A DNA stretch of 64,000 bases, from assembly GCA_963754945.1 (NCBI GenBank), contig CAVWIG010000031.1:1-64000 (forward strand). Direction: 5' to 3'. This stretch comes from Methanotrichaceae archaeon. Lineage in GTDB: Archaea; Halobacteriota; Methanosarcinia; Methanotrichales; Methanotrichaceae. Shown here one piece after another: positions 1 through 64,000 of the stretch; position 1 is the first letter of the stretch; each line of letters starts with the position of its first letter. Under the pieces are notes generated by a model. That model did no database searches, was not told the DNA's origin, and was given only the letters and a program-made list of their open reading frames with translations. The translations under genes were made by a program, and so were the position numbers.

Positions 1-55
1 CGACCACAGGTGCTTGAGCATCTCCTTACAAAATATCAATATAGATTGAAAGCAT

Positions 56-140
56 GTACGTGTTTAGCTGGATAGGCTTGCTCTCAGCATCTGGAGACTG
101 TCGAGTCCCTGCTGTCCCCATGTTGCCAGCATTGCCATAA
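56..140 (-). pseudogene. IS66-family (ISBst12-like) transposase 3' remnant with terminal inverted repeat
   Basis: Minus strand reads IMAMLATWGQQGLDSLQMLRASLSS* followed by AACACGTAC. About 72 bp are homologous to 8648-8719. Confidence 0.7.
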
Positions 141-178
141 TATAATGCCTATTGTGATATATATCTTAGTATTTCTCC

Positions 179-1021
179 CTAAGCAATTGGATGCTTGTGT
201 ATACGACATATCATCCAGCCCTCTGTGATTCCATGCGTGCCTTCGCCTCCTTCAGTGCTTATGGTTGCCTGTTCAGCGAGACGTTCTGTTATATTAGTAC
301 GTGTATTGAATCCTGAAATCCAAAAGTCGCCATTTTCGACAAAAAAATCCCACTGGTGAAAACCACTACCAGCATATTTATATCCCATTTCCATTTCGTC
401 AGTGGCTTCATTTGGGACATGTTGCATGAATACCCATCCACCAGGCCGGGTCACAGCAAGCATCTCGTCTATCGCTAAAACTGGGTCATAGCAATGGTCT
501 ATGCTGTTTCTTGCATGAACAAGATCAAAAGAGTTTTTCTCGAAGACTTTGGTTAAGCTTTCTGCTTCAGCTTTGCGAGTTCTAACTATCGGGTTTATGT
601 CTAGCTCGTCCAGAATCTCGTTATAATAATCAGCTAATGCGTCCACAGCCACCAATTCAACCTGATGTCCAGGAAAGATCTTTCCCAACACTGTCAGCGG
701 TCCAGCCCCCACATCAAGGATTCGCACTTTAGACCCCAATGGAGCTTCAAGCAAATCCGTTATTATTTTGTCAAGAGGAGTATCAGGTCTCAATTGGGTT
801 TCATAAAAATCATTCCATGAACTGCCCTTCGTTTGCAGGTAGTCTCTCCAAAAAAGAATTTCCGACGAAATTCCCAATTTCCATAACATTTTTTGTCTAT
901 TAATCCAACCTACTCTCTTAAGTAAATTCAGAGCGAGAAGCTCACATCTCATGCGTGTGTGCAATGATAAGCTCCCGAAATTTTTTATATAATCAAGCGT
1001 CATTATTGCTTTATCACTCAA
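179..1021 (-). CDS. Class I SAM-dependent methyltransferase
   Basis: ILDVGAG motif I; SFDLV..NSIDH and TRPGGWV motifs. Confidence 0.85.
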   Translation of the reverse strand: MSDKAIMTLDYIKNFGSLSLHTRMRCELLALNLLKRVGWINRQKMLWKLGISSEILFWRDYLQTKGSSWNDFYETQLRPDTPLDKIITDLLEAPLGSKVRILDVGAGPLTVLGKIFPGHQVELVAVDALADYYNEILDELDINPIVRTRKAEAESLTKVFEKNSFDLVHARNSIDHCYDPVLAIDEMLAVTRPGGWVFMQHVPNEATDEMEMGYKYAGSGFHQWDFFVENGDFWISGFNTRTNITERLAEQATISTEGGEGTHGITEGWMICRIHKHPIA

Positions 1022-1104
1022 TTGGAGGATGCATGTCTAGGAATTAAAACATTTCCTTCGGGTCAACCCTATCTGCCAATAAGTTGTCGTCATGAGCCAA
1101 CTCA

Positions 1105-2335
1105 GTCAACTACCCCCTCCCTGAAGGGAGGGGGCTTGTAACTCCGCGAAAAATCGGGCTACAATGGGCATATTGACTGATACCCTTGCTCTGATATTCA
1201 GAGCGGCTACTGTGTCAGCGGGATCAGAGAAACCACAGCAAACACAACAAAAATCATCCCTTGTAGGACGGTTGGATCGACTGATATGATGGCAGATAGG
1301 GCATTCCTGGGATGTATAGGCAGGGTCAATGTAGACCACACCAACACCAGCAATGGCGGCTTTGTAGTCTATGAACTGCTTGAGTTGATCGAAACTCCAA
1401 GAGCTTTGTCTATGTCTCCGAGCCTTGGTTCTAACCGTTGTCCTTTCTCTGATGCCACTGAGATCTTCAAGAGCGATCAAAGAAAAGGTGTCTTTGGCTT
1501 TCATAACAAGTTTCTTAGAGATGCAATGGTTAGTATCCCGCTTAAATCGGGCTTCATGACCGGAAAGTCTCTTAAGATGTCTCTTTGCGCTATCGGTGCC
1601 GCTACTCTGAAGGCTGGATTTAAGAGTATCAAGCTTGGTTCGGGTTTTATCGATCTTCTCACCAGAGAATACCTCACCGGTAGAGTCCACGGCTATGTTC
1701 TTGATACCAAGATCCACGCCAATAACATCTTTAGGTATGGTTTGTTTGGGTTCAGGAACTTCGACTACGACACACAGATAGAACTCCCTGTTATGGAAGA
1801 TCAAATCTGCTTGGCCTCTGATCCTGTCCATTCTAGGAGCATGGTAGTCACAGATCTTGATAGGAACCTTAATCCTGCCTTGGAGAGTCAACAAAGAGAC
1901 TTGATCAAGTCCCTTCCAAGACATGATCCTCTGGTCGTATATAACGGCTCCATTGGGATCAAAGGTAGGTTTGATAGACTTGTCTCTCTTATAGGCTTCA
2001 CATGCTTTAGAAATAGCTCTGACGGCCATCTGAGAGGATATACCAAACTTCTCTCTAAGATCCTTATAAACAAATGGCTGCAACTTGATTTTGTTGGCTG
2101 TATGCATTTCAAAAGCAACATTAGCCACATAGTTACAAGCAGCGTTAAACTGATGCATAGTCTTATGGAGAGCGTTCGCTTGCTCTGGTTTAACTTCAAC
2201 CTTAACCTTAAGAGTCTGCATCATGATAGTATAGACAAATATAGTCTATGGTATAAATACTTAACGGAACGGGGAGGCTCAATTCCTCTCAATCCCCTGA
2301 AGGGGATGAGCCTCCTTGAGCAGGAAGCTGTGAAA
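1105..2335 (-). mobile_element. IS200/IS605-family element, TnpB only
   Basis: Right-end hairpin CCCCCTCCC-TGAA-GGGAGGGG with GTCAAC terminus at 1105. Left-end hairpin ATCCCC-TGAA-GGGGAT near 2292-2307. The left boundary is approximate. Confidence 0.85.
1106..2224 (-). CDS. tnpB: TnpB RNA-guided endonuclease
   Basis: RuvC motifs GVDLG, LEDL and ADTVAALNI; YTSQECPIC/CVCCG zinc ribbon. Confidence 0.95.
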   Translation of the reverse strand: MMQTLKVKVEVKPEQANALHKTMHQFNAACNYVANVAFEMHTANKIKLQPFVYKDLREKFGISSQMAVRAISKACEAYKRDKSIKPTFDPNGAVIYDQRIMSWKGLDQVSLLTLQGRIKVPIKICDYHAPRMDRIRGQADLIFHNREFYLCVVVEVPEPKQTIPKDVIGVDLGIKNIAVDSTGEVFSGEKIDKTRTKLDTLKSSLQSSGTDSAKRHLKRLSGHEARFKRDTNHCISKKLVMKAKDTFSLIALEDLSGIRERTTVRTKARRHRQSSWSFDQLKQFIDYKAAIAGVGVVYIDPAYTSQECPICHHISRSNRPTRDDFCCVCCGFSDPADTVAALNIRARVSVNMPIVARFFAELQAPSLQGGGS

Positions 2336-2367
2336 CAACAGCCTCCACCTTTAGAGGATGGAGGCAA

Positions 2368-3210
2368 TCACACATCAGTGATGCTCGCACGTGCGCTGCG
2401 CTTGACAAAGAAGGCTCCAAAATTCGAGTAAAGCGATTTTATGCGATAAGGATGATCATGTTTCGAGAGCCAGTCATGCAATGCCCTGGCACATCCATCC
2501 CAGGAGTAGTAGTCGTCCACGATAACTGTTGCACCCTCTTTCACTATCGGCATCAGATGTTCCAAACAGAGTATTGTACTATCGTACCAGTCGCAGTCAA
2601 GGCGGAGGAGTGAGATCCCGTCTCGACCAAGCTCCGGCGCAAGCTTCGGTACAGTATCGTCAAACCATCCTCGACGTATGCGCGCCTCTTCTTCTGAGAA
2701 CTCGAAACGTTGTGCTGCATCTATAACGCTGGATTCATCGGTTGAACAGTTATCGAAGAACCACTCCGGGTAAGCACATGATTGCCATTTGAGGGCTAGC
2801 GGGCCGTCTCTTTCCCCGGCAGGCGGCAGGCCCTCAAAGCTGTCAAGCAGATAGACCGGCAGCACTACGCGCCCGACTGCGGCACGTTGAGCAAGCAACA
2901 TCGCGAAAGATGTTCCGCCACGCCATGAACCGCACTCAACAATCGCCCCGCTATGCTCTTCGATCGCCAGCCTGGCGGCCTCTTGGATGGCAAAGGCAAT
3001 ACTGGTAGGATGGACCATGGTATAGGGTGCAACGCGGCCAAGGATCCCTGCTACTTTAAAGTCAGAAAGTGGCCCTGGTACCTCTGCTGATTGTCGCATG
3101 CGCTCGAAGCGGGCACCGTGGACCGGGCCAAGTAGGCGGGCAAAGGCACTAGAAGCGACAAGCAAAGAATTGCGACGAAATCCCATATCTGAATCGCCAG
3201 TCAATCGCAT
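2368..3210 (-). CDS. TylF/MycF/NovP-family O-methyltransferase
   Basis: IVECGSWRGG, DSFEGLP, GWFDDT, LDCDWYDS and VDDY motifs. The track start (3249) lies inside the IS right end, so the start was moved to ATG 3210. Confidence 0.9.
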   Translation of the reverse strand: MRLTGDSDMGFRRNSLLVASSAFARLLGPVHGARFERMRQSAEVPGPLSDFKVAGILGRVAPYTMVHPTSIAFAIQEAARLAIEEHSGAIVECGSWRGGTSFAMLLAQRAAVGRVVLPVYLLDSFEGLPPAGERDGPLALKWQSCAYPEWFFDNCSTDESSVIDAAQRFEFSEEEARIRRGWFDDTVPKLAPELGRDGISLLRLDCDWYDSTILCLEHLMPIVKEGATVIVDDYYSWDGCARALHDWLSKHDHPYRIKSLYSNFGAFFVKRSARASITDV

Positions 3211-3264
3211 GAATTGTGACTTCCTCTCCGCCGTGACTACTCCCGCCAATTAATTGGCGGGCAT

Positions 3265-4368
3265 CTAGGCTAGTGCCAGAGACTGTAGTCCCAGTCTTGC
3301 GATATTCAGAGCAGCATTGAGATCCCTGTCTATAGACAAATTGCAATGTGGGCAATCATGTACACGGACAGAAAGATCTTTTTTGACTATTTGACCACAG
3401 CCCGAACACATCTGAGACGTGTTTGCAGGATTAACCAGAACGACCCTTCGACCAGCATCTACCGCTTTGTACGAAGTGTACTGTACCAGCTTATTCCATG
3501 CCGCGTCCAAGATGCTCTTCGCTAGGTTGTGGTTTTCAACCATTTTCGTGATATTCAGATCTTCAAAGCAGATTGTTCCATACCGGTTGACCCAATCTCT
3601 GCTTACCTGTTGAGCAAAGTTATCTCGTCTATTGGCTACTCGTTCATAGAGATGGTTGACGGCTTTGGTTGCCTTCCTTCTCTTTTGTGAACCTTTGGGT
3701 AGCTTATCACGTTTGCTTTGAACTGTCTTGAGTCTTTCTTCATCAGTCAACAGGAATCTAGGATTATCAACAACTTCGCCATCAGATAAGACAGCAAAGT
3801 TCAGGATTCCCATATCGATCCCGACAACCTTCTGAGATGGTGCCAAAGGATGATTGATAGACTCTTCAACCAGGAGAGATACATACCATTTCTTTGTTGC
3901 AGATCTCCGAATAGTCAACCTCTTGACAAACCCTTCGATGGGTCGATGCAACCAGAATTTGATCTCTCCTATCTTTGATAGCCACACCTTATTACCATCG
4001 ATTGAGAAACCGCTTTGTGGATAACTGATGCTGTCGTATCTGTTCTTTCCCTTGAACCTTGGATAACCAGGATATTCTTCACCACATTGAACTCTTCGGA
4101 AGAAAGCCTTGAACGCGAGGTTAACCCTCAGAACCACATCCTGTAGAACCTGAGAATGAACCGTACTTAGTTCAGGCTTAGACTCTTTCCAGATTGGCAG
4201 CATCCTCTTAGATTCAAAATAGCTTACCGATTTGCCTTCTTGTTCAAAAGCGTTCTTTCGCATAGCCAAGGTTTCATTATAGACCCATCGGCATAGATCT
4301 AGCTGCCTGTTCAATATCGCAACCTGCGCTTTGGTTGGCTTGAGTCTATATCGAAACACTTTTGGCAA
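3265..4368 (-). CDS. tnpB: TnpB RNA-guided endonuclease
   Basis: FRYRLKPT HTH start; GIDMG, FEDL and DRDLNAALNI; zinc ribbon. Confidence 0.95.
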   Translation of the reverse strand: MPKVFRYRLKPTKAQVAILNRQLDLCRWVYNETLAMRKNAFEQEGKSVSYFESKRMLPIWKESKPELSTVHSQVLQDVVLRVNLAFKAFFRRVQCGEEYPGYPRFKGKNRYDSISYPQSGFSIDGNKVWLSKIGEIKFWLHRPIEGFVKRLTIRRSATKKWYVSLLVEESINHPLAPSQKVVGIDMGILNFAVLSDGEVVDNPRFLLTDEERLKTVQSKRDKLPKGSQKRRKATKAVNHLYERVANRRDNFAQQVSRDWVNRYGTICFEDLNITKMVENHNLAKSILDAAWNKLVQYTSYKAVDAGRRVVLVNPANTSQMCSGCGQIVKKDLSVRVHDCPHCNLSIDRDLNAALNIARLGLQSLALA

Positions 4369-4369
4369 A

Positions 4370-4780
4370 TCATTTCACCTTTTGTGTTTCGATGTACCTC
4401 TGCACTACATCTTTTGTAGTGTCTCCGCAGGTTCCAACATAGTATGAAGGGTTCCACAGATGACCATTCCAGAGTTTCCTTTTGATTTCTGGATGCTGTT
4501 CAAAGAGCTTCTTTGCAGTGATTCCTTTGAATATCTTGACTATATTTGCGGGAGAGAACTTTGGATGAGCAGTCACGAAAAGGTGAACGTGATCCGGCAT
4601 GATTTCCTGAGTTACGAGATCAATGCCCTTCTTTTGAGCTATCGATTCATGGAGCATATTAAGATCATTGGCTACGCTGCCTGTCAGTACCTTTCTTCGG
4701 TACTTTGTAGACCATACAAAGTGATAATTCACATTGTACACGCATCCACGCGCACTCAACCAATGCTCCTTTTTCGCCAT
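4370..4780 (-). CDS. tnpA: TnpA Y1 (HUH) transposase
   Basis: YHFVWSTKYR, MPDHVH (HUH), LWNPSYY and YIETQ motifs. Start moved to MAKKEHW. Confidence 0.95.
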   Translation of the reverse strand: MAKKEHWLSARGCVYNVNYHFVWSTKYRRKVLTGSVANDLNMLHESIAQKKGIDLVTQEIMPDHVHLFVTAHPKFSPANIVKIFKGITAKKLFEQHPEIKRKLWNGHLWNPSYYVGTCGDTTKDVVQRYIETQKVK

Positions 4781-4886
4781 CTTGAAACATACGTATGGTA
4801 TCCATCTGTATATAGTTATCGCATCATAAGTACGGCTACGGCTGTATCCCGCCTTTGAAAAGGCGGGGATTAGCCCTGTCACGGTC

Positions 4887-5462
4887 CTAAAATGGGATAG
4901 AATCAATGATGTCAAGTGCATTAAATTCGTTTATTGTGATAAAATCATTGTCTGCCATTTTAATCATAGCGCAATATATTAATGGATCTGGCCATCCTCC
5001 ACCACAGGGGCGTTTCTCGTTAATCTGTAGCTCGTATGTGCATGCCCTTGCTAGCTTTTCAAAGGCATCTACCCTATATCTGTAGGGACAGTGCCCCAAC
5101 CAGGTACCGGTAAATGGAACAGTTCGGATTATGAGGCCACCTGACCTTGCCAGTCGATGTATGTTACGATTGACTTCATATGGGTTTTCAACGTGTTCTG
5201 AGCATCCGAAGTCGGTTACAACGTCAAATTTTCCCCATAAACTTCGATCTATAGGAACGCGCAGGTCAACAAGAACTGCACCGTCTAGTCCATTCCAGTC
5301 AAGTGAAACGTGGTCAACCCCAAGCGTGATGAAGATCTTCTTTGCGGATCCACCATCAAACCATATCTGATTGCCGAGTTCACACATTTTCAGCCCTGGA
5401 AGAGGCATGTTGTTAGTTGTTAGGGATTTCAGCAGAAAATCTCTGATATTTTCCGTAATCAT
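4887..5462 (-). CDS. SAM-dependent methyltransferase-like protein
   Basis: MCELG, FDVVTDFGCSEHV and LARSGG motifs. Confidence 0.75.
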   Translation of the reverse strand: MITENIRDFLLKSLTTNNMPLPGLKMCELGNQIWFDGGSAKKIFITLGVDHVSLDWNGLDGAVLVDLRVPIDRSLWGKFDVVTDFGCSEHVENPYEVNRNIHRLARSGGLIIRTVPFTGTWLGHCPYRYRVDAFEKLARACTYELQINEKRPCGGGWPDPLIYCAMIKMADNDFITINEFNALDIIDSIPF

Positions 5463-5497
5463 ATTATCATCCCACCAATCTATGACTACTCGCCGGA

Positions 5498-6826
5498 GTC
5501 AACTACCATGCCCTGAAGGACATGGCTTGCGACTACGCAAAAAGTCGTGTCGCATCTGGCGGGCTGACATTACCGCCCTGAGACTCAAAGATATACCTCA
5601 AGTCTCGTGTTCGGTGCTCTATATTCATGGCACCAACTCTGTCGGCATGGGTTCCATAACCACATTTTTCGCATCGGAAGGTCAATCCACTGCGATTGTT
5701 TCTGCTGATGTGGTTACATCGTGGACAGGTCTGAGAGGTGTGAGCAGGATCGACATAGAGTACGACTATTCCTGCTTCTTTGGCTTTGTACTCAACGAAT
5801 CCTTGTAGCTGCCTAAATGCCCAACTGGAATGTTCATACCGGAACTCTTGGGACACTTTGGTTTCAGTTCTCTTCCTAATGCCTGTTAGATCTTCCATGC
5901 CTATCACTGAAACGTCGTTCTCTGCGGCATACTCAACTAGCCTTCTGGATACAGTGTGATTAACGGCGGTCATAAACCGTGTCTCTCGACCGGCCAGGTT
6001 CCCAAGTAACCTCATGCTGGATCGAGTGCCCAAATATCGACCGCCGGCTTTCCGTAGTCTTCGGCGTTCATTCTTACGAACATTTCTGTGATTCTTGATC
6101 TCACCACCAGCAAAGAACTTACATTTCTTGTCAGTAGTAGATGCAACGGCCAGACAATTAATGCCGACATCTACACCCATGAACGTGGATGCGTCAGTCA
6201 CTTTCTTGTCTGGAATATCCTTCTCACAAGCCAGATGGAAATAATACGCTCCATCTCTATGTAGACAGAGTTTAGAAGCTAGATATCTCCAAGATCCGTC
6301 TAAATATCTCTGAGCATATCGATAATTCAAGAGTTTGTACTTCTTGCGCCCTGCCAAAGTGGTTATACTTAAGGTGTCCTCCGAGAATCCGAAATCACGT
6401 TCGAATGAGAACGTAGCAGACGTTGGACTGAACTGCAAGAGCTGCCATTCGGTTTCTTCGATATTAACCTGTTCCTGAAGTGTCTTGTAGGCTCCCGAAA
6501 CTTGTCTAGCTACATTACAACTCATCTGAGACTTCAGGTTAAGTTCATTCCGCAGATACCTATAGGACAGTTTTTGTATCCTTCCGCTTCCAACAGGCTT
6601 GCCGGTGTCGAACACAATCCGCGAAGCATAATTCATGCCTTGTGAGAAAGCTTTTAGCAGCTCTGCTAGACCGCTATCTGGCGAATCTAGTTTCAGGATT
6701 ATGGTTTTTGTGAGCTGCATGGTTAAGTATATTCACCCGATGCTATATAAGGTTATCTTGGGTGAAAGAGGCTATTACGCGCTCCTCCCTACCCTAGAGA
6801 GATGGGGACTCCGCGCTGTTGCGAAG
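5498..6826 (-). mobile_element. TnpB-only IS200/IS605 element, copy 1 (1329 bp)
   Basis: Near-identical to 8771-10099. Right end GTCAACTACCATGCCC-TGAA-GGACATGG; left-end hairpin near 6785-6808. Confidence 0.92.
5533..6720 (-). CDS. tnpB: TnpB RNA-guided endonuclease
   Basis: GVDVG, MEDL and HADRVGAMNI; CPRC/CEKC zinc ribbon. Confidence 0.95.
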   Translation of the reverse strand: MQLTKTIILKLDSPDSGLAELLKAFSQGMNYASRIVFDTGKPVGSGRIQKLSYRYLRNELNLKSQMSCNVARQVSGAYKTLQEQVNIEETEWQLLQFSPTSATFSFERDFGFSEDTLSITTLAGRKKYKLLNYRYAQRYLDGSWRYLASKLCLHRDGAYYFHLACEKDIPDKKVTDASTFMGVDVGINCLAVASTTDKKCKFFAGGEIKNHRNVRKNERRRLRKAGGRYLGTRSSMRLLGNLAGRETRFMTAVNHTVSRRLVEYAAENDVSVIGMEDLTGIRKRTETKVSQEFRYEHSSWAFRQLQGFVEYKAKEAGIVVLYVDPAHTSQTCPRCNHISRNNRSGLTFRCEKCGYGTHADRVGAMNIEHRTRDLRYIFESQGGNVSPPDATRLFA

Positions 6827-7075
6827 TTGAAGCAAGATTAGCTCTAAGAACCACGTTCTGTAGAACCTAGGAATGGGGTTCCTTGAGTTCTGGTTTGTTT
6901 CCAGATCGGCAACATCCTCTTTGTTTCAAAGTAGCTTACTGATCGTTCTTCCTGTTCATAGTCATTCTTTTGCATAGCCCAAGTTTCGTTGTAAACCCAA
7001 CAGCAAGCTTCAGGCTACTATTGAGCTTTCCAATTTGCGCTCTTATTGGTTTAAGTGAAATACTTTAGTCATCAT
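6827..7075 (-). pseudogene. tnpB: Decayed 5' fragment of tnpB related to 3265-4368
   Basis: Frameshifted. WVYNETWAMQKN, SVSYFETKRMLPIWK and LQNVVLRANL match the N-terminus of the 3265-4368 TnpB. Confidence 0.85.
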
Positions 7076-7147
7076 ATTCAATTCAGGCTAATAAGCTTAA
7101 CGAATTATAGGGACGGCTGTACCCTCCTAGAGAGCTACATATAATAT

Positions 7148-7183
7148 GTCAAGTACCACAGCCTGAAGGCTGAGGTAGTTGAC
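7148..7183. repeat. 36-bp palindromic miniature IS200/IS605-end-like element
   Basis: GTCAAGTACCACAGCC-TGAA-GGCTGAGGTAGTTGAC. Confidence 0.75.
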
Positions 7184-7255
7184 AGGAAATGATGTTATCT
7201 GCATCTAGCCATGTGATCCAAACATTCTGATTTATCGGCTTCAGAGAGGAGCAAG

Positions 7256-8212
7256 CTAGATGTAGATCCCTTTGTCTGGCTCAACATGAATCGTCTGCAG
7301 AACTCCACGGGGGAAATACATGGTCTTTTGGAAGTCGTGCTGACTATCGTAAACCCTGATCACATGGTTCTGGTCACCATTAGCCCAGAAGGGGAACGTT
7401 CCGTCAGACCCAGACCCCACATTGCCTATATATTTTCCATCCAAAAAGACCTGAGAACCTTTCATGCCCTGAGAAAGCAAGTGAATCGGTGTATCTCCTA
7501 CGGATTGGACAGGAGATTGAGACGAGACAGGTGGCTGAGACGGGACTGTAGAATGGGATATGGAAGGAGGACGAATTGGCAAGTAATTAGGTTGAATTGG
7601 TGTATATATGGGTGTTAGTACTGGCTGCTGGTATGGCGGCTCATAGGTTGTCACCTCAATGACTATCGCATTGCTTACTTGACCATTTATGGCGAAGAGT
7701 AATATGTGCTGTCCAATCGAATCCGCATAGAAGTTTATTTGATTATTTCCTTGATAGAAGTAGTATGAATTCTTATACAACTGTCCATCAGGGGTTATCT
7801 CATAAAGGTAACCATTACCACCGGTTGCTGATGTCGCAACTAATGACAAGCTTGCACCTTGAGGGACTATGGCGTACTGTGTCCAGCTCGAAGGACCTTG
7901 TATCCAGAGAGAATTGCCCCCCGTGTATGTAGCATAGGTCTGGTATTGAGTATATGGCACTGCCTGCATCTCATTGCCGAAGTAAACCATCGCAGGTGTG
8001 CCTTTCGTCACTTGTCTTACTGGAGCTTCGATGTGCGTCTTCGGGACAGGTCCATTCGGTATGCTATAATACTGAGAATATTGAGAAACGGATACACTTG
8101 AAGAAGTAGGATTTCCTCCAGGTTGCATCACCAATCCGCTTTGCTCATCCAATGCCAGAACACACCCCATAAAAGATAATATGAGGATTATCGATATCAA
8201 TATCTTATTCAT
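7256..8212 (-). CDS. Secreted/surface hypothetical protein with Pro-rich linker and PEGA-like C-terminus
   Basis: Signal peptide MNKILISIILILSF; Tyr/Gln-rich; QVFLDGKYIG motif. Confidence 0.7.
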   Translation of the reverse strand: MNKILISIILILSFMGCVLALDEQSGLVMQPGGNPTSSSVSVSQYSQYYSIPNGPVPKTHIEAPVRQVTKGTPAMVYFGNEMQAVPYTQYQTYATYTGGNSLWIQGPSSWTQYAIVPQGASLSLVATSATGGNGYLYEITPDGQLYKNSYYFYQGNNQINFYADSIGQHILLFAINGQVSNAIVIEVTTYEPPYQQPVLTPIYTPIQPNYLPIRPPSISHSTVPSQPPVSSQSPVQSVGDTPIHLLSQGMKGSQVFLDGKYIGNVGSGSDGTFPFWANGDQNHVIRVYDSQHDFQKTMYFPRGVLQTIHVEPDKGIYI

Positions 8213-8468
8213 ATCTAACACCCGTGTTATCGTATGACTCAATCAACTGCTGTTCCGTTGCTCTGCCTTCGACCCAATTATCTTGAGTCGTGCGAAGTTC
8301 TTAACAAATGGGAATGAGTCGCCAAGATATAAGTATTTATTTTTCATATCAAGTCGATATCAATATGATCTGAAGAGCAGAAAGTCCTTCTCTCTTGCAG
8401 TCAATTCGTATGTTTCTATTGTATGTTCTCTCTCCATCTGCGGGTTCCGGTCGCGGGTGTAGGCTATA

Positions 8469-8722
8469 AAGTTCATTGGCAAGATTAACAACGGCTTCGA
8501 GTACTGGTTCACGTTTATCATTCAGCTTGATGTAGAGCTTACCAATAGCAGAGCAGAAAGGACGCAACGCGAGCATGTCGTTTGAGGATTATCTTGGGTA
8601 CGTTGCGCAATAACAAAGGGACTTCGATTCATGAACGATCATGACCGTGCTGGCGACGTGGGGGCAACAGGGACTCAATAGTCTTCAGATGCTAAGATCA
8701 AGCCTATCCAGCTAAACACTAC
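8469..8722 (+). pseudogene. IS66-family transposase C-terminal remnant with right TIR
   Basis: KINNGFEYWFTFII..VELTNSRAERTQREHVV..GTLRNNKGTSIHE..LATWGQQG, a degenerate TNNxAERALR motif; ends GCTAAACAC-TAC. Confidence 0.8.
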
Positions 8723-8770
8723 GATTATTGGAACACCTCTTAACAAGAAAATGGCTTTGATATGTGGCAT

Positions 8771-10099
8771 GTCAACTACCATGCCCTGAAGGACATGGCT
8801 TGCGACTACGCAAAAAGTCGTGTCGCGTCTGGCGGGCTGACATTACCGCCCTGAGACTCAAAGATATACCTCAAGTCTCGTGTTCGGTGCTCTATATTCA
8901 TGGCACCAACTCTGTCGGCATGGGTTCCATAACCACATTTTTCGCATCGGAAGGTCAATCTACTGCGATTGTTTCTGCTGATGTGGTTACATCGTGGACA
9001 GGTCTGAGAGGTGTGAGCAGGATCGACATAGAGTACGACTATTCCTGCTTCTTTGGCTTTGTACTCAACGAATCCTTGTAGCTGCCTAAATGCCCAACTG
9101 GAATGTTCATACCGGAACTCTTGGGACACTTTGGTTTCAGTTCTCTTCCTAATGCCTGTTAGATCTTCCATGCCTATCACTGAAACGTCGTTCTCTGCGG
9201 CATACTCAACTAGCCTTCTGGATACAGTGTGATTAACGGCGGTCATAAACCGTGTCTCTCGACCGGCCAGGTTCCCAAGTAACCTCATGCTGGATCGAGT
9301 GCCCAAATATCGACCGCCGGCTTTCTGTAGTCTTCGGCGTTCATTCTTACGAACATTTCTGTGATTCTTGATCTCACCACCAGCAAAGAACTTACATTTC
9401 TTGTCAGTAGTAGATGCAACGGCCAGACAATTAATGCCGACATCTACACCCATGAACGTGGATGCGTCAGTCACTTTCTTGTCTGGAATATCCTTCTCAC
9501 AAGCCAGATGGAAATAATACGCTCCATCTCTATGTAGACAGAGTTTAGAAGCTAGATATCTCCAAGATCCGTCTAAATATCTCTGAGCATATCGATAATT
9601 CAAGAGTTTGTACTTCTTGCGCCCTGCCAAAGTGGTTATACTTAAGGTGTCCTCCGAGAATCCGAAATCACGTTCGAATGAGAACGTAGCAGACGTTGGA
9701 CTGAACTGCAAGAGCTGCCATTCGGTTTCTTCGATATTAACCTGTTCCTGAAGTGTCTTGTAGGCTCCCGAAACTTGTCTAGCTACATTACAACTCATCT
9801 GAGACTTCAGGTTAAGTTCATTCCGCAGATACCTATAGGACAGTTTTTGTATCCTTCCGCTTCCAACAGGCTTGCCGGTGTCGAACACAATCCGCGAAGC
9901 ATAATTCATGCCTTGTGAGAAAGCTTTTAGCAGCTCTGCTAGACCGCTATCTGGCGAATCTAGTTTCAGGATTATGGTTTTTGTGAGCTGCATGGTTAAG
10001 TATATTCACCCGATGCTATATAAGGTTATCTTGGGTGAAAGAGGCTATTACGCGCTCCTCCCTACCCTAAAGAGATGGGGACTCCGCGCTGTTGCGAAG
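8771..10099 (-). mobile_element. TnpB-only IS200/IS605 element, copy 2 (1329 bp)
   Basis: Only about four substitutions seen relative to copy 1. Confidence 0.92.
8806..9993 (-). CDS. tnpB: TnpB RNA-guided endonuclease
   Basis: Differs from 5533-6720 at two residues. Confidence 0.95.
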   Translation of the reverse strand: MQLTKTIILKLDSPDSGLAELLKAFSQGMNYASRIVFDTGKPVGSGRIQKLSYRYLRNELNLKSQMSCNVARQVSGAYKTLQEQVNIEETEWQLLQFSPTSATFSFERDFGFSEDTLSITTLAGRKKYKLLNYRYAQRYLDGSWRYLASKLCLHRDGAYYFHLACEKDIPDKKVTDASTFMGVDVGINCLAVASTTDKKCKFFAGGEIKNHRNVRKNERRRLQKAGGRYLGTRSSMRLLGNLAGRETRFMTAVNHTVSRRLVEYAAENDVSVIGMEDLTGIRKRTETKVSQEFRYEHSSWAFRQLQGFVEYKAKEAGIVVLYVDPAHTSQTCPRCNHISRNNRSRLTFRCEKCGYGTHADRVGAMNIEHRTRDLRYIFESQGGNVSPPDATRLFA

Positions 10100-10111
10100 T
10101 TGAAGCTCAGA

Positions 10112-11413
10112 TTATAGCAGATCATTTATTAGTTTTGATACATTTTTAATTATATCTTCGTCGCCCTCATTGATCCCCAACTCAACGAGTCTCCCGGAAA
10201 CGTTATCAACAATATGTTCATTCCCGTTCAATATATTCCTTATAAATTTATAGTACTCTTCTGCTATCTTATTGGGATCATGCTCTTTAGTTACATATTC
10301 TCGTGCATTTTTTCCTATTGTTTTCGATAGTTGTTCATCTGATGCAAGCGCCTCCATGCACTTCAGAAGGGTCACCTCTTCGTATGAATCGACGTCCACT
10401 TTTAAGCAACAGTTATCAGGGATCTCGGAGAACCAGTCGGTGTTCGAAACAATTACGGGCTTGCCGGCTCCCATGATTCGCAACACACTGCTGCTTGTTT
10501 CGCCTGCTGTTGGGTATCTCAGATTAACACAGAAGTCGGATATTGCCAGGTAATCGATTATTCTACTAAAAGGAGCGTACCCAGTCATTTTAACTGATTT
10601 CTCTAGTTTCAAGGAGCTAATCAGATTATCGACACCTATTAGATCCTCCCCAATTAGAAGCAGAATTGAGTTGGGATAGTTTTTCAAGAACCTTCTGAAT
10701 GCACTTAATAATATAGGATACCGCTTGTGTGCGCTAATGAAACCAAAGCTCGTTATGACGGGGTTCTTATTGTCAATCCCTAGCTCTTTCTTGACCTCTT
10801 CTGTATCGATTTGATCTATGAAATTGATCTTATCAGGTATTCGGAGAGGCATATTTATCTTAGAGGCGGTGGCTTCTGGGTTGTATTCCATTGTTTTGTC
10901 CACCCCGAACTCGCTGTGGCAGACTATTCCATAGCTGCTATCCACAATTCCATTAAATAGAGGATATTCAAAATATTCTGGACACACTCCTGTCTTCACA
11001 GCAATCTTTGCGATTTCTAGGTCTTTGAAACCGTGACAATACTCAGACTCTTCAAGATAACGCTCTTTATCGCCCTTTGAAATTGAGCAACTCCGTAGAA
11101 ACCCATGCAAATAAATGTCGTGAAGAACCGTTATTCCTGGATATTTCAATAAAGAGTAATATATAAATTTATGTATTTCGTTGTTTCCCATGTGATAAAG
11201 AGCAATATCAAACTCATCCTTAATCCCTTCATATTGGGTATAATCCCGTATATCGAAATTGGCCAGGAGCTCAGAATCGGTAGGTTTTAATCCCTTATCA
11301 ATAAATATATCTATTTCTGCATATCTGGCTAAATATGGTAGCAAGTCTTTTTCTGAATAGTCCGCAATTCCTGTCTTCTGAGGACTTACTGGGGTAAAAT
11401 ATGCAATCTTCAA
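10112..11413 (-). CDS. Glycosyltransferase family 4
   Basis: MKIAYFTP..GIADYS start; LRYPTAGETS and GKPVIVS motifs. Confidence 0.9.
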   Translation of the reverse strand: MKIAYFTPVSPQKTGIADYSEKDLLPYLARYAEIDIFIDKGLKPTDSELLANFDIRDYTQYEGIKDEFDIALYHMGNNEIHKFIYYSLLKYPGITVLHDIYLHGFLRSCSISKGDKERYLEESEYCHGFKDLEIAKIAVKTGVCPEYFEYPLFNGIVDSSYGIVCHSEFGVDKTMEYNPEATASKINMPLRIPDKINFIDQIDTEEVKKELGIDNKNPVITSFGFISAHKRYPILLSAFRRFLKNYPNSILLLIGEDLIGVDNLISSLKLEKSVKMTGYAPFSRIIDYLAISDFCVNLRYPTAGETSSSVLRIMGAGKPVIVSNTDWFSEIPDNCCLKVDVDSYEEVTLLKCMEALASDEQLSKTIGKNAREYVTKEHDPNKIAEEYYKFIRNILNGNEHIVDNVSGRLVELGINEGDEDIIKNVSKLINDLL

Positions 11414-12459
11414 GATCTAATCGACTCCATTAGCCTTTCAATCACAGTATCCCAGGATAGGTTCATTTTGTTGATCTTATTGTATCCCTTTTCGCCCATG
11501 GCTTTGTATGTATTTTCTCGATACAGCATATCTATCCTTTCGGCAATCTTTTCGGGATTAGGTTCCACTACATAACCATTGATTCCATCCTCTACGAATT
11601 CTAGTGGACCCGCGGAATCCTTGCAAGTGATCACAGGTTTTTTAGAAAGGAAACTTTCAAGGGTCACATAACCCATGTCTTCCTCAAAGGGCACATACGC
11701 AACACACATTGATTTTGCATAAATCTCTAAGAGTTCGTCATCCGAAACATAACCCAGAAAATCGACTTTGTCTGCAACTCTATATTTTTTTGCCAAATTC
11801 TTATAATTTTCTAATTGGGAACCGGTGCCTGCAATCTTAAGCCTAAGATCGCTCTTCAGGTACTTCATGCTGGAAATAACGAGTTCCTGCCGTTTGATAG
11901 ACTCTAGTCTGCTCGGATAAAAAATATAATCTTCGTAGGATTCGCAAGAGTATCTTCCCATAAGCGGTGGGGGATGATAAAGCGGCTCTCCTTTTATTTT
12001 ATTAAATCGCCAAAGCCGGTTTGTTATTTTTTGTGATATCGTATATATCTTTTTAGATTCATTCAAACATCGATCATCGATAGAATACATTTTGTTTCGT
12101 ACTATCTCCCCCATTTTTCCATATGCCATAAAATCATCGAAAGGGGTATGGGCGAGATCGTAAGCGGATCTCCATTGATGGATCAGCCACACAACTTTAT
12201 TTGGATGCTTGACAATATAAGAGGGAAATTTTGTTGCTATGACTCCATCTATTTTCTGGCTACTGCTCTCAGTTAAGTCAAGCATTCGCCAAGCAAGGCA
12301 GCTATTTATTACCTCTTGTGGTGGGTACCATTTAAATGGTAATTTTATGTACTCTACTTCATGTCCTCTCTTTATAAGTTCTCTGTAAATGCTATCACAT
12401 AGTGCCTCCGCACCGCCCCGCACAAAGGGTACCTGCGTAGCGCATAACGCCAACCTCAT
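11410..12459 (-). CDS. Glycosyltransferase family 4
   Basis: GGAE, SRLESIKR and EDMGYVTLESF motifs. Confidence 0.9.
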   Translation of the reverse strand: MRLALCATQVPFVRGGAEALCDSIYRELIKRGHEVEYIKLPFKWYPPQEVINSCLAWRMLDLTESSSQKIDGVIATKFPSYIVKHPNKVVWLIHQWRSAYDLAHTPFDDFMAYGKMGEIVRNKMYSIDDRCLNESKKIYTISQKITNRLWRFNKIKGEPLYHPPPLMGRYSCESYEDYIFYPSRLESIKRQELVISSMKYLKSDLRLKIAGTGSQLENYKNLAKKYRVADKVDFLGYVSDDELLEIYAKSMCVAYVPFEEDMGYVTLESFLSKKPVITCKDSAGPLEFVEDGINGYVVEPNPEKIAERIDMLYRENTYKAMGEKGYNKINKMNLSWDTVIERLMESIRS

Positions 12460-12490
12460 CCCTATTACCTCAACGATCCTGATACCGTGC

Positions 12491-13555
12491 TTATTTCATC
12501 CCGATGACGGCGTAATCCTGTGGCCCGTAAATGATGCTGTTCAGCATCTCAGCATTCTTATTGAATACTTCCGCGAACCTTCTCTCTTTTTCATCTAATC
12601 CATCGGTGTCGATCAGCTCGAGTTTCTTGTTTTCTACTAGATTCGCGCAGAACTGCACAAAAGGTTCCCTGAAGCCCGCAGATTCTATAAGGAATTTGAG
12701 GGTATCTGGATGGACTGGTTTTTTATGATTCATATCCATATAAAAGTTGGATAAAGATACTAACGACAGAGGATTGGCAGTTTTTATAATTATATAAGCT
12801 CCAAATGTCATTTTAGTAAAGCAGAGACGAATCATATTGATTAGATAGCCAGGATCTAGATGCTCTGCAACCTGGTCGATAAATACCCCATCCAGGCTCT
12901 CGTCCTCTAATAGATTCAGATAGCTGATTGCATCCATCTTTTTCACATTCAGATTCAAAGTCCCGCAATAATTTGCCGTATCCTCATCCATAGCCACGCC
13001 GCGTCCGCCTATTCCTTGCTCTTTGAGCAATTCCAGGAATTCACATCGTCCACATCCTATATCAAGTACATTCACGCAACCTTTAAAATATTTGATGATT
13101 TCTGACTGTTTCTTCTTGATGTCTTCCCTACTTCCCCCGAACTTCTCTTCTAGAGTGAGGTAGTTTGGAGCACCTGCATTTATCAACTCGGACTGAGCGA
13201 TTTCATCCTCGATCTGAGTTGAAATTTTATCTAGCCTCTTGGTTGTATTATACATAATCTTGACGATGCTAGAATTGAACTCATTTTGTTTCCAGATCGT
13301 TGGATCGACATAACGCCGGATCTCACCAAGAATCAACTCTCTGCCTTTGACAAGAAACCTTCCCAGAATAGGCCTATGTGAGCTTATAAAAAATCCATTA
13401 TTCTGAATATCCCAGCTAGAGTTGATGTAATCAAGCTGTTTATGGGTTTCTATAGCCTGAACATCCCTCGCCCTTCGCCGTTTGATATTCTCTTTTATCT
13501 TGAGCATCACCTCTGCGACGTTTATCTCGCTATCAGAGATATTGGATTTATCCAC
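12491..13555 (-). CDS. SAM methyltransferase with N-terminal coiled coil (possible glycan chain terminator)
   Basis: VLDIGCGRCEF, QVAEHL and TANP motifs. GTG start after GGAGG RBS. Confidence 0.8.
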   Translation of the reverse strand: MDKSNISDSEINVAEVMLKIKENIKRRRARDVQAIETHKQLDYINSSWDIQNNGFFISSHRPILGRFLVKGRELILGEIRRYVDPTIWKQNEFNSSIVKIMYNTTKRLDKISTQIEDEIAQSELINAGAPNYLTLEEKFGGSREDIKKKQSEIIKYFKGCVNVLDIGCGRCEFLELLKEQGIGGRGVAMDEDTANYCGTLNLNVKKMDAISYLNLLEDESLDGVFIDQVAEHLDPGYLINMIRLCFTKMTFGAYIIIKTANPLSLVSLSNFYMDMNHKKPVHPDTLKFLIESAGFREPFVQFCANLVENKKLELIDTDGLDEKERRFAEVFNKNAEMLNSIIYGPQDYAVIGMK

Positions 13556-13571
13556 TTGTTTACCTCCAAGA

Positions 13572-14783
13572 TCATATGATCCATCTACAGGGAACTTCAA
13601 ATAAACCCCAGTTCCTTCCATTTGGCAAAACATCGAACGAGTATTTCCTATCCAGCCAATCATATGTTTCGCCTTCGCGAGAGTACACTCCGGCGGTCAG
13701 GAAAAAACGCCCATATAACATTGGAAGTCTCTCTATTTCCAGATCTATGCATCCATCGTTTTCTACTTCATCGATTTTGATCCCTTTCAGGTCGCTTGTA
13801 GTTCCATAGAGTTGGAGTCCCTTCTCTGAGTAAAGTGCAATCCAAAATATAGGATCAATAACCTTAGACTTGGCTAAGTAATGAATTCTAATTCTCATGG
13901 GATCAAAAGATGCAAACCTTTTCCCTGCTGCACCATATTTATCAAGAAGTTCGACTTCTCTTATAGCTAAGTTGTCTCCCCCTCGGTTTGGGTTCTCGGC
14001 TGCAAGATTATTTTCTTGAGAAATTTCTTTATTTTCTTGGAAAATCTCGTGGGCTTCCTTTTTGTAGCCGTAGATATACTTGTCCAGTATCTCTCCTGTC
14101 TCACCTATCGCCATCTGTTTCCCATTGCTCAGAAGCAAGGTTCTATCGCAAAATCGCCTCACAGCGGAAAGATCATGAGAGACGAGGAGGATTATCACAC
14201 CTTCTTTCCTGTAGCGATTGAATATGTCAAAGCACTTCTGCTGGAACTCCATATCTCCTACAGCTAGAACCTCATCCACTAGTAAAACATCTGGATCAGT
14301 CTGAATCGCTGTGGAGAAGGCCAGACGGACCTGCATCCCGGAGGATAGATTCTTCAGCTTGGTATCCTTGAACTTCTCCAAACCAGCGAATTCTATAGCT
14401 TCTTCGGTGCTTTGTTTGATCTCCTTCCTGGAAAGCCCCATGACGGTGGCATACACTCCAACGTTCTCCCTCACCGTGAGGTCCGGCTGGAAGCCTACGC
14501 CTAGTTCCAGGAATGGCGTAATTTTGCCATTAACTCTGACCGTCCCCTTGGTAGGCCTGAGGATGTTTGCTATGATCTTGAGCAGTGTGCTTTTGCCAGA
14601 ACCGTTGTCCCCTATTATGCCAATGCATTCGCCCTCATCCACCTTGAAGTTTACATCCTTTAATACAGTGAAAGTTTCGTATTGCCTGGGCTTCATCAAG
14701 CCGACCAGGTTCTCGAAAAGTGTCGTCCTCTTCTCGTGAGGAATCTGGAATGTCTTCCATAGGTGCTCGACTTGAACGGCCAT
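13572..14783 (-). CDS. wzt: Polysaccharide ABC exporter ATPase with Wzt_C domain
   Basis: GDNGSGKST, LSSGM and VDEVLAVGD; C-terminal beta domain; TAATG coupling to wzm. Confidence 0.93.
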   Translation of the reverse strand: MAVQVEHLWKTFQIPHEKRTTLFENLVGLMKPRQYETFTVLKDVNFKVDEGECIGIIGDNGSGKSTLLKIIANILRPTKGTVRVNGKITPFLELGVGFQPDLTVRENVGVYATVMGLSRKEIKQSTEEAIEFAGLEKFKDTKLKNLSSGMQVRLAFSTAIQTDPDVLLVDEVLAVGDMEFQQKCFDIFNRYRKEGVIILLVSHDLSAVRRFCDRTLLLSNGKQMAIGETGEILDKYIYGYKKEAHEIFQENKEISQENNLAAENPNRGGDNLAIREVELLDKYGAAGKRFASFDPMRIRIHYLAKSKVIDPIFWIALYSEKGLQLYGTTSDLKGIKIDEVENDGCIDLEIERLPMLYGRFFLTAGVYSREGETYDWLDRKYSFDVLPNGRNWGLFEVPCRWII

Positions 14784-15565
14784 TAGATCGCCTCTGCAAA
14801 TTTGGGCTCCAGTCGGTCGAAGATAGCATAGCCTAGCAGAAGCAAAGCCAGCGCGCATATGGCAACATATGCCAGATTCAAAGGATCTGGGGCGATCCTG
14901 TACAGGGTGCAGTCCCGCATCATGGTTATGATCTGTGCCATGGGATTGAGCATCACTATCCAGCGTATTTTTTCAGGAAATATAGTTATGGGGTATAATA
15001 TTGGGGTGGCAAAGAACCCCACCTGGACTGTAAGCCGCCAGATGAACTGGACGTCTCTGAAGTACACATTGAGAGCGGATAAGGCCATCGATAGACCCAG
15101 AATTATGAGAAACTCGAATACGAACAGGATCGGGAAGTACGCTAAAGTAATTCCTGGCACGACCCTGAATACCGCCATGAAGATTACGAATACTACAAAC
15201 TCCAGCGCCGTCATCATCAGCGCCGTAATACAGGTGGCTATCACGAGAATATCCCTGGGAAAGTAGACTTTCTGCACCAGGCTCGGCTTCCCCACGATGC
15301 CCCAGATGCTCATGGACGTTCCTCTGTCCAGGAAGTTCCAGAGTACGATTCCCAGGAGCAGGAAGAGCTGGTAGTGCTCCACTTGGATGCGCATGAGGTT
15401 GCTGAAGACGACATAGAGGACCAGGAGCATAAGCAGCGGCTCCAATAGTGACCAGAAGAAGCCCAGCGCTGAGCTTTTATAGCGCAGCTTGAAGTCGCTC
15501 CAGGCCAGCCTGATTATTAGATCCTTATATCCAGCCAGTTCACGAAGGTGACTTGAAGTTAACAA
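14783..15565 (-). CDS. wzm: Polysaccharide ABC exporter permease
   Basis: DFKLRYKSSALGFFWSLLEP, KVYFPR, FRDV and TPILYP motifs. Confidence 0.93.
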   Translation of the reverse strand: MLTSSHLRELAGYKDLIIRLAWSDFKLRYKSSALGFFWSLLEPLLMLLVLYVVFSNLMRIQVEHYQLFLLLGIVLWNFLDRGTSMSIWGIVGKPSLVQKVYFPRDILVIATCITALMMTALEFVVFVIFMAVFRVVPGITLAYFPILFVFEFLIILGLSMALSALNVYFRDVQFIWRLTVQVGFFATPILYPITIFPEKIRWIVMLNPMAQIITMMRDCTLYRIAPDPLNLAYVAICALALLLLGYAIFDRLEPKFAEAI

Positions 15566-15629
15566 TAAACGCCTCTTTATGATTGCTATGCTCTCAAAAT
15601 GATCTAACTAATCATGTCCAGGAAAATAG

Positions 15630-15890
15630 TTATATCAAACTCCTTTGCTCTTGCCATAAAGTTCTCCTTGTACCGTCCCAGGTCACTGGAATCTCTTCTA
15701 CTGCTATCTCATCAGCTCGTCTTTGTCTGTCTCGACCAGCAATCCTGTCCTGGTATATAATAATTTTCTCCAAGCAGCCTTCGTCACAGCAACCGCTGGC
15801 TCATGATGGTATTGCTTCACTGCACAAGGCCGAAGTCCTCATCATTCGCCGTCCATATTAACCTTTGCAGCGTGCGTGCAGTTCGATGCA
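15630..15890 (-). pseudogene. Decayed GT4 C-terminal fragment paralogous to 20877-21959
   Basis: HARCKG, DEDFGL, TGLLVETDKDELMR and RAKEFDI, with frameshifts. Confidence 0.7.
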
Positions 15891-16012
15891 TTCCTATTCT
15901 TAGATCTCTCCAAGAATCTCCACGTTATCTACTTGAAACTACCAGAACAGTAACGGACGGATATATGATCTCCAACAATCGGCCGTGAAATTCCAGAATC
16001 CACCTCTGGACA

Positions 16013-17455
16013 TTAGAGCTGATGGCCATTATTAGGTCCAGGTTCTTCACCGCTTCTGATCGAAACATAGCAGCGAGCGAAATCCAATCTCCATAAGGAA
16101 AGGGCTTTCTGTAGCCCTGAAAGTACCGCCTTGATGCTTGGTAGCACTTCCGAGCCTCCAGGCCGGACTACATAGCGGCCCAAGAAAGCAATGTTAATAG
16201 CACCATTCAAATCAGCATCCCCCGACCACCCACAGGAACACTTGAAACTCTTGCCGTTCCTAATGCCCTGCTCACCGCACACATGGCAGGTCTTGGAGGT
16301 GTAGGCCGGATATACTAGAACCAGAGGGATACCTACCTGAAGAGCCTTGTAGGTTAAGAACTCTCGGAGTTGATAGAATGCCCAACCATTGACCCTTCTT
16401 CGTTGGTTCTTGCCTACCTTCTCATTGATATCCTGCCTGATACCTGTTAGATCTTCCAGAGCTATCTTAGCAGGAATCTCCTGCGCTCTGGTTACTATGG
16501 CTTTGCTGATTTCGTGGTTAATCTGTCTCTGATAGCGGCTCTCTTTGCCTGATAGTCGTTGCTGAAGTTCTCGGCACCTTCGCCTGGAACTTCTTGTACC
16601 TTTCACGGCCTTCTGTTGGAGAACTGCTCTCATAGACGCGAAATGGGTCTTGATTTGCTTGATAGTTTTACCGCCAAAAGATTGACCTTCTGAAGTCATG
16701 GCAATATCAGTTATGCCTAGATCCACACCTAGAACCTTATCTGTGGCGATCTCATCCGGCGCAAAACCCTTAACTTGGATATTAATGTAGTATCCGGATG
16801 CTTTCCTACAGAGCGTTGCACTGGTGGGCTTAGATCCTCTTAACCTATCCCTCTGATAGTCGCCTAGAACCAACTTGATTCTTTGTCTGGAATGGAGTAG
16901 GGTAACGCTAACTTCGTCATCCTTCTCCCTATAGGCAAAGATCCTAGCGTCATAGTCGATACTGGTAGGCTTGAAGGTCTTAACATTAGCGTGGTCCTTA
17001 AGGGCGGTCTTGCGATTACCGGCTACTCTATTGATAGCCCTAACAACCAAATTTGGTATGTGTTTAGGTGTCCCAGAATCGGTTGGTAGCTACTGGTTCC
17101 TGGTTCCGGCGGTAATAAATCCCAGGACGCATTTAACTAGAAATCGATATCAAACGGCATCTTTGCCATAAAAACGATCCCTAGCAATTGGCTACACGTA
17201 AAACCGTAAAATTGGCTCATAGATACTGATTATGGTGAGCTAAACACATACCAAATTTGAAGATAGACCGAACTTAGTTCTAACGTCATAGTAAACAATA
17301 CCATGTATCATGATATTGTTTTTAATCTTAGGAGGCACGGTCTGGTTAATCCAGTTGCAAGCATCGGCAAAGGCTTTCAGAGTTTCATCTATCTCTGTGG
17401 CCTGTGTCTCTGTTGGCAACATCTTACATTTGACCGTTAGAACCTGTTCAGTCAT
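16013..17455 (-). pseudogene. tnpB: tnpB interrupted by a MITE
   Basis: Removing 17056-17251 and one target-site copy restores KFGLSSNLVVRAINRV. RuvC motifs are intact; the right end looks degenerate. Confidence 0.9.
17056..17251. mobile_element. 196-bp MITE, IS66-type ends
   Basis: TIR GTATGTGTTTAG/CTAAACACATAC; 8-bp duplication CAAATTTG at 17048-17055 and 17252-17259. Confidence 0.88.
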
Positions 17456-17679
17456 CTTGAGGTGGTGTATGTCATATTATGATATAAATGTTTCGTTGGG
17501 AAGTGTACCCAATTCCTCCCGCCCTTAAATGGAGCGGGTCGGGATCATGAGCTTATGACTTGAAAGTGATCGATATCTACAAAACACACTTAGCTGCTGC
17601 TACAACGAGACAATTCTGAAGATGCAATACTTTGGCGAGTGCAAAAAAAATATAGATAGAAGTTCTTATATTGATGTAG

Positions 17680-18282
17680 GTGCTTAGTCGGAAAATATCG
17701 AACTCTATAACGCGTGCTTTTCTACGAGCGCGGCTTGGCAAGGCATTAATGTCGAATGATGTCGAATCAAATGAAGGCTTCAAGTCTAATGCGCAGCAGC
17801 AAGCCGAATCCAAAGTCCAACAAGCAGTCGCAGAAGCCTCCACCGCTCTTGTGGCTGAACAAGAGCGCACTCAGCGGCTAGAAAGTCAGAACCAAATCGA
17901 GTATGTAGGCAGCTGTCTTGCCACCAGCCCACTTCGCGGCTCCTTAGATGTGCTTCTTCGGGTAAAGGCGATGTTCTCAAGGATCCTTTGGACCGTCAAG
18001 CACGGTATTGGAGAGCTGCTCAGACTCTTCCTTGCCCGTCTCATCAGTTTTGCCCTGTATCGTCCTACACTCAAAGCATGGGCGTTGGCTTTGTTGTGTA
18101 GATATCCAGCGCTTGAGGCATGGCTGTGCAAGTTTGCTATAGCAAGGGGGATGATCGTCTGCGGCACGACAGTGCAGTTACCTTACGAGCCGTCCACAAA
18201 GTTTTCGAGGCTTACACCCAGTGCTCGTAGCATCTACTCTGATCTTAAAGCCGCCATCAAACGACACAACGAGGAGGGCTGA
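17680..18282 (+). CDS. Hypothetical protein, probably a 5'-truncated coiled-coil glycan-locus protein
   Basis: QQQAE coiled coil; ends LTPSARSIYSDLKAAI; abuts the next GT gene. Confidence 0.5.
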   Translation: MLSRKISNSITRAFLRARLGKALMSNDVESNEGFKSNAQQQAESKVQQAVAEASTALVAEQERTQRLESQNQIEYVGSCLATSPLRGSLDVLLRVKAMFSRILWTVKHGIGELLRLFLARLISFALYRPTLKAWALALLCRYPALEAWLCKFAIARGMIVCGTTVQLPYEPSTKFSRLTPSARSIYSDLKAAIKRHNEEG

Positions 18283-18284
18283 TA

Positions 18285-20837
18285 ACGCGTATTGTCATTG
18301 ACCTCCAAGGGGCGCAAACGTCGTTTTCTAGAAATAGAGGCGTTGGCCGGTACACAATCGAATTGGCAAAAGCGATGGCACAGAGTCCATTGGGTCATGA
18401 GATCATTCTAGCACTCAATGGAGCTTTTCCTGACACGATAGAAGCTATAAGAGCGGAATTTAATGGTATTTTGCCACAAGAAAACATAAGAGTATGGCAG
18501 CAGTTCTTTGATACCGCCGCAATCAATCTTGAAAACAAGTGGAGAAAGAAAGCAGGTGAAATCCAGCGAGAAGAGTTTTTAACCAGCCTTAAAGGCGATA
18601 TCATTTTTTCAACAAATCTACAAGAAGGGCTCTTTGATGCTGCTTGTACGAGTGTCAAAATATTAACCACTAACTCACTAATATGCTCTACGCTTCATGA
18701 TATTACCCCACTGATTTATCCAGATAGATTCCTTAGCGATAGCATAATCAGGACTTGGTATGAGGAGAAAATTAGTTTTATAAAAAAATCTGATATTATC
18801 CTTACAGTTTCGCAATCTTCACGAGTAGAGATTAGCAAGCTTCTAAGAATACCTGTGGAAAAGATATATGTCATTTACAACGCTGTCGATCCAAGCAAGT
18901 TCAGACCGAAAAGTATTGGAATTGATGATAAGAAAAAACTATTAGCCCGAATGAATATATCACGCCCATTTGTGATGTATGCTGGTGGGTCTGATTTGCA
19001 CAAAAATCTGGATATATTGTATTCTGCGTTCGCAAAAATACAAAAAGAGATGTTATGTTCTTATCAATTAGTGATGGTTGGAGTGGGGTTGAAACATCAA
19101 GAAAATCATCGCAATAAATTGAAAAAACTCGGCATCAGCGATAATGTGATTTTTACTGGCCATGTAGATGATGAAGATTTGGTGATGCTTTATAACTTGT
19201 GCGATTTATTTGTTTTTCCCTCAATGCATGAAGGCTTTGGGCTTCCACCGCTTGAGGCCATGGCATGTGGAGCTGCGGTCTTAGCTTCTAATATCTCGAG
19301 CCTTCCTGAAGTAATAGGGCACCAAGATGCTTTGTTCGATCCGTATGATGAAGTTGAACTAGCCAAAAAGATAGAGCGCGCTTTAACTGACAGAGGATTC
19401 GGATGTCTTCTAAAAGAACATGGGATTCAGCAAGCCAGTAAGTTTTCTTGGGAAAATAGCGCAGAATCATTATTGCGACTATTCGAAGAGAGTATCCTGA
19501 ACAATAGTATGGTTCGGTCGTTATCAACAAGAAGCGATCCTGTTCAAAACATCATCAGCCATGTGGCATCCATAAGCTCAAGCCTATCTTTTAATGAGAA
19601 TGACTTGATTGCGCTATCTACATCTATCGCTGAAACTTTTTGCACGAGAACAGATCGCTATCGTAGGCTATTTCTGGATGTTAGCTCCGTCATAAAGCAA
19701 GATGATCTAACAGGGATACAGAGAGTAGTGCGAGCTATTTGTAATGAGCTCATCAAAAATCGACAAGAAATAGATATTGAATTGGTTTGCACAACACCTG
19801 ATGATAATGAGTTTTACAGAGCAAATGCATTAATTAACAAAATCGCTGGAGTGGGCCAAAGGGGTGTTAGCAATGAGTGGATGGAGTTTTGTCCAGGTGA
19901 CATTCTCCTGTTCCTTGATCTTCATCCCGCTGTTGCAATTTCACACAAGAAAAAAATACAATTCTTGCGAAATAAGGGCATTCTCGTCTATCACGTCGTT
20001 TATGACATTATTCCAGTTTTGAAGCCAGAGCTCTTTTGGCCCGACCTGTGTCTCGAATTCTCTGCGTGGCTATCAGCAATTTCAAATTCTGATGGAGCAA
20101 TCTGCATCTCTCGCGCTGTTGCAGACGAGCTTGCAGAATGGTTAAAGACCAATGGCCCAAAACGTCTGCGACCTTTCAAAATCGGCTGGTTCCATCTGGG
20201 CGCGGATGTCGAAAAGTCCATGCCTACATGCGGCCTGCCGGACGATGCTTCTCGTGTTCTTGATCAGCTTGCCGCTCGCCCTAGTTTCCTGATGGTTGGC
20301 ACCATTGAGCCGCGTAAAAGTCAAGCTCAGGCTTTTGCCGCCTTTGAAAAGCTCTGGGCGGAAAGTTTGGATGCCAACCTTGTAATCATTGGCAAGCAGG
20401 GCTGGAATGTGGGAAATCTAGTAGAACTCCTGTGCAACCATCCTGAACGCGGCTGTCGGCTGTTCTGGCTTGAGGGTATCAGCGACGAATACCTGGAAAA
20501 AGTTTATGCTGCCTCGACCTGTCTTATTGCAGCCTCCGAAGGCGAGGGCTTTGGACTGCCGCTCATCGAGGCCGCGCGGCACAAGCTGCCAATCATCGCT
20601 CGCGATATCTCTGTATTTCGGGAGGTTGCTGGTGAGCATGTTTACTATTTTAGCGGCAAAGAGCCGTTAGATCTCGCAATGGCGGTACGAGAATGGCTTG
20701 TGTTATACAGATCGGGGCATCATCCAAAATCAGACAATATGACATGGCTAACCTGGAAGCAAAGCGTCCAGCAACTGCTGAGTGTCATCCTACATGAACA
20801 GTGGTATACCGAGTGGATAAACCACAAGCCCGGCTAA
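18285..20837 (+). CDS. Tandem two-domain GT4 glycosyltransferase
   Basis: Two EGFGLP motifs. The in-frame N-terminus (T)RIVIDLQGAQ..RGVGRY begins at ACG 18285. Confidence 0.88.
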   Translation, partial: TRIVIDLQGAQTSFSRNRGVGRYTIELAKAMAQSPLGHEIILALNGAFPDTIEAIRAEFNGILPQENIRVWQQFFDTAAINLENKWRKKAGEIQREEFLTSLKGDIIFSTNLQEGLFDAACTSVKILTTNSLICSTLHDITPLIYPDRFLSDSIIRTWYEEKISFIKKSDIILTVSQSSRVEISKLLRIPVEKIYVIYNAVDPSKFRPKSIGIDDKKKLLARMNISRPFVMYAGGSDLHKNLDILYSAFAKIQKEMLCSYQLVMVGVGLKHQENHRNKLKKLGISDNVIFTGHVDDEDLVMLYNLCDLFVFPSMHEGFGLPPLEAMACGAAVLASNISSLPEVIGHQDALFDPYDEVELAKKIERALTDRGFGCLLKEHGIQQASKFSWENSAESLLRLFEESILNNSMVRSLSTRSDPVQNIISHVASISSSLSFNENDLIALSTSIAETFCTRTDRYRRLFLDVSSVIKQDDLTGIQRVVRAICNELIKNRQEIDIELVCTTPDDNEFYRANALINKIAGVGQRGVSNEWMEFCPGDILLFLDLHPAVAISHKKKIQFLRNKGILVYHVVYDIIPVLKPELFWPDLCLEFSAWLSAISNSDGAICISRAVADELAEWLKTNGPKRLRPFKIGWFHLGADVEKSMPTCGLPDDASRVLDQLAARPSFLMVGTIEPRKSQAQAFAAFEKLWAESLDANLVIIGKQGWNVGNLVELLCNHPERGCRLFWLEGISDEYLEKVYAASTCLIAASEGEGFGLPLIEAARHKLPIIARDISVFREVAGEHVYYFSGKEPLDLAMAVREWLVLYRSGHHPKSDNMTWLTWKQSVQQLLSVILHEQWYTEWINHKPG

Positions 20838-20876
20838 TGAGATTGTCTTAAAATGCTTCTAAGTCACCAACCGAAC

Positions 20877-21959
20877 TTATGTAATTGGAATGCACTTGCG
20901 GATTTTCTCTAGGAATACAAAAGTGTCGAATTCCTCGGCGCGCTTGATGCAGGCTTCTTTGTACGACTCCGGATTTTTGGATATCTGCGTCATCGCCCTT
21001 ACCAATTCGTCTCTGTTCGCCCCAACCAGTAGCCCTGTTTTGCCGTTTACCACGGTCTCCCTGAATCCGCCCTCTTTCACCGCCACAACCGGCTTTCCGC
21101 TGGCCATGGCCTCCACGGGCGTTAAGCCGAAGTCTTCATCCTCTGCAGTGCATATTAACCCTTTGCAGCGCGCATAGAGGTCAATGAGCTCATCTTCGGA
21201 GATCGCGCCGCGAATCTCAACATTGTCTGGTATGTTTTTGACCAGTTTATGGTAATAATTAGCGGAATGATCGCCTTTTGTATAACCGCCCACGATCACA
21301 AGCTTTTCCTCGGGAAGCTCACGGAATACATCGAACTGCAGGTCTATTCTTTTCTCAGGATATATTCGGTTCACAGACAGCCAGAACTCGCCATACTCCA
21401 CAAACTTAAACCTGCTCGTATCTACGGGCGGATAAATGATCTCCGACTGTCGGCCATGAAACTTCAGAATCCTTCTCTGCACATTTGAGCTGATGGCGAT
21501 TATGCCCTCTAGATTCTTCACCGATCTCTGGTCAAACCATCTGTGAGTTCCAATCCACGTGGCAGCAAGCTGTTTTACCAACCAGTTCGGCTGCCGTGAG
21601 ATCATTTCTTTTCTCAGATCGTAGAAGGCCCTCACTGGAGTGTAGCAGTACCAGAGGTTCGGGCGATGCTTTCTGGCAGCATAGTGAGACCAGTTTCCTG
21701 AAAAGATGAAGAAGTCGTAATCCTTCGCGAAATCGCAGGTGGCGAACATGAGGGAGGCCGAGATCTGCTTTAGAGGAGGAAATTTGATGGTGCTGCCCAG
21801 GCTGATCACATTGACGTCCGTGTACCCTAACCTGCGGATGGACTCAGCGCTAACGTCAGTCGTTATTATATCTCCCTTGAGGGCTCGGGCGAGCATCAGC
21901 GCAACCCGCTCGCCTCCGCCGATGGCCCCGATGTAGTCCAGGAAGATGGCAATCCTCAA
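20877..21959 (-). CDS. Glycosyltransferase family 4
   Basis: GGGERV and [18 protein letters not shown] motifs. Confidence 0.92.
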
Positions 21960-23203
21960 TATGATCCCTTGCGCTCCTTCTCGGCCAGGTAATGATCAAG
22001 CTGGTCTCTGATGATGTCCCTCACAGTGTGCTCTCTCTTGAAGCCGAGCGCTTCAATCTTCTTTGTGTCTGAAAGCAGTATGGGAACTTCTGCCGGCCTG
22101 AACCTCTCCGGGTTGAAGATGATCTTTATCTTCTTATCTCCAGCGTGAGCGATCACTCCGCCGTCCTCTGCAGTGAACTCCAGCTCCCCTCTGAGCATCA
22201 TGCCGTCGACCTTTGTCTTCTCGAAATCCAGGCCGAAGATCGGCGATTTATCGGGCTCATTGGGGTCCTTTATGACCTTTTCTCCTTTGAAGGTCTCAAT
22301 CTTGCTGACCGGATAGCCCGCTTCCTCAAGGCTCATCAGCAGGTAGCTCATGACGGAGTTGGTCCTCATGGAGCCTTGATTGTACACGTCCCCTAATTTT
22401 CCATTCTCCGCCAGCAGCAGATAGCCCTCAATTACATCGTCAACGTGACTCCAGTCACGGAAGGCGTTGACGTTTCCTATAGTTATTGAATCCAGCTCCC
22501 CGAACTTCAGCTTCATAACCTGGCTGGTAGCCACCGAGGTCACGAACATATTGCCCCTGCCAGCTCCTTCATGGTTGAAGGCCCTGGAGATGAGCGTCTT
22601 GACACCATAAGAATACCAGTAGGTCCTCATCAGAAAATCGCCGTAAACCTTGCTCACGGCATAAGGAGACATTGGCCGGAGAGGATTGGTCTCGGCGGTC
22701 GGCACCTCGGGCAAATGTTCAGGAGCGGGAAATATTGAACCATACTTTTCCACTGCCTTTTTATATTGCTCCTCCGAGGACAGCACCAGGCCGTACTCCT
22801 CGCTGCTCCCGGCGAATACTACCACCGGATCAGCATTTTTAATCCTCACTGCTTCTAGGAGGTTCGAGGCTCCCCAGCAGTTGCAGAGCATGGTCTCATT
22901 GGGATCGACGAAGGAACGCTCCACAAAGGATTGGGCTGCCAGATGAAAAATAATATCGGGCTCGCTGGCGGTGATGGCGCTCCCAATGCTCGAAATGCTT
23001 TCCAGATCGCCTTCAACTAGCTGGACCTCCTTTCCCAGATCCAGACGTTTCATGTTATGAGGGACTTTGCCGTCTGCCCGGCGGCGTAGCAGGCCTGAGA
23101 CGTTCGCGCCACCATCTATCAGCCTTCTGGCCATCCTTGATCCTACAAATCCACTTATTCCTGTTATTAAAATATTTTTATCCTTTAAATCCAAAAATCT
23201 CAC
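21956..23203 (-). CDS. gmd: GDP-mannose 4,6-dehydratase
   Basis: [30 protein letters not shown] and RFRPAEV motifs. Confidence 0.88.
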
Positions 23204-23207
23204 AACC

Positions 23208-24113
23208 TTATTTTACGTAGAATCGAAGAAGCTCTTTAACTCCTTCCTCCAGGTTGTATTTAGCTTTGAAGCCGAGCACCTTCTCAGCCTTCGCATTGTC
23301 AGATAGAGTGTGCAAAACATAGTTATTTATGGGATTCTCCACATGTTGGGGCTTAACATCCAATCCTAGGTTCTTATTCAGAATCTCTATTGTCTGGTTG
23401 AATGTGTACGCCTTTCCTGTCCCAACATTCAGGATTCCATGATAATCCGACTTCATAGCCAGTTGCAGCGCACGCACAACATCTTTGACATAAGTGAAAT
23501 CCCTCGTCTGGGATCCGTCTCCAAATATAACTGGTACCTTTCCATTCTGCATCTCCCAGAGAAACTGGGTGACCATATTTGCATATTGTTTTTTTGCGGT
23601 CTCCTTTGGCCCGTACACGGAGAAGAACCTCATGCCCGCTGAGCTTACACCAAAGAGCTGCTTGTAAAGCTCCGCCATCCTCTCCATCGCCAGCCTGGCC
23701 TCAGTATAATAATCTGCAACCCTGATGGTCATATCCTCGCGATGAGGCGGCTGGAGGCCGTTGTAGAGCGAAGAAGAAGAGGCATAAACCACCCTGGCCC
23801 CCGACTTCCTGGCCAGCTCGAAGACGGACGTAAAGCCGTTCAGCGCTTCTCCTACCAGGTAGGGATTCTTTTTGTACATGGGCGAGGAGGACGGGATGCC
23901 CAGATGGTAAATCTTCTCGGGGCATAGCTCCATTCCTGGAAGCTCATTGCAGCTCGCTCGGATCAACTTCAGGTTGCCCTTCAACCCTTCCAGATTGGTG
24001 GGGCTTCCCGTGTGCATGTTGTCTAAGACCATAACTTCTTCGCCCGCTGTCAAAAGCTCCTCTACCAGATTGGAGCCTATGAATCCTGCACCACCAGTAA
24101 CAAGTACGCTCAT
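23208..24113 (-). CDS. NAD-dependent epimerase/dehydratase
   Basis: VLVTGGAGFIGS and GDGSQTRDFTYV. Start moved to MSVLV. Confidence 0.9.
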   Translation of the reverse strand: MSVLVTGGAGFIGSNLVEELLTAGEEVMVLDNMHTGSPTNLEGLKGNLKLIRASCNELPGMELCPEKIYHLGIPSSSPMYKKNPYLVGEALNGFTSVFELARKSGARVVYASSSSLYNGLQPPHREDMTIRVADYYTEARLAMERMAELYKQLFGVSSAGMRFFSVYGPKETAKKQYANMVTQFLWEMQNGKVPVIFGDGSQTRDFTYVKDVVRALQLAMKSDYHGILNVGTGKAYTFNQTIEILNKNLGLDVKPQHVENPINNYVLHTLSDNAKAEKVLGFKAKYNLEEGVKELLRFYVK

Positions 24114-24849
24114 GATAATCTGGCTTTCTAAAATCCCATAACTCCTATATTCATCTGTCGCAACTGATTTGAAGGCTCCATTTCTTCGCGCTAATAGGCC
24201 TCCTCTAATTTCAACAAAAACAGCAATCTGGGCTGAATCAGTTACCACTACCTATTGCTTCCTCTGGCGTAGACCCTCTCAGCCTGGTTGCATATTTCCC
24301 ACAGTCATATATCCTGGACTTTTTCCTGCGCTGCCTTCGCAATAGTCGCCTTTTTAAGTAGTTAGATTTAGCCTCGGCCAGAGCCCCTCTGAAGGTTGAT
24401 ACTATCCGGTCTCCTTTCGTGACAGGTGAAACTCCGTGCCTTTTTATCGACAACGATTTGATCGAGGATCGAGAATCGAGAGCGAACGAGAAAAAACGCC
24501 CTAAATTAGGATTCCAACCATTTGATCGCAATTCTCCCCAGAAATCAATTAAATAGTATATATAGAGTTATATATGTGAAAACCATATCAAGTGAAGCAT
24601 TCCTATATCCATTCAAAGATTCTAATTCCTAAAGAACCTCAAAGCTCAGCTTATAATTTGTATATTTATATACATAATTGTAATATTATGATTTAGCTGC
24701 CTTCTGCATAAGGGAATTTCGACAAGATCAGAGATAGCAGCTAGATATAGTTATCAAACCCGCGAGCGTCTTGCTGATCGACAAGACGGCAAATAGAAAG
24801 ATCATTTAGGCGGAGGGCTACATAATTATAGAATGGGCAAATCACACGG

Positions 24850-26160
24850 ATGGCTGATATGTTACCTTCAAAAATGGGTGCGATAGCAATATCTGGCATT
24901 ATTATTGCGTTTATTATGGCAGGGTCAGCTTGGGCAGCAAATCCTCTGATAGATGTTAAGGATTTCGGGGCCAAAGGTGATGGGAAGACAGACGCGACAC
25001 CCTCTTTTCAGAAGGCTTTGGATAATGCGAGTAAGTATGGGGGAATAGTGTATATTGGACCGGGAATTTATCGTTTGAACGGAACGCTTACCATTCCCCG
25101 TGGAGTCACTCTGCAAGGAGTCTGGGAAGGCCCACACGATGCTGAATTGGACAAAGGAACAACTCTCCTCGCTTATGCCGGGAGGAACAACGAGTCTTCA
25201 GTTCCATTTATCAGGCTCGAGACGGATAGCACAATTGAAGGTGTAACGATTTTCTATCCTGAGCAAAACGTGAGCGATATTCGCCCTTACCCTTGGACGA
25301 TTCAGGGTTCCGGAACACATTTAAATGTAATCGATGTTACTATAGCAAATGCCTATGATGGCATAGATTTCGGAACTTTTCCAAACGAGGATCATCTTCT
25401 CAGAGATGTCCACATGTGTGCTTTGAGAAGAGGCGTATTGATCGATCAATGTTCGGATATTGGTAGACTGGAAAATGTCCACATCCACACGAACTACTGG
25501 TCGCGAGTAAGCGCACCTTACACTCTTAGTTCAGATGAACAGTCGGTCCTCTATAATTATACTTTGTCGCACCTGGAAGGGTTCATCTTCGGTAGAACAG
25601 ATTGGGAATACGTCTCAAACTCATTCGTAATATTTCCAAAAGTGGGATTCCATTTTATAAGGACCAATACAACCAATGGCGGTCTGGCAAACGTGCTTCT
25701 CACCCAGAGCGGTTCAGACGGCTGCCTTCTTGCGGTCAAGATCGATGAGGTACAACCTCATGCCGGCGTAGCCTTTGAGAACTGCCAGTTCATGTCCGGA
25801 TTTGAAATCGGCCCGGACAACTGGGGACCGGTTAAACTGACGAATTGTGGATTCTGGGTAGTGCCCGAGACTGGATCGCAGATGATCTTGAATGGTCAAG
25901 GGACTGTAACCTTGACAGCTACTCATTTTGACGATTGGGATCGGGCTAACGAGAACAAACCGTGCATTGTGGCGTTGAATGGTTCTCTGTTGATGAATAA
26001 TTGCGATTTCAACGGAATCGAATTTCCATCACCCCATATATATCTGGGGCCAAATGTCAAATCTGCATCCATTATCGGAAATCGTTTCCAGCATGGGGAA
26101 ATGAAGATCGTGAACGAATCCAGAGGCGACGTACAAATTTTCGGGAATGTGAGGCAATAA
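24850..26160 (+). CDS. Secreted pectate-lyase-3/GH28-like beta-helix protein
   Basis: Signal peptide; DVKDFGAKGDGKTDATPSFQKAL motif. Confidence 0.85.
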   Translation: MADMLPSKMGAIAISGIIIAFIMAGSAWAANPLIDVKDFGAKGDGKTDATPSFQKALDNASKYGGIVYIGPGIYRLNGTLTIPRGVTLQGVWEGPHDAELDKGTTLLAYAGRNNESSVPFIRLETDSTIEGVTIFYPEQNVSDIRPYPWTIQGSGTHLNVIDVTIANAYDGIDFGTFPNEDHLLRDVHMCALRRGVLIDQCSDIGRLENVHIHTNYWSRVSAPYTLSSDEQSVLYNYTLSHLEGFIFGRTDWEYVSNSFVIFPKVGFHFIRTNTTNGGLANVLLTQSGSDGCLLAVKIDEVQPHAGVAFENCQFMSGFEIGPDNWGPVKLTNCGFWVVPETGSQMILNGQGTVTLTATHFDDWDRANENKPCIVALNGSLLMNNCDFNGIEFPSPHIYLGPNVKSASIIGNRFQHGEMKIVNESRGDVQIFGNVRQ

Positions 26161-26550
26161 TCTGATCGTAAAGGATTGATTGTGCATAATGGGTGCCGGT
26201 TGTCCGGGCAAAGCTCACCATTTTATCGCCCTTTTTTGTGGTCTATGTTTGAGTTTGGTACATAGCTGATTATCACAGCTTCGGGCGCCAGTGACAGCAA
26301 CGTCTATCGTATTCGTGGTGAGTTGCACATCTTATACGTATAACCAGATTGGACCCGATGAACCCTGCGTCGCCAGTTACGAGTACTCTCAAGCAAATTC
26401 TCCTCTTCTATGACGACAATATCTCTTTTTAGTCTCACTAGACAGCCCATTTAATCGCATCAGTAGTTGCTTCGATATAAAAGTCATTCTGGGAAGATAT
26501 ATATCGATCAAGGGTAAAGTCATTCGCTTAAGAAGATCTGGCTGATTTCA

Positions 26551-27153
26551 ATGATCGCGATAGTTGATTACGGGTTGGGGAACCTGAGGAGCATCTACAA
26601 TGCGCTTGCGAGGGTCAACGCGGCTCCGGAGATAGTGCGTGAACCAGAAGGGCTCGCCGAAGCGGACGGAGTGGTAGTCCCAGGGGTGGGTGCCTTTGGA
26701 AGGTGCATGGAACAGCTCTCTAGGTTTGGAGATCCGCTTTCCGATGTCAGAAAAGCCGGCACGCCGATGCTTGGCATATGCATCGGACTGCAGGTTCTCT
26801 TTGAGAAGAGCCAGGAGAGCCCCGGAGCCAGTGGATTAGGGTGGATTTCAGGCCAAGTTGTGCGGCTCCCAGAGGAGGTCAACATACCCCACATGGGCTG
26901 GAACAACCTCTCAATCAAAAAGCCCGTGGATCTGCTGGACGGCGTAGAGAATGGAGACATGTTCTATTTTGTGCACTCATATCATTGCATACCGGAAGAC
27001 AGGTCGGTTATTGCAGCTACTACCGATTACGGCACAGATGTAACGGCAATGATATCCAAGGACAATCTAACGGCTACCCAGTTCCATCCCGAAAAGTCGG
27101 GACAGAAAGGGCTCCGGATCCTGGAAAACTTCGTGAGGTCCACGAAATGCTAG
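26551..27153 (+). CDS. hisH: Imidazole glycerol phosphate synthase glutaminase subunit
   Basis: DYGLGNL, PGVGAF, GICIG and QFHPEKS motifs. Confidence 0.97.
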
Positions 27154-27959
27154 CCAAAAGGATCATACCCTGCTTGGATTGCGACCTAGGCGTGCCAGGT
27201 GGCAGGGTTGTAAAGGGCATTGAGTTCAAGCAGATAAGGTACGCAGGTATTCCCTGGGAGCTGGCCGGAAAATACTATGAGGACGGGGCAGATGAGATCG
27301 TTTTCTTGGATATAACGGCATCGCACGAGCGGCGGGACACGATGGTGAGCGTAATAAAGAAGACATGTGAGTCGGTCTTCGTTCCCCTGGCCGTTGGGGG
27401 CGGGATAAAGAGCGTAGAAGAAGCCCGTGACGTCTTTAATGCCGGCGCTGATAAAATAAGCGTGAACACATCGGCCCTTAGACGTCCTGAGCTGATAAGC
27501 GAAATTGCGGACTACTACGGAAACCAGGCCGTAATAATAGCCATTGATGCCAAGCGCAGGTACAACCTGGAGCCGGGTCGCGAGATCATAGAGACGCCTG
27601 AAGGCCGCTGCTGGTTTGAGTGTTCCTTCTATGGAGGGCGTGAGTTCACCGGAATAGATGCTATAGCCTGGGCCAAAAGGGCTGAGCGCTTGGGAGCAGG
27701 CGAGATTCTTCTGACCAGCATGGACCGAGATGGCACTTATGACGGTTTCGATATACCCTTAACCGATGCGGTCTCCAGGATGGTCAGAATTCCGGTTATC
27801 GCTTCAGGTGGAGTTGGGAGGCCTGAACATATGTTGGAGGTCTTCCAGAAGACCAACGCTTCGGCTGCGTTGGCGGCGAGCATCTTCCACTATGGAGAGT
27901 GGCGGATCCAGGATGTTAAGAAGTACCTGGCCGAGAATGGCGTGCACATGAGGCTATAG
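27147..27959 (+). CDS. hisF: Imidazole glycerol phosphate synthase cyclase subunit
   Basis: [17 protein letters not shown] and TSMDRDG motifs. Confidence 0.97.
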
Positions 27960-28255
27960 GATCTGATCGTCGGCCTGTTTCACAATAGAATTCGGGGGGT
28001 GGGACCGGTTTATGGTGCCTGGCAAGGCTCTGTAGCAGGCTGTTGGAGATGAAATCCTTAGCTCCAGAATTCAGAAAGAAGAGATGCATGAGTCATTAGC
28101 GTACGAACCTGCAAAAACGCTCGGCCAAGGCGGCTGCCAATATATGGATGCCTGTATTATAGAGGCTCCAAGATTATCTTTCGGCGTGGTGGGTCAAATA
28201 AGCGCAACGTCGTAAACAATATTCAATATTCTAAAAAAAATGGGATCGATGGATC

Positions 28256-28645
28256 TCAGGTCGAGATCAGCTGCTTTAGCCTCTGGATGCTCTCCATGGC
28301 TTGAGCAGACTCGTGCATCTTCTCCTCTTCAAAGTGTTTTATGATGTCGTCTATTGTGGCATGAAGTGCGTATACCTTCATTGGTCTTCCTTTGCCCTCG
28401 CGCTTGATCTCCTTCTCCTCTATCCAGTTGTTTTCGCGCAGAGTGCGCATCGCGATGCTAACCTCTGGTTGGCGAAGGTCAGAGCCCATCTCTATCTCCC
28501 GGGACGATGCTTCTTCTACATTCGCCAGAAAGGTGATAAGGGTGGCTACATTTCGCGGCACGCCCAAGGACCGCAGGGTCTCTACAAACTCCATGTCCTT
28601 GTCGTCAAGGATCTTTACAGTGGACTCCCTCATGATGGTCACCAT
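28256..28645 (-). CDS. Winged-helix transcriptional regulator (ArsR-like)
   Basis: LRQPEVSIAM and GKGRPMKVY motifs. Confidence 0.85.
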   Translation of the reverse strand: MVTIMRESTVKILDDKDMEFVETLRSLGVPRNVATLITFLANVEEASSREIEMGSDLRQPEVSIAMRTLRENNWIEEKEIKREGKGRPMKVYALHATIDDIIKHFEEEKMHESAQAMESIQRLKQLIST

Positions 28646-29000
28646 ATTTTTTTAACTAGAAATACTTTATCATATAAATAATTTGTTTTGAAAATGCTCG
28701 AGATTAAAATTTACTTAATTAAACTAATAAATCCGATAATAAGATTAAACTGATGTTATCTTTACAAATAAAAGGGTCAGGGTTCTAATAAAACCCCCAA
28801 AAAAGACCAATAAAAATAGAATTTCAGTTGCTTGGAACCCCGAAAAAGTGAATATTAGCGATCTTATAAACTGTGTTTGATATCCCAATCAATTTTTAAA
28901 ATAAATCAAACACAAAAAGTTTATTAACTAAGTAATTTAAATTAACTCTCAACATGAACCCTATAGAATGTGGCGAGAATAAATTGCGGCGGGATAGATC

Positions 29001-29801
29001 GTGAGAGCGGTCTTTTGGGCGTCCGGGTTCATCCTGCTCTTATGCTCTGGAGCCTTCTGTTCTCCAGACCAGGAAGCTCTGCCTGGAGTGTACGACTTGG
29101 CCTCCAATGGTCAGCTAACCATCTCTGTGATGGATATGTATAGGCATGATGATGGGCTGGGGTCCTGGATCACTCTAGGATTGGTAGTTCAAAACGTACA
29201 GAACAGGACAACTTCTGTTAATCCTGAATCTTTCGAGGTTATAGACAGCCTGGGAGGAACGGACCAGGCCTCGACAGAGAACAATCTCATGAATCCTCTG
29301 GTTCGTCGCGATGTCGGGCCGGATGGTGTTGTTGTCGGAAGCCTGGGATTCAAGGTTGAGGCAGGAGCCAGGCCTGTTATGCTAATCGATAATAGCACTG
29401 GATTGAAGATCAGGCTTGACAAGGCTAACAGACCTCCTGGGATATCCCATTCACCGGGGGTTCCTGTTGCAGTTGGTGATAGTATCGTTGGAATCGAGGG
29501 CATCTCTCGGTCTGAAGATGGAAGGATGATTCGTATAGATTACCTTCTAAAAAACTCCGGACCGGGTGTCATGCTCCTCGAGCCCAGAGATTATGGGAAA
29601 TTTGGTGTCCTAATGGATGCATCTGGCTGGAGCTATCAAGCGATCGATTACAAGATGTTGGGTCCGGCAGTTGCCCCTGGGGGAGCTTTTGAGGGATTTA
29701 TGGCCTACTCCGTTCCTGATGGCTCAGATCCTAGGTACCTTCTCTTCTGGCCTCCAGATGAGGATGCCGTCCTCTTCGACCTAGACAGTCGCGAAAAATA
29801 G
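29001..29801 (+). CDS. Secreted two-domain Ig-like (DUF4352-like) protein
   Basis: Signal peptide; two repeats of N..F.V.D..G..PG....G.L.F.V. Confidence 0.6.
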   Translation: MRAVFWASGFILLLCSGAFCSPDQEALPGVYDLASNGQLTISVMDMYRHDDGLGSWITLGLVVQNVQNRTTSVNPESFEVIDSLGGTDQASTENNLMNPLVRRDVGPDGVVVGSLGFKVEAGARPVMLIDNSTGLKIRLDKANRPPGISHSPGVPVAVGDSIVGIEGISRSEDGRMIRIDYLLKNSGPGVMLLEPRDYGKFGVLMDASGWSYQAIDYKMLGPAVAPGGAFEGFMAYSVPDGSDPRYLLFWPPDEDAVLFDLDSREK

Positions 29802-29820
29802 TGATTATATAAAGGGACAA

Positions 29821-30423
29821 TTGCCAGAGGATTTTGCCAACAGAAATATCTGTATCCTAGATAATGGCCCTTTCATGATCTATGTGGAGGTCTGCAAGGA
29901 GGACCTTGTGTTGGCTACCAGAACCGAGGTTCGCAACCCGCCCGGAATGCTTTTCGGAAGCACAAGCCCGCTTCTTAAGCCTTTCATGAGGAAACTGGAA
30001 GAGCTGCTGCCTGCGGAACAAAAAGGGAGAGGCGATAGCTACACTCTATCCATGCTCTACCCTCACATAGGATCAGTTCACGCTGATGAGAAACTGATCC
30101 GGGTCGAGAGCGATGAAAAGGCTGTTGCAATAACCAGAGATGAGCTGGCTGCCATTGTAGTAGACAGGTATCCTGCTTCTGATCACCGCAGGCTCAACCT
30201 TCCCGGTCTCTTATTCCTTCAGAGCAGCCCAGGGTTTCAGGCAGCCGTTGTGTCTAAAATAAAAAGAGAACACAATCTTCGATTTCCTGAGGGCAGAAGG
30301 ACGCTTCGATACATCTTCCATATGACCGTAACCTCAATAGATGCTGATAAAGAGCGGATAAAGATCGGGTTAGATCTTGACAGGCTGCCTAAAATGGCAG
30401 AAGCCTTTGGGTCAATGGATTAG
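29821..30423 (+). CDS. Hypothetical protein
   Basis: 200-aa ORF with host-like composition; start uncertain. Confidence 0.6.
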   Translation: MPEDFANRNICILDNGPFMIYVEVCKEDLVLATRTEVRNPPGMLFGSTSPLLKPFMRKLEELLPAEQKGRGDSYTLSMLYPHIGSVHADEKLIRVESDEKAVAITRDELAAIVVDRYPASDHRRLNLPGLLFLQSSPGFQAAVVSKIKREHNLRFPEGRRTLRYIFHMTVTSIDADKERIKIGLDLDRLPKMAEAFGSMD

Positions 30424-30598
30424 AGGAAAAAGCTCCTTAATCTTCATTGAACCGCAGAGCTCGCAGCTGTGGTGCCATTCCGGCTCAGCCTTGACCTTTA
30501 GGGGTAAGTCCATACACCAGCGGCCCTGCCTCATCTCCTTGGACGAACTGCCGCGCCTTTCGAGCATCCATCCATAGAGGCCTTATCTTGGCAGCGGA

Positions 30599-31774
30599 CT
30601 AAATCACCAAATGCCTGAGCTCCCATAGTAGCTTAGGGTTGAGCTTGAAAAGCACTCGTAGCATCCCTCGCAGGTCCATTTTGGAGATGTCCTCGTTCTT
30701 CAATGAGCCGATGAGCTGGTTTAGGTCGTTGTCTGTGAGTTTCACGAAGAACTCCTTGTACTCATAGCTTCTGGCAATGTGCTTGCCTATGTCCATCCGC
30801 CAGCGGTCTTCGTATTCCTTCAGCCCGCCCTTACTCAAATTCCCGTTTGATATAGCTTTGGCGGCCACCTCTCCCGCGATGATTCCTGCTTTCATGGCGT
30901 TTAGGATTCCGCCTCCTGTTATTGGATCGGTCTGGTGCGCAGCGTCCCCCACCAGCATGACACCGTCTGATGTAGCGGATTCTATCACTCCAGATGACGG
31001 ATCTCCGCCTGCCACCATCTCCACTACCTTACCGTTGGGAAAATGAGATTTCATGAAATCCTTTAGCAGCCTGACAGGCACGCCCGAGCCGGATTTGGAG
31101 CCCTGAACGCCTATGCCCACATTGGCTAGCTTATCGCCCTTGGGAAAGGCCCAGACATACCCTCCCGGAGCCATTTTGTTTCCGAAGAAGAACTCGCAAT
31201 ACTCGTCGTCTATGGTGGAGTCCTGGACCAGGAACTGGGCGCAGCAGTGGATATCCTTGGGCTTCAGGGCAGTATCGATACCTGCCCAGCGACCCACCTT
31301 GGACTCTACTCCGTCCGCGCCAATGATGAGTGAAGCCTCGATCTGCAGTGGCTCACCCATGTGCATGGCCGAGACTCCGCAGGGCACGCCGTTCTTTCGG
31401 AGAAGTTCTAAAGCTCTGGTCTTTACCATTACTTTGGTACCTACCCGGGCAGCATCCATGGCCAGGGCCCGATCGAAGATCTTTCTCTCCAGGACGTAAC
31501 CAACCTCAGATCCGGCCCTGTCCTCAGACATGATTATGCAGGTGCCGTCCGGTGCGTAGATCCTGGCCCCTTTAACTTCGGCGGCTATCCACTGGGGGTC
31601 CGGCTTCACCATCTCGCATAAGACCCTCTTGCCGACTCCTTCGGCGCACCTGACAGGATCCCCAATCTCCTGGCGTTTCTCCAGCATGACAACATCAAGG
31701 CCGGCAGCCGCGGCCGTTTTGGCAGCCATCGACCCGCCGGGACCCGCTCCTACGACGACCACATCGCACTTCAT
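30599..31774 (-). CDS. Digeranylgeranylglycerophospholipid reductase (geranylgeranyl reductase)
   Basis: VVGAGPGG, PVRCAEG, PGGYVWAFP and LVGDAA..PITGGG motifs. Confidence 0.93.
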   Translation of the reverse strand: MKCDVVVVGAGPGGSMAAKTAAAAGLDVVMLEKRQEIGDPVRCAEGVGKRVLCEMVKPDPQWIAAEVKGARIYAPDGTCIIMSEDRAGSEVGYVLERKIFDRALAMDAARVGTKVMVKTRALELLRKNGVPCGVSAMHMGEPLQIEASLIIGADGVESKVGRWAGIDTALKPKDIHCCAQFLVQDSTIDDEYCEFFFGNKMAPGGYVWAFPKGDKLANVGIGVQGSKSGSGVPVRLLKDFMKSHFPNGKVVEMVAGGDPSSGVIESATSDGVMLVGDAAHQTDPITGGGILNAMKAGIIAGEVAAKAISNGNLSKGGLKEYEDRWRMDIGKHIARSYEYKEFFVKLTDNDLNQLIGSLKNEDISKMDLRGMLRVLFKLNPKLLWELRHLVI

Positions 31775-31962
31775 GCCTTAACCTCCAGAGCGCCGACAGG
31801 ACAAATCTTGGTGCAGATGCCGCACTCTTTGCACTCCGGTGAGACCTCCAGCCAGGTCTCCACCAGCTCAAGGGACATTGTCGGGCAGACTCCTACGCAA
31901 GCACCGCAGTAGCAGCACTTGTACCTGTTAACAGCAAGCAAGAGATCACATCTCCACATCAA
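31771..31962 (-). CDS. 2[4Fe-4S] ferredoxin
   Basis: Two CxxCxxCxxxCP motifs; coupled to the GGR gene. Confidence 0.9.
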   Translation of the reverse strand: MMWRCDLLLAVNRYKCCYCGACVGVCPTMSLELVETWLEVSPECKECGICTKICPVGALEVKA

Positions 31963-32228
31963 TAAATAATTTTGAAGTCTTCATAGCCTTTGCATTTTAG
32001 CTCAGAGAGCTCCAACCCAGAGATCATTGAGCCCTCAGGTCCGGTCTTCATAAGGCTGACTAGCTCGCCCACCTTCTGTCGCTCGCCCTCAAGGACCGCC
32101 TCGACACCGCCACCGGGAACGTTGTGAACCCAACCCTTAACTCCCAGCTCCTGAGCTTGAGCCTTGGTGTAGGCCCGGTAGAAGACGCCCTGAACTCTAC
32201 CAGAAACTCTCACGTGAACGCTTATCAT
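31959..32228 (-). CDS. acyP: Acylphosphatase
   Basis: SGRVQGVFYR and GWVHN motifs. Confidence 0.93.
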   Translation of the reverse strand: MISVHVRVSGRVQGVFYRAYTKAQAQELGVKGWVHNVPGGGVEAVLEGERQKVGELVSLMKTGPEGSMISGLELSELKCKGYEDFKIIY

Positions 32229-32230
32229 TT

Positions 32231-32911
32231 TCAGGCTCCAGTCACCAGGTCCTCTAAAGCCTTGCGTTGGTCTTTAGCCTTGACAATTCCGGAGGCCAGA
32301 AGAACACCTTCAGAGCCCAGATCGAGCGCAGCTTTCAGATCCTCGCCATGGGTTATGCCAGCTCCGCAGAGGACGCCAACTCCGGGCTCGATCTTCTTAA
32401 CTGCGTCAACAGAGCCTCTCACAACTTCCGGATCTGCCTTTGACACAGGTATGCCGCTGCCTATTAGCTCAGGTGGCTCCACGGCGACATAGTCCGGCTT
32501 CATTGCTGCTGCTGCTCTGGTCGTAGCTATGTTGTTGGTGCAGACGATTGTGGCCAGGCTGAAAGACTTGCATGCAGAGATGGAGGCTTCGATATCAGCC
32601 AGCTTGAGCCTTCGCTCAGAATGGTTTATGAGCGAGCCACTGGCCCCCGCGGCCTTGAGCGATGCAGCTGTGACATGTCCTGTGAATCCGCCATAGCCCA
32701 CGCCGTCGACGTGCTGGGCATAAACGGGAATCTTTACAGCTTCGGAGATGGCATGGATGTCTGCAACCTGAGGTGCCGCTATTATCTTAACAGAGTACTC
32801 TTTTGAGACATCCTCGCAGATCTCTGCGAGTCTGAGGGCGTTGTTGCCCGTTGCTTCGCGGTACGTTTTGAAATTGAGCACAATTACAGTCACTTTCTCC
32901 CTCGCGATCAC
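32231..32911 (-). CDS. tpiA: Triosephosphate isomerase (archaeal type)
   Basis: LNFKTY, NHSERR and AVEPPELIG motifs. Confidence 0.96.
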   Translation of the reverse strand: MIAREKVTVIVLNFKTYREATGNNALRLAEICEDVSKEYSVKIIAAPQVADIHAISEAVKIPVYAQHVDGVGYGGFTGHVTAASLKAAGASGSLINHSERRLKLADIEASISACKSFSLATIVCTNNIATTRAAAAMKPDYVAVEPPELIGSGIPVSKADPEVVRGSVDAVKKIEPGVGVLCGAGITHGEDLKAALDLGSEGVLLASGIVKAKDQRKALEDLVTGA

Positions 32912-33423
32912 CCTATGTTTTCAGAGGGCATATATATTTTGGCCGGACTCTGATTTGGACTAATGTGATAATTTTCATAATGATGTCGGCCTTAAAGCAC
33001 TCTCCTGCGCACACCATCCATATTACGCCTCTAAAAGATCAAGGCTACCATAAGGGGGCAGCCTTCTCTCCAGGCTGGATCGTGTGGTAGAGGAGGCTCT
33101 GTGGTTTCGGGGTAATCAATCTTAAAGAACTCTATGTATCGTCGTGTTCGCACCAGAAACTTCTCAAGCTTTGCCCGGCACCTCTGACACATTGAGCAGT
33201 TCTTGCGGCCGACGAAAGGAAGCGAGGGCAGTTTGGTTTAGTATATCATTTCTTTCAACCCTCTCTGCGAACCATAGGTATCAAGGAATCCGATACTACT
33301 TCTTCGATCTCGACCCTAGGAACTTCGTACTTACCTGTCAACTCTCCAGGGACATCTCAAGCCTCCGGCCAGGAACTCTTGCACGAAGTTCTATGGCTGA
33401 AATTCTGGATTTCGTTCCATATA

Positions 33424-33581
33424 AAACCCTCATGAGCCTAAAGATCAGGATAGAGGCTCATGCGCGAAAAATGAAAGTGATATCTGTTGGCACCACTTTC
33501 ATGGGAAACCCTCATGAGCCTTAGACGAGTACGAGGATAGACTCATGCCCGAAAGATGAAGCAGTATCATTTTGGTGCCAC
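33424..33581. repeat. Two imperfect tandem ~80-bp repeats, each with a CATGAG...CTCATG stem
   Basis: AAACCCTCATGAGCCT..AGGATAG..CTCATGC.CGAAA.ATGAA at 33424 and 33506. Confidence 0.75.
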
Positions 33582-33674
33582 GCCACGTCAAATAGTAGAC
33601 TATAGTGGCGGAGAAAAAACGTCATTGCTCCATTTCGAAAAAGGAACAGTGTCGAGGGCAGAAAGCGAAACCGC

Positions 33675-34082
33675 CTAAGCCATCACCTGCTCCTTCAAGA
33701 TATACCTGATCAGGTCCTCAGAGAGCTTGGTCTCCCTCTGAACTCTCTTAACAGTCTCTTCTATGCTGTTGCCCTCGGCCATCAGCCCGGAAATCCTCCG
33801 GATTACCTTGTCGCCAACGGTGTAATACTCATCGATGTCTTTCCGGTGTCCCCACACGTCGCCTTTCAGAAGCTCAACTCCCTGGATTTCCAGGAACTGC
33901 TGGGCAGCTTTGGACATGGTTTCGTGGTAAGATGGCGGTATTTGGACTGCTCTGAGCCTGGGACATGATTGGACAAGTCCCATTACATCCATGTTTGAGG
34001 CGCGAAATGCCAGGTGAACTATCTGTTCATTGCGGTTCAGATCTGTGATCTCATTTTTGGAACTAACTACCCTCAGTTTCAT
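33675..34082 (-). CDS. DUF1699 family protein
   Basis: VHLAFRASN and GDVWGHRKDIDEYY motifs. Confidence 0.85.
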   Translation of the reverse strand: MKLRVVSSKNEITDLNRNEQIVHLAFRASNMDVMGLVQSCPRLRAVQIPPSYHETMSKAAQQFLEIQGVELLKGDVWGHRKDIDEYYTVGDKVIRRISGLMAEGNSIEETVKRVQRETKLSEDLIRYILKEQVMA

Positions 34083-34534
34083 GGTAATTACAATTGTTGT
34101 TAAAATATTTATAGATAATGGTAATCATAGTAATCCAGCATTAGATATACAAAGAATGGAAACAGAACCTATAAAATATTTATGTTTAAGTGTAAAACTA
34201 GTAAAATATGTACGAAGATACGGAACAAGATCTTCTGTAGATTTTATAATCCAACAATTTTATATATTTATTGATCATTAAACGTAAATAGGCACCTGTA
34301 GGGATCTTACCAAATCAATCCGACATTAAGAATCGCTAGGCTACGACACATTACTATTTTCTGCGTTGACTTAGGCCGAATGCCTCCTAGCCTTACACTT
34401 TGTGCATTGAGTTACAATGACCTCGCGAGGACTAAGGTTGTGGCGTCTTCTCCACACTAGCCCTCCACTAACTCAGGCTGAGGAGTACAAGAGACCATCA
34501 ATTAAAGTCTCGTTAACATCTTCGTTGACTGTAC

Positions 34535-35971
34535 TTACTTCATTTGTTTCAGCGCGACCAACGCGCTGCTCACTCTGGAGCGCATCTGTGATATCCGGTC
34601 CTTTTCCTCGTTTATCTTTCTCAAACGCTCCGAAACCATACGTTTTGTCTCAGTGGGAGCTGGTCCTCCAGTGTTGGACCTTAGGGCCACGTTGATCCGC
34701 GGGTCCAGGGCCTTCTCGAGCACCTCAACATTGAAACCACGTTCGCTGGGCCTAAAACCCGCGAATTCCATGGCTACTGTATCCAGCTCAGGCAAGTTAG
34801 GCTTACGGCCGGATGCTGCGATTCTTCCCACGGTCATATGAGCGACTCGAAATGGCATGCCTGTTATGCGGACTAAGGAATCCGCCAGTTCGGTTGCTGT
34901 GGAGAAACCGGTGGCCGAACTTTCCTCAAGCCTCGTCTCATTAAATTTTAAGGTAGATACACAGCCATCCAGGATGCGCACCGTGCTTCTGGCCCAGTCC
35001 ATGGACCGCCATAGGTGTGGCGTGACCTCCTGAAGGTCCCGATTGTAGCTCATAGGCAGGGCCTTGCAGATGGTTAAGGCAGAGACAAGGCTGCCCATGA
35101 CGGATCCGGCCTTGGCGCGGGCCAGCTCCGCCGTATCGGGATTCTTCTTTTGAGGCATGATGGAACTTGTGGAGGCGAAACGGTTGTCCAGCTCAAGATA
35201 GCCGAACTCCGAAGTGGACCACATAATGAGCTCCTCTGCCAGGCGGCTCAGATTGACCATGAGAATAGACAGATCCGACAAGACTTCCAGAATAAAATCT
35301 CTTGTAGAGACTGCGTCCATGCTGTTCTCCACCAAGCCATCGAACCCAAGAAGCTGACAAGTCCTCTGCCTGTTTATGTTAAAGCCGGTGGAGGCGAAGG
35401 CTGCCGCTCCAAGTGGGCTCTGGTTGACTCTCTTGTAGCAACCTTTCAGCCTTTCCAGGTCTCTTGCATAAGCATCAGCATGAGCCAGAAGATGGTGAGC
35501 GAGGGTTGTAGGTTGGGCGTGCTGGGTGTGGGTGTAACCGGGGATGATCGTCTCAGTGTTCTTCTCTGCCAGCTCGACAAGGGTCTTGATCAGCGCCAGG
35601 AGTTCATCCATGAGATCGAGCATCTGGGCGCGCAGCGCTACTCGAATACAGGTAGCGACCTCGTCATTCCTTGACCGACCTGTGTGCATTCGGCCTCCTT
35701 CCGGTCCGACGAGAGCAATAACCTGCTTTTCGATCGCCTCGTGCACATCCTCTTCATTGCCAATTCTAAGATGGGATTCTTCGAGCTCGTCCAAAACATC
35801 GATGATCTGGGAACATGCGTCGGCTGAAACCAGACCCTGCTCCTTAAGCATTATCAGGTGGGCTCTGTCCACAAGCAGATCGGCTTCGAAGATCCTTCTA
35901 TCTGCCTCCTTTGAGGACAGGAACTCCAGGACGTCCTCCGGAATCCCACCCAAGCGTTGGTCACGGAACAT
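34535..35971 (-). CDS. argH: Argininosuccinate lyase
   Basis: HTGRSRNDEV, GYTHTQHAQP and SSIMPQKKNPD motifs. Confidence 0.97.
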   Translation of the reverse strand: MFRDQRLGGIPEDVLEFLSSKEADRRIFEADLLVDRAHLIMLKEQGLVSADACSQIIDVLDELEESHLRIGNEEDVHEAIEKQVIALVGPEGGRMHTGRSRNDEVATCIRVALRAQMLDLMDELLALIKTLVELAEKNTETIIPGYTHTQHAQPTTLAHHLLAHADAYARDLERLKGCYKRVNQSPLGAAAFASTGFNINRQRTCQLLGFDGLVENSMDAVSTRDFILEVLSDLSILMVNLSRLAEELIMWSTSEFGYLELDNRFASTSSIMPQKKNPDTAELARAKAGSVMGSLVSALTICKALPMSYNRDLQEVTPHLWRSMDWARSTVRILDGCVSTLKFNETRLEESSATGFSTATELADSLVRITGMPFRVAHMTVGRIAASGRKPNLPELDTVAMEFAGFRPSERGFNVEVLEKALDPRINVALRSNTGGPAPTETKRMVSERLRKINEEKDRISQMRSRVSSALVALKQMK

Positions 35972-35972
35972 A

Positions 35973-37136
35973 TCAGGTCGTGTAGTTTGCGTTTATGTCC
36001 ACATACCCGTGGGTAAGGTCGCATCCGAAGCTTCGGGCTGTCGCGTCTCCCAGGCCCAGATCGACATAGATGAGAATGGAGTCTCCTTCCATGATCTCTT
36101 TGGCCTGGTCCAACACGCCCTGAACTATTCTTCCTTTCTCCACCAGGGTCACCTCGCGACCATTACCCTCGAGGCTTAGTGTAATGCGTTCAGGCTCAAG
36201 CCGGGCTCCTGACCTGCCAACCGCTGCCACTATCCTGCCCCAGTTGGGGTCGGAGCCGTAGACCGCGGTCTTTACTAGGCTACTGCGAGCTACAGAGCGA
36301 GCTGCAGCTCGGGCATCCTCCCCGCTCCCGGCTCCGGTGATCACCGTCTCGAAGTACTTGGTGGCACCCTCGCCATCCATGGCCATCATCCGGGCCAGCT
36401 CGGTGCACACATGGTTCAGAGCTACCCTGAAGGTCCCGATGTCGCACTTTTGAGCACCTGTGGCTGTGAGAAGGATAGTGTCGTTGGTGCTGGTGTCGCC
36501 ATCAATAGTAAGCATGTTGAAGCTGTCGGCTACAGCATTTGCCAGGCAGTCTTTTAACTCCGCTCGGGGTAGGTCGGCATCGGTGTAGATGAAGCAGAGC
36601 ATTGTAGCCATGTTGGGCTCGATCATCCCTGCGCCTTTAATAATCCCGGCTATGTGCATCCCTTTATGCTCCAAGGCTACTTCTTTCAACCTAGTGTCGG
36701 TCGTCATGATGGCCCTGGCCGCTTCCTGGCTGGCATCAGGGCTGCTCCTGAGCCTGGCCTTAGCTTCCTGAAAGAGGGACTCGATGATCTCCATGTCCAT
36801 TGGTCGTCCTATCACTCCGGTGGATGCAACCCCGATCCTGCCTGGGGCTGTCTTCAGGAAATCCGCCATCATCCGGACCATATCCCTGGCGTACTGGAGG
36901 CCCTGCACTCCGGTGTAGCAGTTTGCGCAGCCGCTGTTGGCAATCACGCCGTCAAGCCAGCCGTTCTCCAGGTTCTCTGCTGTCACGTCAAGAGGTGCCG
37001 CACGGACCCGGTTGGTCGTGAACATCCCCACGGCAACACCGCTGGCGGCTATCAAAGCTAGGCCATACTTTCCCTGCCTGGCTCCAGAGGCCGAAACGCC
37101 CGGTACTGTGCAGATGCCGCCTTCAAGCCTTTTCAT
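35973..37136 (-). CDS. argJ: Ornithine acetyltransferase
   Basis: NSGCAN, KGAGMIEPNMATML and DGDTSTND motifs. Confidence 0.96.
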   Translation of the reverse strand: MKRLEGGICTVPGVSASGARQGKYGLALIAASGVAVGMFTTNRVRAAPLDVTAENLENGWLDGVIANSGCANCYTGVQGLQYARDMVRMMADFLKTAPGRIGVASTGVIGRPMDMEIIESLFQEAKARLRSSPDASQEAARAIMTTDTRLKEVALEHKGMHIAGIIKGAGMIEPNMATMLCFIYTDADLPRAELKDCLANAVADSFNMLTIDGDTSTNDTILLTATGAQKCDIGTFRVALNHVCTELARMMAMDGEGATKYFETVITGAGSGEDARAAARSVARSSLVKTAVYGSDPNWGRIVAAVGRSGARLEPERITLSLEGNGREVTLVEKGRIVQGVLDQAKEIMEGDSILIYVDLGLGDATARSFGCDLTHGYVDINANYTT

Positions 37137-37599
37137 TGGACTTCCCTAGACCTGTTATGATGTCACCACGAGTGACGATTCCCACAAGCTTGCCGTTCTC
37201 GACGACGGGCAATCGGTTGATCCTGTGCCTGGTCATAATCGATGCCGCGTCCTCGATGGAGTCGGCCGGTCCAACTGTCTGCACGTCCCTGTGCATGACC
37301 TCCGAGACCTTCTTTTTGGAGATATCCTCAACGCTTGAGTGAAGCTTCTCCCATTTCAGGAGGTCCCTGAAGGGCACCTCAAGGATCTCAAGTGGGCTGG
37401 GAAGCCAGAGCTGCCCCTCCTCTCTTCCGGAGAGCAGCCGTAGTACATCAGACTCTGATATTACCCCAACCAGCCGGTCTCCATCCAGTACAGGCATGCC
37501 GCTTATCCTTTTTTTCTTCATCTTTCTAGCGGCTTCGCTGACTGTGTCCTCAGTCAGGCAGGTCACAGGCTTTGAGTTCATCACATCTCTAACAAACAT
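37123..37599 (-). CDS. CBS domain pair protein
   Basis: ISGMPV..LVGVISESD and RLPVV..LVGIVTRGD motifs. Confidence 0.92.
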   Translation of the reverse strand: MFVRDVMNSKPVTCLTEDTVSEAARKMKKKRISGMPVLDGDRLVGVISESDVLRLLSGREEGQLWLPSPLEILEVPFRDLLKWEKLHSSVEDISKKKVSEVMHRDVQTVGPADSIEDAASIMTRHRINRLPVVENGKLVGIVTRGDIITGLGKSNEKA

Positions 37600-37613
37600 T
37601 TCAATCCCTCAAA

Positions 37614-38639
37614 CTACGGCGCAAGTCCTGGGAACCATAATCCAGTGGTCTCCTCAAAGCCCGACATCAAGTTCATGTTCTGGATGGCCTGGCCTGATGC
37701 CCCTTTGACTAGGTTATCTATTACAGACAGGACCACCAGGCGGTCAGTTCCCTTCTCCGCCTCAAAGCTTATATCGCAGAAGTTGGAGCCCCGAACTGAG
37801 CTCATCTTGGGAGCACCTTCGATCATCCTGATGAAGTGGGCGTTTTTGTAGAACTCCCTGTAGATCTCAGCCACAGCGGCCTTGTCCTGGATGGTGTCCA
37901 CAGCGTCCTCTTTTGCGAAGACGTGGGCGGTGGTCAGGATTCCCCGAACCGACGGTACCACATGGGGCGTGAAGCTGACCCTGATGTCTTTTTCGAGCCT
38001 GGTCAGCTCTTGCCTGATCTCAGGCGCATGACGATGAGTTGTCAGCTTGTAGGGGATCACGTTCTCGGCCATATTGGGGTAGTGGCTGGTCTCCGTGGGC
38101 TCGGCTCCTGCGCCGGAGATCCCGGATTTGGAGTCAAAGACTACTCTGTCCACCAGGCCTGCTTTCGCTAGTGGAGCGATCGCCAGGATAGCCCCTGTGG
38201 GATAACAGCCTGGGTTGCCGACTAGATTAGCATGAGCCACCTCAGGATGAAGCTCGCATAGACCGAAGACTGCATCTCTGGGAGCACGGTGCTTTGTGCC
38301 ATAAGTCTTTTCGAAGACATCCACAGGCAGACGGTAGTCGGAGCTCAGGTCTACTACACTTGTGCCTGCATCAAGAAGTCCTGGCACCCAGTCCATGGCT
38401 GTTCCGTGGGGCACGGCGGTGAAGACCACGTCGCACCTCTCAGCTACCTCTTTTGCCGATGGTGCCTCGAAGGAGAGTGAATAGATCCCGCGAATGTGCG
38501 GGTGCACAGAAGCCAACGGCTTTCCTGCAAGCTTTCTTGAAGTTACGCACACGACCTTTGCCAGAGGGTGACCCGCCAGAAGGCGCAGCAGCTCTCCACC
38601 TGTATAACCTGAGCCGCCGACTATTCCTACATCTATCAT
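37614..38639 (-). CDS. argC: N-acetyl-gamma-glutamyl-phosphate reductase
   Basis: GGSGYTG, NPGCYPT and DNLVKGASGQA. Start moved to MIDVG. Confidence 0.96.
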   Translation of the reverse strand: MIDVGIVGGSGYTGGELLRLLAGHPLAKVVCVTSRKLAGKPLASVHPHIRGIYSLSFEAPSAKEVAERCDVVFTAVPHGTAMDWVPGLLDAGTSVVDLSSDYRLPVDVFEKTYGTKHRAPRDAVFGLCELHPEVAHANLVGNPGCYPTGAILAIAPLAKAGLVDRVVFDSKSGISGAGAEPTETSHYPNMAENVIPYKLTTHRHAPEIRQELTRLEKDIRVSFTPHVVPSVRGILTTAHVFAKEDAVDTIQDKAAVAEIYREFYKNAHFIRMIEGAPKMSSVRGSNFCDISFEAEKGTDRLVVLSVIDNLVKGASGQAIQNMNLMSGFEETTGLWFPGLAP

Positions 38640-38680
38640 ACGAAAGATACCACGACTTAATGATATAAATTGGCCTCGGC

Positions 38681-39636
38681 CTAGACGCCACATAGGCCGA
38701 TGCTCAGGTCGGTCAGCCTTTCGGCTGCCTGTAAAAGGCGCTCCCGCCCCTCCAGGCGCGCGAGCCAACGTTCAGGGATCCAGGATGTACCATAGAACGC
38801 TCCGGCCAAGGCACCTGCCATTGAGGCTATTGAGTCGGTATCACCACCGCCGTTAGCAGCGTGGATCAGCGCCTCCTCAGGCTCAAAACGGATGAAACAA
38901 TAGAAGGCGGCAGGAACCGTCTCGAAGACGGCCGGAGAGTTGCCGATTGCCGAAAGGGCATCAGCCGGATCGAGGTCGATCAGGGACCCGGACCATAGGA
39001 GCCGATCGGCGAACTCTTTGTCAGCCCGGCTTGAAAGATCGGAGGCTGTCTTTAAGATCGTCTGCTTAGGAATGCCCATGAGACAAAGGGCTACGCCTGA
39101 AGCGATGGCAATAGATCCGGCCCTGGCGGCCGGGCCACAGTGGGTGCAGATGGATTGAAGATCGGCATAGCTGCTGACTAGGCTGAGGTCGCGGTGGTAA
39201 AGAAGACCGATGGGCGCTGCCCTCATAGCAGATCCGCACGTAGGCATACGTAGGCCGGATTCCGGCCATGGCGTGCCTGACAGCATCAGTTCGACTGAAG
39301 ACTTGGTGGTGAACCCCACGCCTCTGTTCAGCCGCTCGTCCAGGACCCAGGCGCTCCCCACTCCATGAGCCTGTCCGCGAAACGGTCGCCTGAGAAACCT
39401 GTTGCCTCGATCATGGACTCGGCCAGGATCAGCGTCTCTTCAGTATCGTCTGTGTACTGGCCTGCCAGAAGTCCTGTGTGAAAGTGGCCCTCCGGAGCTG
39501 GCATCATGTCCCGGACTGGGCCGAACTTGGAACGGATCTCTCCGGCTGTGTAGCCCTCGGTAGGCATTCCCAAGGCGTCGCCTGCCGCTAAACCGAGAAA
39601 ACAGCCCTTGAACCGATCAAGCATATCGGGAGCCAT
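38681..39636 (-). pseudogene. ADP-ribosylglycohydrolase, split by a one-base frameshift
   Basis: GDALG and YTDDT in the 5' ORF; GSAMR and GGDTDSIA in the 3' ORF; shift at a G4 run near 39356-39359. Confidence 0.85.
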
Positions 39637-39715
39637 AAAGAGATAGATCAGGCTGGGACTAATAACCGTTTTCCCAAACAAAATTGTTATTGCCGATCGA
39701 CTTCAAGGCAGGATC

Positions 39716-40336
39716 GTGGATTCCTATCGGAAAGCCTGGGAAAGGGACTATAAAAGCCGTGGCCGCCTCTGGGGCGGTGGTCTTCCATCGTTGCCGGATT
39801 TGCCTTCGGGCTCCAGGGTGCTGGAGCTTGGTTGCGGCAACGGCAAGACCCTCTCTGCAATGCTCCAATATCCCTGGACCATAACTGCTCTTGATGTCTC
39901 GGCCGTAGCGGTCATGCTGGGTCGCATTGTGGCACCGGAGAGGGCCGATTTCCTTGTAGCTGACGCATGCCTTTTGCCTTTCCGAGATCTAGCTTTCGAT
40001 GCAGTATTTGCCTTTCATGTGGTGGGCCACGTGCTTCATGCCGACCGTGAAACGATGGCCTCCGAGGTAACCAGGGTGCTTAAGCATGAAGGAAAGCTCT
40101 TCTTCCGCGACTTCGGCGTGGAAGACATGCGGGCAGGTATAGGGGAGGAGATAGAGCCCTGCACATTCAGGCGTGGTCTTGGAGTGACGACCCACTATTT
40201 TACCGAAGATGAGGCGGCAGATCTCTTCAGTTTGATGAAGCCTGTTACCACACTAACTCATAAATGGAAGATGAGGGTTCAAGGCAAAGATCTTCTTCGG
40301 GCCGAGGTTGAGGCGGTCTTCCAAAAGATCTTCTGA
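39716..40336 (+). CDS. Class I SAM-dependent methyltransferase
   Basis: VLELGCGNG, LPF..FDAV and RVLK motifs. Confidence 0.88.
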   Translation: MDSYRKAWERDYKSRGRLWGGGLPSLPDLPSGSRVLELGCGNGKTLSAMLQYPWTITALDVSAVAVMLGRIVAPERADFLVADACLLPFRDLAFDAVFAFHVVGHVLHADRETMASEVTRVLKHEGKLFFRDFGVEDMRAGIGEEIEPCTFRRGLGVTTHYFTEDEAADLFSLMKPVTTLTHKWKMRVQGKDLLRAEVEAVFQKIF

Positions 40337-40344
40337 GGTTGAGG

Positions 40345-40959
40345 TCAGCTAAGGTCGGGGAAATCAAATTGCTCCGGCACGAAGTTAGAGGCCCCAGCTT
40401 CGTATAGGTCCAGCTCGAAGATGGAGTATTCGATATCCGTTTCATTCTCTGTCGTCTGAAAGACCAAAGAAGGGTTGTAACGGTAGTAACCCAGGACGCT
40501 GCGGAACTTTCTTGCCTGGGCATCCCATAGATTGCCCACTGTAAAGTAGAGGCCGTAGCTACCGTCCTCTATTTTGTTGATCTTGTAGGAGTCTTTGGAG
40601 CGGATATAAACGGCCAGGATTGGCTTCACCTTGCTGTCGGTCAGCACAGCTACGGTGTCCATGGTCCAGTTGTTGTGTATCATGAGTTCACCGTAGCCGT
40701 TCCTGGCAAAGTCCTTGATGAGGGTGCCTGTCTCTGGACGGGCAATGGGTTGCGAAATCGCTGTGGAACATAAGAGAAAAAGCACAAATGCGATGCACAT
40801 GACAAGACATGCGTGGGCAACTGTTTCCTGCCAAAGGTGGGTCCAAAATGAAGAGAATCGCGATGGCAAAAGATTGGTCCAAGAAGACAGGTCAAGTCGC
40901 CCTTCAACCTGCATTGAGAAGATATCAGCGTTATCTGGAAGATCATATGTTGGCAGCAT
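40345..40959 (-). CDS. Secreted hypothetical protein, the integration target, with an element-derived N-terminus
   Basis: Signal-like hydrophobic segment followed by RPETGTLI..GELMIHN; contains the left repeat; start uncertain. Confidence 0.75.
   Translation of the reverse strand: MLPTYDLPDNADIFSMQVEGRLDLSSWTNLLPSRFSSFWTHLWQETVAHACLVMCIAFVLFLLCSTAISQPIARPETGTLIKDFARNGYGELMIHNNWTMDTVAVLTDSKVKPILAVYIRSKDSYKINKIEDGSYGLYFTVGNLWDAQARKFRSVLGYYRYNPSLVFQTTENETDIEYSIFELDLYEAGASNFVPEQFDFPDLS
40654..40737. repeat. Left att direct repeat (84 bp)
   Basis: GGTGTCCATGG...GTCTCTGG, identical to 57170-57253. Confidence 0.93.
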
Positions 40960-41723
40960 CTACAATTGAAAGCTACTTAAATAGAGTTAAGCTTTTTCTT
41001 CAGTGGGCAGAAACAGATAAACCATCAACCAACCAGTTTGAGAGCTATCGCGAAGTACTTCGCAAGAAGAACACACTAAGCTCTTACAATAACTGCTGCT
41101 GGTCTATTAAGCACTACTTCGCAATGAATAACCAGGTTGTCACCTTTAAGTGTGTCAAACCTAAGGACACTATTCCTTATTGGTTTGATGAAAATGATAT
41201 CATAAAGATATTTTCAGTAGTAAATAATGTCAAGCACTACGCTATGCTACAAGTGGCCTTCTTTGCCAGCCTGAGAGCAACAGAAGTCTGTGATCTAGAT
41301 ATAGAAGACATCAACCTTCAGGATCTGAGTGTAAGAATCAAGTCTGGTAAAGGTCGCAAACCAGCTCTGCTCTATATAAATGATGAGTGTGCTCAAGCAC
41401 TTCGCCAGTATCTAAGTGTCAGGCAGGAAATAACAATTGACAACAGGAGACCATTATTCACCACAGACTACAACCAGAGATATGATCACAGGAGTTTTTA
41501 TCAGGTATTCATGCGCTACAAGAAGTTAGCTGGCATAGAAAAGAAAGGAGCACTACATGTGTTTGCCAGACACTCATTTGGTAGCCTACTCATCAAACGA
41601 GGTTGCGATATCCTGACAACAAAAGAGTTAATGCGCCACAATGATGTCCACACCACAATGAGGTACTTACATATATCTGATACAGTCAAGCGAGAGAAGT
41701 ATGAAAAATACTTAACTATCTAA
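40848..41723 (+). CDS. Tyrosine recombinase/integrase
   Basis: LRATE (R), GKG (K), HVFARH, MRH and TMRY catalytic set. Confidence 0.95.
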   Translation: MKRIAMAKDWSKKTGQVALQPALRRYQRYLEDHMLAASTIESYLNRVKLFLQWAETDKPSTNQFESYREVLRKKNTLSSYNNCCWSIKHYFAMNNQVVTFKCVKPKDTIPYWFDENDIIKIFSVVNNVKHYAMLQVAFFASLRATEVCDLDIEDINLQDLSVRIKSGKGRKPALLYINDECAQALRQYLSVRQEITIDNRRPLFTTDYNQRYDHRSFYQVFMRYKKLAGIEKKGALHVFARHSFGSLLIKRGCDILTTKELMRHNDVHTTMRYLHISDTVKREKYEKYLTI

Positions 41724-42103
41724 CTCATTTCAAGAACGTCAAATTAGCATGAGAAGTTCTGTCATGTTAGCAGGTTGAGCTACCTGAACCAATAAATTTA
41801 TCTGTAGTTTAAAGAATAATCCTAAACTAAATGAGGGCAATTTTCTTAGTTCAACAAGTAGTTAGTAATATCTGGAGTGTTGTTAGTATAATTTTGGGCC
41901 CTTTGCTGGGTGCCTCTGTTGGTGTGTACTTAGGATTCTGGAAAAATCGTATGCACCAAAAAGAGCAAGATCACGATAAGAAACTGTTTTTATTGAGTTC
42001 TTTAAGACATGATGTAAGGAAAAGCATTGAACTTTTACATGAAAAGCATAGGAAAATAATTCCTGTAGATGCATGGAACTCGATTGTAAACTCAGGTAAC
42101 ATA

Positions 42104-43388
42104 GAGGGTTTCGATTTAGTGTTGGTTAATGAAGCCTTAAATTCTTGCGTTAATATTTTCAATCTTTATAGTGGTTTTTTAGCATATTTCACCCCTAAAT
42201 TGGCTTATTAGATTTCAATTTACCTTGTTGTTTCTAATTTTTGCGCTTTTTTAGAGAGCTTCCGCTAGGCTGTTTGTTTATGCACTAAATATTTCAACTG
42301 TTCCAGGTTGTAAACGACCGAATTCATCATGAATTTTACTCCAGCTCTTGCGACAGTTGTTACATAAACATGTGCTCCCTTATGCCCCCGCTTCATAACA
42401 GCGAAGCATCTTTCGATGTGCGATCGCGTTTTACTGATTCTCTTATTCCTCAGAAGATCTATGATTCCAAGCTTGTGACCTCTTGTAGCTTTTTTCATGG
42501 CTGCATCATATCCTCGAGTTTTTGCACCATCATATCCCTTATCGGCGTAACGTGGTAGCCCTTCAATTCCAAGATCTACCTGACTATCGTGTACAGAAGC
42601 AGTTGTAGTCTCAAAATATCTGATAAGGTGGTAATTGGTATCGATTGAGATATGACCTTTATATCCGAAAAAGGATTTGACACCCTTTTTTGCCCAACTT
42701 CCCTCATTTATTGGCTCTTCTTCGAGTCTCTGTGGTTTGGCCTTGTCATCAATAATATTATTTGAAATACCAATTAGCTCTTTATCAAACTCCTGATTCA
42801 GGCTCGTACTGGTGGCTTCGGAATCTTGACCTTCCTTTTTGTCCCCGCCTTGCTCGTCTTTCTTGTTCCTCTTCCGACCTGGGTCCGAAGTTATGAAGGT
42901 TGCATCCTGGATAGTGCCATTCTTTACAGTAAACCCCATCTCATCGAGCTGCCTTTGAAGCTCATTCCAAAGATCATCGTATACGTCGCACTTAATCAAA
43001 CGTTCACGGAATAGCCAAACTGTGCTGAAATCAGGAATTACTTCAGTGGTGCCAAGGAAAATACGAAAAGAGATCCTATCCGCAACCTGTCGCTCCAGTT
43101 CTGGATCTGTTAGACCAAACCAATGCTGAATTACGAGAGCTTTCACCATAATCACGATGTCAATGTTCGGACGACCTCCGCGGCTAGTTTTATTTTTGTA
43201 TATCAATGGTTCCAAAAATCTGAAACGCTCCCAATTGATCAACGATCCGATCTCGGATAGATCATCTCCGAGGGCTTTTACTCGAGCATATTCTGCTCGA
43301 ATGGCAAAATCAATGAGAGTCCTCATGCATTATATTATAGTATTAATAGTATATAAGTATTTCGATTGATTAGTTTTTCGAAACTCTC
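42104..43388 (-). mobile_element. IS5-family insertion sequence (1285 bp)
   Basis: TIR GAGGGTTTCGA/TCGAAACTCTC; 4-bp duplication CATA. Confidence 0.92.
42265..43326 (-). CDS. IS5-family DDE transposase
   Basis: GGRP, PDFST..FRERL, QDATF, GYKGH, ADKGY and RSHIERCF motifs. Confidence 0.93.
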   Translation of the reverse strand: MRTLIDFAIRAEYARVKALGDDLSEIGSLINWERFRFLEPLIYKNKTSRGGRPNIDIVIMVKALVIQHWFGLTDPELERQVADRISFRIFLGTTEVIPDFSTVWLFRERLIKCDVYDDLWNELQRQLDEMGFTVKNGTIQDATFITSDPGRKRNKKDEQGGDKKEGQDSEATSTSLNQEFDKELIGISNNIIDDKAKPQRLEEEPINEGSWAKKGVKSFFGYKGHISIDTNYHLIRYFETTTASVHDSQVDLGIEGLPRYADKGYDGAKTRGYDAAMKKATRGHKLGIIDLLRNKRISKTRSHIERCFAVMKRGHKGAHVYVTTVARAGVKFMMNSVVYNLEQLKYLVHKQTA

Positions 43389-43859
43389 CATAGTGCTTTT
43401 CAATCATGATCAAGCCATCGTTTTAAGTGATATCTACTTTAAAATACAGAATTATAATTTGGAAGCAAAAAGAACTAGGGATACATTGGAACATTTCGCT
43501 TCACTACCAGATGGGGTACCATTATACCCAGCTGCTTTGCAGGACCAAGCAAAATATGAAAGCGCAAAGGAACGTTTTGAAACGCTCGATAAGGTTTTGA
43601 CGATCCTCACGGAATCACTAGAAAAAGAGTTAATTGAACTTGAAAGCATAAATTGGTTCAAGGACAGATAATGTCTCTTTGAAAGCGTTGCCAAACTTAT
43701 TGACAAACTGATGTGTTCCTGTGGCTAGTTTATATACTAGAGCAAGCTTGATGGCTTGGTAAAAGGTCTGTGGCTTTGCCGTTATCGATCCAAAGTTCGC
43801 TTTTGTATTGTAAGCGAACTTCATTTTTAAGCGTAATTTTATAAAATAATCAATATGGG

Positions 43860-44970
43860 TGCTTGAGCGTGATACACTGTGACATACAAGTACTGAATGC
43901 TGTAACTTATCACTATTCAAACTATATAGATAAAATCGCAAGAATAATAAGGCTATGACACAATGTAGCACACTGAAGTATGAGCAATTATCCCAATTCA
44001 ATACAATTGGTAATATCCCGCAACATGCAACAGTTACAGTGTTCGCAGAAATGATTTTGACAAACCAACAGTAGCCAACAAGAAATAAGCATCTTTCTAA
44101 TCCTCTTGCGAGAGGGAAAGATGCTTTAAGTGACTGCATAGCAGCAAATGACGATCGATCTATCAGTCATGCAATGACAGCTTCCTTCATCCAAGGAAGC
44201 ACGCTAACATACTTAGTTTTCATCAATTTATGCCATACGGGGGTTATTTTTATTAATAATGTTATTTGCTCCATTAATTTGCATCCTGACAGACAAATGG
44301 GGGGGGGGGTAAGTAAGTGTGTGCGACACACTCTAATCTCATTCCCCTCATGGCATTCCCCCGGCTGGTAAACTGAGTTAGAAGGCAGGCGCTGCCTTGC
44401 ATACCCCCCCCCCGCTTGTCAGACAGGTTGCAAATTCAGGTTGTGAATCCAAGTCTGGGATACTGTTGTTGGTTGTTAAATAGAACTAGGAAAGTTTACA
44501 AATTGGTGGAGCACCGGAGTTTTGCAGCTTTAAATGCCAAATATAAAAATAACCCCCGTATGGCAGAAGCGTAAAATAGCCAGCAATTTGTAAAGAATTT
44601 TTACTGCTATCGATTTTATACAATTTCAAAACTAATGGAACAGCAGCAGCTGACCATTTCAGAGATGCAGGACACGCCATTTTTGGGTTTACAGATATTG
44701 AATTTTCGATTTTGTATCGCATCTCTTCTGTACTCCTCTCCTTCTTTAATTACTCTATAGACAACTCTCTTTAGATAATAGATGTATAATAGATACGATA
44801 CAAATGGGGGTGAATCAGTAACGGTGAGGCCAAAATTCGCGTGTCTCGAATGTACCCAATGTGGCGACTGATAGTGTATCGCCTGATTTGGGGTTGCTAA
44901 AATCGGGTCGTCTGATAGCCTACCCCATTTGAGTTGCTCCTTGGAGATTGGGCAGAAAAGAGGCATGAAC
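43860..44970 (+). ncRNA. Candidate large structured RNA or folded ssDNA region
   Basis: Many 8-35-bp stems, including a perfect 23-bp inverted repeat (44231-44253/44543-44565). Most wobbles are G-T on the plus strand. No convincing ORF. Confidence 0.45.
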
Positions 44971-45297
44971 CAAAAGCTTTAAATAGTAGACATTATTATA
45001 CGCTATAGACGATAAAAATTATTAATTTATCCTCTATAGACGATACAATTGTCCATTTGTATTAAGCATTTATATATAATTGGATTTCCGATCGGTGATT
45101 TTCATAAATGGTTGATATTAAAATGAATCGTTATGCCAAAAGGCGATCGGTGGGGTAAAAAGGGCGAAATTATGGTTGTGAAAATTAATATTCATTTGGT
45201 TATTATAAGATTGAATGAATTGAAATAAAAAATGATAAAAAAAGCAAAGAAATGATAAAAAATTTGGTATTTTGTGGCCAATCTTCAATATTCTATC

Positions 45298-45573
45298 TCA
45301 TGGAGATCTACTATGTTTTCGATACTTTTTGATGAGTTCCAAGATTTGTTGTGCCTTTTTTTCCTCTTCTGGCGTATCTGGAGTTTGCTTCAGCCTGCGC
45401 TCATATTCGTTTACCGCCGCATCGATTTCCTCTTGGTTGCCGCTACGTTCAGCAGAATGAATCTTAGCCAAACTAGTGATTATGTCCAAGACGCACAGTG
45501 GTTTAGGTTGACCTTTATCTTCCAACTCGTCTGTTCTTTTCTGCACTTTTTTAATTTCTTCTTCTATTTTCAT
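45298..45573 (-). CDS. Hypothetical helical protein
   Basis: ATGA coupling to the upstream gene. Confidence 0.7.
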   Translation of the reverse strand: MKIEEEIKKVQKRTDELEDKGQPKPLCVLDIITSLAKIHSAERSGNQEEIDAAVNEYERRLKQTPDTPEEEKKAQQILELIKKYRKHSRSP

Positions 45574-45803
45574 GATTTTACACCTTCCATCTTATCCAAC
45601 CTTGTTTTTATCTCTTCCAGGACTGGAGCTAGATCTTCTTTGGTTGCAGTTTCGTATGCTTTCAACCATACACTCGCTATCTGAAATATCTTGCCTGAAT
45701 GTTCAACCTGCTTGCCCTCTTGTATGATATCACTGATGACATCGCCTAAGATTCGCATCAAGTCTTTTGGAGTTTTCAATGTAACTCCTCTCGTTTTTGT
45801 CAT
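45570..45803 (-). CDS. Hypothetical helical protein
   Basis: GGTGAT RBS; C-terminal coiled coil. Confidence 0.75.
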   Translation of the reverse strand: MTKTRGVTLKTPKDLMRILGDVISDIIQEGKQVEHSGKIFQIASVWLKAYETATKEDLAPVLEEIKTRLDKMEGVKS

Positions 45804-45832
45804 TATTAATCACCTTATTTGATTAAGGTCCT

Positions 45833-45899
45833 CTAGTCTAACAATTGCTATGGACCAGCCATTAGTCCATGCCTACGACTTCAGTCGTAGGTTGTTGAC
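45833..45899 (-). repeat. Solo IS200/IS605 end resembling the 5' domain of HEARO/omegaRNA
   Basis: GTCAACAA-CCTACGAC-TGAA-GTCGTAGG-ATGGAC..GTCCAT-TTGTTAGACTAG. Confidence 0.6.
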
Positions 45900-45963
45900 C
45901 TATATACTTTGCGACAGTTTCCATATGCTGTGCTTCATTCACTAATTAGAATAAAAATAAACT

Positions 45964-46149
45964 CTATTCAAGATCCATTCCTGTCATGCTGTCCAAGAGT
46001 CTAATCACCTCTTCTCGCGTATGGTATTTTTCCAAAAAGATATCCAGAACATGGGCATCTGAAATTTGTCTCTCTCTCGTTATTCTTGCAAGCTCATTGT
46101 AATCTATATTAGTCTCTGCTTTACTTATTCTACTTATGATTCCTTTCAT
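45964..46149 (-). CDS. Hypothetical protein
   Basis: GGTGA RBS; part of the operon. Confidence 0.65.
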   Translation of the reverse strand: MKGIISRISKAETNIDYNELARITRERQISDAHVLDIFLEKYHTREEVIRLLDSMTGMDLE

Positions 46150-46155
46150 TATTAT

Positions 46156-46347
46156 TCACCTTACATAATATATTCCTTTGCCATTCATGAGTGCAGAAAT
46201 TTCGTAACGAGTTATGCCAGCTCTGCAATCTGGACTAATCCAAAGATGGCCCAAAGCGTCTGCAAAAGGATGAGCAGGATTATATCCCACTCCATTATAC
46301 TTGCCATTACTATGGGAGCAGCCACAAATGCAGCAAACAATTGCCAT
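46156..46347 (-). CDS. Small Cys-containing hypothetical protein
   Basis: CCICGC motif; operon spacing. Confidence 0.6.
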   Translation of the reverse strand: MAIVCCICGCSHSNGKYNGVGYNPAHPFADALGHLWISPDCRAGITRYEISALMNGKGIYYVR

Positions 46348-46349
46348 GT

Positions 46350-46712
46350 TCAGGTCTCCAAATTTACAAAAGTGCTCAATGTACCATTCATCCCAGGTGC
46401 AGCAGGCTTAACCCAGACTTGGATTGCTGCAAACACTCCCTCAACTGGTATATCCAAAGCCGGAGCACCTGCTGTTAGCGAAAATTCCGGAACTGCTATC
46501 TCACTATACATCCCATTGCCAATATCTCCTCGAATCACAACAAGAAGGTCATTTCCTGTGCACGAAAGTACCAGTTTTTTGCGCTTTGCAATGAGCACAG
46601 GCAAGGAGCAAACTATAGCATATTCATCTTGTACTGTGACAAAATCTGGGATATAGCCCATCTGTGCAAAATGAGAACCTAATATTATGTCTTCTATAGT
46701 CAAGTTACTCAC
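46350..46712 (-). CDS. Hypothetical beta-rich protein
   Basis: Alternating hydrophobic strands; overlaps the upstream gene. Confidence 0.65.
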   Translation of the reverse strand: MSNLTIEDIILGSHFAQMGYIPDFVTVQDEYAIVCSLPVLIAKRKKLVLSCTGNDLLVVIRGDIGNGMYSEIAVPEFSLTAGAPALDIPVEGVFAAIQVWVKPAAPGMNGTLSTFVNLET

Positions 46713-46887
46713 CTTTTGCGTGAATATCCTCTAATCTAACTGACCATGATGCCTTTTTCTTTCCTGCTTTAAACATTGGCACACGCGATTGAACTAATGA
46801 CGCTATCATAGCATCAACATCAATTTCGTGCCATGCTGCTAAATCTACTATTCTTATTATTCCTGAACTTGGTAAAATTGCTGACAT
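46705..46887 (-). CDS. Xis/AlpA-like helix-turn-helix protein
   Basis: RIVDLAAW..VPMFKAG..WSVRLEDI resembles the HTH_17 pattern; GAGGT RBS. Confidence 0.5.
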   Translation of the reverse strand: MSAILPSSGIIRIVDLAAWHEIDVDAMIASLVQSRVPMFKAGKKKASWSVRLEDIHAKGE

Positions 46888-46914
46888 AATTTCAACCTCA
46901 TATTAAAAGAGTAT

Positions 46915-47271
46915 TCAAATGGTATTCAAATAGGTCTCAACAGGATACATCTGGGTATCCAAATAGGTGCTTTTTTCTGAGTTCGTATGATTGGACGTTC
47001 CCCAATGAAAACTCTCAAATGTCTGGTCTAAAATGGCAGAATCTACATCATTGCTAAGATAGGGTAATGTCATGTAGTACTCGCTTGGATTTGTAGTATT
47101 TTTGCGCCGCTCCAACAGGAAACTAATTATCTTGTCATATGGTCTAGACCAAAGATCTGAAGGCCATTGACTGAAGAATCCTGTCCATCCTTTCTTAGAT
47201 ACTCTTAATCTCCATTTTTTTATAATTAGATTCTCATCCAATACTTTCAAAACAAAAACAGTATACATCAT
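46915..47271 (-). CDS. Hypothetical protein
   Basis: 118-aa ORF in the operon. Confidence 0.6.
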   Translation of the reverse strand: MMYTVFVLKVLDENLIIKKWRLRVSKKGWTGFFSQWPSDLWSRPYDKIISFLLERRKNTTNPSEYYMTLPYLSNDVDSAILDQTFESFHWGTSNHTNSEKSTYLDTQMYPVETYLNTI

Positions 47272-47372
47272 AAAAATGTCTCCTTGACTTCCTTGTTCTT
47301 CTTGCTGTTTGGCTGTATTTTCTTAGAATATATATTTCGTATTTTATAATTTTTTCTGCCCAATCTTCTCAT
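47268..47372 (-). CDS. 34-aa highly basic peptide (not in ORF track)
   Basis: MRRLGRKNYKIRNIYSKKIQPNSKKNKEVKETFL; GAGGT RBS; stop overlaps the next ATG (ATGA). Confidence 0.5.
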   Translation of the reverse strand: MRRLGRKNYKIRNIYSKKIQPNSKKNKEVKETFL

Positions 47373-47410
47373 GATAGTTAACCTCTTGCGTTTTTCTAAC
47401 TGCTATTCCT

Positions 47411-47575
47411 GCCGGCCTATTCTAACGAGAAAGGCCGGCTTGGAACCTATCCTCACTGTGAGGCAGTGATGCAGATCCTGGTATTTGCCCACCTCAGAGG
47501 TTCCATAATTAACTACCTCACCGTGAGGTAGTTTTCCCGTTGCTGGTTAGCGTCACTGTGGCGCTCCGGCTGGGA
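47411..47575 (+). ncRNA. Candidate structured RNA or ssDNA multi-hairpin
   Basis: Four consecutive domains including a three-way junction; three G-T wobbles all on the plus strand. Confidence 0.5.
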
Positions 47576-47803
47576 TGATGCCTCAGGAACTCGTGTAGTG
47601 ACCAAGGCTAGACTTTAATTTATTTAAGCTACAATATATTTCCTTGCTAGATATTTTGGGCCTTAAAACTCACTACAATGGCTCCTCTCATTCTCATAAA
47701 GTATAAGAAAGCAAGCCTTATCTGGTATGCTTAGTGTCAATCGCTATCTGCTGGAGCTTCATAACACTATATCAGTGCAAGAATATGATGCGCGTGTGCT
47801 ACA

Positions 47804-48034
47804 CTATGCCATAGTCCTGAGCGATATCAACCATCCTGTTTTGCCTCCTGGAAGACCTCTCATAGGCATCATATATATAGTTCCATGAATATACATTTCT
47901 TCCAATACTTTATCTAAGTCAGTGCCTAAAACATGTAGTTTCCTCTGGAGTGATCGCTTGGTTAGCTGGTGTCCTGGAGCTTCATCTAGAAGTTCAAAAA
48001 TATCAAAATTAGTTGTCACATTTTCACCTTTCAT
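47804..48034 (-). CDS. Winged-helix DNA-binding protein
   Basis: LTKRSLQRKL..DLDKVLEEM..GTI..GGKTGWLISL pattern. Confidence 0.6.
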   Translation of the reverse strand: MKGENVTTNFDIFELLDEAPGHQLTKRSLQRKLHVLGTDLDKVLEEMYIHGTIYMMPMRGLPGGKTGWLISLRTMA

Positions 48035-48267
48035 TACCGTAGTAGTTTAATTTAAATGTCCCCATGCTTGGTTCCTATTTTCTCGTGTTCAAATTAGATG
48101 TCACAACATTCAATCTCACCAAAAACGTTGCAAATGCATATAGAGCATCGACCAATTCTCTTACGAGAGGGTCGATGCTTTTAAGCGACTGCATAGCAGC
48201 AGATGACGATGAATGCATCCATCCTGTCCTGTTGGACATCCTTCCACTGCGAGTGAAGGATGTATAC

Positions 48268-49143
48268 TCAATCTGGAAGTAGTATCAACTTCTTATGATT
48301 GTAGCTACACAAGACATTTGACTTCTTCCTCTTGCCGTCTGCTATACCTTTGGCAACAGTTGCCTTGCATTTATCATGACTCAAACCCACTGACTGACCA
48401 GCTAACTCCAATTCCATTGTGGCAGAATTTTCATTTATATGATCAATTATCATACCAACCTTGAATGATTTAGTGATCAGCGTCTGAGTTCTGTTACCTT
48501 TATGAGATGACCTGATATCTGATAGTGCATTCCTTAAACACGTTTTTCCATAATTGCACTCATGGGATTCATACTGTCTGACAAACGGGGGGGGAGTGTT
48601 ATGCTGCGACGGCGCAGCTTTATAAAATTGTGCTAATACTCCGGTCCCGTCTGAGATTGCTGTGTTATAACCTGGTAGTGGGAGCCCTGTAAATGTTACG
48701 AAATTGTTACCGGGTGTTATGATTTCTAATGATTGATCATCACCAATTACTGTATTGAGTTTTTTGCAGTCAGGTAGATATGCCTTGCAAATTGCATGTA
48801 TGCCGTTCATTGAAGGCGAGTACTCACAATAAGCATTAAGGTCACTGACTATTGAACTAGCAGCAGGATTCAGGTCACCATTTTGATCAAAACAATCATC
48901 AAGATCTATCACAACGTAAGGTCTTTGGACTATAAATCCAATTCCTGCTAAACCTGGAGTGTGTTTCTGAAGTCCTGCTGCTCCATCAAATGTCATAAAT
49001 AAAGAATGGTCACTCCATTTGGCGTATCGCTTACCATCTAAACTGGGTTTCTTTCCTCCAGTGGTTCCTTTCATCCACGGTATCCAAATCTTTAAATCTT
49101 TAAGTTCTACCAGATATTCACTAAGTTTTATATTATTAAACAT
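48268..49143 (-). CDS. AEP-family primase-polymerase (Prim-Pol)
   Basis: GIGF, VIDLDD and EYSPSMNGIH motifs; helical PriCT-like C-terminus. Confidence 0.85.
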   Translation of the reverse strand: MFNNIKLSEYLVELKDLKIWIPWMKGTTGGKKPSLDGKRYAKWSDHSLFMTFDGAAGLQKHTPGLAGIGFIVQRPYVVIDLDDCFDQNGDLNPAASSIVSDLNAYCEYSPSMNGIHAICKAYLPDCKKLNTVIGDDQSLEIITPGNNFVTFTGLPLPGYNTAISDGTGVLAQFYKAAPSQHNTPPPFVRQYESHECNYGKTCLRNALSDIRSSHKGNRTQTLITKSFKVGMIIDHINENSATMELELAGQSVGLSHDKCKATVAKGIADGKRKKSNVLCSYNHKKLILLPD

Positions 49144-49280
49144 ATTTTGGGTCTCCTTGTTTTAAACTAAGTTAATGACTATGCTCAGCCTGTTGGCTTC
49201 GCTTTGGTTCAGACTGCTCCGTAGCAGGCTTCTATCACCCCCCCCGTTTGTCTGATGGGGTTGCGACATTTGGAGTGGGG

Positions 49281-49504
49281 AGTTACACTTATGTTACATT
49301 TGAGGTTACACTTTGAGTTGTGCTCACTGGTATTGAAAGTTACGGTTGTTACAATATTTTCCTGGTTTTGTGTTTCTTTCCTATAGATTATTTTTTGTAA
49401 AGATAATATTTTTGATTAAAAAGTGTAACAAGTGTAACTTTAGGTATGCAGAGGCTGTTTTCAATGTGTAACTTAAGTGTAACTTAAGTGTAACAAGTGT
49501 AACT
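49281..49504. other. Putative iteron origin of replication
   Basis: Five GTTAC(A) copies, an AT-rich spacer, then six inverted (A)GTGTAAC copies, directly after the helicase stop. Confidence 0.8.
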
Positions 49505-49512
49505 TTCATTGC

Positions 49513-51000
49513 CTATTGAATCAATTCCTTTGACAGTTGCAATATTGTGATATCATAATCAGCCTTATTAAATGTCAATCCTGGAAATCCTCTTACTGTT
49601 TTATCCTCAACCTTCAATGTGCTATCCTTAACCTTCAATTTGCCTACCATTGGTTTTCTACCTAACAACGTTGTGATTAGATGTCTGAATCTGTACCTAT
49701 TTTCAAGGTTACCCCCGGTTAGGTTCGCCCATTCTGTAAATTTCTCAAATAATTCAGTTGTTGATATATTCATATCATAACCGTCATCGTCGCAAAATAA
49801 CTCGAAGAAGGTTGTAACTGAATTTATTAGAGTTTCTTCATCTTCTTCTTCTTGCTCAGGATGTCTATCTGGTATCTTGCCTAAAGCTATTATACCTGGC
49901 ATTCTTTTAGCAATTATATTTAGCAGACCAGATAGTTCTTCCGGAGTGGTCATCTTTTCTAAGATTTTGGGATCATCCTGGCGTTGGTTGAGTTTGGATG
50001 AGTCTACACTGGACACGAATTTGTAAGGTAAGAATGTCTTTCTGTATCTTCTCTTGAACCCATACGAGGCATCAGCGAATTTTGGAATACTGTTGCCTTT
50101 GAATAACATCTTGGTGAACGGTAAGTATCTGCACCTGTTCTTCTCATACTTTACATCACTTGATATTCTGTCCCCTCCGGAGATCTCCTTTATCTTACCT
50201 GTTCCTGAAGCATTGACTGATTCAACTTCATTCACTATAGAGAACCTAGCGTTTTCTAAGTTGCTTAATGCAAATCTGCCTTCAGAAACTTCTCTTAATG
50301 ATAGGCCTTCGATTGATTTTGCACCATAAAATTTCTCTATAAGGTGAACATATTGGCTTGATCCCGTAGAACCATGGCCTATTATGAAACCTATGAACAT
50401 CAGCGCCTTTCTATATGCACCTGAAGCTAAGATATCAAACAGCGTCTCATGGTCTGCTTCAATAGGCGTAATGGAATTGATGAACTTGCTAATCTCTGGA
50501 CAGGTTGCATCTGGGTTATAAGTGACAGGTATAGGATCTGTGATATAATCTTCTTTCTTGTAATCTCTGAAGGTTCCCGTATCAAGTTCCAATACTCCGT
50601 TTTGACAACCTAATAGATTTGGATATGGATCAAATATAACAGGATGCAACGATAGTTCAATTCTGATCAATGCTAATACCTCTGATCTGGCGTATTTTAA
50701 CGCCTTATCTCCAACTGCATTCTTTAAGAAAAATTCAATAATCTGTACACCATTTTTCCTGTAAATCTTGCCATCAAATATATAAATCGTTTCATCATTT
50801 TCACGCATAGCAAGAGTGCATTTCTCTAATATCGCGTTGGCTGCTTTGGTTGGGCTTAGTTTCATAATTTCCTTTCCTGTATCCTTATCAAATTTTCCTG
50901 TGCCATATAGTAATTCATCTGTGGTTATATTAGGCAATACAGGTAATACAGTGCTATTAATTTCTGTTGTTATATTATTATTGCTAGACATATAATTCAT
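49513..51000 (-). CDS. P4/D5-like SF3 helicase (D5_N + ATPase)
   Basis: LLGCQNGVLEL and YNPDATCP; degenerate Walker A GHGSTGSS; IVNEV and KEISGGDRI motifs. Confidence 0.9.
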   Translation of the reverse strand: MNYMSSNNNITTEINSTVLPVLPNITTDELLYGTGKFDKDTGKEIMKLSPTKAANAILEKCTLAMRENDETIYIFDGKIYRKNGVQIIEFFLKNAVGDKALKYARSEVLALIRIELSLHPVIFDPYPNLLGCQNGVLELDTGTFRDYKKEDYITDPIPVTYNPDATCPEISKFINSITPIEADHETLFDILASGAYRKALMFIGFIIGHGSTGSSQYVHLIEKFYGAKSIEGLSLREVSEGRFALSNLENARFSIVNEVESVNASGTGKIKEISGGDRISSDVKYEKNRCRYLPFTKMLFKGNSIPKFADASYGFKRRYRKTFLPYKFVSSVDSSKLNQRQDDPKILEKMTTPEELSGLLNIIAKRMPGIIALGKIPDRHPEQEEEDEETLINSVTTFFELFCDDDGYDMNISTTELFEKFTEWANLTGGNLENRYRFRHLITTLLGRKPMVGKLKVKDSTLKVEDKTVRGFPGLTFNKADYDITILQLSKELIQ

Positions 51001-51016
51001 TCCTCGTATTTTGGTT

Positions 51017-51277
51017 TTATACTAATGTTGATTTACTGAAATAGTCTTCGTGTTTTTGTATACTTACGATAGCCTTAACCAGGTTGGTGATGATTTTACC
51101 TGATTTAATTTCAAAAAACAACAATGGACATCTTATTTCTACAAGCTTTGCACAAAATGTTCTGTTATCTGTTCTTCTACAAAATACTATTTCATTTAAC
51201 AGGTTATTCTCTATTGTCTCACAAAATTCTTCATCGTCATGATTAATATATACAGTAGTCATTCTAATCATCCTCAT
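51017..51277 (-). CDS. Hypothetical protein, possible Sm/Hfq-like barrel
   Basis: IVFCRRTDNRTFCAKLVEI..LLFFE..IITNLVKAIVSI pattern. Confidence 0.55.
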   Translation of the reverse strand: MRMIRMTTVYINHDDEEFCETIENNLLNEIVFCRRTDNRTFCAKLVEIRCPLLFFEIKSGKIITNLVKAIVSIQKHEDYFSKSTLV

Positions 51278-51333
51278 TCCTTAATCAAATCTATTCATGT
51301 TAAAAAATAGTTGGTATTCGTTATCGATTTTTC

Positions 51334-51612
51334 TTATTCTATTGTTGCTTCGTCTACCAATTCTGCTATCACATTATTCATTCTCTCTCTGTTTTCAGCT
51401 TGGTTGATCATTATGTTGAGAATCAGCCTCAGAACCTCAATATTTTCTACTTCTTCCGCTAAATCTAATATATCTTGCAATGTCAGCAGGCGACAGTAGT
51501 CCATTTCTCTAAGTTGTGAATCTGTTGCCTCTTCTATCACGCTGTCAAACGCGTATTGTTCAAGATCTTTAATTTCTTGCTCTGTTAAAATTGATTCATT
51601 ATTGTTACACAT
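51334..51612 (-). CDS. Acidic hypothetical protein
   Basis: GGTGA RBS; very Glu/Asp-rich. Confidence 0.7.
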   Translation of the reverse strand: MCNNNESILTEQEIKDLEQYAFDSVIEEATDSQLREMDYCRLLTLQDILDLAEEVENIEVLRLILNIMINQAENRERMNNVIAELVDEATIE

Positions 51613-51740
51613 GATTATTCACCTTTAAAATGTTGGTATTCGTTAGCGATCTTACGAACCCAGTATCAGTGAGGATAGTGATGCCAAACACTATAAACTA
51701 ATGCTGGGTGTGGAAACATAATGTTATTCGTTATTGATTC

Positions 51741-51965
51741 TTAAGAGATGCCTCTGGACCATTCGTGACCTGCTGGCTTTATAACCGCTTCTCCAAATTT
51801 AATAATATTGGGGATATAGACATAACAGAATACCTGCCTTCCAAGCTCAAGTTGTATATATGCTCCCATGGTGCTTGTTAGAATGCCTTTATAATACTCG
51901 TTGCTGTTCAATTTCAATCTAACTTCTTGTCCTTTATGTTGGGATAAATATTCTTCCAGTATCAT
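51741..51965 (-). CDS. Possible LSm/Hfq-fold protein
   Basis: LSQHKGQEVRLKLNSNEYYKGIL resembles the Sm1 motif; YVYIPNI is Sm2-like. Confidence 0.55.
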   Translation of the reverse strand: MILEEYLSQHKGQEVRLKLNSNEYYKGILTSTMGAYIQLELGRQVFCYVYIPNIIKFGEAVIKPAGHEWSRGIS

Positions 51966-52297
51966 AGTTTTTCCCCCAATTCTGACAATTTTTGTTTTAC
52001 GTTTCTTAATCTCTGAATTGATAACAATCGTTCTTCTAACTTTGTAGCCAGCTTTTGATTGCGTTTTGTTTCCTCTTCCATTTGCTCCATGAGTTCCTCA
52101 TTTTTGTCCTCTGGATCAGGTTCAGCTTCATCTACCAACTTATCTTCTTTTTGAATTATTGAGGGGTCGAACGCTGCAGGATTGAAAATTAACTCAGTTT
52201 TTTCTTGCTTCTTGATGACCTTATCTCTGTTCTGAAATTGTAAATACGCTTCTCGCTGTGCATCCTGCAAATTGCAAAAAATTTTGGTCTTTTCCAT
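51962..52297 (-). CDS. Coiled-coil hypothetical protein
   Basis: Operon coupling; C-terminal heptads. Confidence 0.7.
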   Translation of the reverse strand: MEKTKIFCNLQDAQREAYLQFQNRDKVIKKQEKTELIFNPAAFDPSIIQKEDKLVDEAEPDPEDKNEELMEQMEEETKRNQKLATKLEERLLSIQRLRNVKQKLSELGEKL

Positions 52298-52300
52298 ACT

Positions 52301-52741
52301 TTATGCACCTTCTATGATCCTCATCGACTGCTGGTACTCCTGGTTCAAGCTCAGGCCTGTAGATTCATCTATACTTGACCATACCTCAACTTCTTTCTCT
52401 ATTTGTGAGACATTGGACTTGAAAACCATTGTATTCATGCGTCTATTAAACAATTTTTCTACGTGCTTGAGGTTTTCTTTTGCTATTGCTACTGCTGATT
52501 CGCGTTCGTTTGCCTCCAGGTTTTTATATAATTGGTACGCAGTGTCATTATTATTTGTTACTATTTCCTTAATTAGATTCTCATCATCAGATTTTATTAC
52601 TGGTTGCTGGGATTTGATTTCGAGAACATTCTTGACTTCTTCATAATCAGTAGCCATGCTTTTTAGAACATTATACTCCTTCATCGTGATCATTTTGTTG
52701 TTCATTAAATTATTTAATTCCTGTAATGTAAAGTCCCTCAT
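52301..52741 (-). CDS. Hypothetical helical protein
   Basis: GGTGAT RBS. Confidence 0.7.
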   Translation of the reverse strand: MRDFTLQELNNLMNNKMITMKEYNVLKSMATDYEEVKNVLEIKSQQPVIKSDDENLIKEIVTNNNDTAYQLYKNLEANERESAVAIAKENLKHVEKLFNRRMNTMVFKSNVSQIEKEVEVWSSIDESTGLSLNQEYQQSMRIIEGA

Positions 52742-52747
52742 TTTATA

Positions 52748-52909
52748 TCACCTATTAAATTCTTCTGGTTTGTGCTTATTCATAAATTCATTCAAGGCCA
52801 TTTTGCATAGGTCTGTAAACCTTAGGCCACTTTTCTTCATGAACGCTTCTATTATTGCATCTTCTGCAAAACTTACTGACATGCTTCGTCCATACTTTTT
52901 AACAACCAT
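52748..52909 (-). CDS. Ribbon-helix-helix (CopG-like) regulator, 53 aa (not in ORF track)
   Basis: MVVKKYGRSMSVSFAEDAIIEAFMKKSGLRFTDLCKMALNEFM; GGTGATT RBS; first gene of the replication operon. Confidence 0.75.
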   Translation of the reverse strand: MVVKKYGRSMSVSFAEDAIIEAFMKKSGLRFTDLCKMALNEFMNKHKPEEFNR

Positions 52910-53383
52910 TTTTAATCACCTTAATTAATCACTTGTTAATATTCAAACTTTAAAAAAAGACATTCAACACAACGAAAAGAAAAGAATTAAAAAGATGTAA
53001 CTCTTTCACTTCTATTCCTCTTCTCAATTATAGCAACACCACTTTTCGCTATGCGATGGCATCGATATGCAGTGGCATTATGAAAAGTCACCAATATCAG
53101 TAGCCATTTTATAACGATTAATCATTGGAATATATTAGATGCTTGCCATTTTTCCAAAATCCATTAATCTGGGCCCATTTTGTAATAAGTAACACTGTTA
53201 TAGTTGCAATTCCCGGTATTCATATTCGAAGACTAATGGGGGGGGCCAAGATGTGCTCCTTTTTATATTATATACTGAATAGCAGCATAACAATAACCCC
53301 CCGTTTGTCTGCCAATGGTAGCAATGATGAATGAAGAAATATTATTTCAAGGTAGTAATAATAGTGGCAAAAAAATAACGCGA

Positions 53384-55540
53384 TTAAAGCTTCAAGGTTA
53401 ATGGAGGGAATAGAGCTTTGATCGCATCAACGCTGGTCCTGTCCTTTTTGGTCATGGAATATTTCTTGGACTGGATAGCTTCATTGGTTTTCAGGCTGCT
53501 TTTGACCTGGCGTTTACTGAGTGTCATACCATAGAGTTGATAGTAGACCTGGATTAAGCAAGGCAAGTTAGCGTTTAACTGTAGCATTTGGTATTGTTCA
53601 TAGAGAGTCATTGGTTTACCTGGAGGTGGGTCCCCTTTTTTGTACCGGGGTTTGACTCCTATCTGGGTTGGCACATCAGAAGTTACTTCGAAATCCTTAG
53701 GTACAATCAATAACCCATCCATTCCTTGCAATTTGGGTAATGGAACGTCCTGAGCAAACACAAGGCTATAGAATGTATCCTGACCTGATAAGAGTAGATC
53801 GATGACCCTGGTAATCTTCCAAGTTACCTCAAACATCCTGATTTTATGGTCCCGATGGCGCAACTTGGCATCCTTGTAATATGTGGTGTTAGACACTGGT
53901 TTGTTATCAGTGTACTCCTTTAGTACATCATCACTAAGTTTAATATCGTCATCATGGGTAGGTATGTCCTTTTTATCATCCTCTAGAATTTCATCCTCAA
54001 TTTTATCAATCTCAGATGGTTTGGCTGATGGAAATACGCCTGTGACTCGTTGATATTTGGACCTGGGAATATGTAATGGCAGTGCGCACTTCAGGCGGCA
54101 ATTATCCTTGAATTCTAATTTGAGATGGCTTCCTTTGAAACCTGAAACTGTTTCGTCTCGTGTGTGGCAGTCGTCACCTGTTTGGTCTTTAGGAGATTTA
54201 CAATTGGAGCAGTCAGCTTTGGTCCAACGATTGTTATTCCAAATTTGGCATGGACCTATGTAGTATTTCAGTGAGTACTCGTATTCCTGGTGCTTATGTT
54301 TGGCGTTAAATTCGTTGATGATCATTAATTCAGTTTGAATGTTGTAAGATTGGTGCATTCCTCCATTGGTAGCCTTTACTCTTACCTGTCCTGGGAATGA
54401 GTAGTTGATCTTGTTTTTGTTCCCCACTGTATCCTCGCTGGTTATAGGCGTTTTGGCGCTCCATTTAGTAGATTCCTGGACGTAGTGATGATAAGGTGGC
54501 TCACCTGTTGCTTCATCATACTTCGTGAGTTTTTGTTTAAGCTTTGATATATCGCACCCCATGCGATACACCTTGTGATGAACTGGATGAATTAAACGGG
54601 AATCGTTATCGTAGATTAGACAAATGTGTTCAGGTCTACTATCAACGATATAGCACCTACCACGATCAAACCTGCGTATTTCCTGTAGTTCACTATCAAC
54701 ACAATATCCTAGAGCACTATCCTCCTTTTTGGTGTCGTATACCTTTTTTGGGTAGTGGCTTTGTGGGAAAGCAGTTTGGGTATAGAGCAGTTTACCAGTG
54801 TGTTTACCTTTGTGCATGTTATTGTCGCTGTAGTGATTGAATCGCCTGAATGGATCGATACACTTAGGCTCAGAATAAGGTGTCCAAACATGGTCAACTA
54901 TCCTGGAAACCAAACCCAGCTTATTAGATTCGCGCCAGATATCAACAGAGCCATTTATATTAATCAAGTGATCCTGGGAATCAGTGAACTCAAACTGGTA
55001 ATCCTTGTTATCCCAATATGCTTCGTACATTTTGGGTGCGACCAGAGGAGTCTGGGATCTGTCCCTGGCATCAGGTATATCAGGTGTTACCTCATCAATA
55101 TGGATTACATTGCAATCATCGACAAGATAGGTGTCCCATATTTTAACGAAATCTCTGGTCAGTTCGTGGTATTTCCTGGGTATATCCTTAGCTGGTTTAG
55201 TATACACGACTTCAAATTCGTGATCACCAAAATCTGTGACTAATTTGAATGCCCTCAGGTTCGCGATTTGTTCGAGATACTCAGTATAAGTGTAGTGTTC
55301 ACGCCTTGGATCAGCAGCTAAGAATACATTAGGTTGTGCGATTGGATTTAGTGGAGCAGAATATACCTTATGCAATTCCTTATTGTAACTATAAGGGGGA
55401 GCTTCATACGAATACTCCTTGTGTTTGCGAACCTGTTTGCTTATAACTTTGCATCCTGCATATTTGTCCCTTATGGCTTGTAACGCTGCAATGACAGCAA
55501 CATCATAATGAGTTACTGCATTGGTATCTGTTACTGTCAT
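53384..55540 (-). CDS. Large orphan protein (718 aa)
   Basis: Long ORF with GAGGTGAT RBS; no motif recognised. Confidence 0.8.
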   Translation of the reverse strand: MTVTDTNAVTHYDVAVIAALQAIRDKYAGCKVISKQVRKHKEYSYEAPPYSYNKELHKVYSAPLNPIAQPNVFLAADPRREHYTYTEYLEQIANLRAFKLVTDFGDHEFEVVYTKPAKDIPRKYHELTRDFVKIWDTYLVDDCNVIHIDEVTPDIPDARDRSQTPLVAPKMYEAYWDNKDYQFEFTDSQDHLININGSVDIWRESNKLGLVSRIVDHVWTPYSEPKCIDPFRRFNHYSDNNMHKGKHTGKLLYTQTAFPQSHYPKKVYDTKKEDSALGYCVDSELQEIRRFDRGRCYIVDSRPEHICLIYDNDSRLIHPVHHKVYRMGCDISKLKQKLTKYDEATGEPPYHHYVQESTKWSAKTPITSEDTVGNKNKINYSFPGQVRVKATNGGMHQSYNIQTELMIINEFNAKHKHQEYEYSLKYYIGPCQIWNNNRWTKADCSNCKSPKDQTGDDCHTRDETVSGFKGSHLKLEFKDNCRLKCALPLHIPRSKYQRVTGVFPSAKPSEIDKIEDEILEDDKKDIPTHDDDIKLSDDVLKEYTDNKPVSNTTYYKDAKLRHRDHKIRMFEVTWKITRVIDLLLSGQDTFYSLVFAQDVPLPKLQGMDGLLIVPKDFEVTSDVPTQIGVKPRYKKGDPPPGKPMTLYEQYQMLQLNANLPCLIQVYYQLYGMTLSKRQVKSSLKTNEAIQSKKYSMTKKDRTSVDAIKALFPPLTLKL

Positions 55541-55546
55541 CGTTTA

Positions 55547-55771
55547 TCACCTCTTTAGACTATTAGCAGATTTGGCCATTTTTAACCTCTTTTTATTCGC
55601 CTTTTCCTTTCTAGTACACTCTGCGCATAAGAATGTTATTTTGGGAAATTCCATACGTTTCCAACGACTGTGCTTGCGTTTGGCACAATGTACCACGAAG
55701 ACTATGTTTGCTGGAAGAAAATCTCCTGCAAATTCGAATTTTCGTTGGCAGCCATCACATTCAACGTCCAT
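55547..55771 (-). CDS. Small zinc-finger protein
   Basis: CDGC...CAEC; basic tail. Confidence 0.65.
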   Translation of the reverse strand: MDVECDGCQRKFEFAGDFLPANIVFVVHCAKRKHSRWKRMEFPKITFLCAECTRKEKANKKRLKMAKSANSLKR

Positions 55772-55829
55772 GTTTTTCGTCTCCTCTGCTTTCGCTATTC
55801 ATTGTATTACTACTAGTAGTGGTAACTAT

Positions 55830-56075
55830 TTAAGGTTTTTGCTTCTCCTTGAGTTTTGCCACAAATAGTGTGCGAATTTCGTTAGGAGTCAATCCTAATT
55901 CGCGAAGTGTTTCAACTGTAGCTGCAACAAAGTCATCTATCTCATCTTTCGTAATGACAGGTTCAACTACTCCGTGTCCCCACTTCCTGCTTTGGCAGTT
56001 GGGACACTTAACTGGACTCTTTATTAATTGAGGCCATTCATACCCACATTTTAAGCACTTATGCTTGGGTATCAT
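55830..56075 (-). CDS. Zinc-ribbon protein
   Basis: CLKCGYEW..PVKCPNCQSRKW. Confidence 0.75.
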   Translation of the reverse strand: MIPKHKCLKCGYEWPQLIKSPVKCPNCQSRKWGHGVVEPVITKDEIDDFVAATVETLRELGLTPNEIRTLFVAKLKEKQKP

Positions 56076-56076
56076 C

Positions 56077-57039
56077 TCATTCGCACTCCTTAATCCACTT
56101 TTCTAGCAACGTTTTCAGTGGTTGGAGACACCTCTCCTTTCTGGGTACTCTCATGAATGGGATGAATGACATCTCTTCTGTTTTAGTTATAGGCTTGACT
56201 CTTGTGCCGTACCATTTCCATTCATTTTTCCACTGCTTCATTAGCTTGGTGTTTTCTACTGCATACTTTCCAGTGGGAACCATTATCTCTTTGGGAACCG
56301 GCAGCTCATGAATCCAGCAACCCCTAACTTTGAGAGGATCATCATCCGGTAGATCATTAGCAACAAACGCTACAATCTCGTTCTTGATACCATTTTTATT
56401 CCAGTAATGTCTGCCTACCCAGTAATCGTCCATCTCGATTCTGAAATCATCATAAGGCTTATCTGGGTTACTCTTGTTATATCGTATTCCGCTAGATTTA
56501 ACCTCAAGCGTGATCACTCGCGATGATTCTACAACCTTAACCATAACAGTGTTTCCCGGTGCTTCTGCTGCTAAATCTGCACCATATCTGAAGATTCTAG
56601 CTGCTTCCTCGCTAAGTTTCTTGCCGCGTTTCCTACGAACCTCATCGTAAAGCTCTTTGCTGAAGTGTATGACATCAGAAGGCGAAGGTTCAGGATATAT
56701 CTCAATTGGGTTTCTAGCGCGCATTAAATTAATTTCAATACCTGTTAAGTAACTTTTGATACCAAGATCAACCAAGATTCTTCTGACAAGTCTAACAGCT
56801 TTCTCGTGATCTGGATCTTCCTTAATGTAATATCCTACAGGTTTTTCCGGAAGTCTGCTCACATAGGTCAGTAGCCTGTGTCCTTTGAAAGTGATAACAG
56901 ACTTACCATCTTCATGCGTTTTCTTACACAGGTGTCTGAGCGTCTCGTATTCACTATCAGTGACATCTATATACACTGGTTCTAGTGTGGCAAACTCGTA
57001 TACTTCTATTTTTACCATCTTTATCATCTCTATTACCAC
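56077..57039 (-). CDS. Hypothetical protein, possible PD-(D/E)xK nuclease
   Basis: HE...GADL...LEVKS spacing. Confidence 0.6.
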   Translation of the reverse strand: MVIEMIKMVKIEVYEFATLEPVYIDVTDSEYETLRHLCKKTHEDGKSVITFKGHRLLTYVSRLPEKPVGYYIKEDPDHEKAVRLVRRILVDLGIKSYLTGIEINLMRARNPIEIYPEPSPSDVIHFSKELYDEVRRKRGKKLSEEAARIFRYGADLAAEAPGNTVMVKVVESSRVITLEVKSSGIRYNKSNPDKPYDDFRIEMDDYWVGRHYWNKNGIKNEIVAFVANDLPDDDPLKVRGCWIHELPVPKEIMVPTGKYAVENTKLMKQWKNEWKWYGTRVKPITKTEEMSFIPFMRVPRKERCLQPLKTLLEKWIKECE

Positions 57040-57109
57040 TACTAATGGTAGTATAACTATTTAAAGATTTCGCTACCACTGTTTGCTGGCACAAGTGGCA
57101 GGTAGTTAT

Positions 57110-57478
57110 TTATAGTTGGAAAATCTCACTGATACTGAAATGGCAGGATATGCCCATTTTGCGTTGATAGGTGTCCATGGTCCAGTTGTTGTGTATCATG
57201 AGTTCACCGTAGCCGTTCCTGGCAAAGTCCTTGATGAGGGTGCCTGTCTCTGGGCGAAAAGATGGCTGCGATATTGACGTCGAACATAAGATGAAAAGCG
57301 CCAATGCAATGAACAGAATGGGACGTGCCAAAGCAACGGTTTCCGGGAAAAGGTGGCTCAAATATGAAGAGAATCGCGACGACACAGAATTGATCACGGA
57401 AGGCAACTCCAATGGTCGTACAACATGCCTCGCTGAGATTTCGTCGTTACTTGAAAGATCGCGTGTTAGCCCCATCAA
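57110..57478 (-). pseudogene. Displaced 5' part of the target gene
   Basis: Matches 40345-40959 up to NNWTMDT, then runs into element sequence and stops. Confidence 0.75.
57170..57253. repeat. Right att direct repeat (84 bp)
   Basis: Identical to 40654-40737. Confidence 0.93.
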
Positions 57479-57514
57479 CCATTGAAATCTACTTAAATAG
57501 AGTTAAGCTTTTCT
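57364..57514 (+). pseudogene. Relic integrase 5' fragment
   Basis: MKRIATTQN*SRK..RYLKDRVLAPSTIEIYLNRVKLF is collinear with the first ~50 codons of the integrase at 40848. Confidence 0.85.
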
Positions 57515-57929
57515 TTTTTTGAAGAGCTTCGTCGGCACGCTATCTTTGAAGGGCTATCCTTGAAGGAACATTGAACCCTAAGAAGATCCACCGAGGGGGT
57601 TAGATAAGTTGCAGGCGAACTTCTGATGATATGGCGGTAATCTTCTTTAATAGAGACTGCTATTGTCCCTTGGCTGGGCGCGGTCTCACCCCCGACATCC
57701 TTTAAAGGCCGTCCCGGCCATTCCTTTAAAACATTCAATAAAATCAAAGTACTTCTGTGCAATCTATTAGGTTGCTTATTGTAATGAATATATTCATCTT
57801 GGAGTCCATAGTGTGCTTATTGGATCTTTGCGAGGTGATGAGGTTCCCATAGCGTAAGCTCCAATGACAACTCAATGGAAACATTTACATATAAGTTATT
57901 AACCATTAATAATGGAGGTTTTCAATACT

Positions 57930-58016
57930 ATGGATACGATGACTATTAGTATCCTAATTTTTTGGGGACTGGCCCTATGGATAATCTCGGGACTAAAGGG
58001 AATAGTCAGAAGCTGA
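57930..58016 (+). CDS. 28-aa single-TM protein
   Basis: MDTMTISILIFWGLALWIISGLKGIVRS; GGAGG RBS. Confidence 0.55.
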   Translation: MDTMTISILIFWGLALWIISGLKGIVRS

Positions 58017-58047
58017 ATGCGAAGCAGCACACCGTCTGGGAGGAATT

Positions 58048-58164
58048 ATGACTGAGGAGAAGGTTCAGGTATTTGCACCAGGCAGCGTTTATCCCCGTTT
58101 CGTAGGGATTGCAGTGCTATTTGTAATTATCATCCTGGCACTGCATGTTCTGGGCTATTGGTAA
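58048..58164 (+). CDS. 38-aa single-TM protein
   Basis: MTEEKVQVFAPGSVYPRFVGIAVLFVIIILALHVLGYW; GGAGG RBS. Confidence 0.65.
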   Translation: MTEEKVQVFAPGSVYPRFVGIAVLFVIIILALHVLGYW

Positions 58165-58289
58165 GTGAAACGATAAGTAAGATCAAACAAAGATATTCCA
58201 AACCGTAGCGGAGCATACGAATCATACGAGACGAATCTTACGAGAGCGCGGTAGCAACTGGTTAGATTTTTTATAAACCAAGGAGCAAT

Positions 58290-58424
58290 ATGCCCGAAGA
58301 AGAGCAACAAAAGAAGATAGATCCATTCGAGATCGGGATCTACGCAATAGAAGTTGCAACAATAGCGGCAATAGTTTACGCGATGATTGCGTTTCCAACG
58401 TGGTTGAAACCAGCCACTCTTTAA
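58290..58424 (+). CDS. 44-aa single-TM protein
   Basis: MPEEEQQKKIDPFEIGIYAIEVATIAAIVYAMIAFPTWLKPATL; AGGAG RBS. Confidence 0.65.
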   Translation: MPEEEQQKKIDPFEIGIYAIEVATIAAIVYAMIAFPTWLKPATL

Positions 58425-58606
58425 ATTGCTACTGCGCTATCCCGAACTTGTCGGTAGAATGGAACATGCACTTTAGGGTGGTTACCACACAGCCCTCAAC
58501 TATATTTGGAATATCCTTCCAGCCTGCAGTACCAAATGTCTATAGGAACGATAAGGCATCATTTTTTTGTATCATACAAAAGAAATCTTAAAATTGTTCA
58601 GGCCAA

Positions 58607-59071
58607 TTAACCGATCAGCACTTTTCCGTGTCGGTCGATCTTGCCCTCTGAGATTCTGGTGGAGCTGATTCTGATGTTGTCCTGAGCAAGTCGGTACTCT
58701 ATTAGCGATATTTCTATGGGATTGTGGCCCTTTTCCGTTCTGAGCTTGTTTATTCTCTCGGCCACGGGCTCGGTCTCAGGGGAGACCACGATGTAGTCGA
58801 AGTCATCGTAAATTGCAGATCCGCACAGGTCGTTCAGCTTCTCCACCTTGTAGTTCTGTGCACCGAACTCCCTCTGTATGCAGCCTTTTAAGTTCTTGAG
58901 CCTGATCTCGTAATCGTGAACCGGGCGAGTCCGGTGATCCCTGGCCATTTCATCCGATGTTAGGGCTATCACAACGGTGTCACCTCTGCCAAGCTCGAAA
59001 GCTCTCCTCAGCAACGACAGATGCCCGTCGTGAAGGGGATCAAAAGTGCCACCTACCGCAACTCTGGCCAT
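58607..59071 (-). CDS. coaD: Phosphopantetheine adenylyltransferase (archaeal type)
   Basis: VAVGGTFDPLHDGH, IVVSPET and ISSTRI motifs. Confidence 0.9.
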   Translation of the reverse strand: MARVAVGGTFDPLHDGHLSLLRRAFELGRGDTVVIALTSDEMARDHRTRPVHDYEIRLKNLKGCIQREFGAQNYKVEKLNDLCGSAIYDDFDYIVVSPETEPVAERINKLRTEKGHNPIEISLIEYRLAQDNIRISSTRISEGKIDRHGKVLIG

Positions 59072-59121
59072 ATGGCTCTCGGAGATGAGATGTCTATATA
59101 AGTATCTGACGGCATCCGCCT

Positions 59122-59547
59122 TCATCGATTTTTGTGAATTTCAAGAACCTTAGCCACGATCTTTCTAGAGCTGCACAGGTCGCAGGAGTCCTGGGTTGTG
59201 ACTCTGACCACCTTTGGGTGAAGGCCTAGCCTTGCCATCTCCTCTTCCAATATGGCCGGATTGAAGTGCTGATCGAAGCCAAGGGTTATTATGTCAGGCC
59301 GAAGCTGCTCTATGGGCCGAAAGAGGTCCTTTTCATCCCCTAGAATAGCTTGATCTACGACTTTTAACGCCTGGACCATTTTAAGCCTCTGGTCTTCGGG
59401 AACGATGGGCTTGGGCTTGTGCTTGACGTTGACATCCCTGGCCACGATCACCACCAGCTCGTCACCCAGCTTCTTGGATCTCTCCAGGTAGAGAAGGTGG
59501 CCGGGGTGAAGGAGATCAAAGGTGCCTGTGGCCAGAACGCGAGTCAA
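59122..59547 (-). CDS. ribL: FAD synthase
   Basis: ATGTFDLLHPGH, VIVARD and ITLGFDQ motifs. Confidence 0.88.
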   Translation of the reverse strand: MTRVLATGTFDLLHPGHLLYLERSKKLGDELVVIVARDVNVKHKPKPIVPEDQRLKMVQALKVVDQAILGDEKDLFRPIEQLRPDIITLGFDQHFNPAILEEEMARLGLHPKVVRVTTQDSCDLCSSRKIVAKVLEIHKNR

Positions 59548-59978
59548 AGATCTCTATCCTCTTCCAGACCAGATTCATCGAAATCCTTGTCCTCGAACTC
59601 GATATCTACGACAGGCAGCTCTCTCCTCTGGCCGAGCTGGTCGTAGCAGGCCCAGCTCGATTCATCGAATGGCGGGCCGACGATTATGTGATAGTCCCCG
59701 GTCCTTGAGAAGAAGGCGAGATCCTCCTTAGAAGGTCTGATGTCTGAGGATGGATGGCTATGAGCAGATCCAACCACCTGCATGTTGGGCAGCATATAGA
59801 GCCGGATCAAGGCACTCATTCTGGAAGACTCAGTGCCGGGCAGTATGAGCACTTCCGTGATTATTTCGTTATCGGCCTGAAGCAACCCCGCGAACTCATC
59901 CGGCATGGATGACCTGGAGGCCTCAAGTATGAAATCCAGGGTGTCCTTGGCTATCCCTTGAACGTGTTTCTTTTTCAT
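59544..59978 (-). CDS. JAMM/MPN+ metalloprotease domain protein
   Basis: E...HSHP....PS..D motif. Confidence 0.9.
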   Translation of the reverse strand: MKKKHVQGIAKDTLDFILEASRSSMPDEFAGLLQADNEIITEVLILPGTESSRMSALIRLYMLPNMQVVGSAHSHPSSDIRPSKEDLAFFSRTGDYHIIVGPPFDESSWACYDQLGQRRELPVVDIEFEDKDFDESGLEEDRDL

Positions 59979-60952
59979 GATAACAGAGCCCTTAGATGAA
60001 TGCAGTCTCCAGCAACTATCCGCTTGATTACCCCTGGTTCTCCAGCCAGCTCAATTCCGAGAACCCCATCCTCCGAAAGGCATACTGCCTGACCCTCAAG
60101 GTCGCCATCCGAGGAAGTTATGCGCACACGACGGCCAAGAGTGACAGATCGGTCCCGCCACTCCATATATGTATCTCGCGATCCCATTTGTTTGTAGGCC
60201 TTCTCTATCTCTATCAACAGTGTCTGTATTAATTTGGTTCTGGAAACCTGGCTGCCCGTTTCCCTGGAAAGGGACGTGGCGTTCCAGTTGCTTGGATAAT
60301 TATTCACATCAACGTTTGCATTTATTCCTACGCCCACCACGACATACTCAAGGCGGTCTGTCTCAGCGCTGACTTCCATCAGAATGCCGCATAGCTTTCG
60401 ATCGTTGACAAGAAGATCGTTGGGCCATTTTATGCCCGCTTTTATGCCGTACAGGCGCAACATTGCTCTGGCGATGGCAACGCTCACTGCCATGTTGATC
60501 CGATAAGCTTGAGCCATGGGTATCTCCGGCTTCAAGACCAGGCTCATCCAGATTCCGCCGGAAGGCGAATGCCACGGTCTGGATAGTCTTCCTTTGCCGT
60601 TGGTCTGAACCTCTGCCAGTACAACGGTACCATTCCCACAATTGGCGGCAATCTGCCTGGCGGTCTCGTTTGTGGATCTCACCTCTCGGAAGTAACGCAG
60701 GTCCTTTCCAACGAAATCCGTCTCCAGGCATTTTAGAATCATCGCTGGGTCCAGTACATCCTGGTTTGCACCCAGGCGATAGCCTTTGTTTGTTGAGGAC
60801 TCGATCTTGTAGCCTTTTGTGCGCAATGCTTGGACCTGTTTCCAGACGGCTGCTCTGGAAACACCGAGTTCCGATGCTATTTCCTCTCCTGACACCCATG
60901 ATCCGGATTCAAGGTAACTCAACAAGTCCGATCCCAATCTACACCTTCCCAT
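59975..60952 (-). CDS. birA: Biotin-protein ligase with N-terminal HTH
   Basis: [22 protein letters not shown] and KLCGIL motifs. Confidence 0.95.
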
Positions 60953-62423
60953 TGGCCTTTTGTTGTGTCATGTATGTACCCACAGCAGCGGAGATGGCGG
61001 CAACTTTCCTGGTATCTGCACCAAGAGCGGAGGCCAAGGACTTCCCTTTTTCGTAATCCTCTTTGGCAACCTCCTTTACCTTCTCCAGGATGTTCTCTTC
61101 TTTGATGAAGTTGGTATTGATGTCGCCACTCCTGAACCTCGCATTCCTCATTACAGCCTTGTGGAATACTAGGTTGGTATGCACGCCCACGATTATGTAC
61201 TCAAAGAGGGCTCTTTCCATGCGGGCTATGGCCTCCGTTCTGTCTTTACCGTGTGCCACCAATTTAGAGATCAGGGAATCGTAGAAAGGCGGTATCACAT
61301 AACCGTTGTAAACTCCGCTGTCCACTCTTATCCCAGGGCCGCCAGGACTCCTATACCTGCTGATCCTTCCCGGCGATGGGATGAAGTCGTTCAGAGGGTC
61401 CTCGGCGTTTATCCTGCACTCAATTGCCCAGCCTCTTATGGTCATGTCGTTCTGGGAGTAGTTCAATGGCTCTCCTGAAGCAATCATGATCTGTTCTTTT
61501 GCCAGGTCCACCCCAGTGACCATCTCTGTTATGGGGTGCTCAACCTGGAGCCTGGTGTTCATCTCCAGGAAATAGAAGTCACCTTTGGAGTACATGAACT
61601 CGACCGTTCCCGCACTCACGTAGCCTATTGCCTTGGCAGCCTGTACGGCGATGGAGCCCATCTGCTCTCGGAGTTCTGGGGTCATTACCGGCGAGGGCGA
61701 TTCCTCTATGAGCTTCTGGTGACGGCGCTGGATCGAACACTCTCTGTCGGAGACGTAGATTGTGTTGCCCAACTTGTCTGCGAGGATCTGGAACTCAATG
61801 TGTCTTGGCTCTGTCAGGTACTTCTCGATATAGATTGTATCGTCTCCAAAGGCGGAGCGAGCAATGGACTGGGCAGAGGCCAGTGCAGGCTGTAGCTCCT
61901 CCCTGCTTTGGACGATCTTCATGCCAATTCCGCCGCCTCCGGCGGCAGGCTTGAGGATGATGGGATAACCTATGTTCTCCGCGATCTCTGTGGCCTCATC
62001 AGGATCTGATATTCCCTCCTCTATGCCGGGGACTATGGGCACACCGGCCTTCTTCATGGTCTGGCGGGCCGTGATCTTCGATCCCATTGCGTCGATTGCA
62101 CGGCTTGGAGGCCCTATGAAAACAATGCCGTTCTCCTCGCAGGCACTAGCAAAGTGGGTGTTCTCCGACAGGAAGCCGTAGCCTGGGTGGATTGCCTCGG
62201 CCCCCGTCTCCAGTGCAGCCTTGATGATGTTGTCTATCTTCAGATAGCTCTGAGAGGAAGGAGACGGGCCAACATAAACCGCTTCGTCTGCGTACTTGGC
62301 GAACAGGGCGTTCTTGTCCGCCTCGGAATAGACGGCCACAGTGGAGATCCCTAGCTCCCTGCAGGCCCTCATGACCCTTATGGCGATCTCTCCTCGGTTG
62401 GCGATCAGGATCTTGTTGAACAT
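60939..62423 (-). CDS. pycA: Biotin carboxylase (pyruvate carboxylase subunit A)
   Basis: [17 protein letters not shown] and [10 protein letters not shown] motifs. Confidence 0.9.
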
Positions 62424-62541
62424 CCCAAGGCCAATGGCTCTGCTAGGGTAAAAACCTTATTGGGCATCTTTTGACTGTTTAGAATAATAGTAGGCAAAAA
62501 GTTATACGCTGAAGCTTCAATAATGGGACTAAGGAAGGGTC

Positions 62542-62781
62542 GTGATGAACGGGGGAAACGTTGCAATTCTCATTGGGGTTCTTGTAGTCATTACCGGCAT
62601 AGCTTTGGTCGGAGTACAGGTGATGGAGGGAAACGGCAAGGATATGCAGAACCACAGCTTCAAGCTCATTGGTGCCGAGGCCGGCTCCACAAAGTTCCAG
62701 GTGGAGACGACTTTCCCCGGCCTGCTGGTTATTGCGCTGGGAATTTTGCTTCTCATAGCAGGTGCAGTAATATCGCGTTAG
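62542..62781 (+). CDS. Small two-TM protein
   Basis: Two hydrophobic segments. Confidence 0.65.
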   Translation: MMNGGNVAILIGVLVVITGIALVGVQVMEGNGKDMQNHSFKLIGAEAGSTKFQVETTFPGLLVIALGILLLIAGAVISR

Positions 62782-62833
62782 AGCTCTTCGCATAGCATGA
62801 AAGCATTCTCGTCTTCATCCGCCACGCATGCTC

Positions 62834-63337
62834 TCAATACACTGTAACCCTCTTTACCCCTTCTATCTCCATCAGCAGTCTAACTAGGTCCCCAGGTATT
62901 TTGCCCTCTGTGATTATCGTCAGCTTAGGATCTTCAACAAAGTAAGGATCATCTGATACTGCCTGGCGAATGCTTAAACCGTGGCTAGCTACAGCACTCG
63001 CGACGTTTCCCAGAATCCCTGTCTTAGAGGCGTTCACAGGCGTAATCTCGATCACGCCCAAGCCTAGTACTGGCGCCACCTCTCCCAGGAAAGTCATGGA
63101 CCGGACGTTCCTGAAGATCTTCCACAGCTCTTCATCCTCTCGTATAGCCGTGCCGGTGGTGTCCACAACTCTTCTGTCCACGTCCAGCTCTTTGGCTATC
63201 TGGGCGTGGGGTATCTCAATCCCCCCTGAAACCACACGGCCTTCCTCGTTGACCTGGAAACCCCTTTGCAGGATGAGCCGGATCACCTTCTCCTGAGCAG
63301 GAAAACGCCGGAACTTATCTAAAATCTCCCTCCACAT
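62834..63337 (-). CDS. ACT-domain regulator of amino acid metabolism
   Basis: IAKELDVDRRVV HTH; GIL..V.SAV..SIRQA ACT pattern. Confidence 0.85.
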   Translation of the reverse strand: MWREILDKFRRFPAQEKVIRLILQRGFQVNEEGRVVSGGIEIPHAQIAKELDVDRRVVDTTGTAIREDEELWKIFRNVRSMTFLGEVAPVLGLGVIEITPVNASKTGILGNVASAVASHGLSIRQAVSDDPYFVEDPKLTIITEGKIPGDLVRLLMEIEGVKRVTVY

Positions 63338-63486
63338 GCAACCTCCTGAGAATCTAGACCTGAAAGTACAAAGTCCTTACTATTGGCACTAAACAATCAA
63401 CAACCTGAAAAGAGGCCCGATGGATGCTTTCCTGGAGCTCAAAGACAAACGCCAGAAAAATGTCTCTCTGCAAAATGGGAATGCAT

Positions 63487-64000
63487 TTAAGTGAACATTT
63501 CTTTTGGAGGCTCACGAACCCCTTTCTTGGTCCGGAGGATGATGTCTTCGAGGTGACGCTGGGTGATCTTGCCGTTCTCGAAAATGGCCTGATGAAGGGC
63601 CACCTTCAGCACCTTCTCGGTGAGATCCCTACCAGAGAATCCCTCTGACAGCTTGGCTATAGTTCCGAGATCCACACCGTCCAGCTCTAACGGCAGCGTT
63701 TCAGCATTCTTTTCCAGGATAATACGCCTCTCCTCCGCTGTGGGAAGCTTGAACTCTATCTCTTCCTCAAACCTAGAGCGGATTGAGCTGTCCAGGAACT
63801 CTATTTTGTTGGTGGCTGCAATAGTACAGACGCCATTCCTCTTCTGGATGCCGTCCATCTCGGTGAGAAGTGAGTTGACAATCTCCGAGACATCACCGCG
63901 CAGATCCTGGTAATGTCTATCTAGTGCAATGGCGTCCAGCTCATCTATGAAGATTATGCACGGTGCGATCCCTTCAGCCCTTTCATAGAGGCTGTGGATC
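63487..64000 (-). CDS. AAA+ ATPase (partial, 5' end beyond the window)
   Basis: IFIDELDAI Walker B; AATN, RSRFEEEIEF and GFSGRDL motifs. Confidence 0.9.
   Translation of the reverse strand, partial: IHSLYERAEGIAPCIIFIDELDAIALDRHYQDLRGDVSEIVNSLLTEMDGIQKRNGVCTIAATNKIEFLDSSIRSRFEEEIEFKLPTAEERRIILEKNAETLPLELDGVDLGTIAKLSEGFSGRDLTEKVLKVALHQAIFENGKITQRHLEDIILRTKKGVREPPKEMFT

Follow-up and report, generated by a model that had tools for sequence, protein, structure and literature searches.

Two copies of a structure-conserved hairpin module in an integrated archaeal element: candidate replication signals or RNA ends of a primase-polymerase replicon

Hairpin signals of primase-encoding replicons

The satellite phage P4 has two cis-acting replication regions, ori and crr. 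Repeats in the P4 origin are bound by the alpha protein, as stated in the available sections of PMC4234260. For the Sulfolobus plasmid pRN1, the same sections describe a stem-loop of ~100 nt located 3' of the primase-helicase gene orf904, which is essential for replication and is the putative origin. This stem-loop remains functional when moved, its structure is conserved while its sequence is not, and a small, dispensable hairpin lies ahead of it right after the stop codon (PMC4234260).

In the IncQ plasmid RSF1010, 40-nt hairpin signals, ssiA and ssiB, are required by the AEP-like primase RepB'. According to the available part of that report, RepB' binds beside the hairpin, and priming begins in a GTG triplet 4-6 nt to its 3' side (PMC8567376). 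The sequence GTG(A/G) is given as a recognition site of the NrS-1 primase-polymerase in the accessible portion of PMC8718748.

Anatomy of a four-hairpin module present twice in an integrated element

The window that we analysed is a 64,000-nt stretch of a methanogen-like archaeal genome of 2.97 Mb. It contains an integrated low-GC element of roughly 16.8 kb (40654-57512), which has a 343-bp direct repeat at its two ends (40654-40996 and 57170-57512; 78% identity) and encodes a tyrosine integrase on the plus strand (40809-41723). A D5_N/DUF5906 (SF3-type) helicase gene (49513-51000) and, downstream of it, a gene for a 291-aa primase-polymerase (PrimPol; 48268-49143, stop codon 48268-48270) are both on the minus strand. 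The PrimPol ORF, which matched nothing in Pfam, was identified as an archaeo-eukaryotic-type primase (AEP) by PDB 'Primase' chains (E = 2e-22) and by PHROG primase families; the best-matching of these chains are presumably those of the NrS-1 enzyme. Five genes of the element, among them those for integrase, PrimPol and helicase, have tblastn matches in related loci (8 examined).

A first-pass annotation of the sequence had reported a duplicated module with compensatory substitutions, and the letters that it quoted are present at the positions given. Module A spans 44087-44202 and module B 48143-48265. They are direct repeats on the same strand with a spacing of 4,056 nt, and the only two copies in the genome (blastn; nhmmer, next best E = 5.3); a model built from A alone finds B with 57 bits (E = 1e-13). 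Both contain the same four separate hairpins of 11-40 nt, P1 to P4, which can form on either strand, as RNA or DNA, and are described here on the plus strand.

In module A, P1 (44087-44126) consists of an 11-bp stem, a 4-nt bulge (TAAT), a 5-bp stem and the loop TGCG. Its arms (44087-44097 and 44116-44126) are 100% complementary; the core form (44088-44125) has a 10-bp stem, with the extra A-T pair 44087/44126 possible. In module B, P1 (48144-48179; arms 48144-48153 and 48170-48179) has a 10-bp stem, the bulge AATT, a 4-bp stem and the loop TACG, and can equivalently be parsed as a 9-bp stem, the bulge CAAT and 5 bp including one T-G pair. P1 is thus 36-40 nt long, and its foot and 3' flank are invariant between the copies. 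A near-invariant 30-mer follows, TTAAG..GACGAT in A (44126-44155) and at 48181-48210 in B. As first described, it contains a CTGC-ATA-GCAG hairpin (P2; 44134-44144 and 48189-48199), and only 2 of its positions (Y and R) differ between the copies. The 24-nt core of this 30-mer is found twice in the window and not once in 100 shuffles. Within it, 4-7 nt 3' of P1, module A has GTGA (44130-44133), which is replaced by GCGA in B. P3 (44148-44170 and 48202-48223), which adds to the hairpins first described, starts at the invariant ATGACGAT, which forms its 5' strand in A, and reads GATG-AC-GATG / CATC-CATC in B; its 3' strand has diverged between the copies, yet pairing is kept. Finally, P4 is the TCCTT/AAGGA end hairpin with different closing pairs that the annotation had noticed, formed in A (44180-44200) by GCTTCCTT / AAGGAAGC around a 5-nt loop and in B (48236-48263) by ACATCCTTC / GAAGGATGT with an inner stem of 3-4 bp and a GCG loop.

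Pairing between the copies and the search for known identities

Substitutions between the modules are concentrated in stems, where complementarity is kept, while the 30-nt stretch is near-invariant and the linkers are unalignable. In the middle of the lower P1 stem, TTT/AAA in A is exchanged for GAC/GTC in B, which indeed preserves both the pairing and the 4-nt bulge. There are 5 double-sided pair changes in total, three in P1 and two in P4. In a structure-fitted alignment of the two copies (36 pairs counted), 97.2% of cells hold standard pairs; sliding the 3' partner by 1-3 columns left 0-1 double-sided changes and 37-54% pairing. The observed values were reached in 21 of 500 shuffles, a control limited by its two-sequence input. 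Two further changes are one-sided (A-U to G-U and C-G to U-G) and pair on the plus strand only; the alternative parse of B avoids both. Folding energies lie well under those of shuffles for RNA (z = -3.7 to -5.4) and, with DNA parameters, for either DNA strand (z = -4.8 to -6.2).

No relative of the modules was found in Rfam, in 104 genomes of the family, in 150 genomes of the class, in plasmids or phages, or in IMG/VR; in blastn, none of 72,556 plasmid records matched module A. The first-pass annotation, which did not recognise the family, had proposed such a search of archaeal genomes and viromes; it returned no homologue. Likewise, the loci around PrimPol relatives (7 examined) gave no match to the model (best E = 0.36). 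The structure is therefore drawn from two sequences, and as far as two sequences allow, the proposal that selection acts on pairing in the modules is supported. In one of the seven related PrimPol loci, roughly 60 nt after the PrimPol stop are also duplicated, the second copy lying 3.8 kb off, where it adjoins seven GAACAGGT repeats but is not part of an ISL3 copy; the other six loci have no second copy of their post-stop sequence.

Known identities were rejected as follows. (i) Rfam, whose families include the hammerhead, twister, pistol, hatchet and HDV-like ribozymes, C/D and H/ACA RNAs and group II intron domains, had no match anywhere in the window at gathering score; relaxing the limit to E <= 10 over 43800-48600 brought up 5 weak matches, none overlapping the modules. 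The ribozyme-like motif considered earlier thus corresponds to no known self-cleaving ribozyme modelled in Rfam. (ii) ARAGORN found 0 genes in the window, which dismisses a tRNA, a tmRNA or a tRNA-derived attachment site. (iii) An IS end or MITE, foreseen in the annotation as a possible refutation, was rejected, as there are only 2 genome copies, in direct rather than inverted orientation, and 700 nt separate module A from the end of the nearby IS5 copy (42103-43378), which has 64 blastn hits in the genome. (iv) A simple terminator, foreseen in the same way, was not indicated either: neither module was among the 12 sites found in 40500-57600 (11.4 expected from shuffles) by a rule requiring a G+C-rich stem and, within 0-2 nt, at least 5 T in 8, which is a weak test because its consensus is bacterial and the host an archaeon. 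The modules also add an invariant 30-mer and three further hairpins to what a simple terminator has. (v) Protein coding was rejected, since the plus-strand frames of copy A contain stops, the minus-strand frames of A and B lose register twice inside P1, and a 72-aa plus-strand ORF over module B matches only itself among 5.8 billion clusters.

The direct orientation of the copies would also suit a recombination or module-boundary repeat serving the exchange or excision of the 3.9-kb accessory block that they flank, or else a duplication relic whose arms were kept complementary by hairpin-templated repair instead of selection. The block carries 9 small minus-strand ORFs (45298-48034) and appears variable, because none of these has a tblastn match in the 8 related loci. 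However, no recombinase gene was found between the copies, and the P1 arms, of 11 bp and 16-18 bp apart, are unlike the core sites of tyrosine recombinases. No copy-to-copy joint appeared in 3 DNA runs, which carries little weight at their very thin cover. As for a relic, the invariant blocks differ sharply from the linkers, which do not align at all, and this points to selection and not to neutral decay. We regard this explanation as unlikely.

Candidate functions: a DNA replication signal or an RNA end

The module stretch is real and looks selected for shape; its likeliest candidate roles are those of a replication signal and of an RNA end. We favour, at a probability of roughly 30%, the reading that the modules are cis-acting replication signals of an integrated PrimPol/D5-helicase replicon, acting as folded single-stranded or extruded DNA by analogy with the pRN1 stem-loop or RSF1010 ssiA/ssiB. 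It builds on direct results, namely the anatomy of the modules, their covariation, their position relative to genes and the identities of primase and helicase; what we infer is the nature of the folded molecule as DNA, its binding by proteins of the element and any part that it plays in replication. The element's SF3-type helicase would open the duplex, and one strand would then fold as P1-P4. The element's own replication proteins would recognise two invariant parts, the P1 foot and the 30-mer on its 3' side, resulting in helicase loading or in primer start.

Several observations speak for a DNA signal. The hairpin foot and 3' flank are invariant, and the upper or middle stem is free to covary; the modules fold under DNA parameters; the GTGA of copy A agrees with the GTG(A/G) site of the NrS-1 enzyme; and one related locus has its own post-stop duplication. 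Module B begins 4 nt beyond the PrimPol stop in minus-strand order, bearing out its earlier placement right after that codon, and is preceded by the helicase-PrimPol gene pair. Module A lies in 1.6 kb of single-copy non-coding DNA (43672-45297), in a setting that resembles an origin: a nested giant hairpin of 340 nt (44228-44568; z = -8 and -10) starts 25 nt from the module, followed by iteron-like 22-nt repeats (44996-45017 and 45027-45048) and an AT-rich stretch (44960-45290). The position of B would thus be that of the essential pRN1 stem-loop, directly 3' of primase and helicase genes, and that of A an origin-like region. The priming signal considered at first, or a loading signal, is plausible in the light of this position and of the systems in PMC4234260 and PMC8567376.

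The likeness to pRN1 lies in an element directly 3' of AEP primase and SF3 helicase genes, which holds for B and not for A; in a structure that is kept while the stem sequence is free to vary; and in a small hairpin right after the stop codon ahead of the main structure, the last two as far as the available sections on pRN1 describe them. In contrast, pRN1 has one copy of a single stem-loop of roughly 100 nt, whereas here there are two copies with four short hairpins and an invariant 30-mer, and its primase and helicase are fused, whereas here the genes are separate. No sequence similarity to the modules appeared in the blastn of A against plasmid records, which may or may not include pRN1.

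The RSF1010 signals, in the portion of their report at hand, are likewise two similar, unusually complex hairpin-based copies that serve an element-encoded AEP-fold primase. They share with P1 a hairpin in the range of about 20-40 nt whose flanks are conserved and, with copy A, a GTG triplet a few nt 3' of the hairpin. They lie on opposite strands within one oriV, unlike the modules, which are on the same strand 4 kb apart, three times longer and without sequence relation to them. GTGA gives way to GCGA in copy B, and this lack of a conserved GTG-type start site counts against a DNA signal. Phage P4, too, is an integrative element that encodes a primase-helicase; its two related cis sites are separated by several kb, and one adjoins the replication gene. 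These sites, however, are short double-strand iteron arrays bound by a winged-helix domain instead of covarying hairpin modules, and the phage primase is of bacterial type. Also against a DNA signal are a strand layout unlike that of ssiA/ssiB, the four short hairpins where pRN1 has a single long one, the lack of module relatives in the collections searched, the six of seven PrimPol loci without a second copy, the element's seeming Sm-like protein, and UNCG- or GNRA-like tetraloops substituted only at the free N, which are more typical of RNA.

Ranked close behind the DNA signal is a reading that we hold to be possible though doubtful: that the modules are the 3'-terminal domain of minus-strand transcripts. 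The transcript of B would be the helicase-PrimPol mRNA, in which P4, P3 and P2 follow the stop and the strong P1 closes the RNA before a T-rich tract; that of A would cross the non-coding region. Such a domain would shield the end of the transcript or be the source of a small RNA from the 3' UTR, and a protein, possibly an Sm-like one, would bind the invariant single-stranded stretch. It would resemble hairpin-plus-U-tract 3' ends and Hfq/Sm-bound 3'-UTR small RNAs in having a terminal hairpin (P1) after the stop followed by T-rich sequence, a single-stranded A/U-rich stretch beside a hairpin, and an Sm-like ORF in the element; it differs in that the T tracts are weak or apart from the stem. 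On the minus strand, a T5 run lies 18 nt after P1 of B, with the TATA-like box of the next gene behind it, and a T-rich stretch follows P1 of A. The minus-strand RNA folds are stable (z = -3.7 and -4.2). The loop change falls at the N of UNCG or of a GNRA; the annotation's UNCG loops on the plus strand stand, while on the minus strand the most stable register gives CGCA/CGUA, and GNRA loops (GCAA/GUAA, closed by C-G) arise only after a one-base shift. The ORF at 51741-51965, in the replication operon, has an LSM match (E = 0.003) whose 17.6 bits stay below the cut-off of 23.4. Its predicted structure, of low confidence (pLDDT 55), has a helix and 4-5 strands, and Sm/LSm/Hfq chains make up nearly all of the best PDB matches of this model (E = 0.2-0.9, probability up to 0.99); on this weak call, the element seems to encode an Sm-like protein.

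The weakness of that call tells against an RNA end, as do the T tracts, weak in A and distant in B, neither of which was flagged by the terminator scan, and the invariant 30-mer, needless for a plain terminator. The small-gene operon upstream of A ends at 45298 with several minus-strand T6-T7 runs straight after, so module A would need its own transcript. The two one-sided changes pair on the plus strand only, unless the alternative parse of B is adopted.

These same changes could instead speak for a plus-strand small RNA gene with P1-P4, antisense to the operons: each reads G-U in plus-strand RNA and A-C in minus-strand RNA, the plus-strand loops are of UNCG type (UGCG and UACG), and a U-rich single strand separates P1 from P2. 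Two of two G-U-compatible changes have a one-in-four chance, however, and there is no TATA-like box 22-26 nt upstream of P1 in either copy, no conservation of the upstream flanks between copies and no T run after P4 in copy B. A small RNA, one of the original suggestions, is possible despite the lack of a promoter-like box, but we consider this plus-strand form very improbable.

A TATA-like box is present farther into the module, which would allow the invariant core to be a plus-strand promoter within a composite intergenic block: it would have a TTTAAG box, CTGC-ATA-GCAG would serve as the operator, and the start would fall at the invariant ATGACGAT, with P1 as a separate insulating or terminating hairpin. 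From B, the structured antisense or non-coding RNA made in this way would run antisense to the PrimPol 3' end, and from A it would run into the giant hairpin. In four likely promoters of the element, TTTAAA(T/A/G) stands 22-26 nt ahead of a leaderless start codon, and in both modules TTTAAG lies on the plus strand exactly 23 nt ahead of an invariant ATG. Similar boxes (AGCTTTAAAT) occur at 44526 and 44975, and a plus-strand T5 run follows the giant hairpin near 44600. Such a block accounts for the conservation of sequence rather than pairing in the core, ending just past ATGACGAT. On the other hand, TTTAAG-like hexamers are frequent in DNA of 38% GC, making the box alone weak; the modules are copies of each other, so their shared spacing is one observation and not two; the tiny ORFs from the ATG (9 and 16 codons) are not conserved; and the covariation of P1 and P4 as one unit is left unexplained. 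Overall, a promoter block seems improbable.

Returning to the replication signal, the modules may, tentatively, be the first ssi-like signals in an archaeal mobile element or, equally novel, a new class of RNA. If they are ssi-like, an NrS-1-type PrimPol and a D5-like helicase would read complex folded-DNA sites that give defined replication starts and evolve jointly with their own enzymes. If they are RNA, they would form a 3' domain of replication-gene transcripts held by an Sm-like protein that the mobile element itself encodes.

The integrative element and its PrimPol

The window's genome is 2.97 Mb in 54 contigs. Between ~40 kb and 58 kb of the window the GC content dips to 0.35-0.44, compared with about 0.5 outside, and this low-GC island is limited by a direct repeat of 343 bp (40654-40996 and 57170-57512; 78% identity). 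This long yet diverged repeat spans the 5′ portion of the target gene, so the element seems to supply that gene end in a version of its own. A tyrosine integrase is encoded at 40809-41723 on the plus strand; nearly all of the element's genes lie on the minus strand. An IS5-family copy at 42103-43378, which carries an IS5-type transposase and has 64 blastn matches in the genome, shows very high depth in three metagenome runs. It splits a gene: the two pieces, at 41831-42211 and 43366-43671, have their counterparts side by side in the related locus L042 (15800-15480).

A D5_N/DUF5906 helicase gene (49513-51000, minus strand) is followed directly downstream by a 291-aa ORF (48268-49143, minus strand). 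A Pfam search with this ORF gave no match. When aligned with six homologues, it matched "Primase" chains in PDB (E 2e-22), and a PHROG search returned primase families (E 6e-21). Thus, judged by sequence similarity, the ORF is an archaeo-eukaryotic-type primase-polymerase (PrimPol), as the first-pass annotation had proposed. The helicase and PrimPol genes are separated by 370 nt, in which lies a perfect 21-bp direct repeat (49421-49441 and 49486-49506). At likely promoters near 48056-48050, 49166-49160, 57065 and 41807, a shared TTTAAA(T/A/G) box precedes the start codon by 22-26 nt, and this spacing suggests that the element's transcripts are mostly leaderless.

Among 104 other family genomes, 25 encode PrimPol relatives. 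The closest relative, P0001, is 50% identical. The sole relative found in the named genome collection comes from a Methanotrichaceae MAG, which makes Methanotrichaceae the probable family of the host. The integrase, PrimPol, helicase and IS-split gene (41831/43366) have matches among eight related loci; the nine small ORFs between the two modules have no match there. IMG/VR held no relatives of the helicase or of the 718-aa protein, and none were found there with the PrimPol alignment. Two more PrimPol-like matches lie in the same genome (G000:C21:22333-23160 and G000:C18:185418-185771), with the module at neither. In the C21 copy there is a single in-frame TAA; this copy belongs to a second element, which has att-like repeats of 60 bp and encodes a separate integrase.

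Two diverged copies of a structured module

The module is a real, structured, two-copy cis element of this PrimPol/D5-helicase integrative element. Its copies, A (44087-44202) and B (48143-48265), read as the first-pass annotation had quoted them. A covariance model of copy A alone retrieves copy B (57 bits, E 1e-13) and nothing else notable in the window. A structure alignment of both copies has 36 pairs in four hairpins (P1 to P4), 97% of them paired. At five pairs both partners differ between the copies; three of these are consecutive in the P1 lower stem and two belong to P4. When the partner columns are slid by 1-3, zero or one both-sided change remains, and 21 of 500 shuffle trials attain the observed values, close to the best that two sequences allow. 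Folded with DNA parameters, both copies and both strands take the same P1-P2-P3-P4 chain as their minimum-energy structure (z -4.8 to -6.2). Under RNA parameters, P1 and P4 recur in every fold and the part between them differs (z -3.7 to -5.4).

Conservation between the copies is patchy. Identical stretches are the 7-bp foot and the inner stem of P1 and blocks of the 30-mer just 3′ of P1 (TTAAG to GACGAT). The middle of P1 covaries; the P1 loop differs solely at the one base that both UNCG and GNRA motifs leave free; and the P3-P4 linker and the flanks are not alignable. This pattern suggests that the modules are old copies, likely selected for both sequence and pairing. The arms of a palindrome can also stay alike through templated repair, so the selection on structure put forward in the first-pass annotation is likely, short of proven. 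The shared short motifs (GACGAT and others) are not enriched.

Several familiar identities were considered and rejected. No Rfam ribozyme model matches the modules, and no tRNA is present. With two copies in the genome and adjacent stretches that are single-copy, the modules are not a repeat family; a MITE beside module A was likewise rejected, the stretch 44203-44600 being single-copy in the genome. Nor are the modules coding: within P1 the reading frames are broken, and the single long ORF that overlaps module B is without a relative (as a protein query, this 72-aa ORF finds itself alone). A consensus terminator scan did not flag the modules, its consensus being bacterial and the host archaeal.

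Surroundings of the copies and candidate functions

Module B occupies the gap from the PrimPol stop codon, 4 nt away, to the next transcription unit. On the minus strand a T5 run follows P1 of copy B after 18 nt, and then comes a TTTAAAT box, placed 22 nt ahead of the first codon of ORF 47804-48034. The 1.6 kb that hold module A (43672-45297) contain no credible ORF. Immediately past the end of the small-ORF operon's last gene, at 45298, come T6-T7 runs on the minus strand, so this operon's 3′ UTR does not by itself account for module A. At 44228-44568, 25 nt from module A, is a single-copy nested hairpin of 340 nt. Its outer arms measure 26 bp and are 96% complementary; the inner ones measure 33 bp and carry G10/C10 runs, and within them are two arms with GCG loops. 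Folding gives z values of -8 (plus strand) and -10 (minus strand), and the hairpin is a candidate origin or large structured RNA. An AT-rich stretch near module A also contains iteron-like direct repeats of 22 nt (44996-45017 and 45027-45048, also 44751-44762; 86% identity, spaced 31 nt).

We tentatively read the modules as a DNA-level replication signal, at a probability of roughly 0.3. Three observations favor this reading: (i) module B lies 3′ of the replication genes, as does the stem-loop of pRN1, which is essential, movable and conserved in structure only (PMC4234260); (ii) the conservation pattern resembles that of the RSF1010 ssi signals, and copy A has GTGA 4-7 nt 3′ of P1; and (iii) the surroundings of copy A are origin-like. 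The primase RepB′ starts its primers in a GTG triplet that lies 4-6 nt to the 3′ side of the ssiA hairpin (PMC8567376), and the NrS-1 PrimPol recognizes GTG(A/G) (PMC8718748). Against a DNA-level signal, copy B has GCGA in place of GTGA, the modules are direct rather than inverted repeats, each has several short hairpins, and the loops resemble RNA tetraloops. The modules are closest in logic to the pRN1 stem-loop and the ssi signals but are a member of neither group.

The main rival, possible though with the odds against it, is that the modules form a 3′ RNA domain on the minus strand. The layout at module B, with stop codon, hairpins, T5 run and next promoter in succession, is consistent with such a domain, as is a 74-aa Sm-like ORF in the replication operon (51741-51965, minus strand). 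This ORF has a sub-threshold Pfam LSM match (E 0.003) and a low-confidence AlphaFold model of helix-plus-strands (Sm-like) topology, and its best Foldseek matches in PDB, with weak E-values, are almost all Sm/LSm/Hfq chains. The invariant core could instead be a plus-strand promoter, since TTTAAG stands 23 nt before an invariant ATG, the spacing found at the four likely element promoters. Boxes of this type are common in AT-rich DNA, however, and, since one module is a copy of the other, the spacing coincidence counts once; we regard this as unlikely.

We give a similarly low probability to the modules being a recombination site or relic, and consider it quite improbable that they act as small RNAs transcribed from the plus strand. 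In three DNA runs from one study, thin and fragmentary in cover, no joint was seen at the modules, a result with no bearing on function. The idea that remnants of another PrimPol gene lie upstream of module A was rejected: tblastn gave fragments at E 0.18-0.8 only, and hhalign of ORF 44616-44966 with the PrimPol alignment gave a probability of 0.5%.

For seven related loci we asked whether the 260 nt past the PrimPol stop recur within the same element. L039 alone showed such a recurrence (E 4e-12). Its ~60 nt after the stop form a hairpin with a conserved tail, present in two copies 3.8 kb apart, the second inverted (G019:C2, 10694-10750 and 14529-14590; 30 nt identical). The second copy adjoins seven GAACAGGT repeats (14400-14480) and lies just outside an ISL3 copy (13081-14383; limits mapped). 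This 18-kb element is bounded by att repeats (1379-1439 and 19302-19362) and has a terminase-like ORF at 15878-16654. Counting the window, a PrimPol 3′ flank is paired with a second copy near origin-like repeats in two of eight elements, which is a hint, not a rule.

Searches for relatives and meaning

The first-pass annotation had not recognized a family for the module, and this holds: Rfam gave no match and no relative was detectable. Its proposed covariance search of archaeal genomes was carried out with R2, a model built from both copies, and under stricter filters found no homologue in 104 other genomes of the family or in 150 other genomes of the class (74 from the same family). Copy A found nothing by blastn in 60 relatives' genomes. 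The module is in none of the loci fetched around the closest PrimPol relatives; with filters off, R2 on eight loci around PrimPol relatives (39,815 bases) gave 15 matches at E<=10, the best at E 0.36 and each of them short or poor. Another model, R1, matched once in L004-L006 (E 1.8), antisense within the integrase ORF, and nhmmer on the loci and whole genome gave no match below E 1.9. A 19-base pattern had no matches in IMG/VR, and plasmid records held no match to the module. Matches in 34 records of Escherichia and Salmonella phages, all of 31 nt at E>=0.03, were, like the R1 match, judged to be chance.

The module thus belongs to no known family, has no detectable relatives and is an orphan of one assembled genome, which limits its wider weight. 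The module bears on how replication starts in the integrative elements and plasmids of methanogens with PrimPol and D5-like helicase genes. pRN1 is a tested archaeal precedent in which the cis site is one of structure rather than sequence (PMC4234260). Two natural variants with compensatory changes, beside a small expressible PrimPol, offer a compact system for studying sequence- and structure-specific priming or loading. Should the module instead be an RNA that works with the Sm-like ORF, this would suggest that archaeal mobile elements use control at the RNA level.

Follow-up and report, generated by a model that had tools for sequence, protein, structure and literature searches.

To our knowledge, the choice of priming sites by archaeal replicons that combine a prim-pol with an SF3 helicase is poorly known beyond pRN1. 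In rolling-circle plasmids, single-strand origins of the ssoA type are long imperfect palindromes in non-coding DNA which act as folded single-stranded DNA, and such sso elements function in one orientation only. In lambda, an origin-type site lies within the linker of the replication gene O. The RepB' primase of RSF1010, which has an archaeo-eukaryotic fold, starts synthesis on two 40-nt inverted repeats with hairpins, located on complementary strands (PMC8567376). Replicons of the pRN1 type, with a prim-pol and an SF3 helicase, use a stem-loop 3' of the rep gene (PMC4234260).

The window analysed here is a stretch of 64 kb, all coordinates are positions in it, and the region under study covers 43860-44970 (1111 nt, about 1.1 kb). 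The genome comprises 2,968,897 bases (2.97 Mb) and is 87.7% complete. GOLLD and ROOL are large non-coding RNAs of bacterial prophages, and both have families in Rfam. A first-pass annotation had proposed that the region is an archaeal counterpart of these RNAs or, alternatively, a folded single-stranded DNA signal for replication or packaging. Our analysis shows that a 341-bp palindrome is the sole strongly non-random structure of the region, and we consider that the region is probably a cis element acting at the level of DNA, double- or single-stranded, rather than a functional large RNA.

A nested palindrome between convergent genes

The region belongs to an integrated archaeal mobile element of about 16.5 kb. 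Such a context had been assumed beforehand, and it is borne out by an integrase, a primase, a helicase, low GC and flanking direct repeats, together with mcrA and cdc6 in the genome. Rightward genes (the integrase and a 183-aa ORF interrupted by an IS) converge tail to tail on the leftward element genes at 43672-45297, and this 1.6-kb gap, which contains the region, carries no supported gene. The IS (42104-43388) is bordered by the target-site duplication CATA, and the genome is rich in mobile DNA, with at least 44 matching places including that of the window (from the best 40 of 81 candidates scored), about 35 of them full length and the rest partial or fragmentary. The gap also contains an AT-rich tract (44990-45297, GC 0.27) with direct and inverted copies of CTATAGACGATA(A/C)AA at 44996-45048 (plus strand), and further short repeats, CTATAGACGATA and GATACAA, are crowded into it. 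Two terminator-like signals were read from the sequence, a hairpin at 43793-43821 followed by T5 (to 43828) on the plus strand and T6/T7/T6 at 45227-45262 on the minus strand.

As to the description of the region as ORF-poor, ORFs of 169 aa (43630-44139, minus strand) and 116 aa (44616-44966, minus strand) are present. Among 5.8 billion proteins, the 169-aa ORF matched only itself. The 116-aa ORF gave two matches, both short and both to tandem-repeat proteins. None of the 10 ORFs of the gap had a convincing match in Pfam or PHROGs, and a conserved ORF was dropped as an explanation of the region on the basis of these searches. The codon scores of the gap ORFs are ambiguous (0.187 for the 169-aa ORF vs 0.195-0.369 for training genes), and the 169-aa ORF could still conceivably be an orphan gene.

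The core of the region is a nested imperfect palindrome of 341 bp (44228-44568), which is found once in the genome. Its outer arms are t1 (44228-44253, plus strand), consisting of TTATGCCATACGGGGG and a T-rich tail, TTATTTTTAT, and t2 (44543-44568, minus strand), whose tail is like that of the repeat copy m6 described below. The perfect 23-bp inverted repeat first noticed at 44231-44253/44543-44565 was found again, and it extends to 26 nt with one mismatch, so that t1 and t2 are 96% complementary. Between the outer arms, two repeat copies face each other, namely m1 (44279-44309, plus strand), with a box ending in CTGACAGACAAAT and then G11, and m2 (44404-44436, minus strand), with a box ending in CTGTCTGACAAGC and then G10. 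The imperfect repeat estimated at about 35 bp proved to be 33 nt long with 85% identity (44276-44308/44404-44436) and contains the G11 and C10 runs. Each copy is followed by a perfect 7-bp hairpin: AGTGTGT-GCG-ACACACT (44316-44332, plus strand) begins 6 nt past the G-run of m1, and AAGGCAG-CGC-CTGCCTT (44382-44398, minus strand) begins 5 nt past that of m2. The spacer between m1 and m2 (44310-44403) has a GC content of 0.51.

The smaller stems of the first-pass annotation are also present. The 15-bp stem with two G-T pairs lies at 44267-44281/44499-44513, and its 5' arm overlaps m1 by 6 nt; therefore the two pairings exclude each other. The 13-bp stem with two G-T pairs measures 13-14 bp (43894-43907/44032-44045), and the stem at 44711-44724/44791-44804 extends to 44711-44727/44788-44804 (17 nt, 88%), where its 3' arm overlaps a weaker repeat copy, m7 (ACGATACAAATGGGGG; 44793-44810, plus strand). 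The 8-bp hairpin at 44180-44200 was confirmed by reading the sequence. When stem lengths were compared with 200 dinucleotide shuffles, with G-T pairs allowed, the 23-bp stem was longer than any stem in all 200 (shuffle maximum 19). Stems of at least 15 bp occurred in 29/200 shuffles and stems of at least 13 bp in 155/200, and thus the 15- and 13-bp stems are not individually significant. Among the stems originally listed, the main inverted repeats are real and the remaining ones are within chance.

Folding energies gave the same picture. As RNA, the whole 1111 nt folded with z-scores of -6.5 (plus strand) and -7.4 (minus strand; 25 shuffles), and this excess is due to the core, which reached -139.5 and -131.1 kcal/mol (z -7.1 and -8.8, respectively); the left flank gave z -2.5/-4.0 and the right flank -1.5/-2.4 (plus/minus). 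Folded as DNA, the core reached -75.3 kcal/mol on each strand (z -8.6 and -8.4). In a scan of the plus strand with 240-nt windows, only 44200-44439 (z -5.4) and 44920-45159 (z -3.2), which runs past the region, stood out; the other windows inside the region ranged from -0.7 to -2.1, with one at +2.1. The claim of 1.1 kb of densely base-paired sequence therefore survives, relative to shuffles, for the 341-bp core on both strands, and the remaining sequence is ordinary.

A composite repeat and the replication genes of the element

The arms of the palindrome are copies of a composite repeat, in which a box of 13-26 nt ending in GACAAAY is followed by G6-11. In four of the nine scored copies (m1-m4), a short GC-rich hairpin stands 5-10 nt past the G-run, and the four stem sequences are all different. 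Using a fixed definition (a perfect hairpin of at least 5 bp, three or more of them GC, located no more than 32 nt past the G-run), these 4/9 copies compare with 2.6% of 33,938 background windows of the element, and m5, m6, m7, t1 and t2 have no such hairpin. Outside the palindrome, m3 (48568-48618, plus strand; CTGTCTGACAAAC and G8, with a 6-bp hairpin at 48603-48618) falls within the linker of the primase and is in frame with it, at residues about 175-192. It faces m4 (49214-49264, minus strand; CATCAGACAAAC and G8, with a 5-bp hairpin at 49214-49227), and a third pair at 53219-53321, in the gap after a 718-aa ORF, is formed by m5 (53219-53245, plus strand, G8) and m6 (53285-53321, minus strand, G6 followed by TTATTGTTATGC). 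All four pairs, m1/m2, m3/m4, m5/m6 and t1/t2, face inward. Six of the eight clear copies make up three facing pairs, two of them tight, and the other two are the outer arms; the spacing within pairs is 47-643 nt, with m3/m4 at 643 nt. Such sites are found at operon boundaries, in three of the larger gaps between genes. At m3 there is no indel relative to the primase homologue of locus L059 (35% identical), so that a frameshift-prone C8 run and a hairpin have been kept within a gene; the linker is variable among six homologues.

The repeat is specific to this element. Of the seven matches to GACWARYGGGGG in the 2,968,897 bases of the genome, six fall in the element, within 9 kb, and each of the five G/C runs of at least 7 in the element (64 in the genome) is preceded by a repeat box. 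Among 392 genomes of the class, this genome alone has more than one match (four) to GACAAAYGGGGGG; 20 others have a single match, which is comparable to the level of a reversed control (13 single matches in a hand tally). The box/G-run motif is absent from 14 related loci (0/14), and thus the link between a split primase and the m-sites rests on one element. We had considered G-runs as a feature common to related elements and dropped it, as the five runs of at least 8 in those 14 loci (about 215 kb) are all without the box; by a rough count, their rate is two to three times that of the genome.

The replication apparatus of the element comprises a D5/SF3-type helicase (495-aa ORF; Pfam D5_N, 7.6e-17), a separately encoded archaeo-eukaryotic prim-pol primase (291-aa ORF; PHROG 5.9e-21; PDB chains titled 'Primase', 2e-12; standalone homologues of 262-295 aa) and, between both genes, a candidate iteron-type origin. 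This candidate (49281-49506) lies immediately past the helicase stop (49513), on the 3' side, and is built of inverted clusters of AGTGTAACT-type repeats, with eight matches at no more than one mismatch (two on the minus strand and six on the plus strand) and an AT-rich internal spacer (49356-49417, GC 0.21). A stretch of 16 nt (49265-49280) separates it from the end of the m4 box, and an inverted iteron cluster occupies the same position in 6/14 relatives. In the region under study, 5 kb from the helicase gene, there is a single copy of AGTGTAACT with one mismatch, at 44032, which is no enrichment (16 in the window vs 9.8 expected). In view of the iteron block, the palindrome was dropped as main origin: that block, located at 49.3-49.5 kb and thus 5 kb from the palindrome, is the origin typical of the family, and the palindrome is not needed to explain the start of replication. 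No gene for Orc1/Cdc6, a ParA-type protein or an HUH Rep was detected in the element.

The left part of the region is also related to the primase locus. A module at 44087-44200 starts with hairpin A (44087-44126) and finishes with hairpin B (44180-44200); the conserved block between the two hairpins runs to 44155. A second copy of the module (48144-48263), with hairpin A', the block and hairpin B', follows the stop codon of the primase gene (48268) immediately on the 3' side. The similarity is 78% over 85 nt (44088-44171 vs 48144-48226), the 24-nt block of the module occurs exactly twice in the window vs 0 expected, and the window 48040-48279, around the second copy, folds with z -3.4. In hairpin A, consecutive stem pairs have changed on both sides with pairing kept (three by hand alignment, two in the alignment of the tool), and in DNA palindromes such compensatory changes can come from template switching without selection. 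The order of hairpin A, conserved block, hairpin B, plus-strand m copy and minus-strand m copy is identical at 44087-44436 and 48144-49264.

For homologues of the region, whose collection from relatives had been recommended, all searches were negative. The genome itself has none, 60 relatives gave one low-complexity match, 34 related loci (288 kb) and the own genome were negative by blastn and tblastx alike, and phage and plasmid collections contained none either. A 23-mer of the palindrome had no match in viral_contigs, and a 17-mer had 12 single matches in genome_contigs, in unrelated organisms and as by chance. Inverted repeats of loci L059 and L060 were examined as counterparts of the palindrome and dropped, since their contexts differ. 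As for the proteins, the best helicase in 301 genomes of the class has 37% identity, metagenome_contigs contain one distant locus (36% over 76 residues) and viral_contigs none. The best primase in 392 genomes has 42% identity, the closest of all (P0004, 50-51%) is encoded on a 36-kb contig and has ...TNPPPIS... in its linker where the present primase has ...NTPPPFVRQ, and an alignment search of viral_contigs found no primase. Among sequencing runs, no RNA data set was listed as containing the sequence. In four DNA runs from two studies, all that matched were short contigs with perfect identity to parts of the element; none spans the palindrome or contains joints, and they bear neither on expression nor on inversion.

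Alternative readings of the palindrome

We tentatively read the region as a replication-linked site at the DNA level, and the replication part of the proposed single-stranded DNA signal is compatible with our results and close to this reading. The repeats would be cis sites for the element's own replication apparatus. After unwinding of the DNA, each site, on its own strand, would offer its box and hairpin to the primase, and facing pairs would start two leading strands through each other, like ssiA and ssiB for RepB' in RSF1010. The palindrome at 44.3 kb would then be a distal pair of sites, that is, an auxiliary or second-strand initiation site, and the hairpin module A/B beside it would be a duplicate of the one situated behind the primase gene. 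Protein binding at the sites, priming there and the strand used are what we infer from this arrangement. A priming site as the specific mechanism is a possibility that we regard as somewhat doubtful. Still more speculative, and in its full form rather unlikely, is the idea that the box/G-run/hairpin repeats are sequence-specific initiation sites of a stand-alone prim-pol primase, as an archaeal analogue of ssiA/ssiB, with the palindrome as a distal priming station and one site written into the primase linker. In that form, the invariant GACAAAY-G(n) may be the primer or the complement of it in the template, the G:C run would clamp primer and template together, and facing pairs would start leading strands on both strands. 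In favour of the replication reading, we count the equal folding of the core on both strands, the specificity of the repeat for the element, the inward-facing pairs, the hairpins of m1-m4, the primase and helicase genes with m4 next to the iteron block, the position of m3, the order of parts common to the two module loci, and the precedents of RepB' and pRN1. We count against it that no homologue was found, that the family-typical origin lies elsewhere, that its iteron is not enriched in the region, that 5/9 copies have no GC hairpin, that m3 and m4 are 643 nt apart, unlike ssiA/ssiB, that 14 related loci lack the motif, that compensatory changes can come from template switching and that the 169-aa ORF could be an orphan gene.

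It is less probable, and in our view unlikely, that the repeats are duplex sites for some DNA-binding protein of the element (repressor, partition/centromere, packaging or fork barrier), with the palindrome as the largest cluster and the hairpins incidental or cruciforms. The boxes of m2 and m3 contain the dyad TGTC-N-GACA, and the succession of dyad, AAAC and G-string is reminiscent of archaeal ORB elements (PMC4010727), but the copies do not conserve the dyad's left half. The positions of the sites in three larger gaps at operon boundaries, with CTATAGACGATA and GATACAA crowding the same gap as the palindrome, are in keeping with such sites, and the binding protein might be encoded by one of the element's small ORFs, the majority of which belong to no family. 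However, the element has no detected gene of the ParA or Orc1/Cdc6 type and the host ORB differs, and hairpins which vary in sequence and keep their structure in 4/9 copies are left unexplained.

Functionless debris is quite unlikely as an explanation, whether left by the decay of a partial copy of the primase locus or made of nested MITE-like insertions with t1/t2 and m1/m2 as terminal inverted repeats. The order of parts does match the primase locus, the palindrome arms echo a peptide of the primase linker (HTPPPLVRQ vs NTPPPFVRQ), the genome is rich in mobile DNA (at least 44 matching places), and t1/t2 (25/26 positions) and m1/m2 (33 nt at 85%) are inverted repeats as expected of a MITE. 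On the other hand, the flanks read from the sequence (...CATCAAT / GCGTAAA... or ...AATTTA / GAAGCG...) have no target-site duplication, the 2.97-Mb genome (87.7% complete) has just one copy of the core, and none of the 391 other genomes of the class has the motif more than once. Only the pieces bearing the motif were retained, with no coding remnant detected by tblastx, m3 is not an insertion, and t1/t2 still match at 25/26 positions although m1/m2 have diverged to 85%.

Structured non-coding RNAs, whether one or several, appear improbable as products of the region; an example would be transcripts running from the T-rich tails of t1/t2 into the palindrome. The core folds far better than shuffles, and hairpin A still pairs through its consecutive double changes. 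Terminator-like signals stand on both sides (43793-43821 with T5; 45227-45262), and therefore an RNA from the region would need its own promoters; the T-rich tails behind both outer arms, TTATTTTTAT(A), seem similar to the archaeal TATA-box consensus. Against this, cmscan of 42000-47000 (E<=1) matched no Rfam family in the region, the strands do not differ in energy, the excess structure is limited to 341 bp, and the repeat motif is also found inside coding sequence and beside the origin iterons. The sole match in 42000-47000 was Acido-Lenti-1 at 45869-45891, weak and unrelated (21.4 bits vs a gathering score of 37), and a group II intron or other known ribozyme was likewise dropped for want of an Rfam match. 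The plus-strand bias of wobble pairs, previously taken as a sign of RNA, is present in the counts (9 stems of at least 13 bp on the plus strand and 5 on the minus strand, G-T allowed), but a coding control (53384-54494) is biased as well (5 vs 0 at 13 bp or more; 22 vs 4 at 11 bp or more). Since folding energies also match between strands, the bias is not diagnostic, and neither it nor the stem count, which the control equals, was kept as evidence for RNA. An archaeal counterpart of GOLLD or ROOL thus finds no support, given the missing Rfam match and homologues, the lack of strand preference, the confinement of excess structure to 341 bp and the occurrence of the arm motif in a coding gene and beside the iterons.

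A role of the palindrome as an insulator, or as a terminator of transcription in both directions, between the two convergent sets of genes is hardly credible: the palindrome does lie between convergent 3' ends, and its outer arms, read inward, end in a T-rich run (with one terminator-like match at 44570-44552, minus strand), but stronger signals stand nearer both gene ends (43793-43828, plus; 45227-45262, minus), one terminator-like site compares with a shuffle mean of 1.3, and the copies inside the primase gene would be unexplained.

Coming back to the replication reading, the analysis removes one candidate from the short list of giant structured archaeal RNAs and gives a concrete picture of the cis-acting DNA in an uncultured archaeal mobile element, with an iteron origin in the family-typical place and a separate repeat system. 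The box/G-run/hairpin system, in facing pairs, connects the palindrome, at a distance, with the flank of the origin and with the primase gene. If a sequence- and structure-specific priming signal is indeed present, it would be a handle for biochemistry and for shuttle vectors of methane-metabolising archaea.

Comparison with known replication sites

With GOLLD and ROOL, the region shares a large non-coding stretch, a mobile element as host and strong predicted pairing; it differs in that no Rfam model matches (E<=1) and that repeated DNA motifs form its structure, a symmetric palindrome. Like ssoA, it is a long imperfect palindrome in non-coding DNA, but this palindrome is symmetric and no HUH Rep gene was detected. 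The position of m3 in the linker of a replication gene recalls the site within lambda gene O. Compared with iteron origins located 3' of primase-helicase genes in integrated elements, the block at 49281-49506 fits the design common to 6/14 relatives, whereas the palindrome is 5 kb away and without these iterons.

Archaeal ORBs are similar in having a dyad-like core followed by a G-run and in their inverted orientation (PMC4010727). The core is TGTCTGACAAAC here and CTCCACTGGAAAC in ORBs, the element has no Orc1/Cdc6 gene, and the spacer is not an AT-rich unwinding element. In this genome, cdc6 genes are found only at C33 and C30, and the host ORBs, located at C33 near cdc6, read CTCCACTGGAAAC...GGGG, unlike the repeat box. 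An ORB-type, Orc1/Cdc6-dependent origin was dropped on these grounds of sequence, cdc6 location and spacer GC (0.51).

The pRN1 family (orf904) has the same type of replication protein as this element. It has a small hairpin just past the stop codon, and then conserved flanks on both sides of a stem-loop with variable sequence and kept pairing (PMC4234260). Both copies of module A/B show this pattern. The stem-loop of pRN1 is about 100 nt long and is itself the origin, and pRN1 has no iteron block; in contrast, hairpin A is 40 nt long and the element has such a block.

The ssi sites of RSF1010 are 40 nt long and near the iterons; here, the box carries a G6-11 run, the pairs are 47-643 nt apart, one pair lies 5 kb from the iterons, the copies are scattered with one inside a gene, and there is no sequence similarity. 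A perfect GC-rich hairpin accompanies 4/9 copies (background 2.6%), with m5, m6, m7, t1 and t2 lacking one. RSF1010 likewise has a primase of archaeo-eukaryotic fold whose gene is distinct from that of the helicase, and its origin contains iterons at another place (PMC8567376; PMC4234260). In that system, ssiA and ssiB are related sites on complementary strands, facing each other within a larger inverted repeat, each with a specific 5' sequence and a hairpin (PMC8567376; PMC4234260). The element studied here has the corresponding arrangement, with facing sites on complementary strands (m1/m2, m3/m4 and m5/m6) and a dedicated primase of the archaeo-eukaryotic type.

The mobile element and its replication genes

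Contig C31 belongs to an archaeal assembly of 2.97 Mb in 54 contigs (87.7% complete), in which mcrA and two cdc6 genes are present. Along this contig, G+C falls from 0.51-0.60 to 0.31-0.45 over approximately 40.8-58.5 kb, and a 343-bp direct repeat (40654-40996 and 57170-57512, 78% identity) lies at both ends of the low-GC stretch, which encodes a tyrosine integrase (40809-41723, +; Pfam 5.8e-27), a D5/SF3-type helicase (49513-51000, −; D5_N 7.6e-17) and, as a separate gene, a prim-pol primase (48268-49143, −; PHROG 5.9e-21; PDB primases 2e-12). Based on these features, the stretch is an integrated mobile element of about 16.5 kb. A host ORF (40345-40959, −) is overlapped in its 5' part by the direct repeat, as is its partial copy (57110-57478, −), and the repeats are probably attachment sites where the end of the target gene has been duplicated. 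Many small ORFs of the stretch have no assigned family. A 183-aa ORF (parts 41831-42103 and 43393-43671) is interrupted by a 1285-bp IS5-family element (42104-43388; DUF772 and DDE_Tnp_1, 353 aa; target duplication CATA), which matches at least 44 places in its own genome including this one (best 40 of 81 candidates scored); among the matches listed, full-length copies number about 35 and the remainder are partial.

An iteron-type origin candidate (49281-49506) lies in the space that separates the helicase stop (49513) from the primase start (49143), immediately 3' of the helicase gene. It contains eight AGTGTAACT-type repeats (at most one mismatch) in two inverted clusters, two on one strand (49281-49312) and six on the other (49422-49504), which enclose an AT-rich spacer (GC 0.21). 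Among 14 loci fetched around helicase homologues of 29-37% identity, six (L049, L050, L053, L054, L057 and L058) likewise have inverted iterons clustered immediately 3' of their primase-helicase gene, and thus this candidate is typical of the family. The relatives either fuse primase and helicase or place the primase ahead of the helicase; this element has two separate genes, helicase first and primase last, with the origin in between (48268-51000). At locus L059, the helicase segment is flanked by a perfect 30-bp inverted repeat (9210-9239 and 13029-13058), which suggests that the primase/helicase module gets rearranged. Separately, the host chromosomal origin region adjoins cdc6 (contig C33 of this genome, 12830-15490; locus L046). 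Its ORB elements (CTCCACTGGAAAC..GGGG), at about 12830-12890, 13941-13969 and 15470-15490, are separated by long AT-rich stretches, and the second of the three sites has a C8 run.

A nested palindrome in a convergent gap

The region 43860-44970, described in the first-pass annotation as 1.1 kb of densely paired sequence, is located in a 1.6-kb gap (43672-45297) where plus- and minus-strand genes meet tail to tail. Each convergent gene set has its own terminator-like signal close to the gene end, as read from sequence: a 10-bp hairpin (43793-43821) followed by T5 on the plus strand (43793-43831), and T6, T7 and T6 on the minus strand (45227-45262). Between these signals, about 1.4 kb would be cut off from transcription, barring promoters of its own. 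Ten ORFs in the gap gave no credible match in Pfam and PHROG, and codon scores are ambiguous. The 169-aa ORF matched nothing except itself among 5.8 billion proteins, and the 116-aa ORF had two matches, both short, to tandem-repeat proteins.

All of the stems listed earlier were found in the sequence, though they are unequal in meaning. The perfect 23-bp repeat exceeds every G-T-allowed stem of 200 dinucleotide shuffles (longest 19), and stems of at least 15 and at least 13 occurred in 29 and 155 of the 200 shuffles, respectively. When both strands were folded against shuffles, a check proposed with the annotation, z was −7.1 and −8.8 for a 341-bp core (44228-44568), −2.5/−4.0 and −1.5/−2.4 for its flanks, and −6.5 and −7.4 for the whole 1111 nt, a value that is due to the core. 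When the whole element was scanned in windows of 240 nt, the sole outstanding window within the region was 44200-44439 (z −5.4), and equally structured intergenic gaps were found at 47200-47680, 48040-48279, 49240-49479 and 55840-56079. With DNA parameters, the core folds at −75.3 kcal/mol on each strand. The core is a real, highly non-random, strand-symmetric nested palindrome, and the shuffle, fold and scan results show this palindrome and a few hairpins in place of 1.1 kb of dense pairing. The plus-strand wobble bias holds as a count (9 vs 5 stems of at least 13), but it is larger in a coding control from the same element (5 vs 0). Overall, the observation made in the annotation is confirmed in part.

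The gap 47200-47680 is itself strongly structured (window z −3.0 to −5.9), with several GC-rich hairpins sharing a CAC(C/T)GTG centre (e.g. 47511-47533 and 47452-47465) and a GCCGGCC hairpin near 47413-47440.

Repeated units in the palindrome and around the primase gene

The inner palindrome arms terminate in G11 and C10. Of 64 G/C runs of at least 7 in the genome, five are inside the element, each preceded by the same box. The motif GACWARYGGGGG occurs seven times in the genome, six of them in the element: m1 (44279-44309, +), m2 (44404-44436, −), m3 (48568-48594, +), m4 (49238-49264, −), m5 (53219-53245, +) and m6 (53285-53321, −). A further copy, m7 (44793-44810), is weaker, and m6 shares the tail of the outer palindrome arms t1 and t2 (TGCCATACGGGGGTTATTTTTAT). 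In each pair the copies face inward. In m1 to m4, the G-run is followed after 5-10 nt by a perfect, GC-rich 5-7-bp hairpin, with four different stem sequences, and such hairpins accompany 4/9 repeat copies vs 2.6% of 33,938 background windows. Of the 392 genomes examined in the class, this one alone has GACAAAYGGGGGG more than once (four times), and 20 others have it singly; the reversed control pattern is at a comparable level, with 13 single matches by hand tally.

Between the end of the m4 box and the iterons are 16 nt. Copy m3 lies in frame within the variable primase linker that joins the catalytic domain to the C-terminal domain, with no indel relative to a 35%-identical homologue. In the closest primase homologue (P0004; 50-51% identity, 295 aa, encoded on a 36-kb contig), the linker TNPPPIS aligns where the in-frame G-run repeat encodes NTPPPFVRQ, and no similar linker was found in the aligned, more distant homologues.

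A second module is present in two copies, the second of which starts directly after the primase stop codon. The segments 44088-44171 and 48144-48226 match at 78%. In the 40-nt hairpin A, consecutive stem pairs are altered on both sides with pairing kept (three double changes by hand alignment, two in the tool's own alignment). A 24-nt block follows, which occurs exactly twice in the window, and then hairpin B (44180-44200 and 48238-48263). At both places hairpin A, the block and hairpin B are followed, in this order, by m(+) and m(−).

Candidate cis sites and known replicons

Since the non-coding DNA had no relative in any collection searched, rivals to the replication-linked reading given below keep some weight. 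The repeats may be duplex operator or centromere-like sites, or the region may be MITE-like debris or a duplicate of the primase locus that has decayed. It may also be a non-coding RNA; the GOLLD- or ROOL-like large structured RNA first proposed is not supported, and the Rfam search gave nothing within the region at E<=1. Lastly, the palindrome may be a terminator or insulator.

We argue that the repeats act in cis at the DNA level, in connection with the replication module, and that single-stranded folding matters, because both strands fold alike, the same units turn up beside the origin and within the primase gene, the copies are paired face to face, 4/9 carry the sequence-variable but pairing-conserved hairpin, and the primase is separately encoded. 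The alternative offered in the annotation, replication signalling by folded DNA, is plausible. These arguments, together with the precedents below, lead us to interpret the palindrome as one facing pair of putative ssi-like sites, distal and nested within a second facing pair. We infer binding and priming at the repeat sites, and the strand that would be used there.

In the accounts cited for pRN1-type replicons, a structured element follows the rep gene on its 3' side; its flanks are conserved, and its stem is variable yet paired (PMC4234260). For RSF1010, the cited accounts describe iterons that bind RepC, unwinding of DNA by RepA, and a RepB' primase of archaeo-eukaryotic fold that starts on ssiA and ssiB, two 40-nt inverted repeats forming hairpins on complementary strands (PMC8567376; PMC4234260). 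Among known systems, RSF1010 is the closest worked example.
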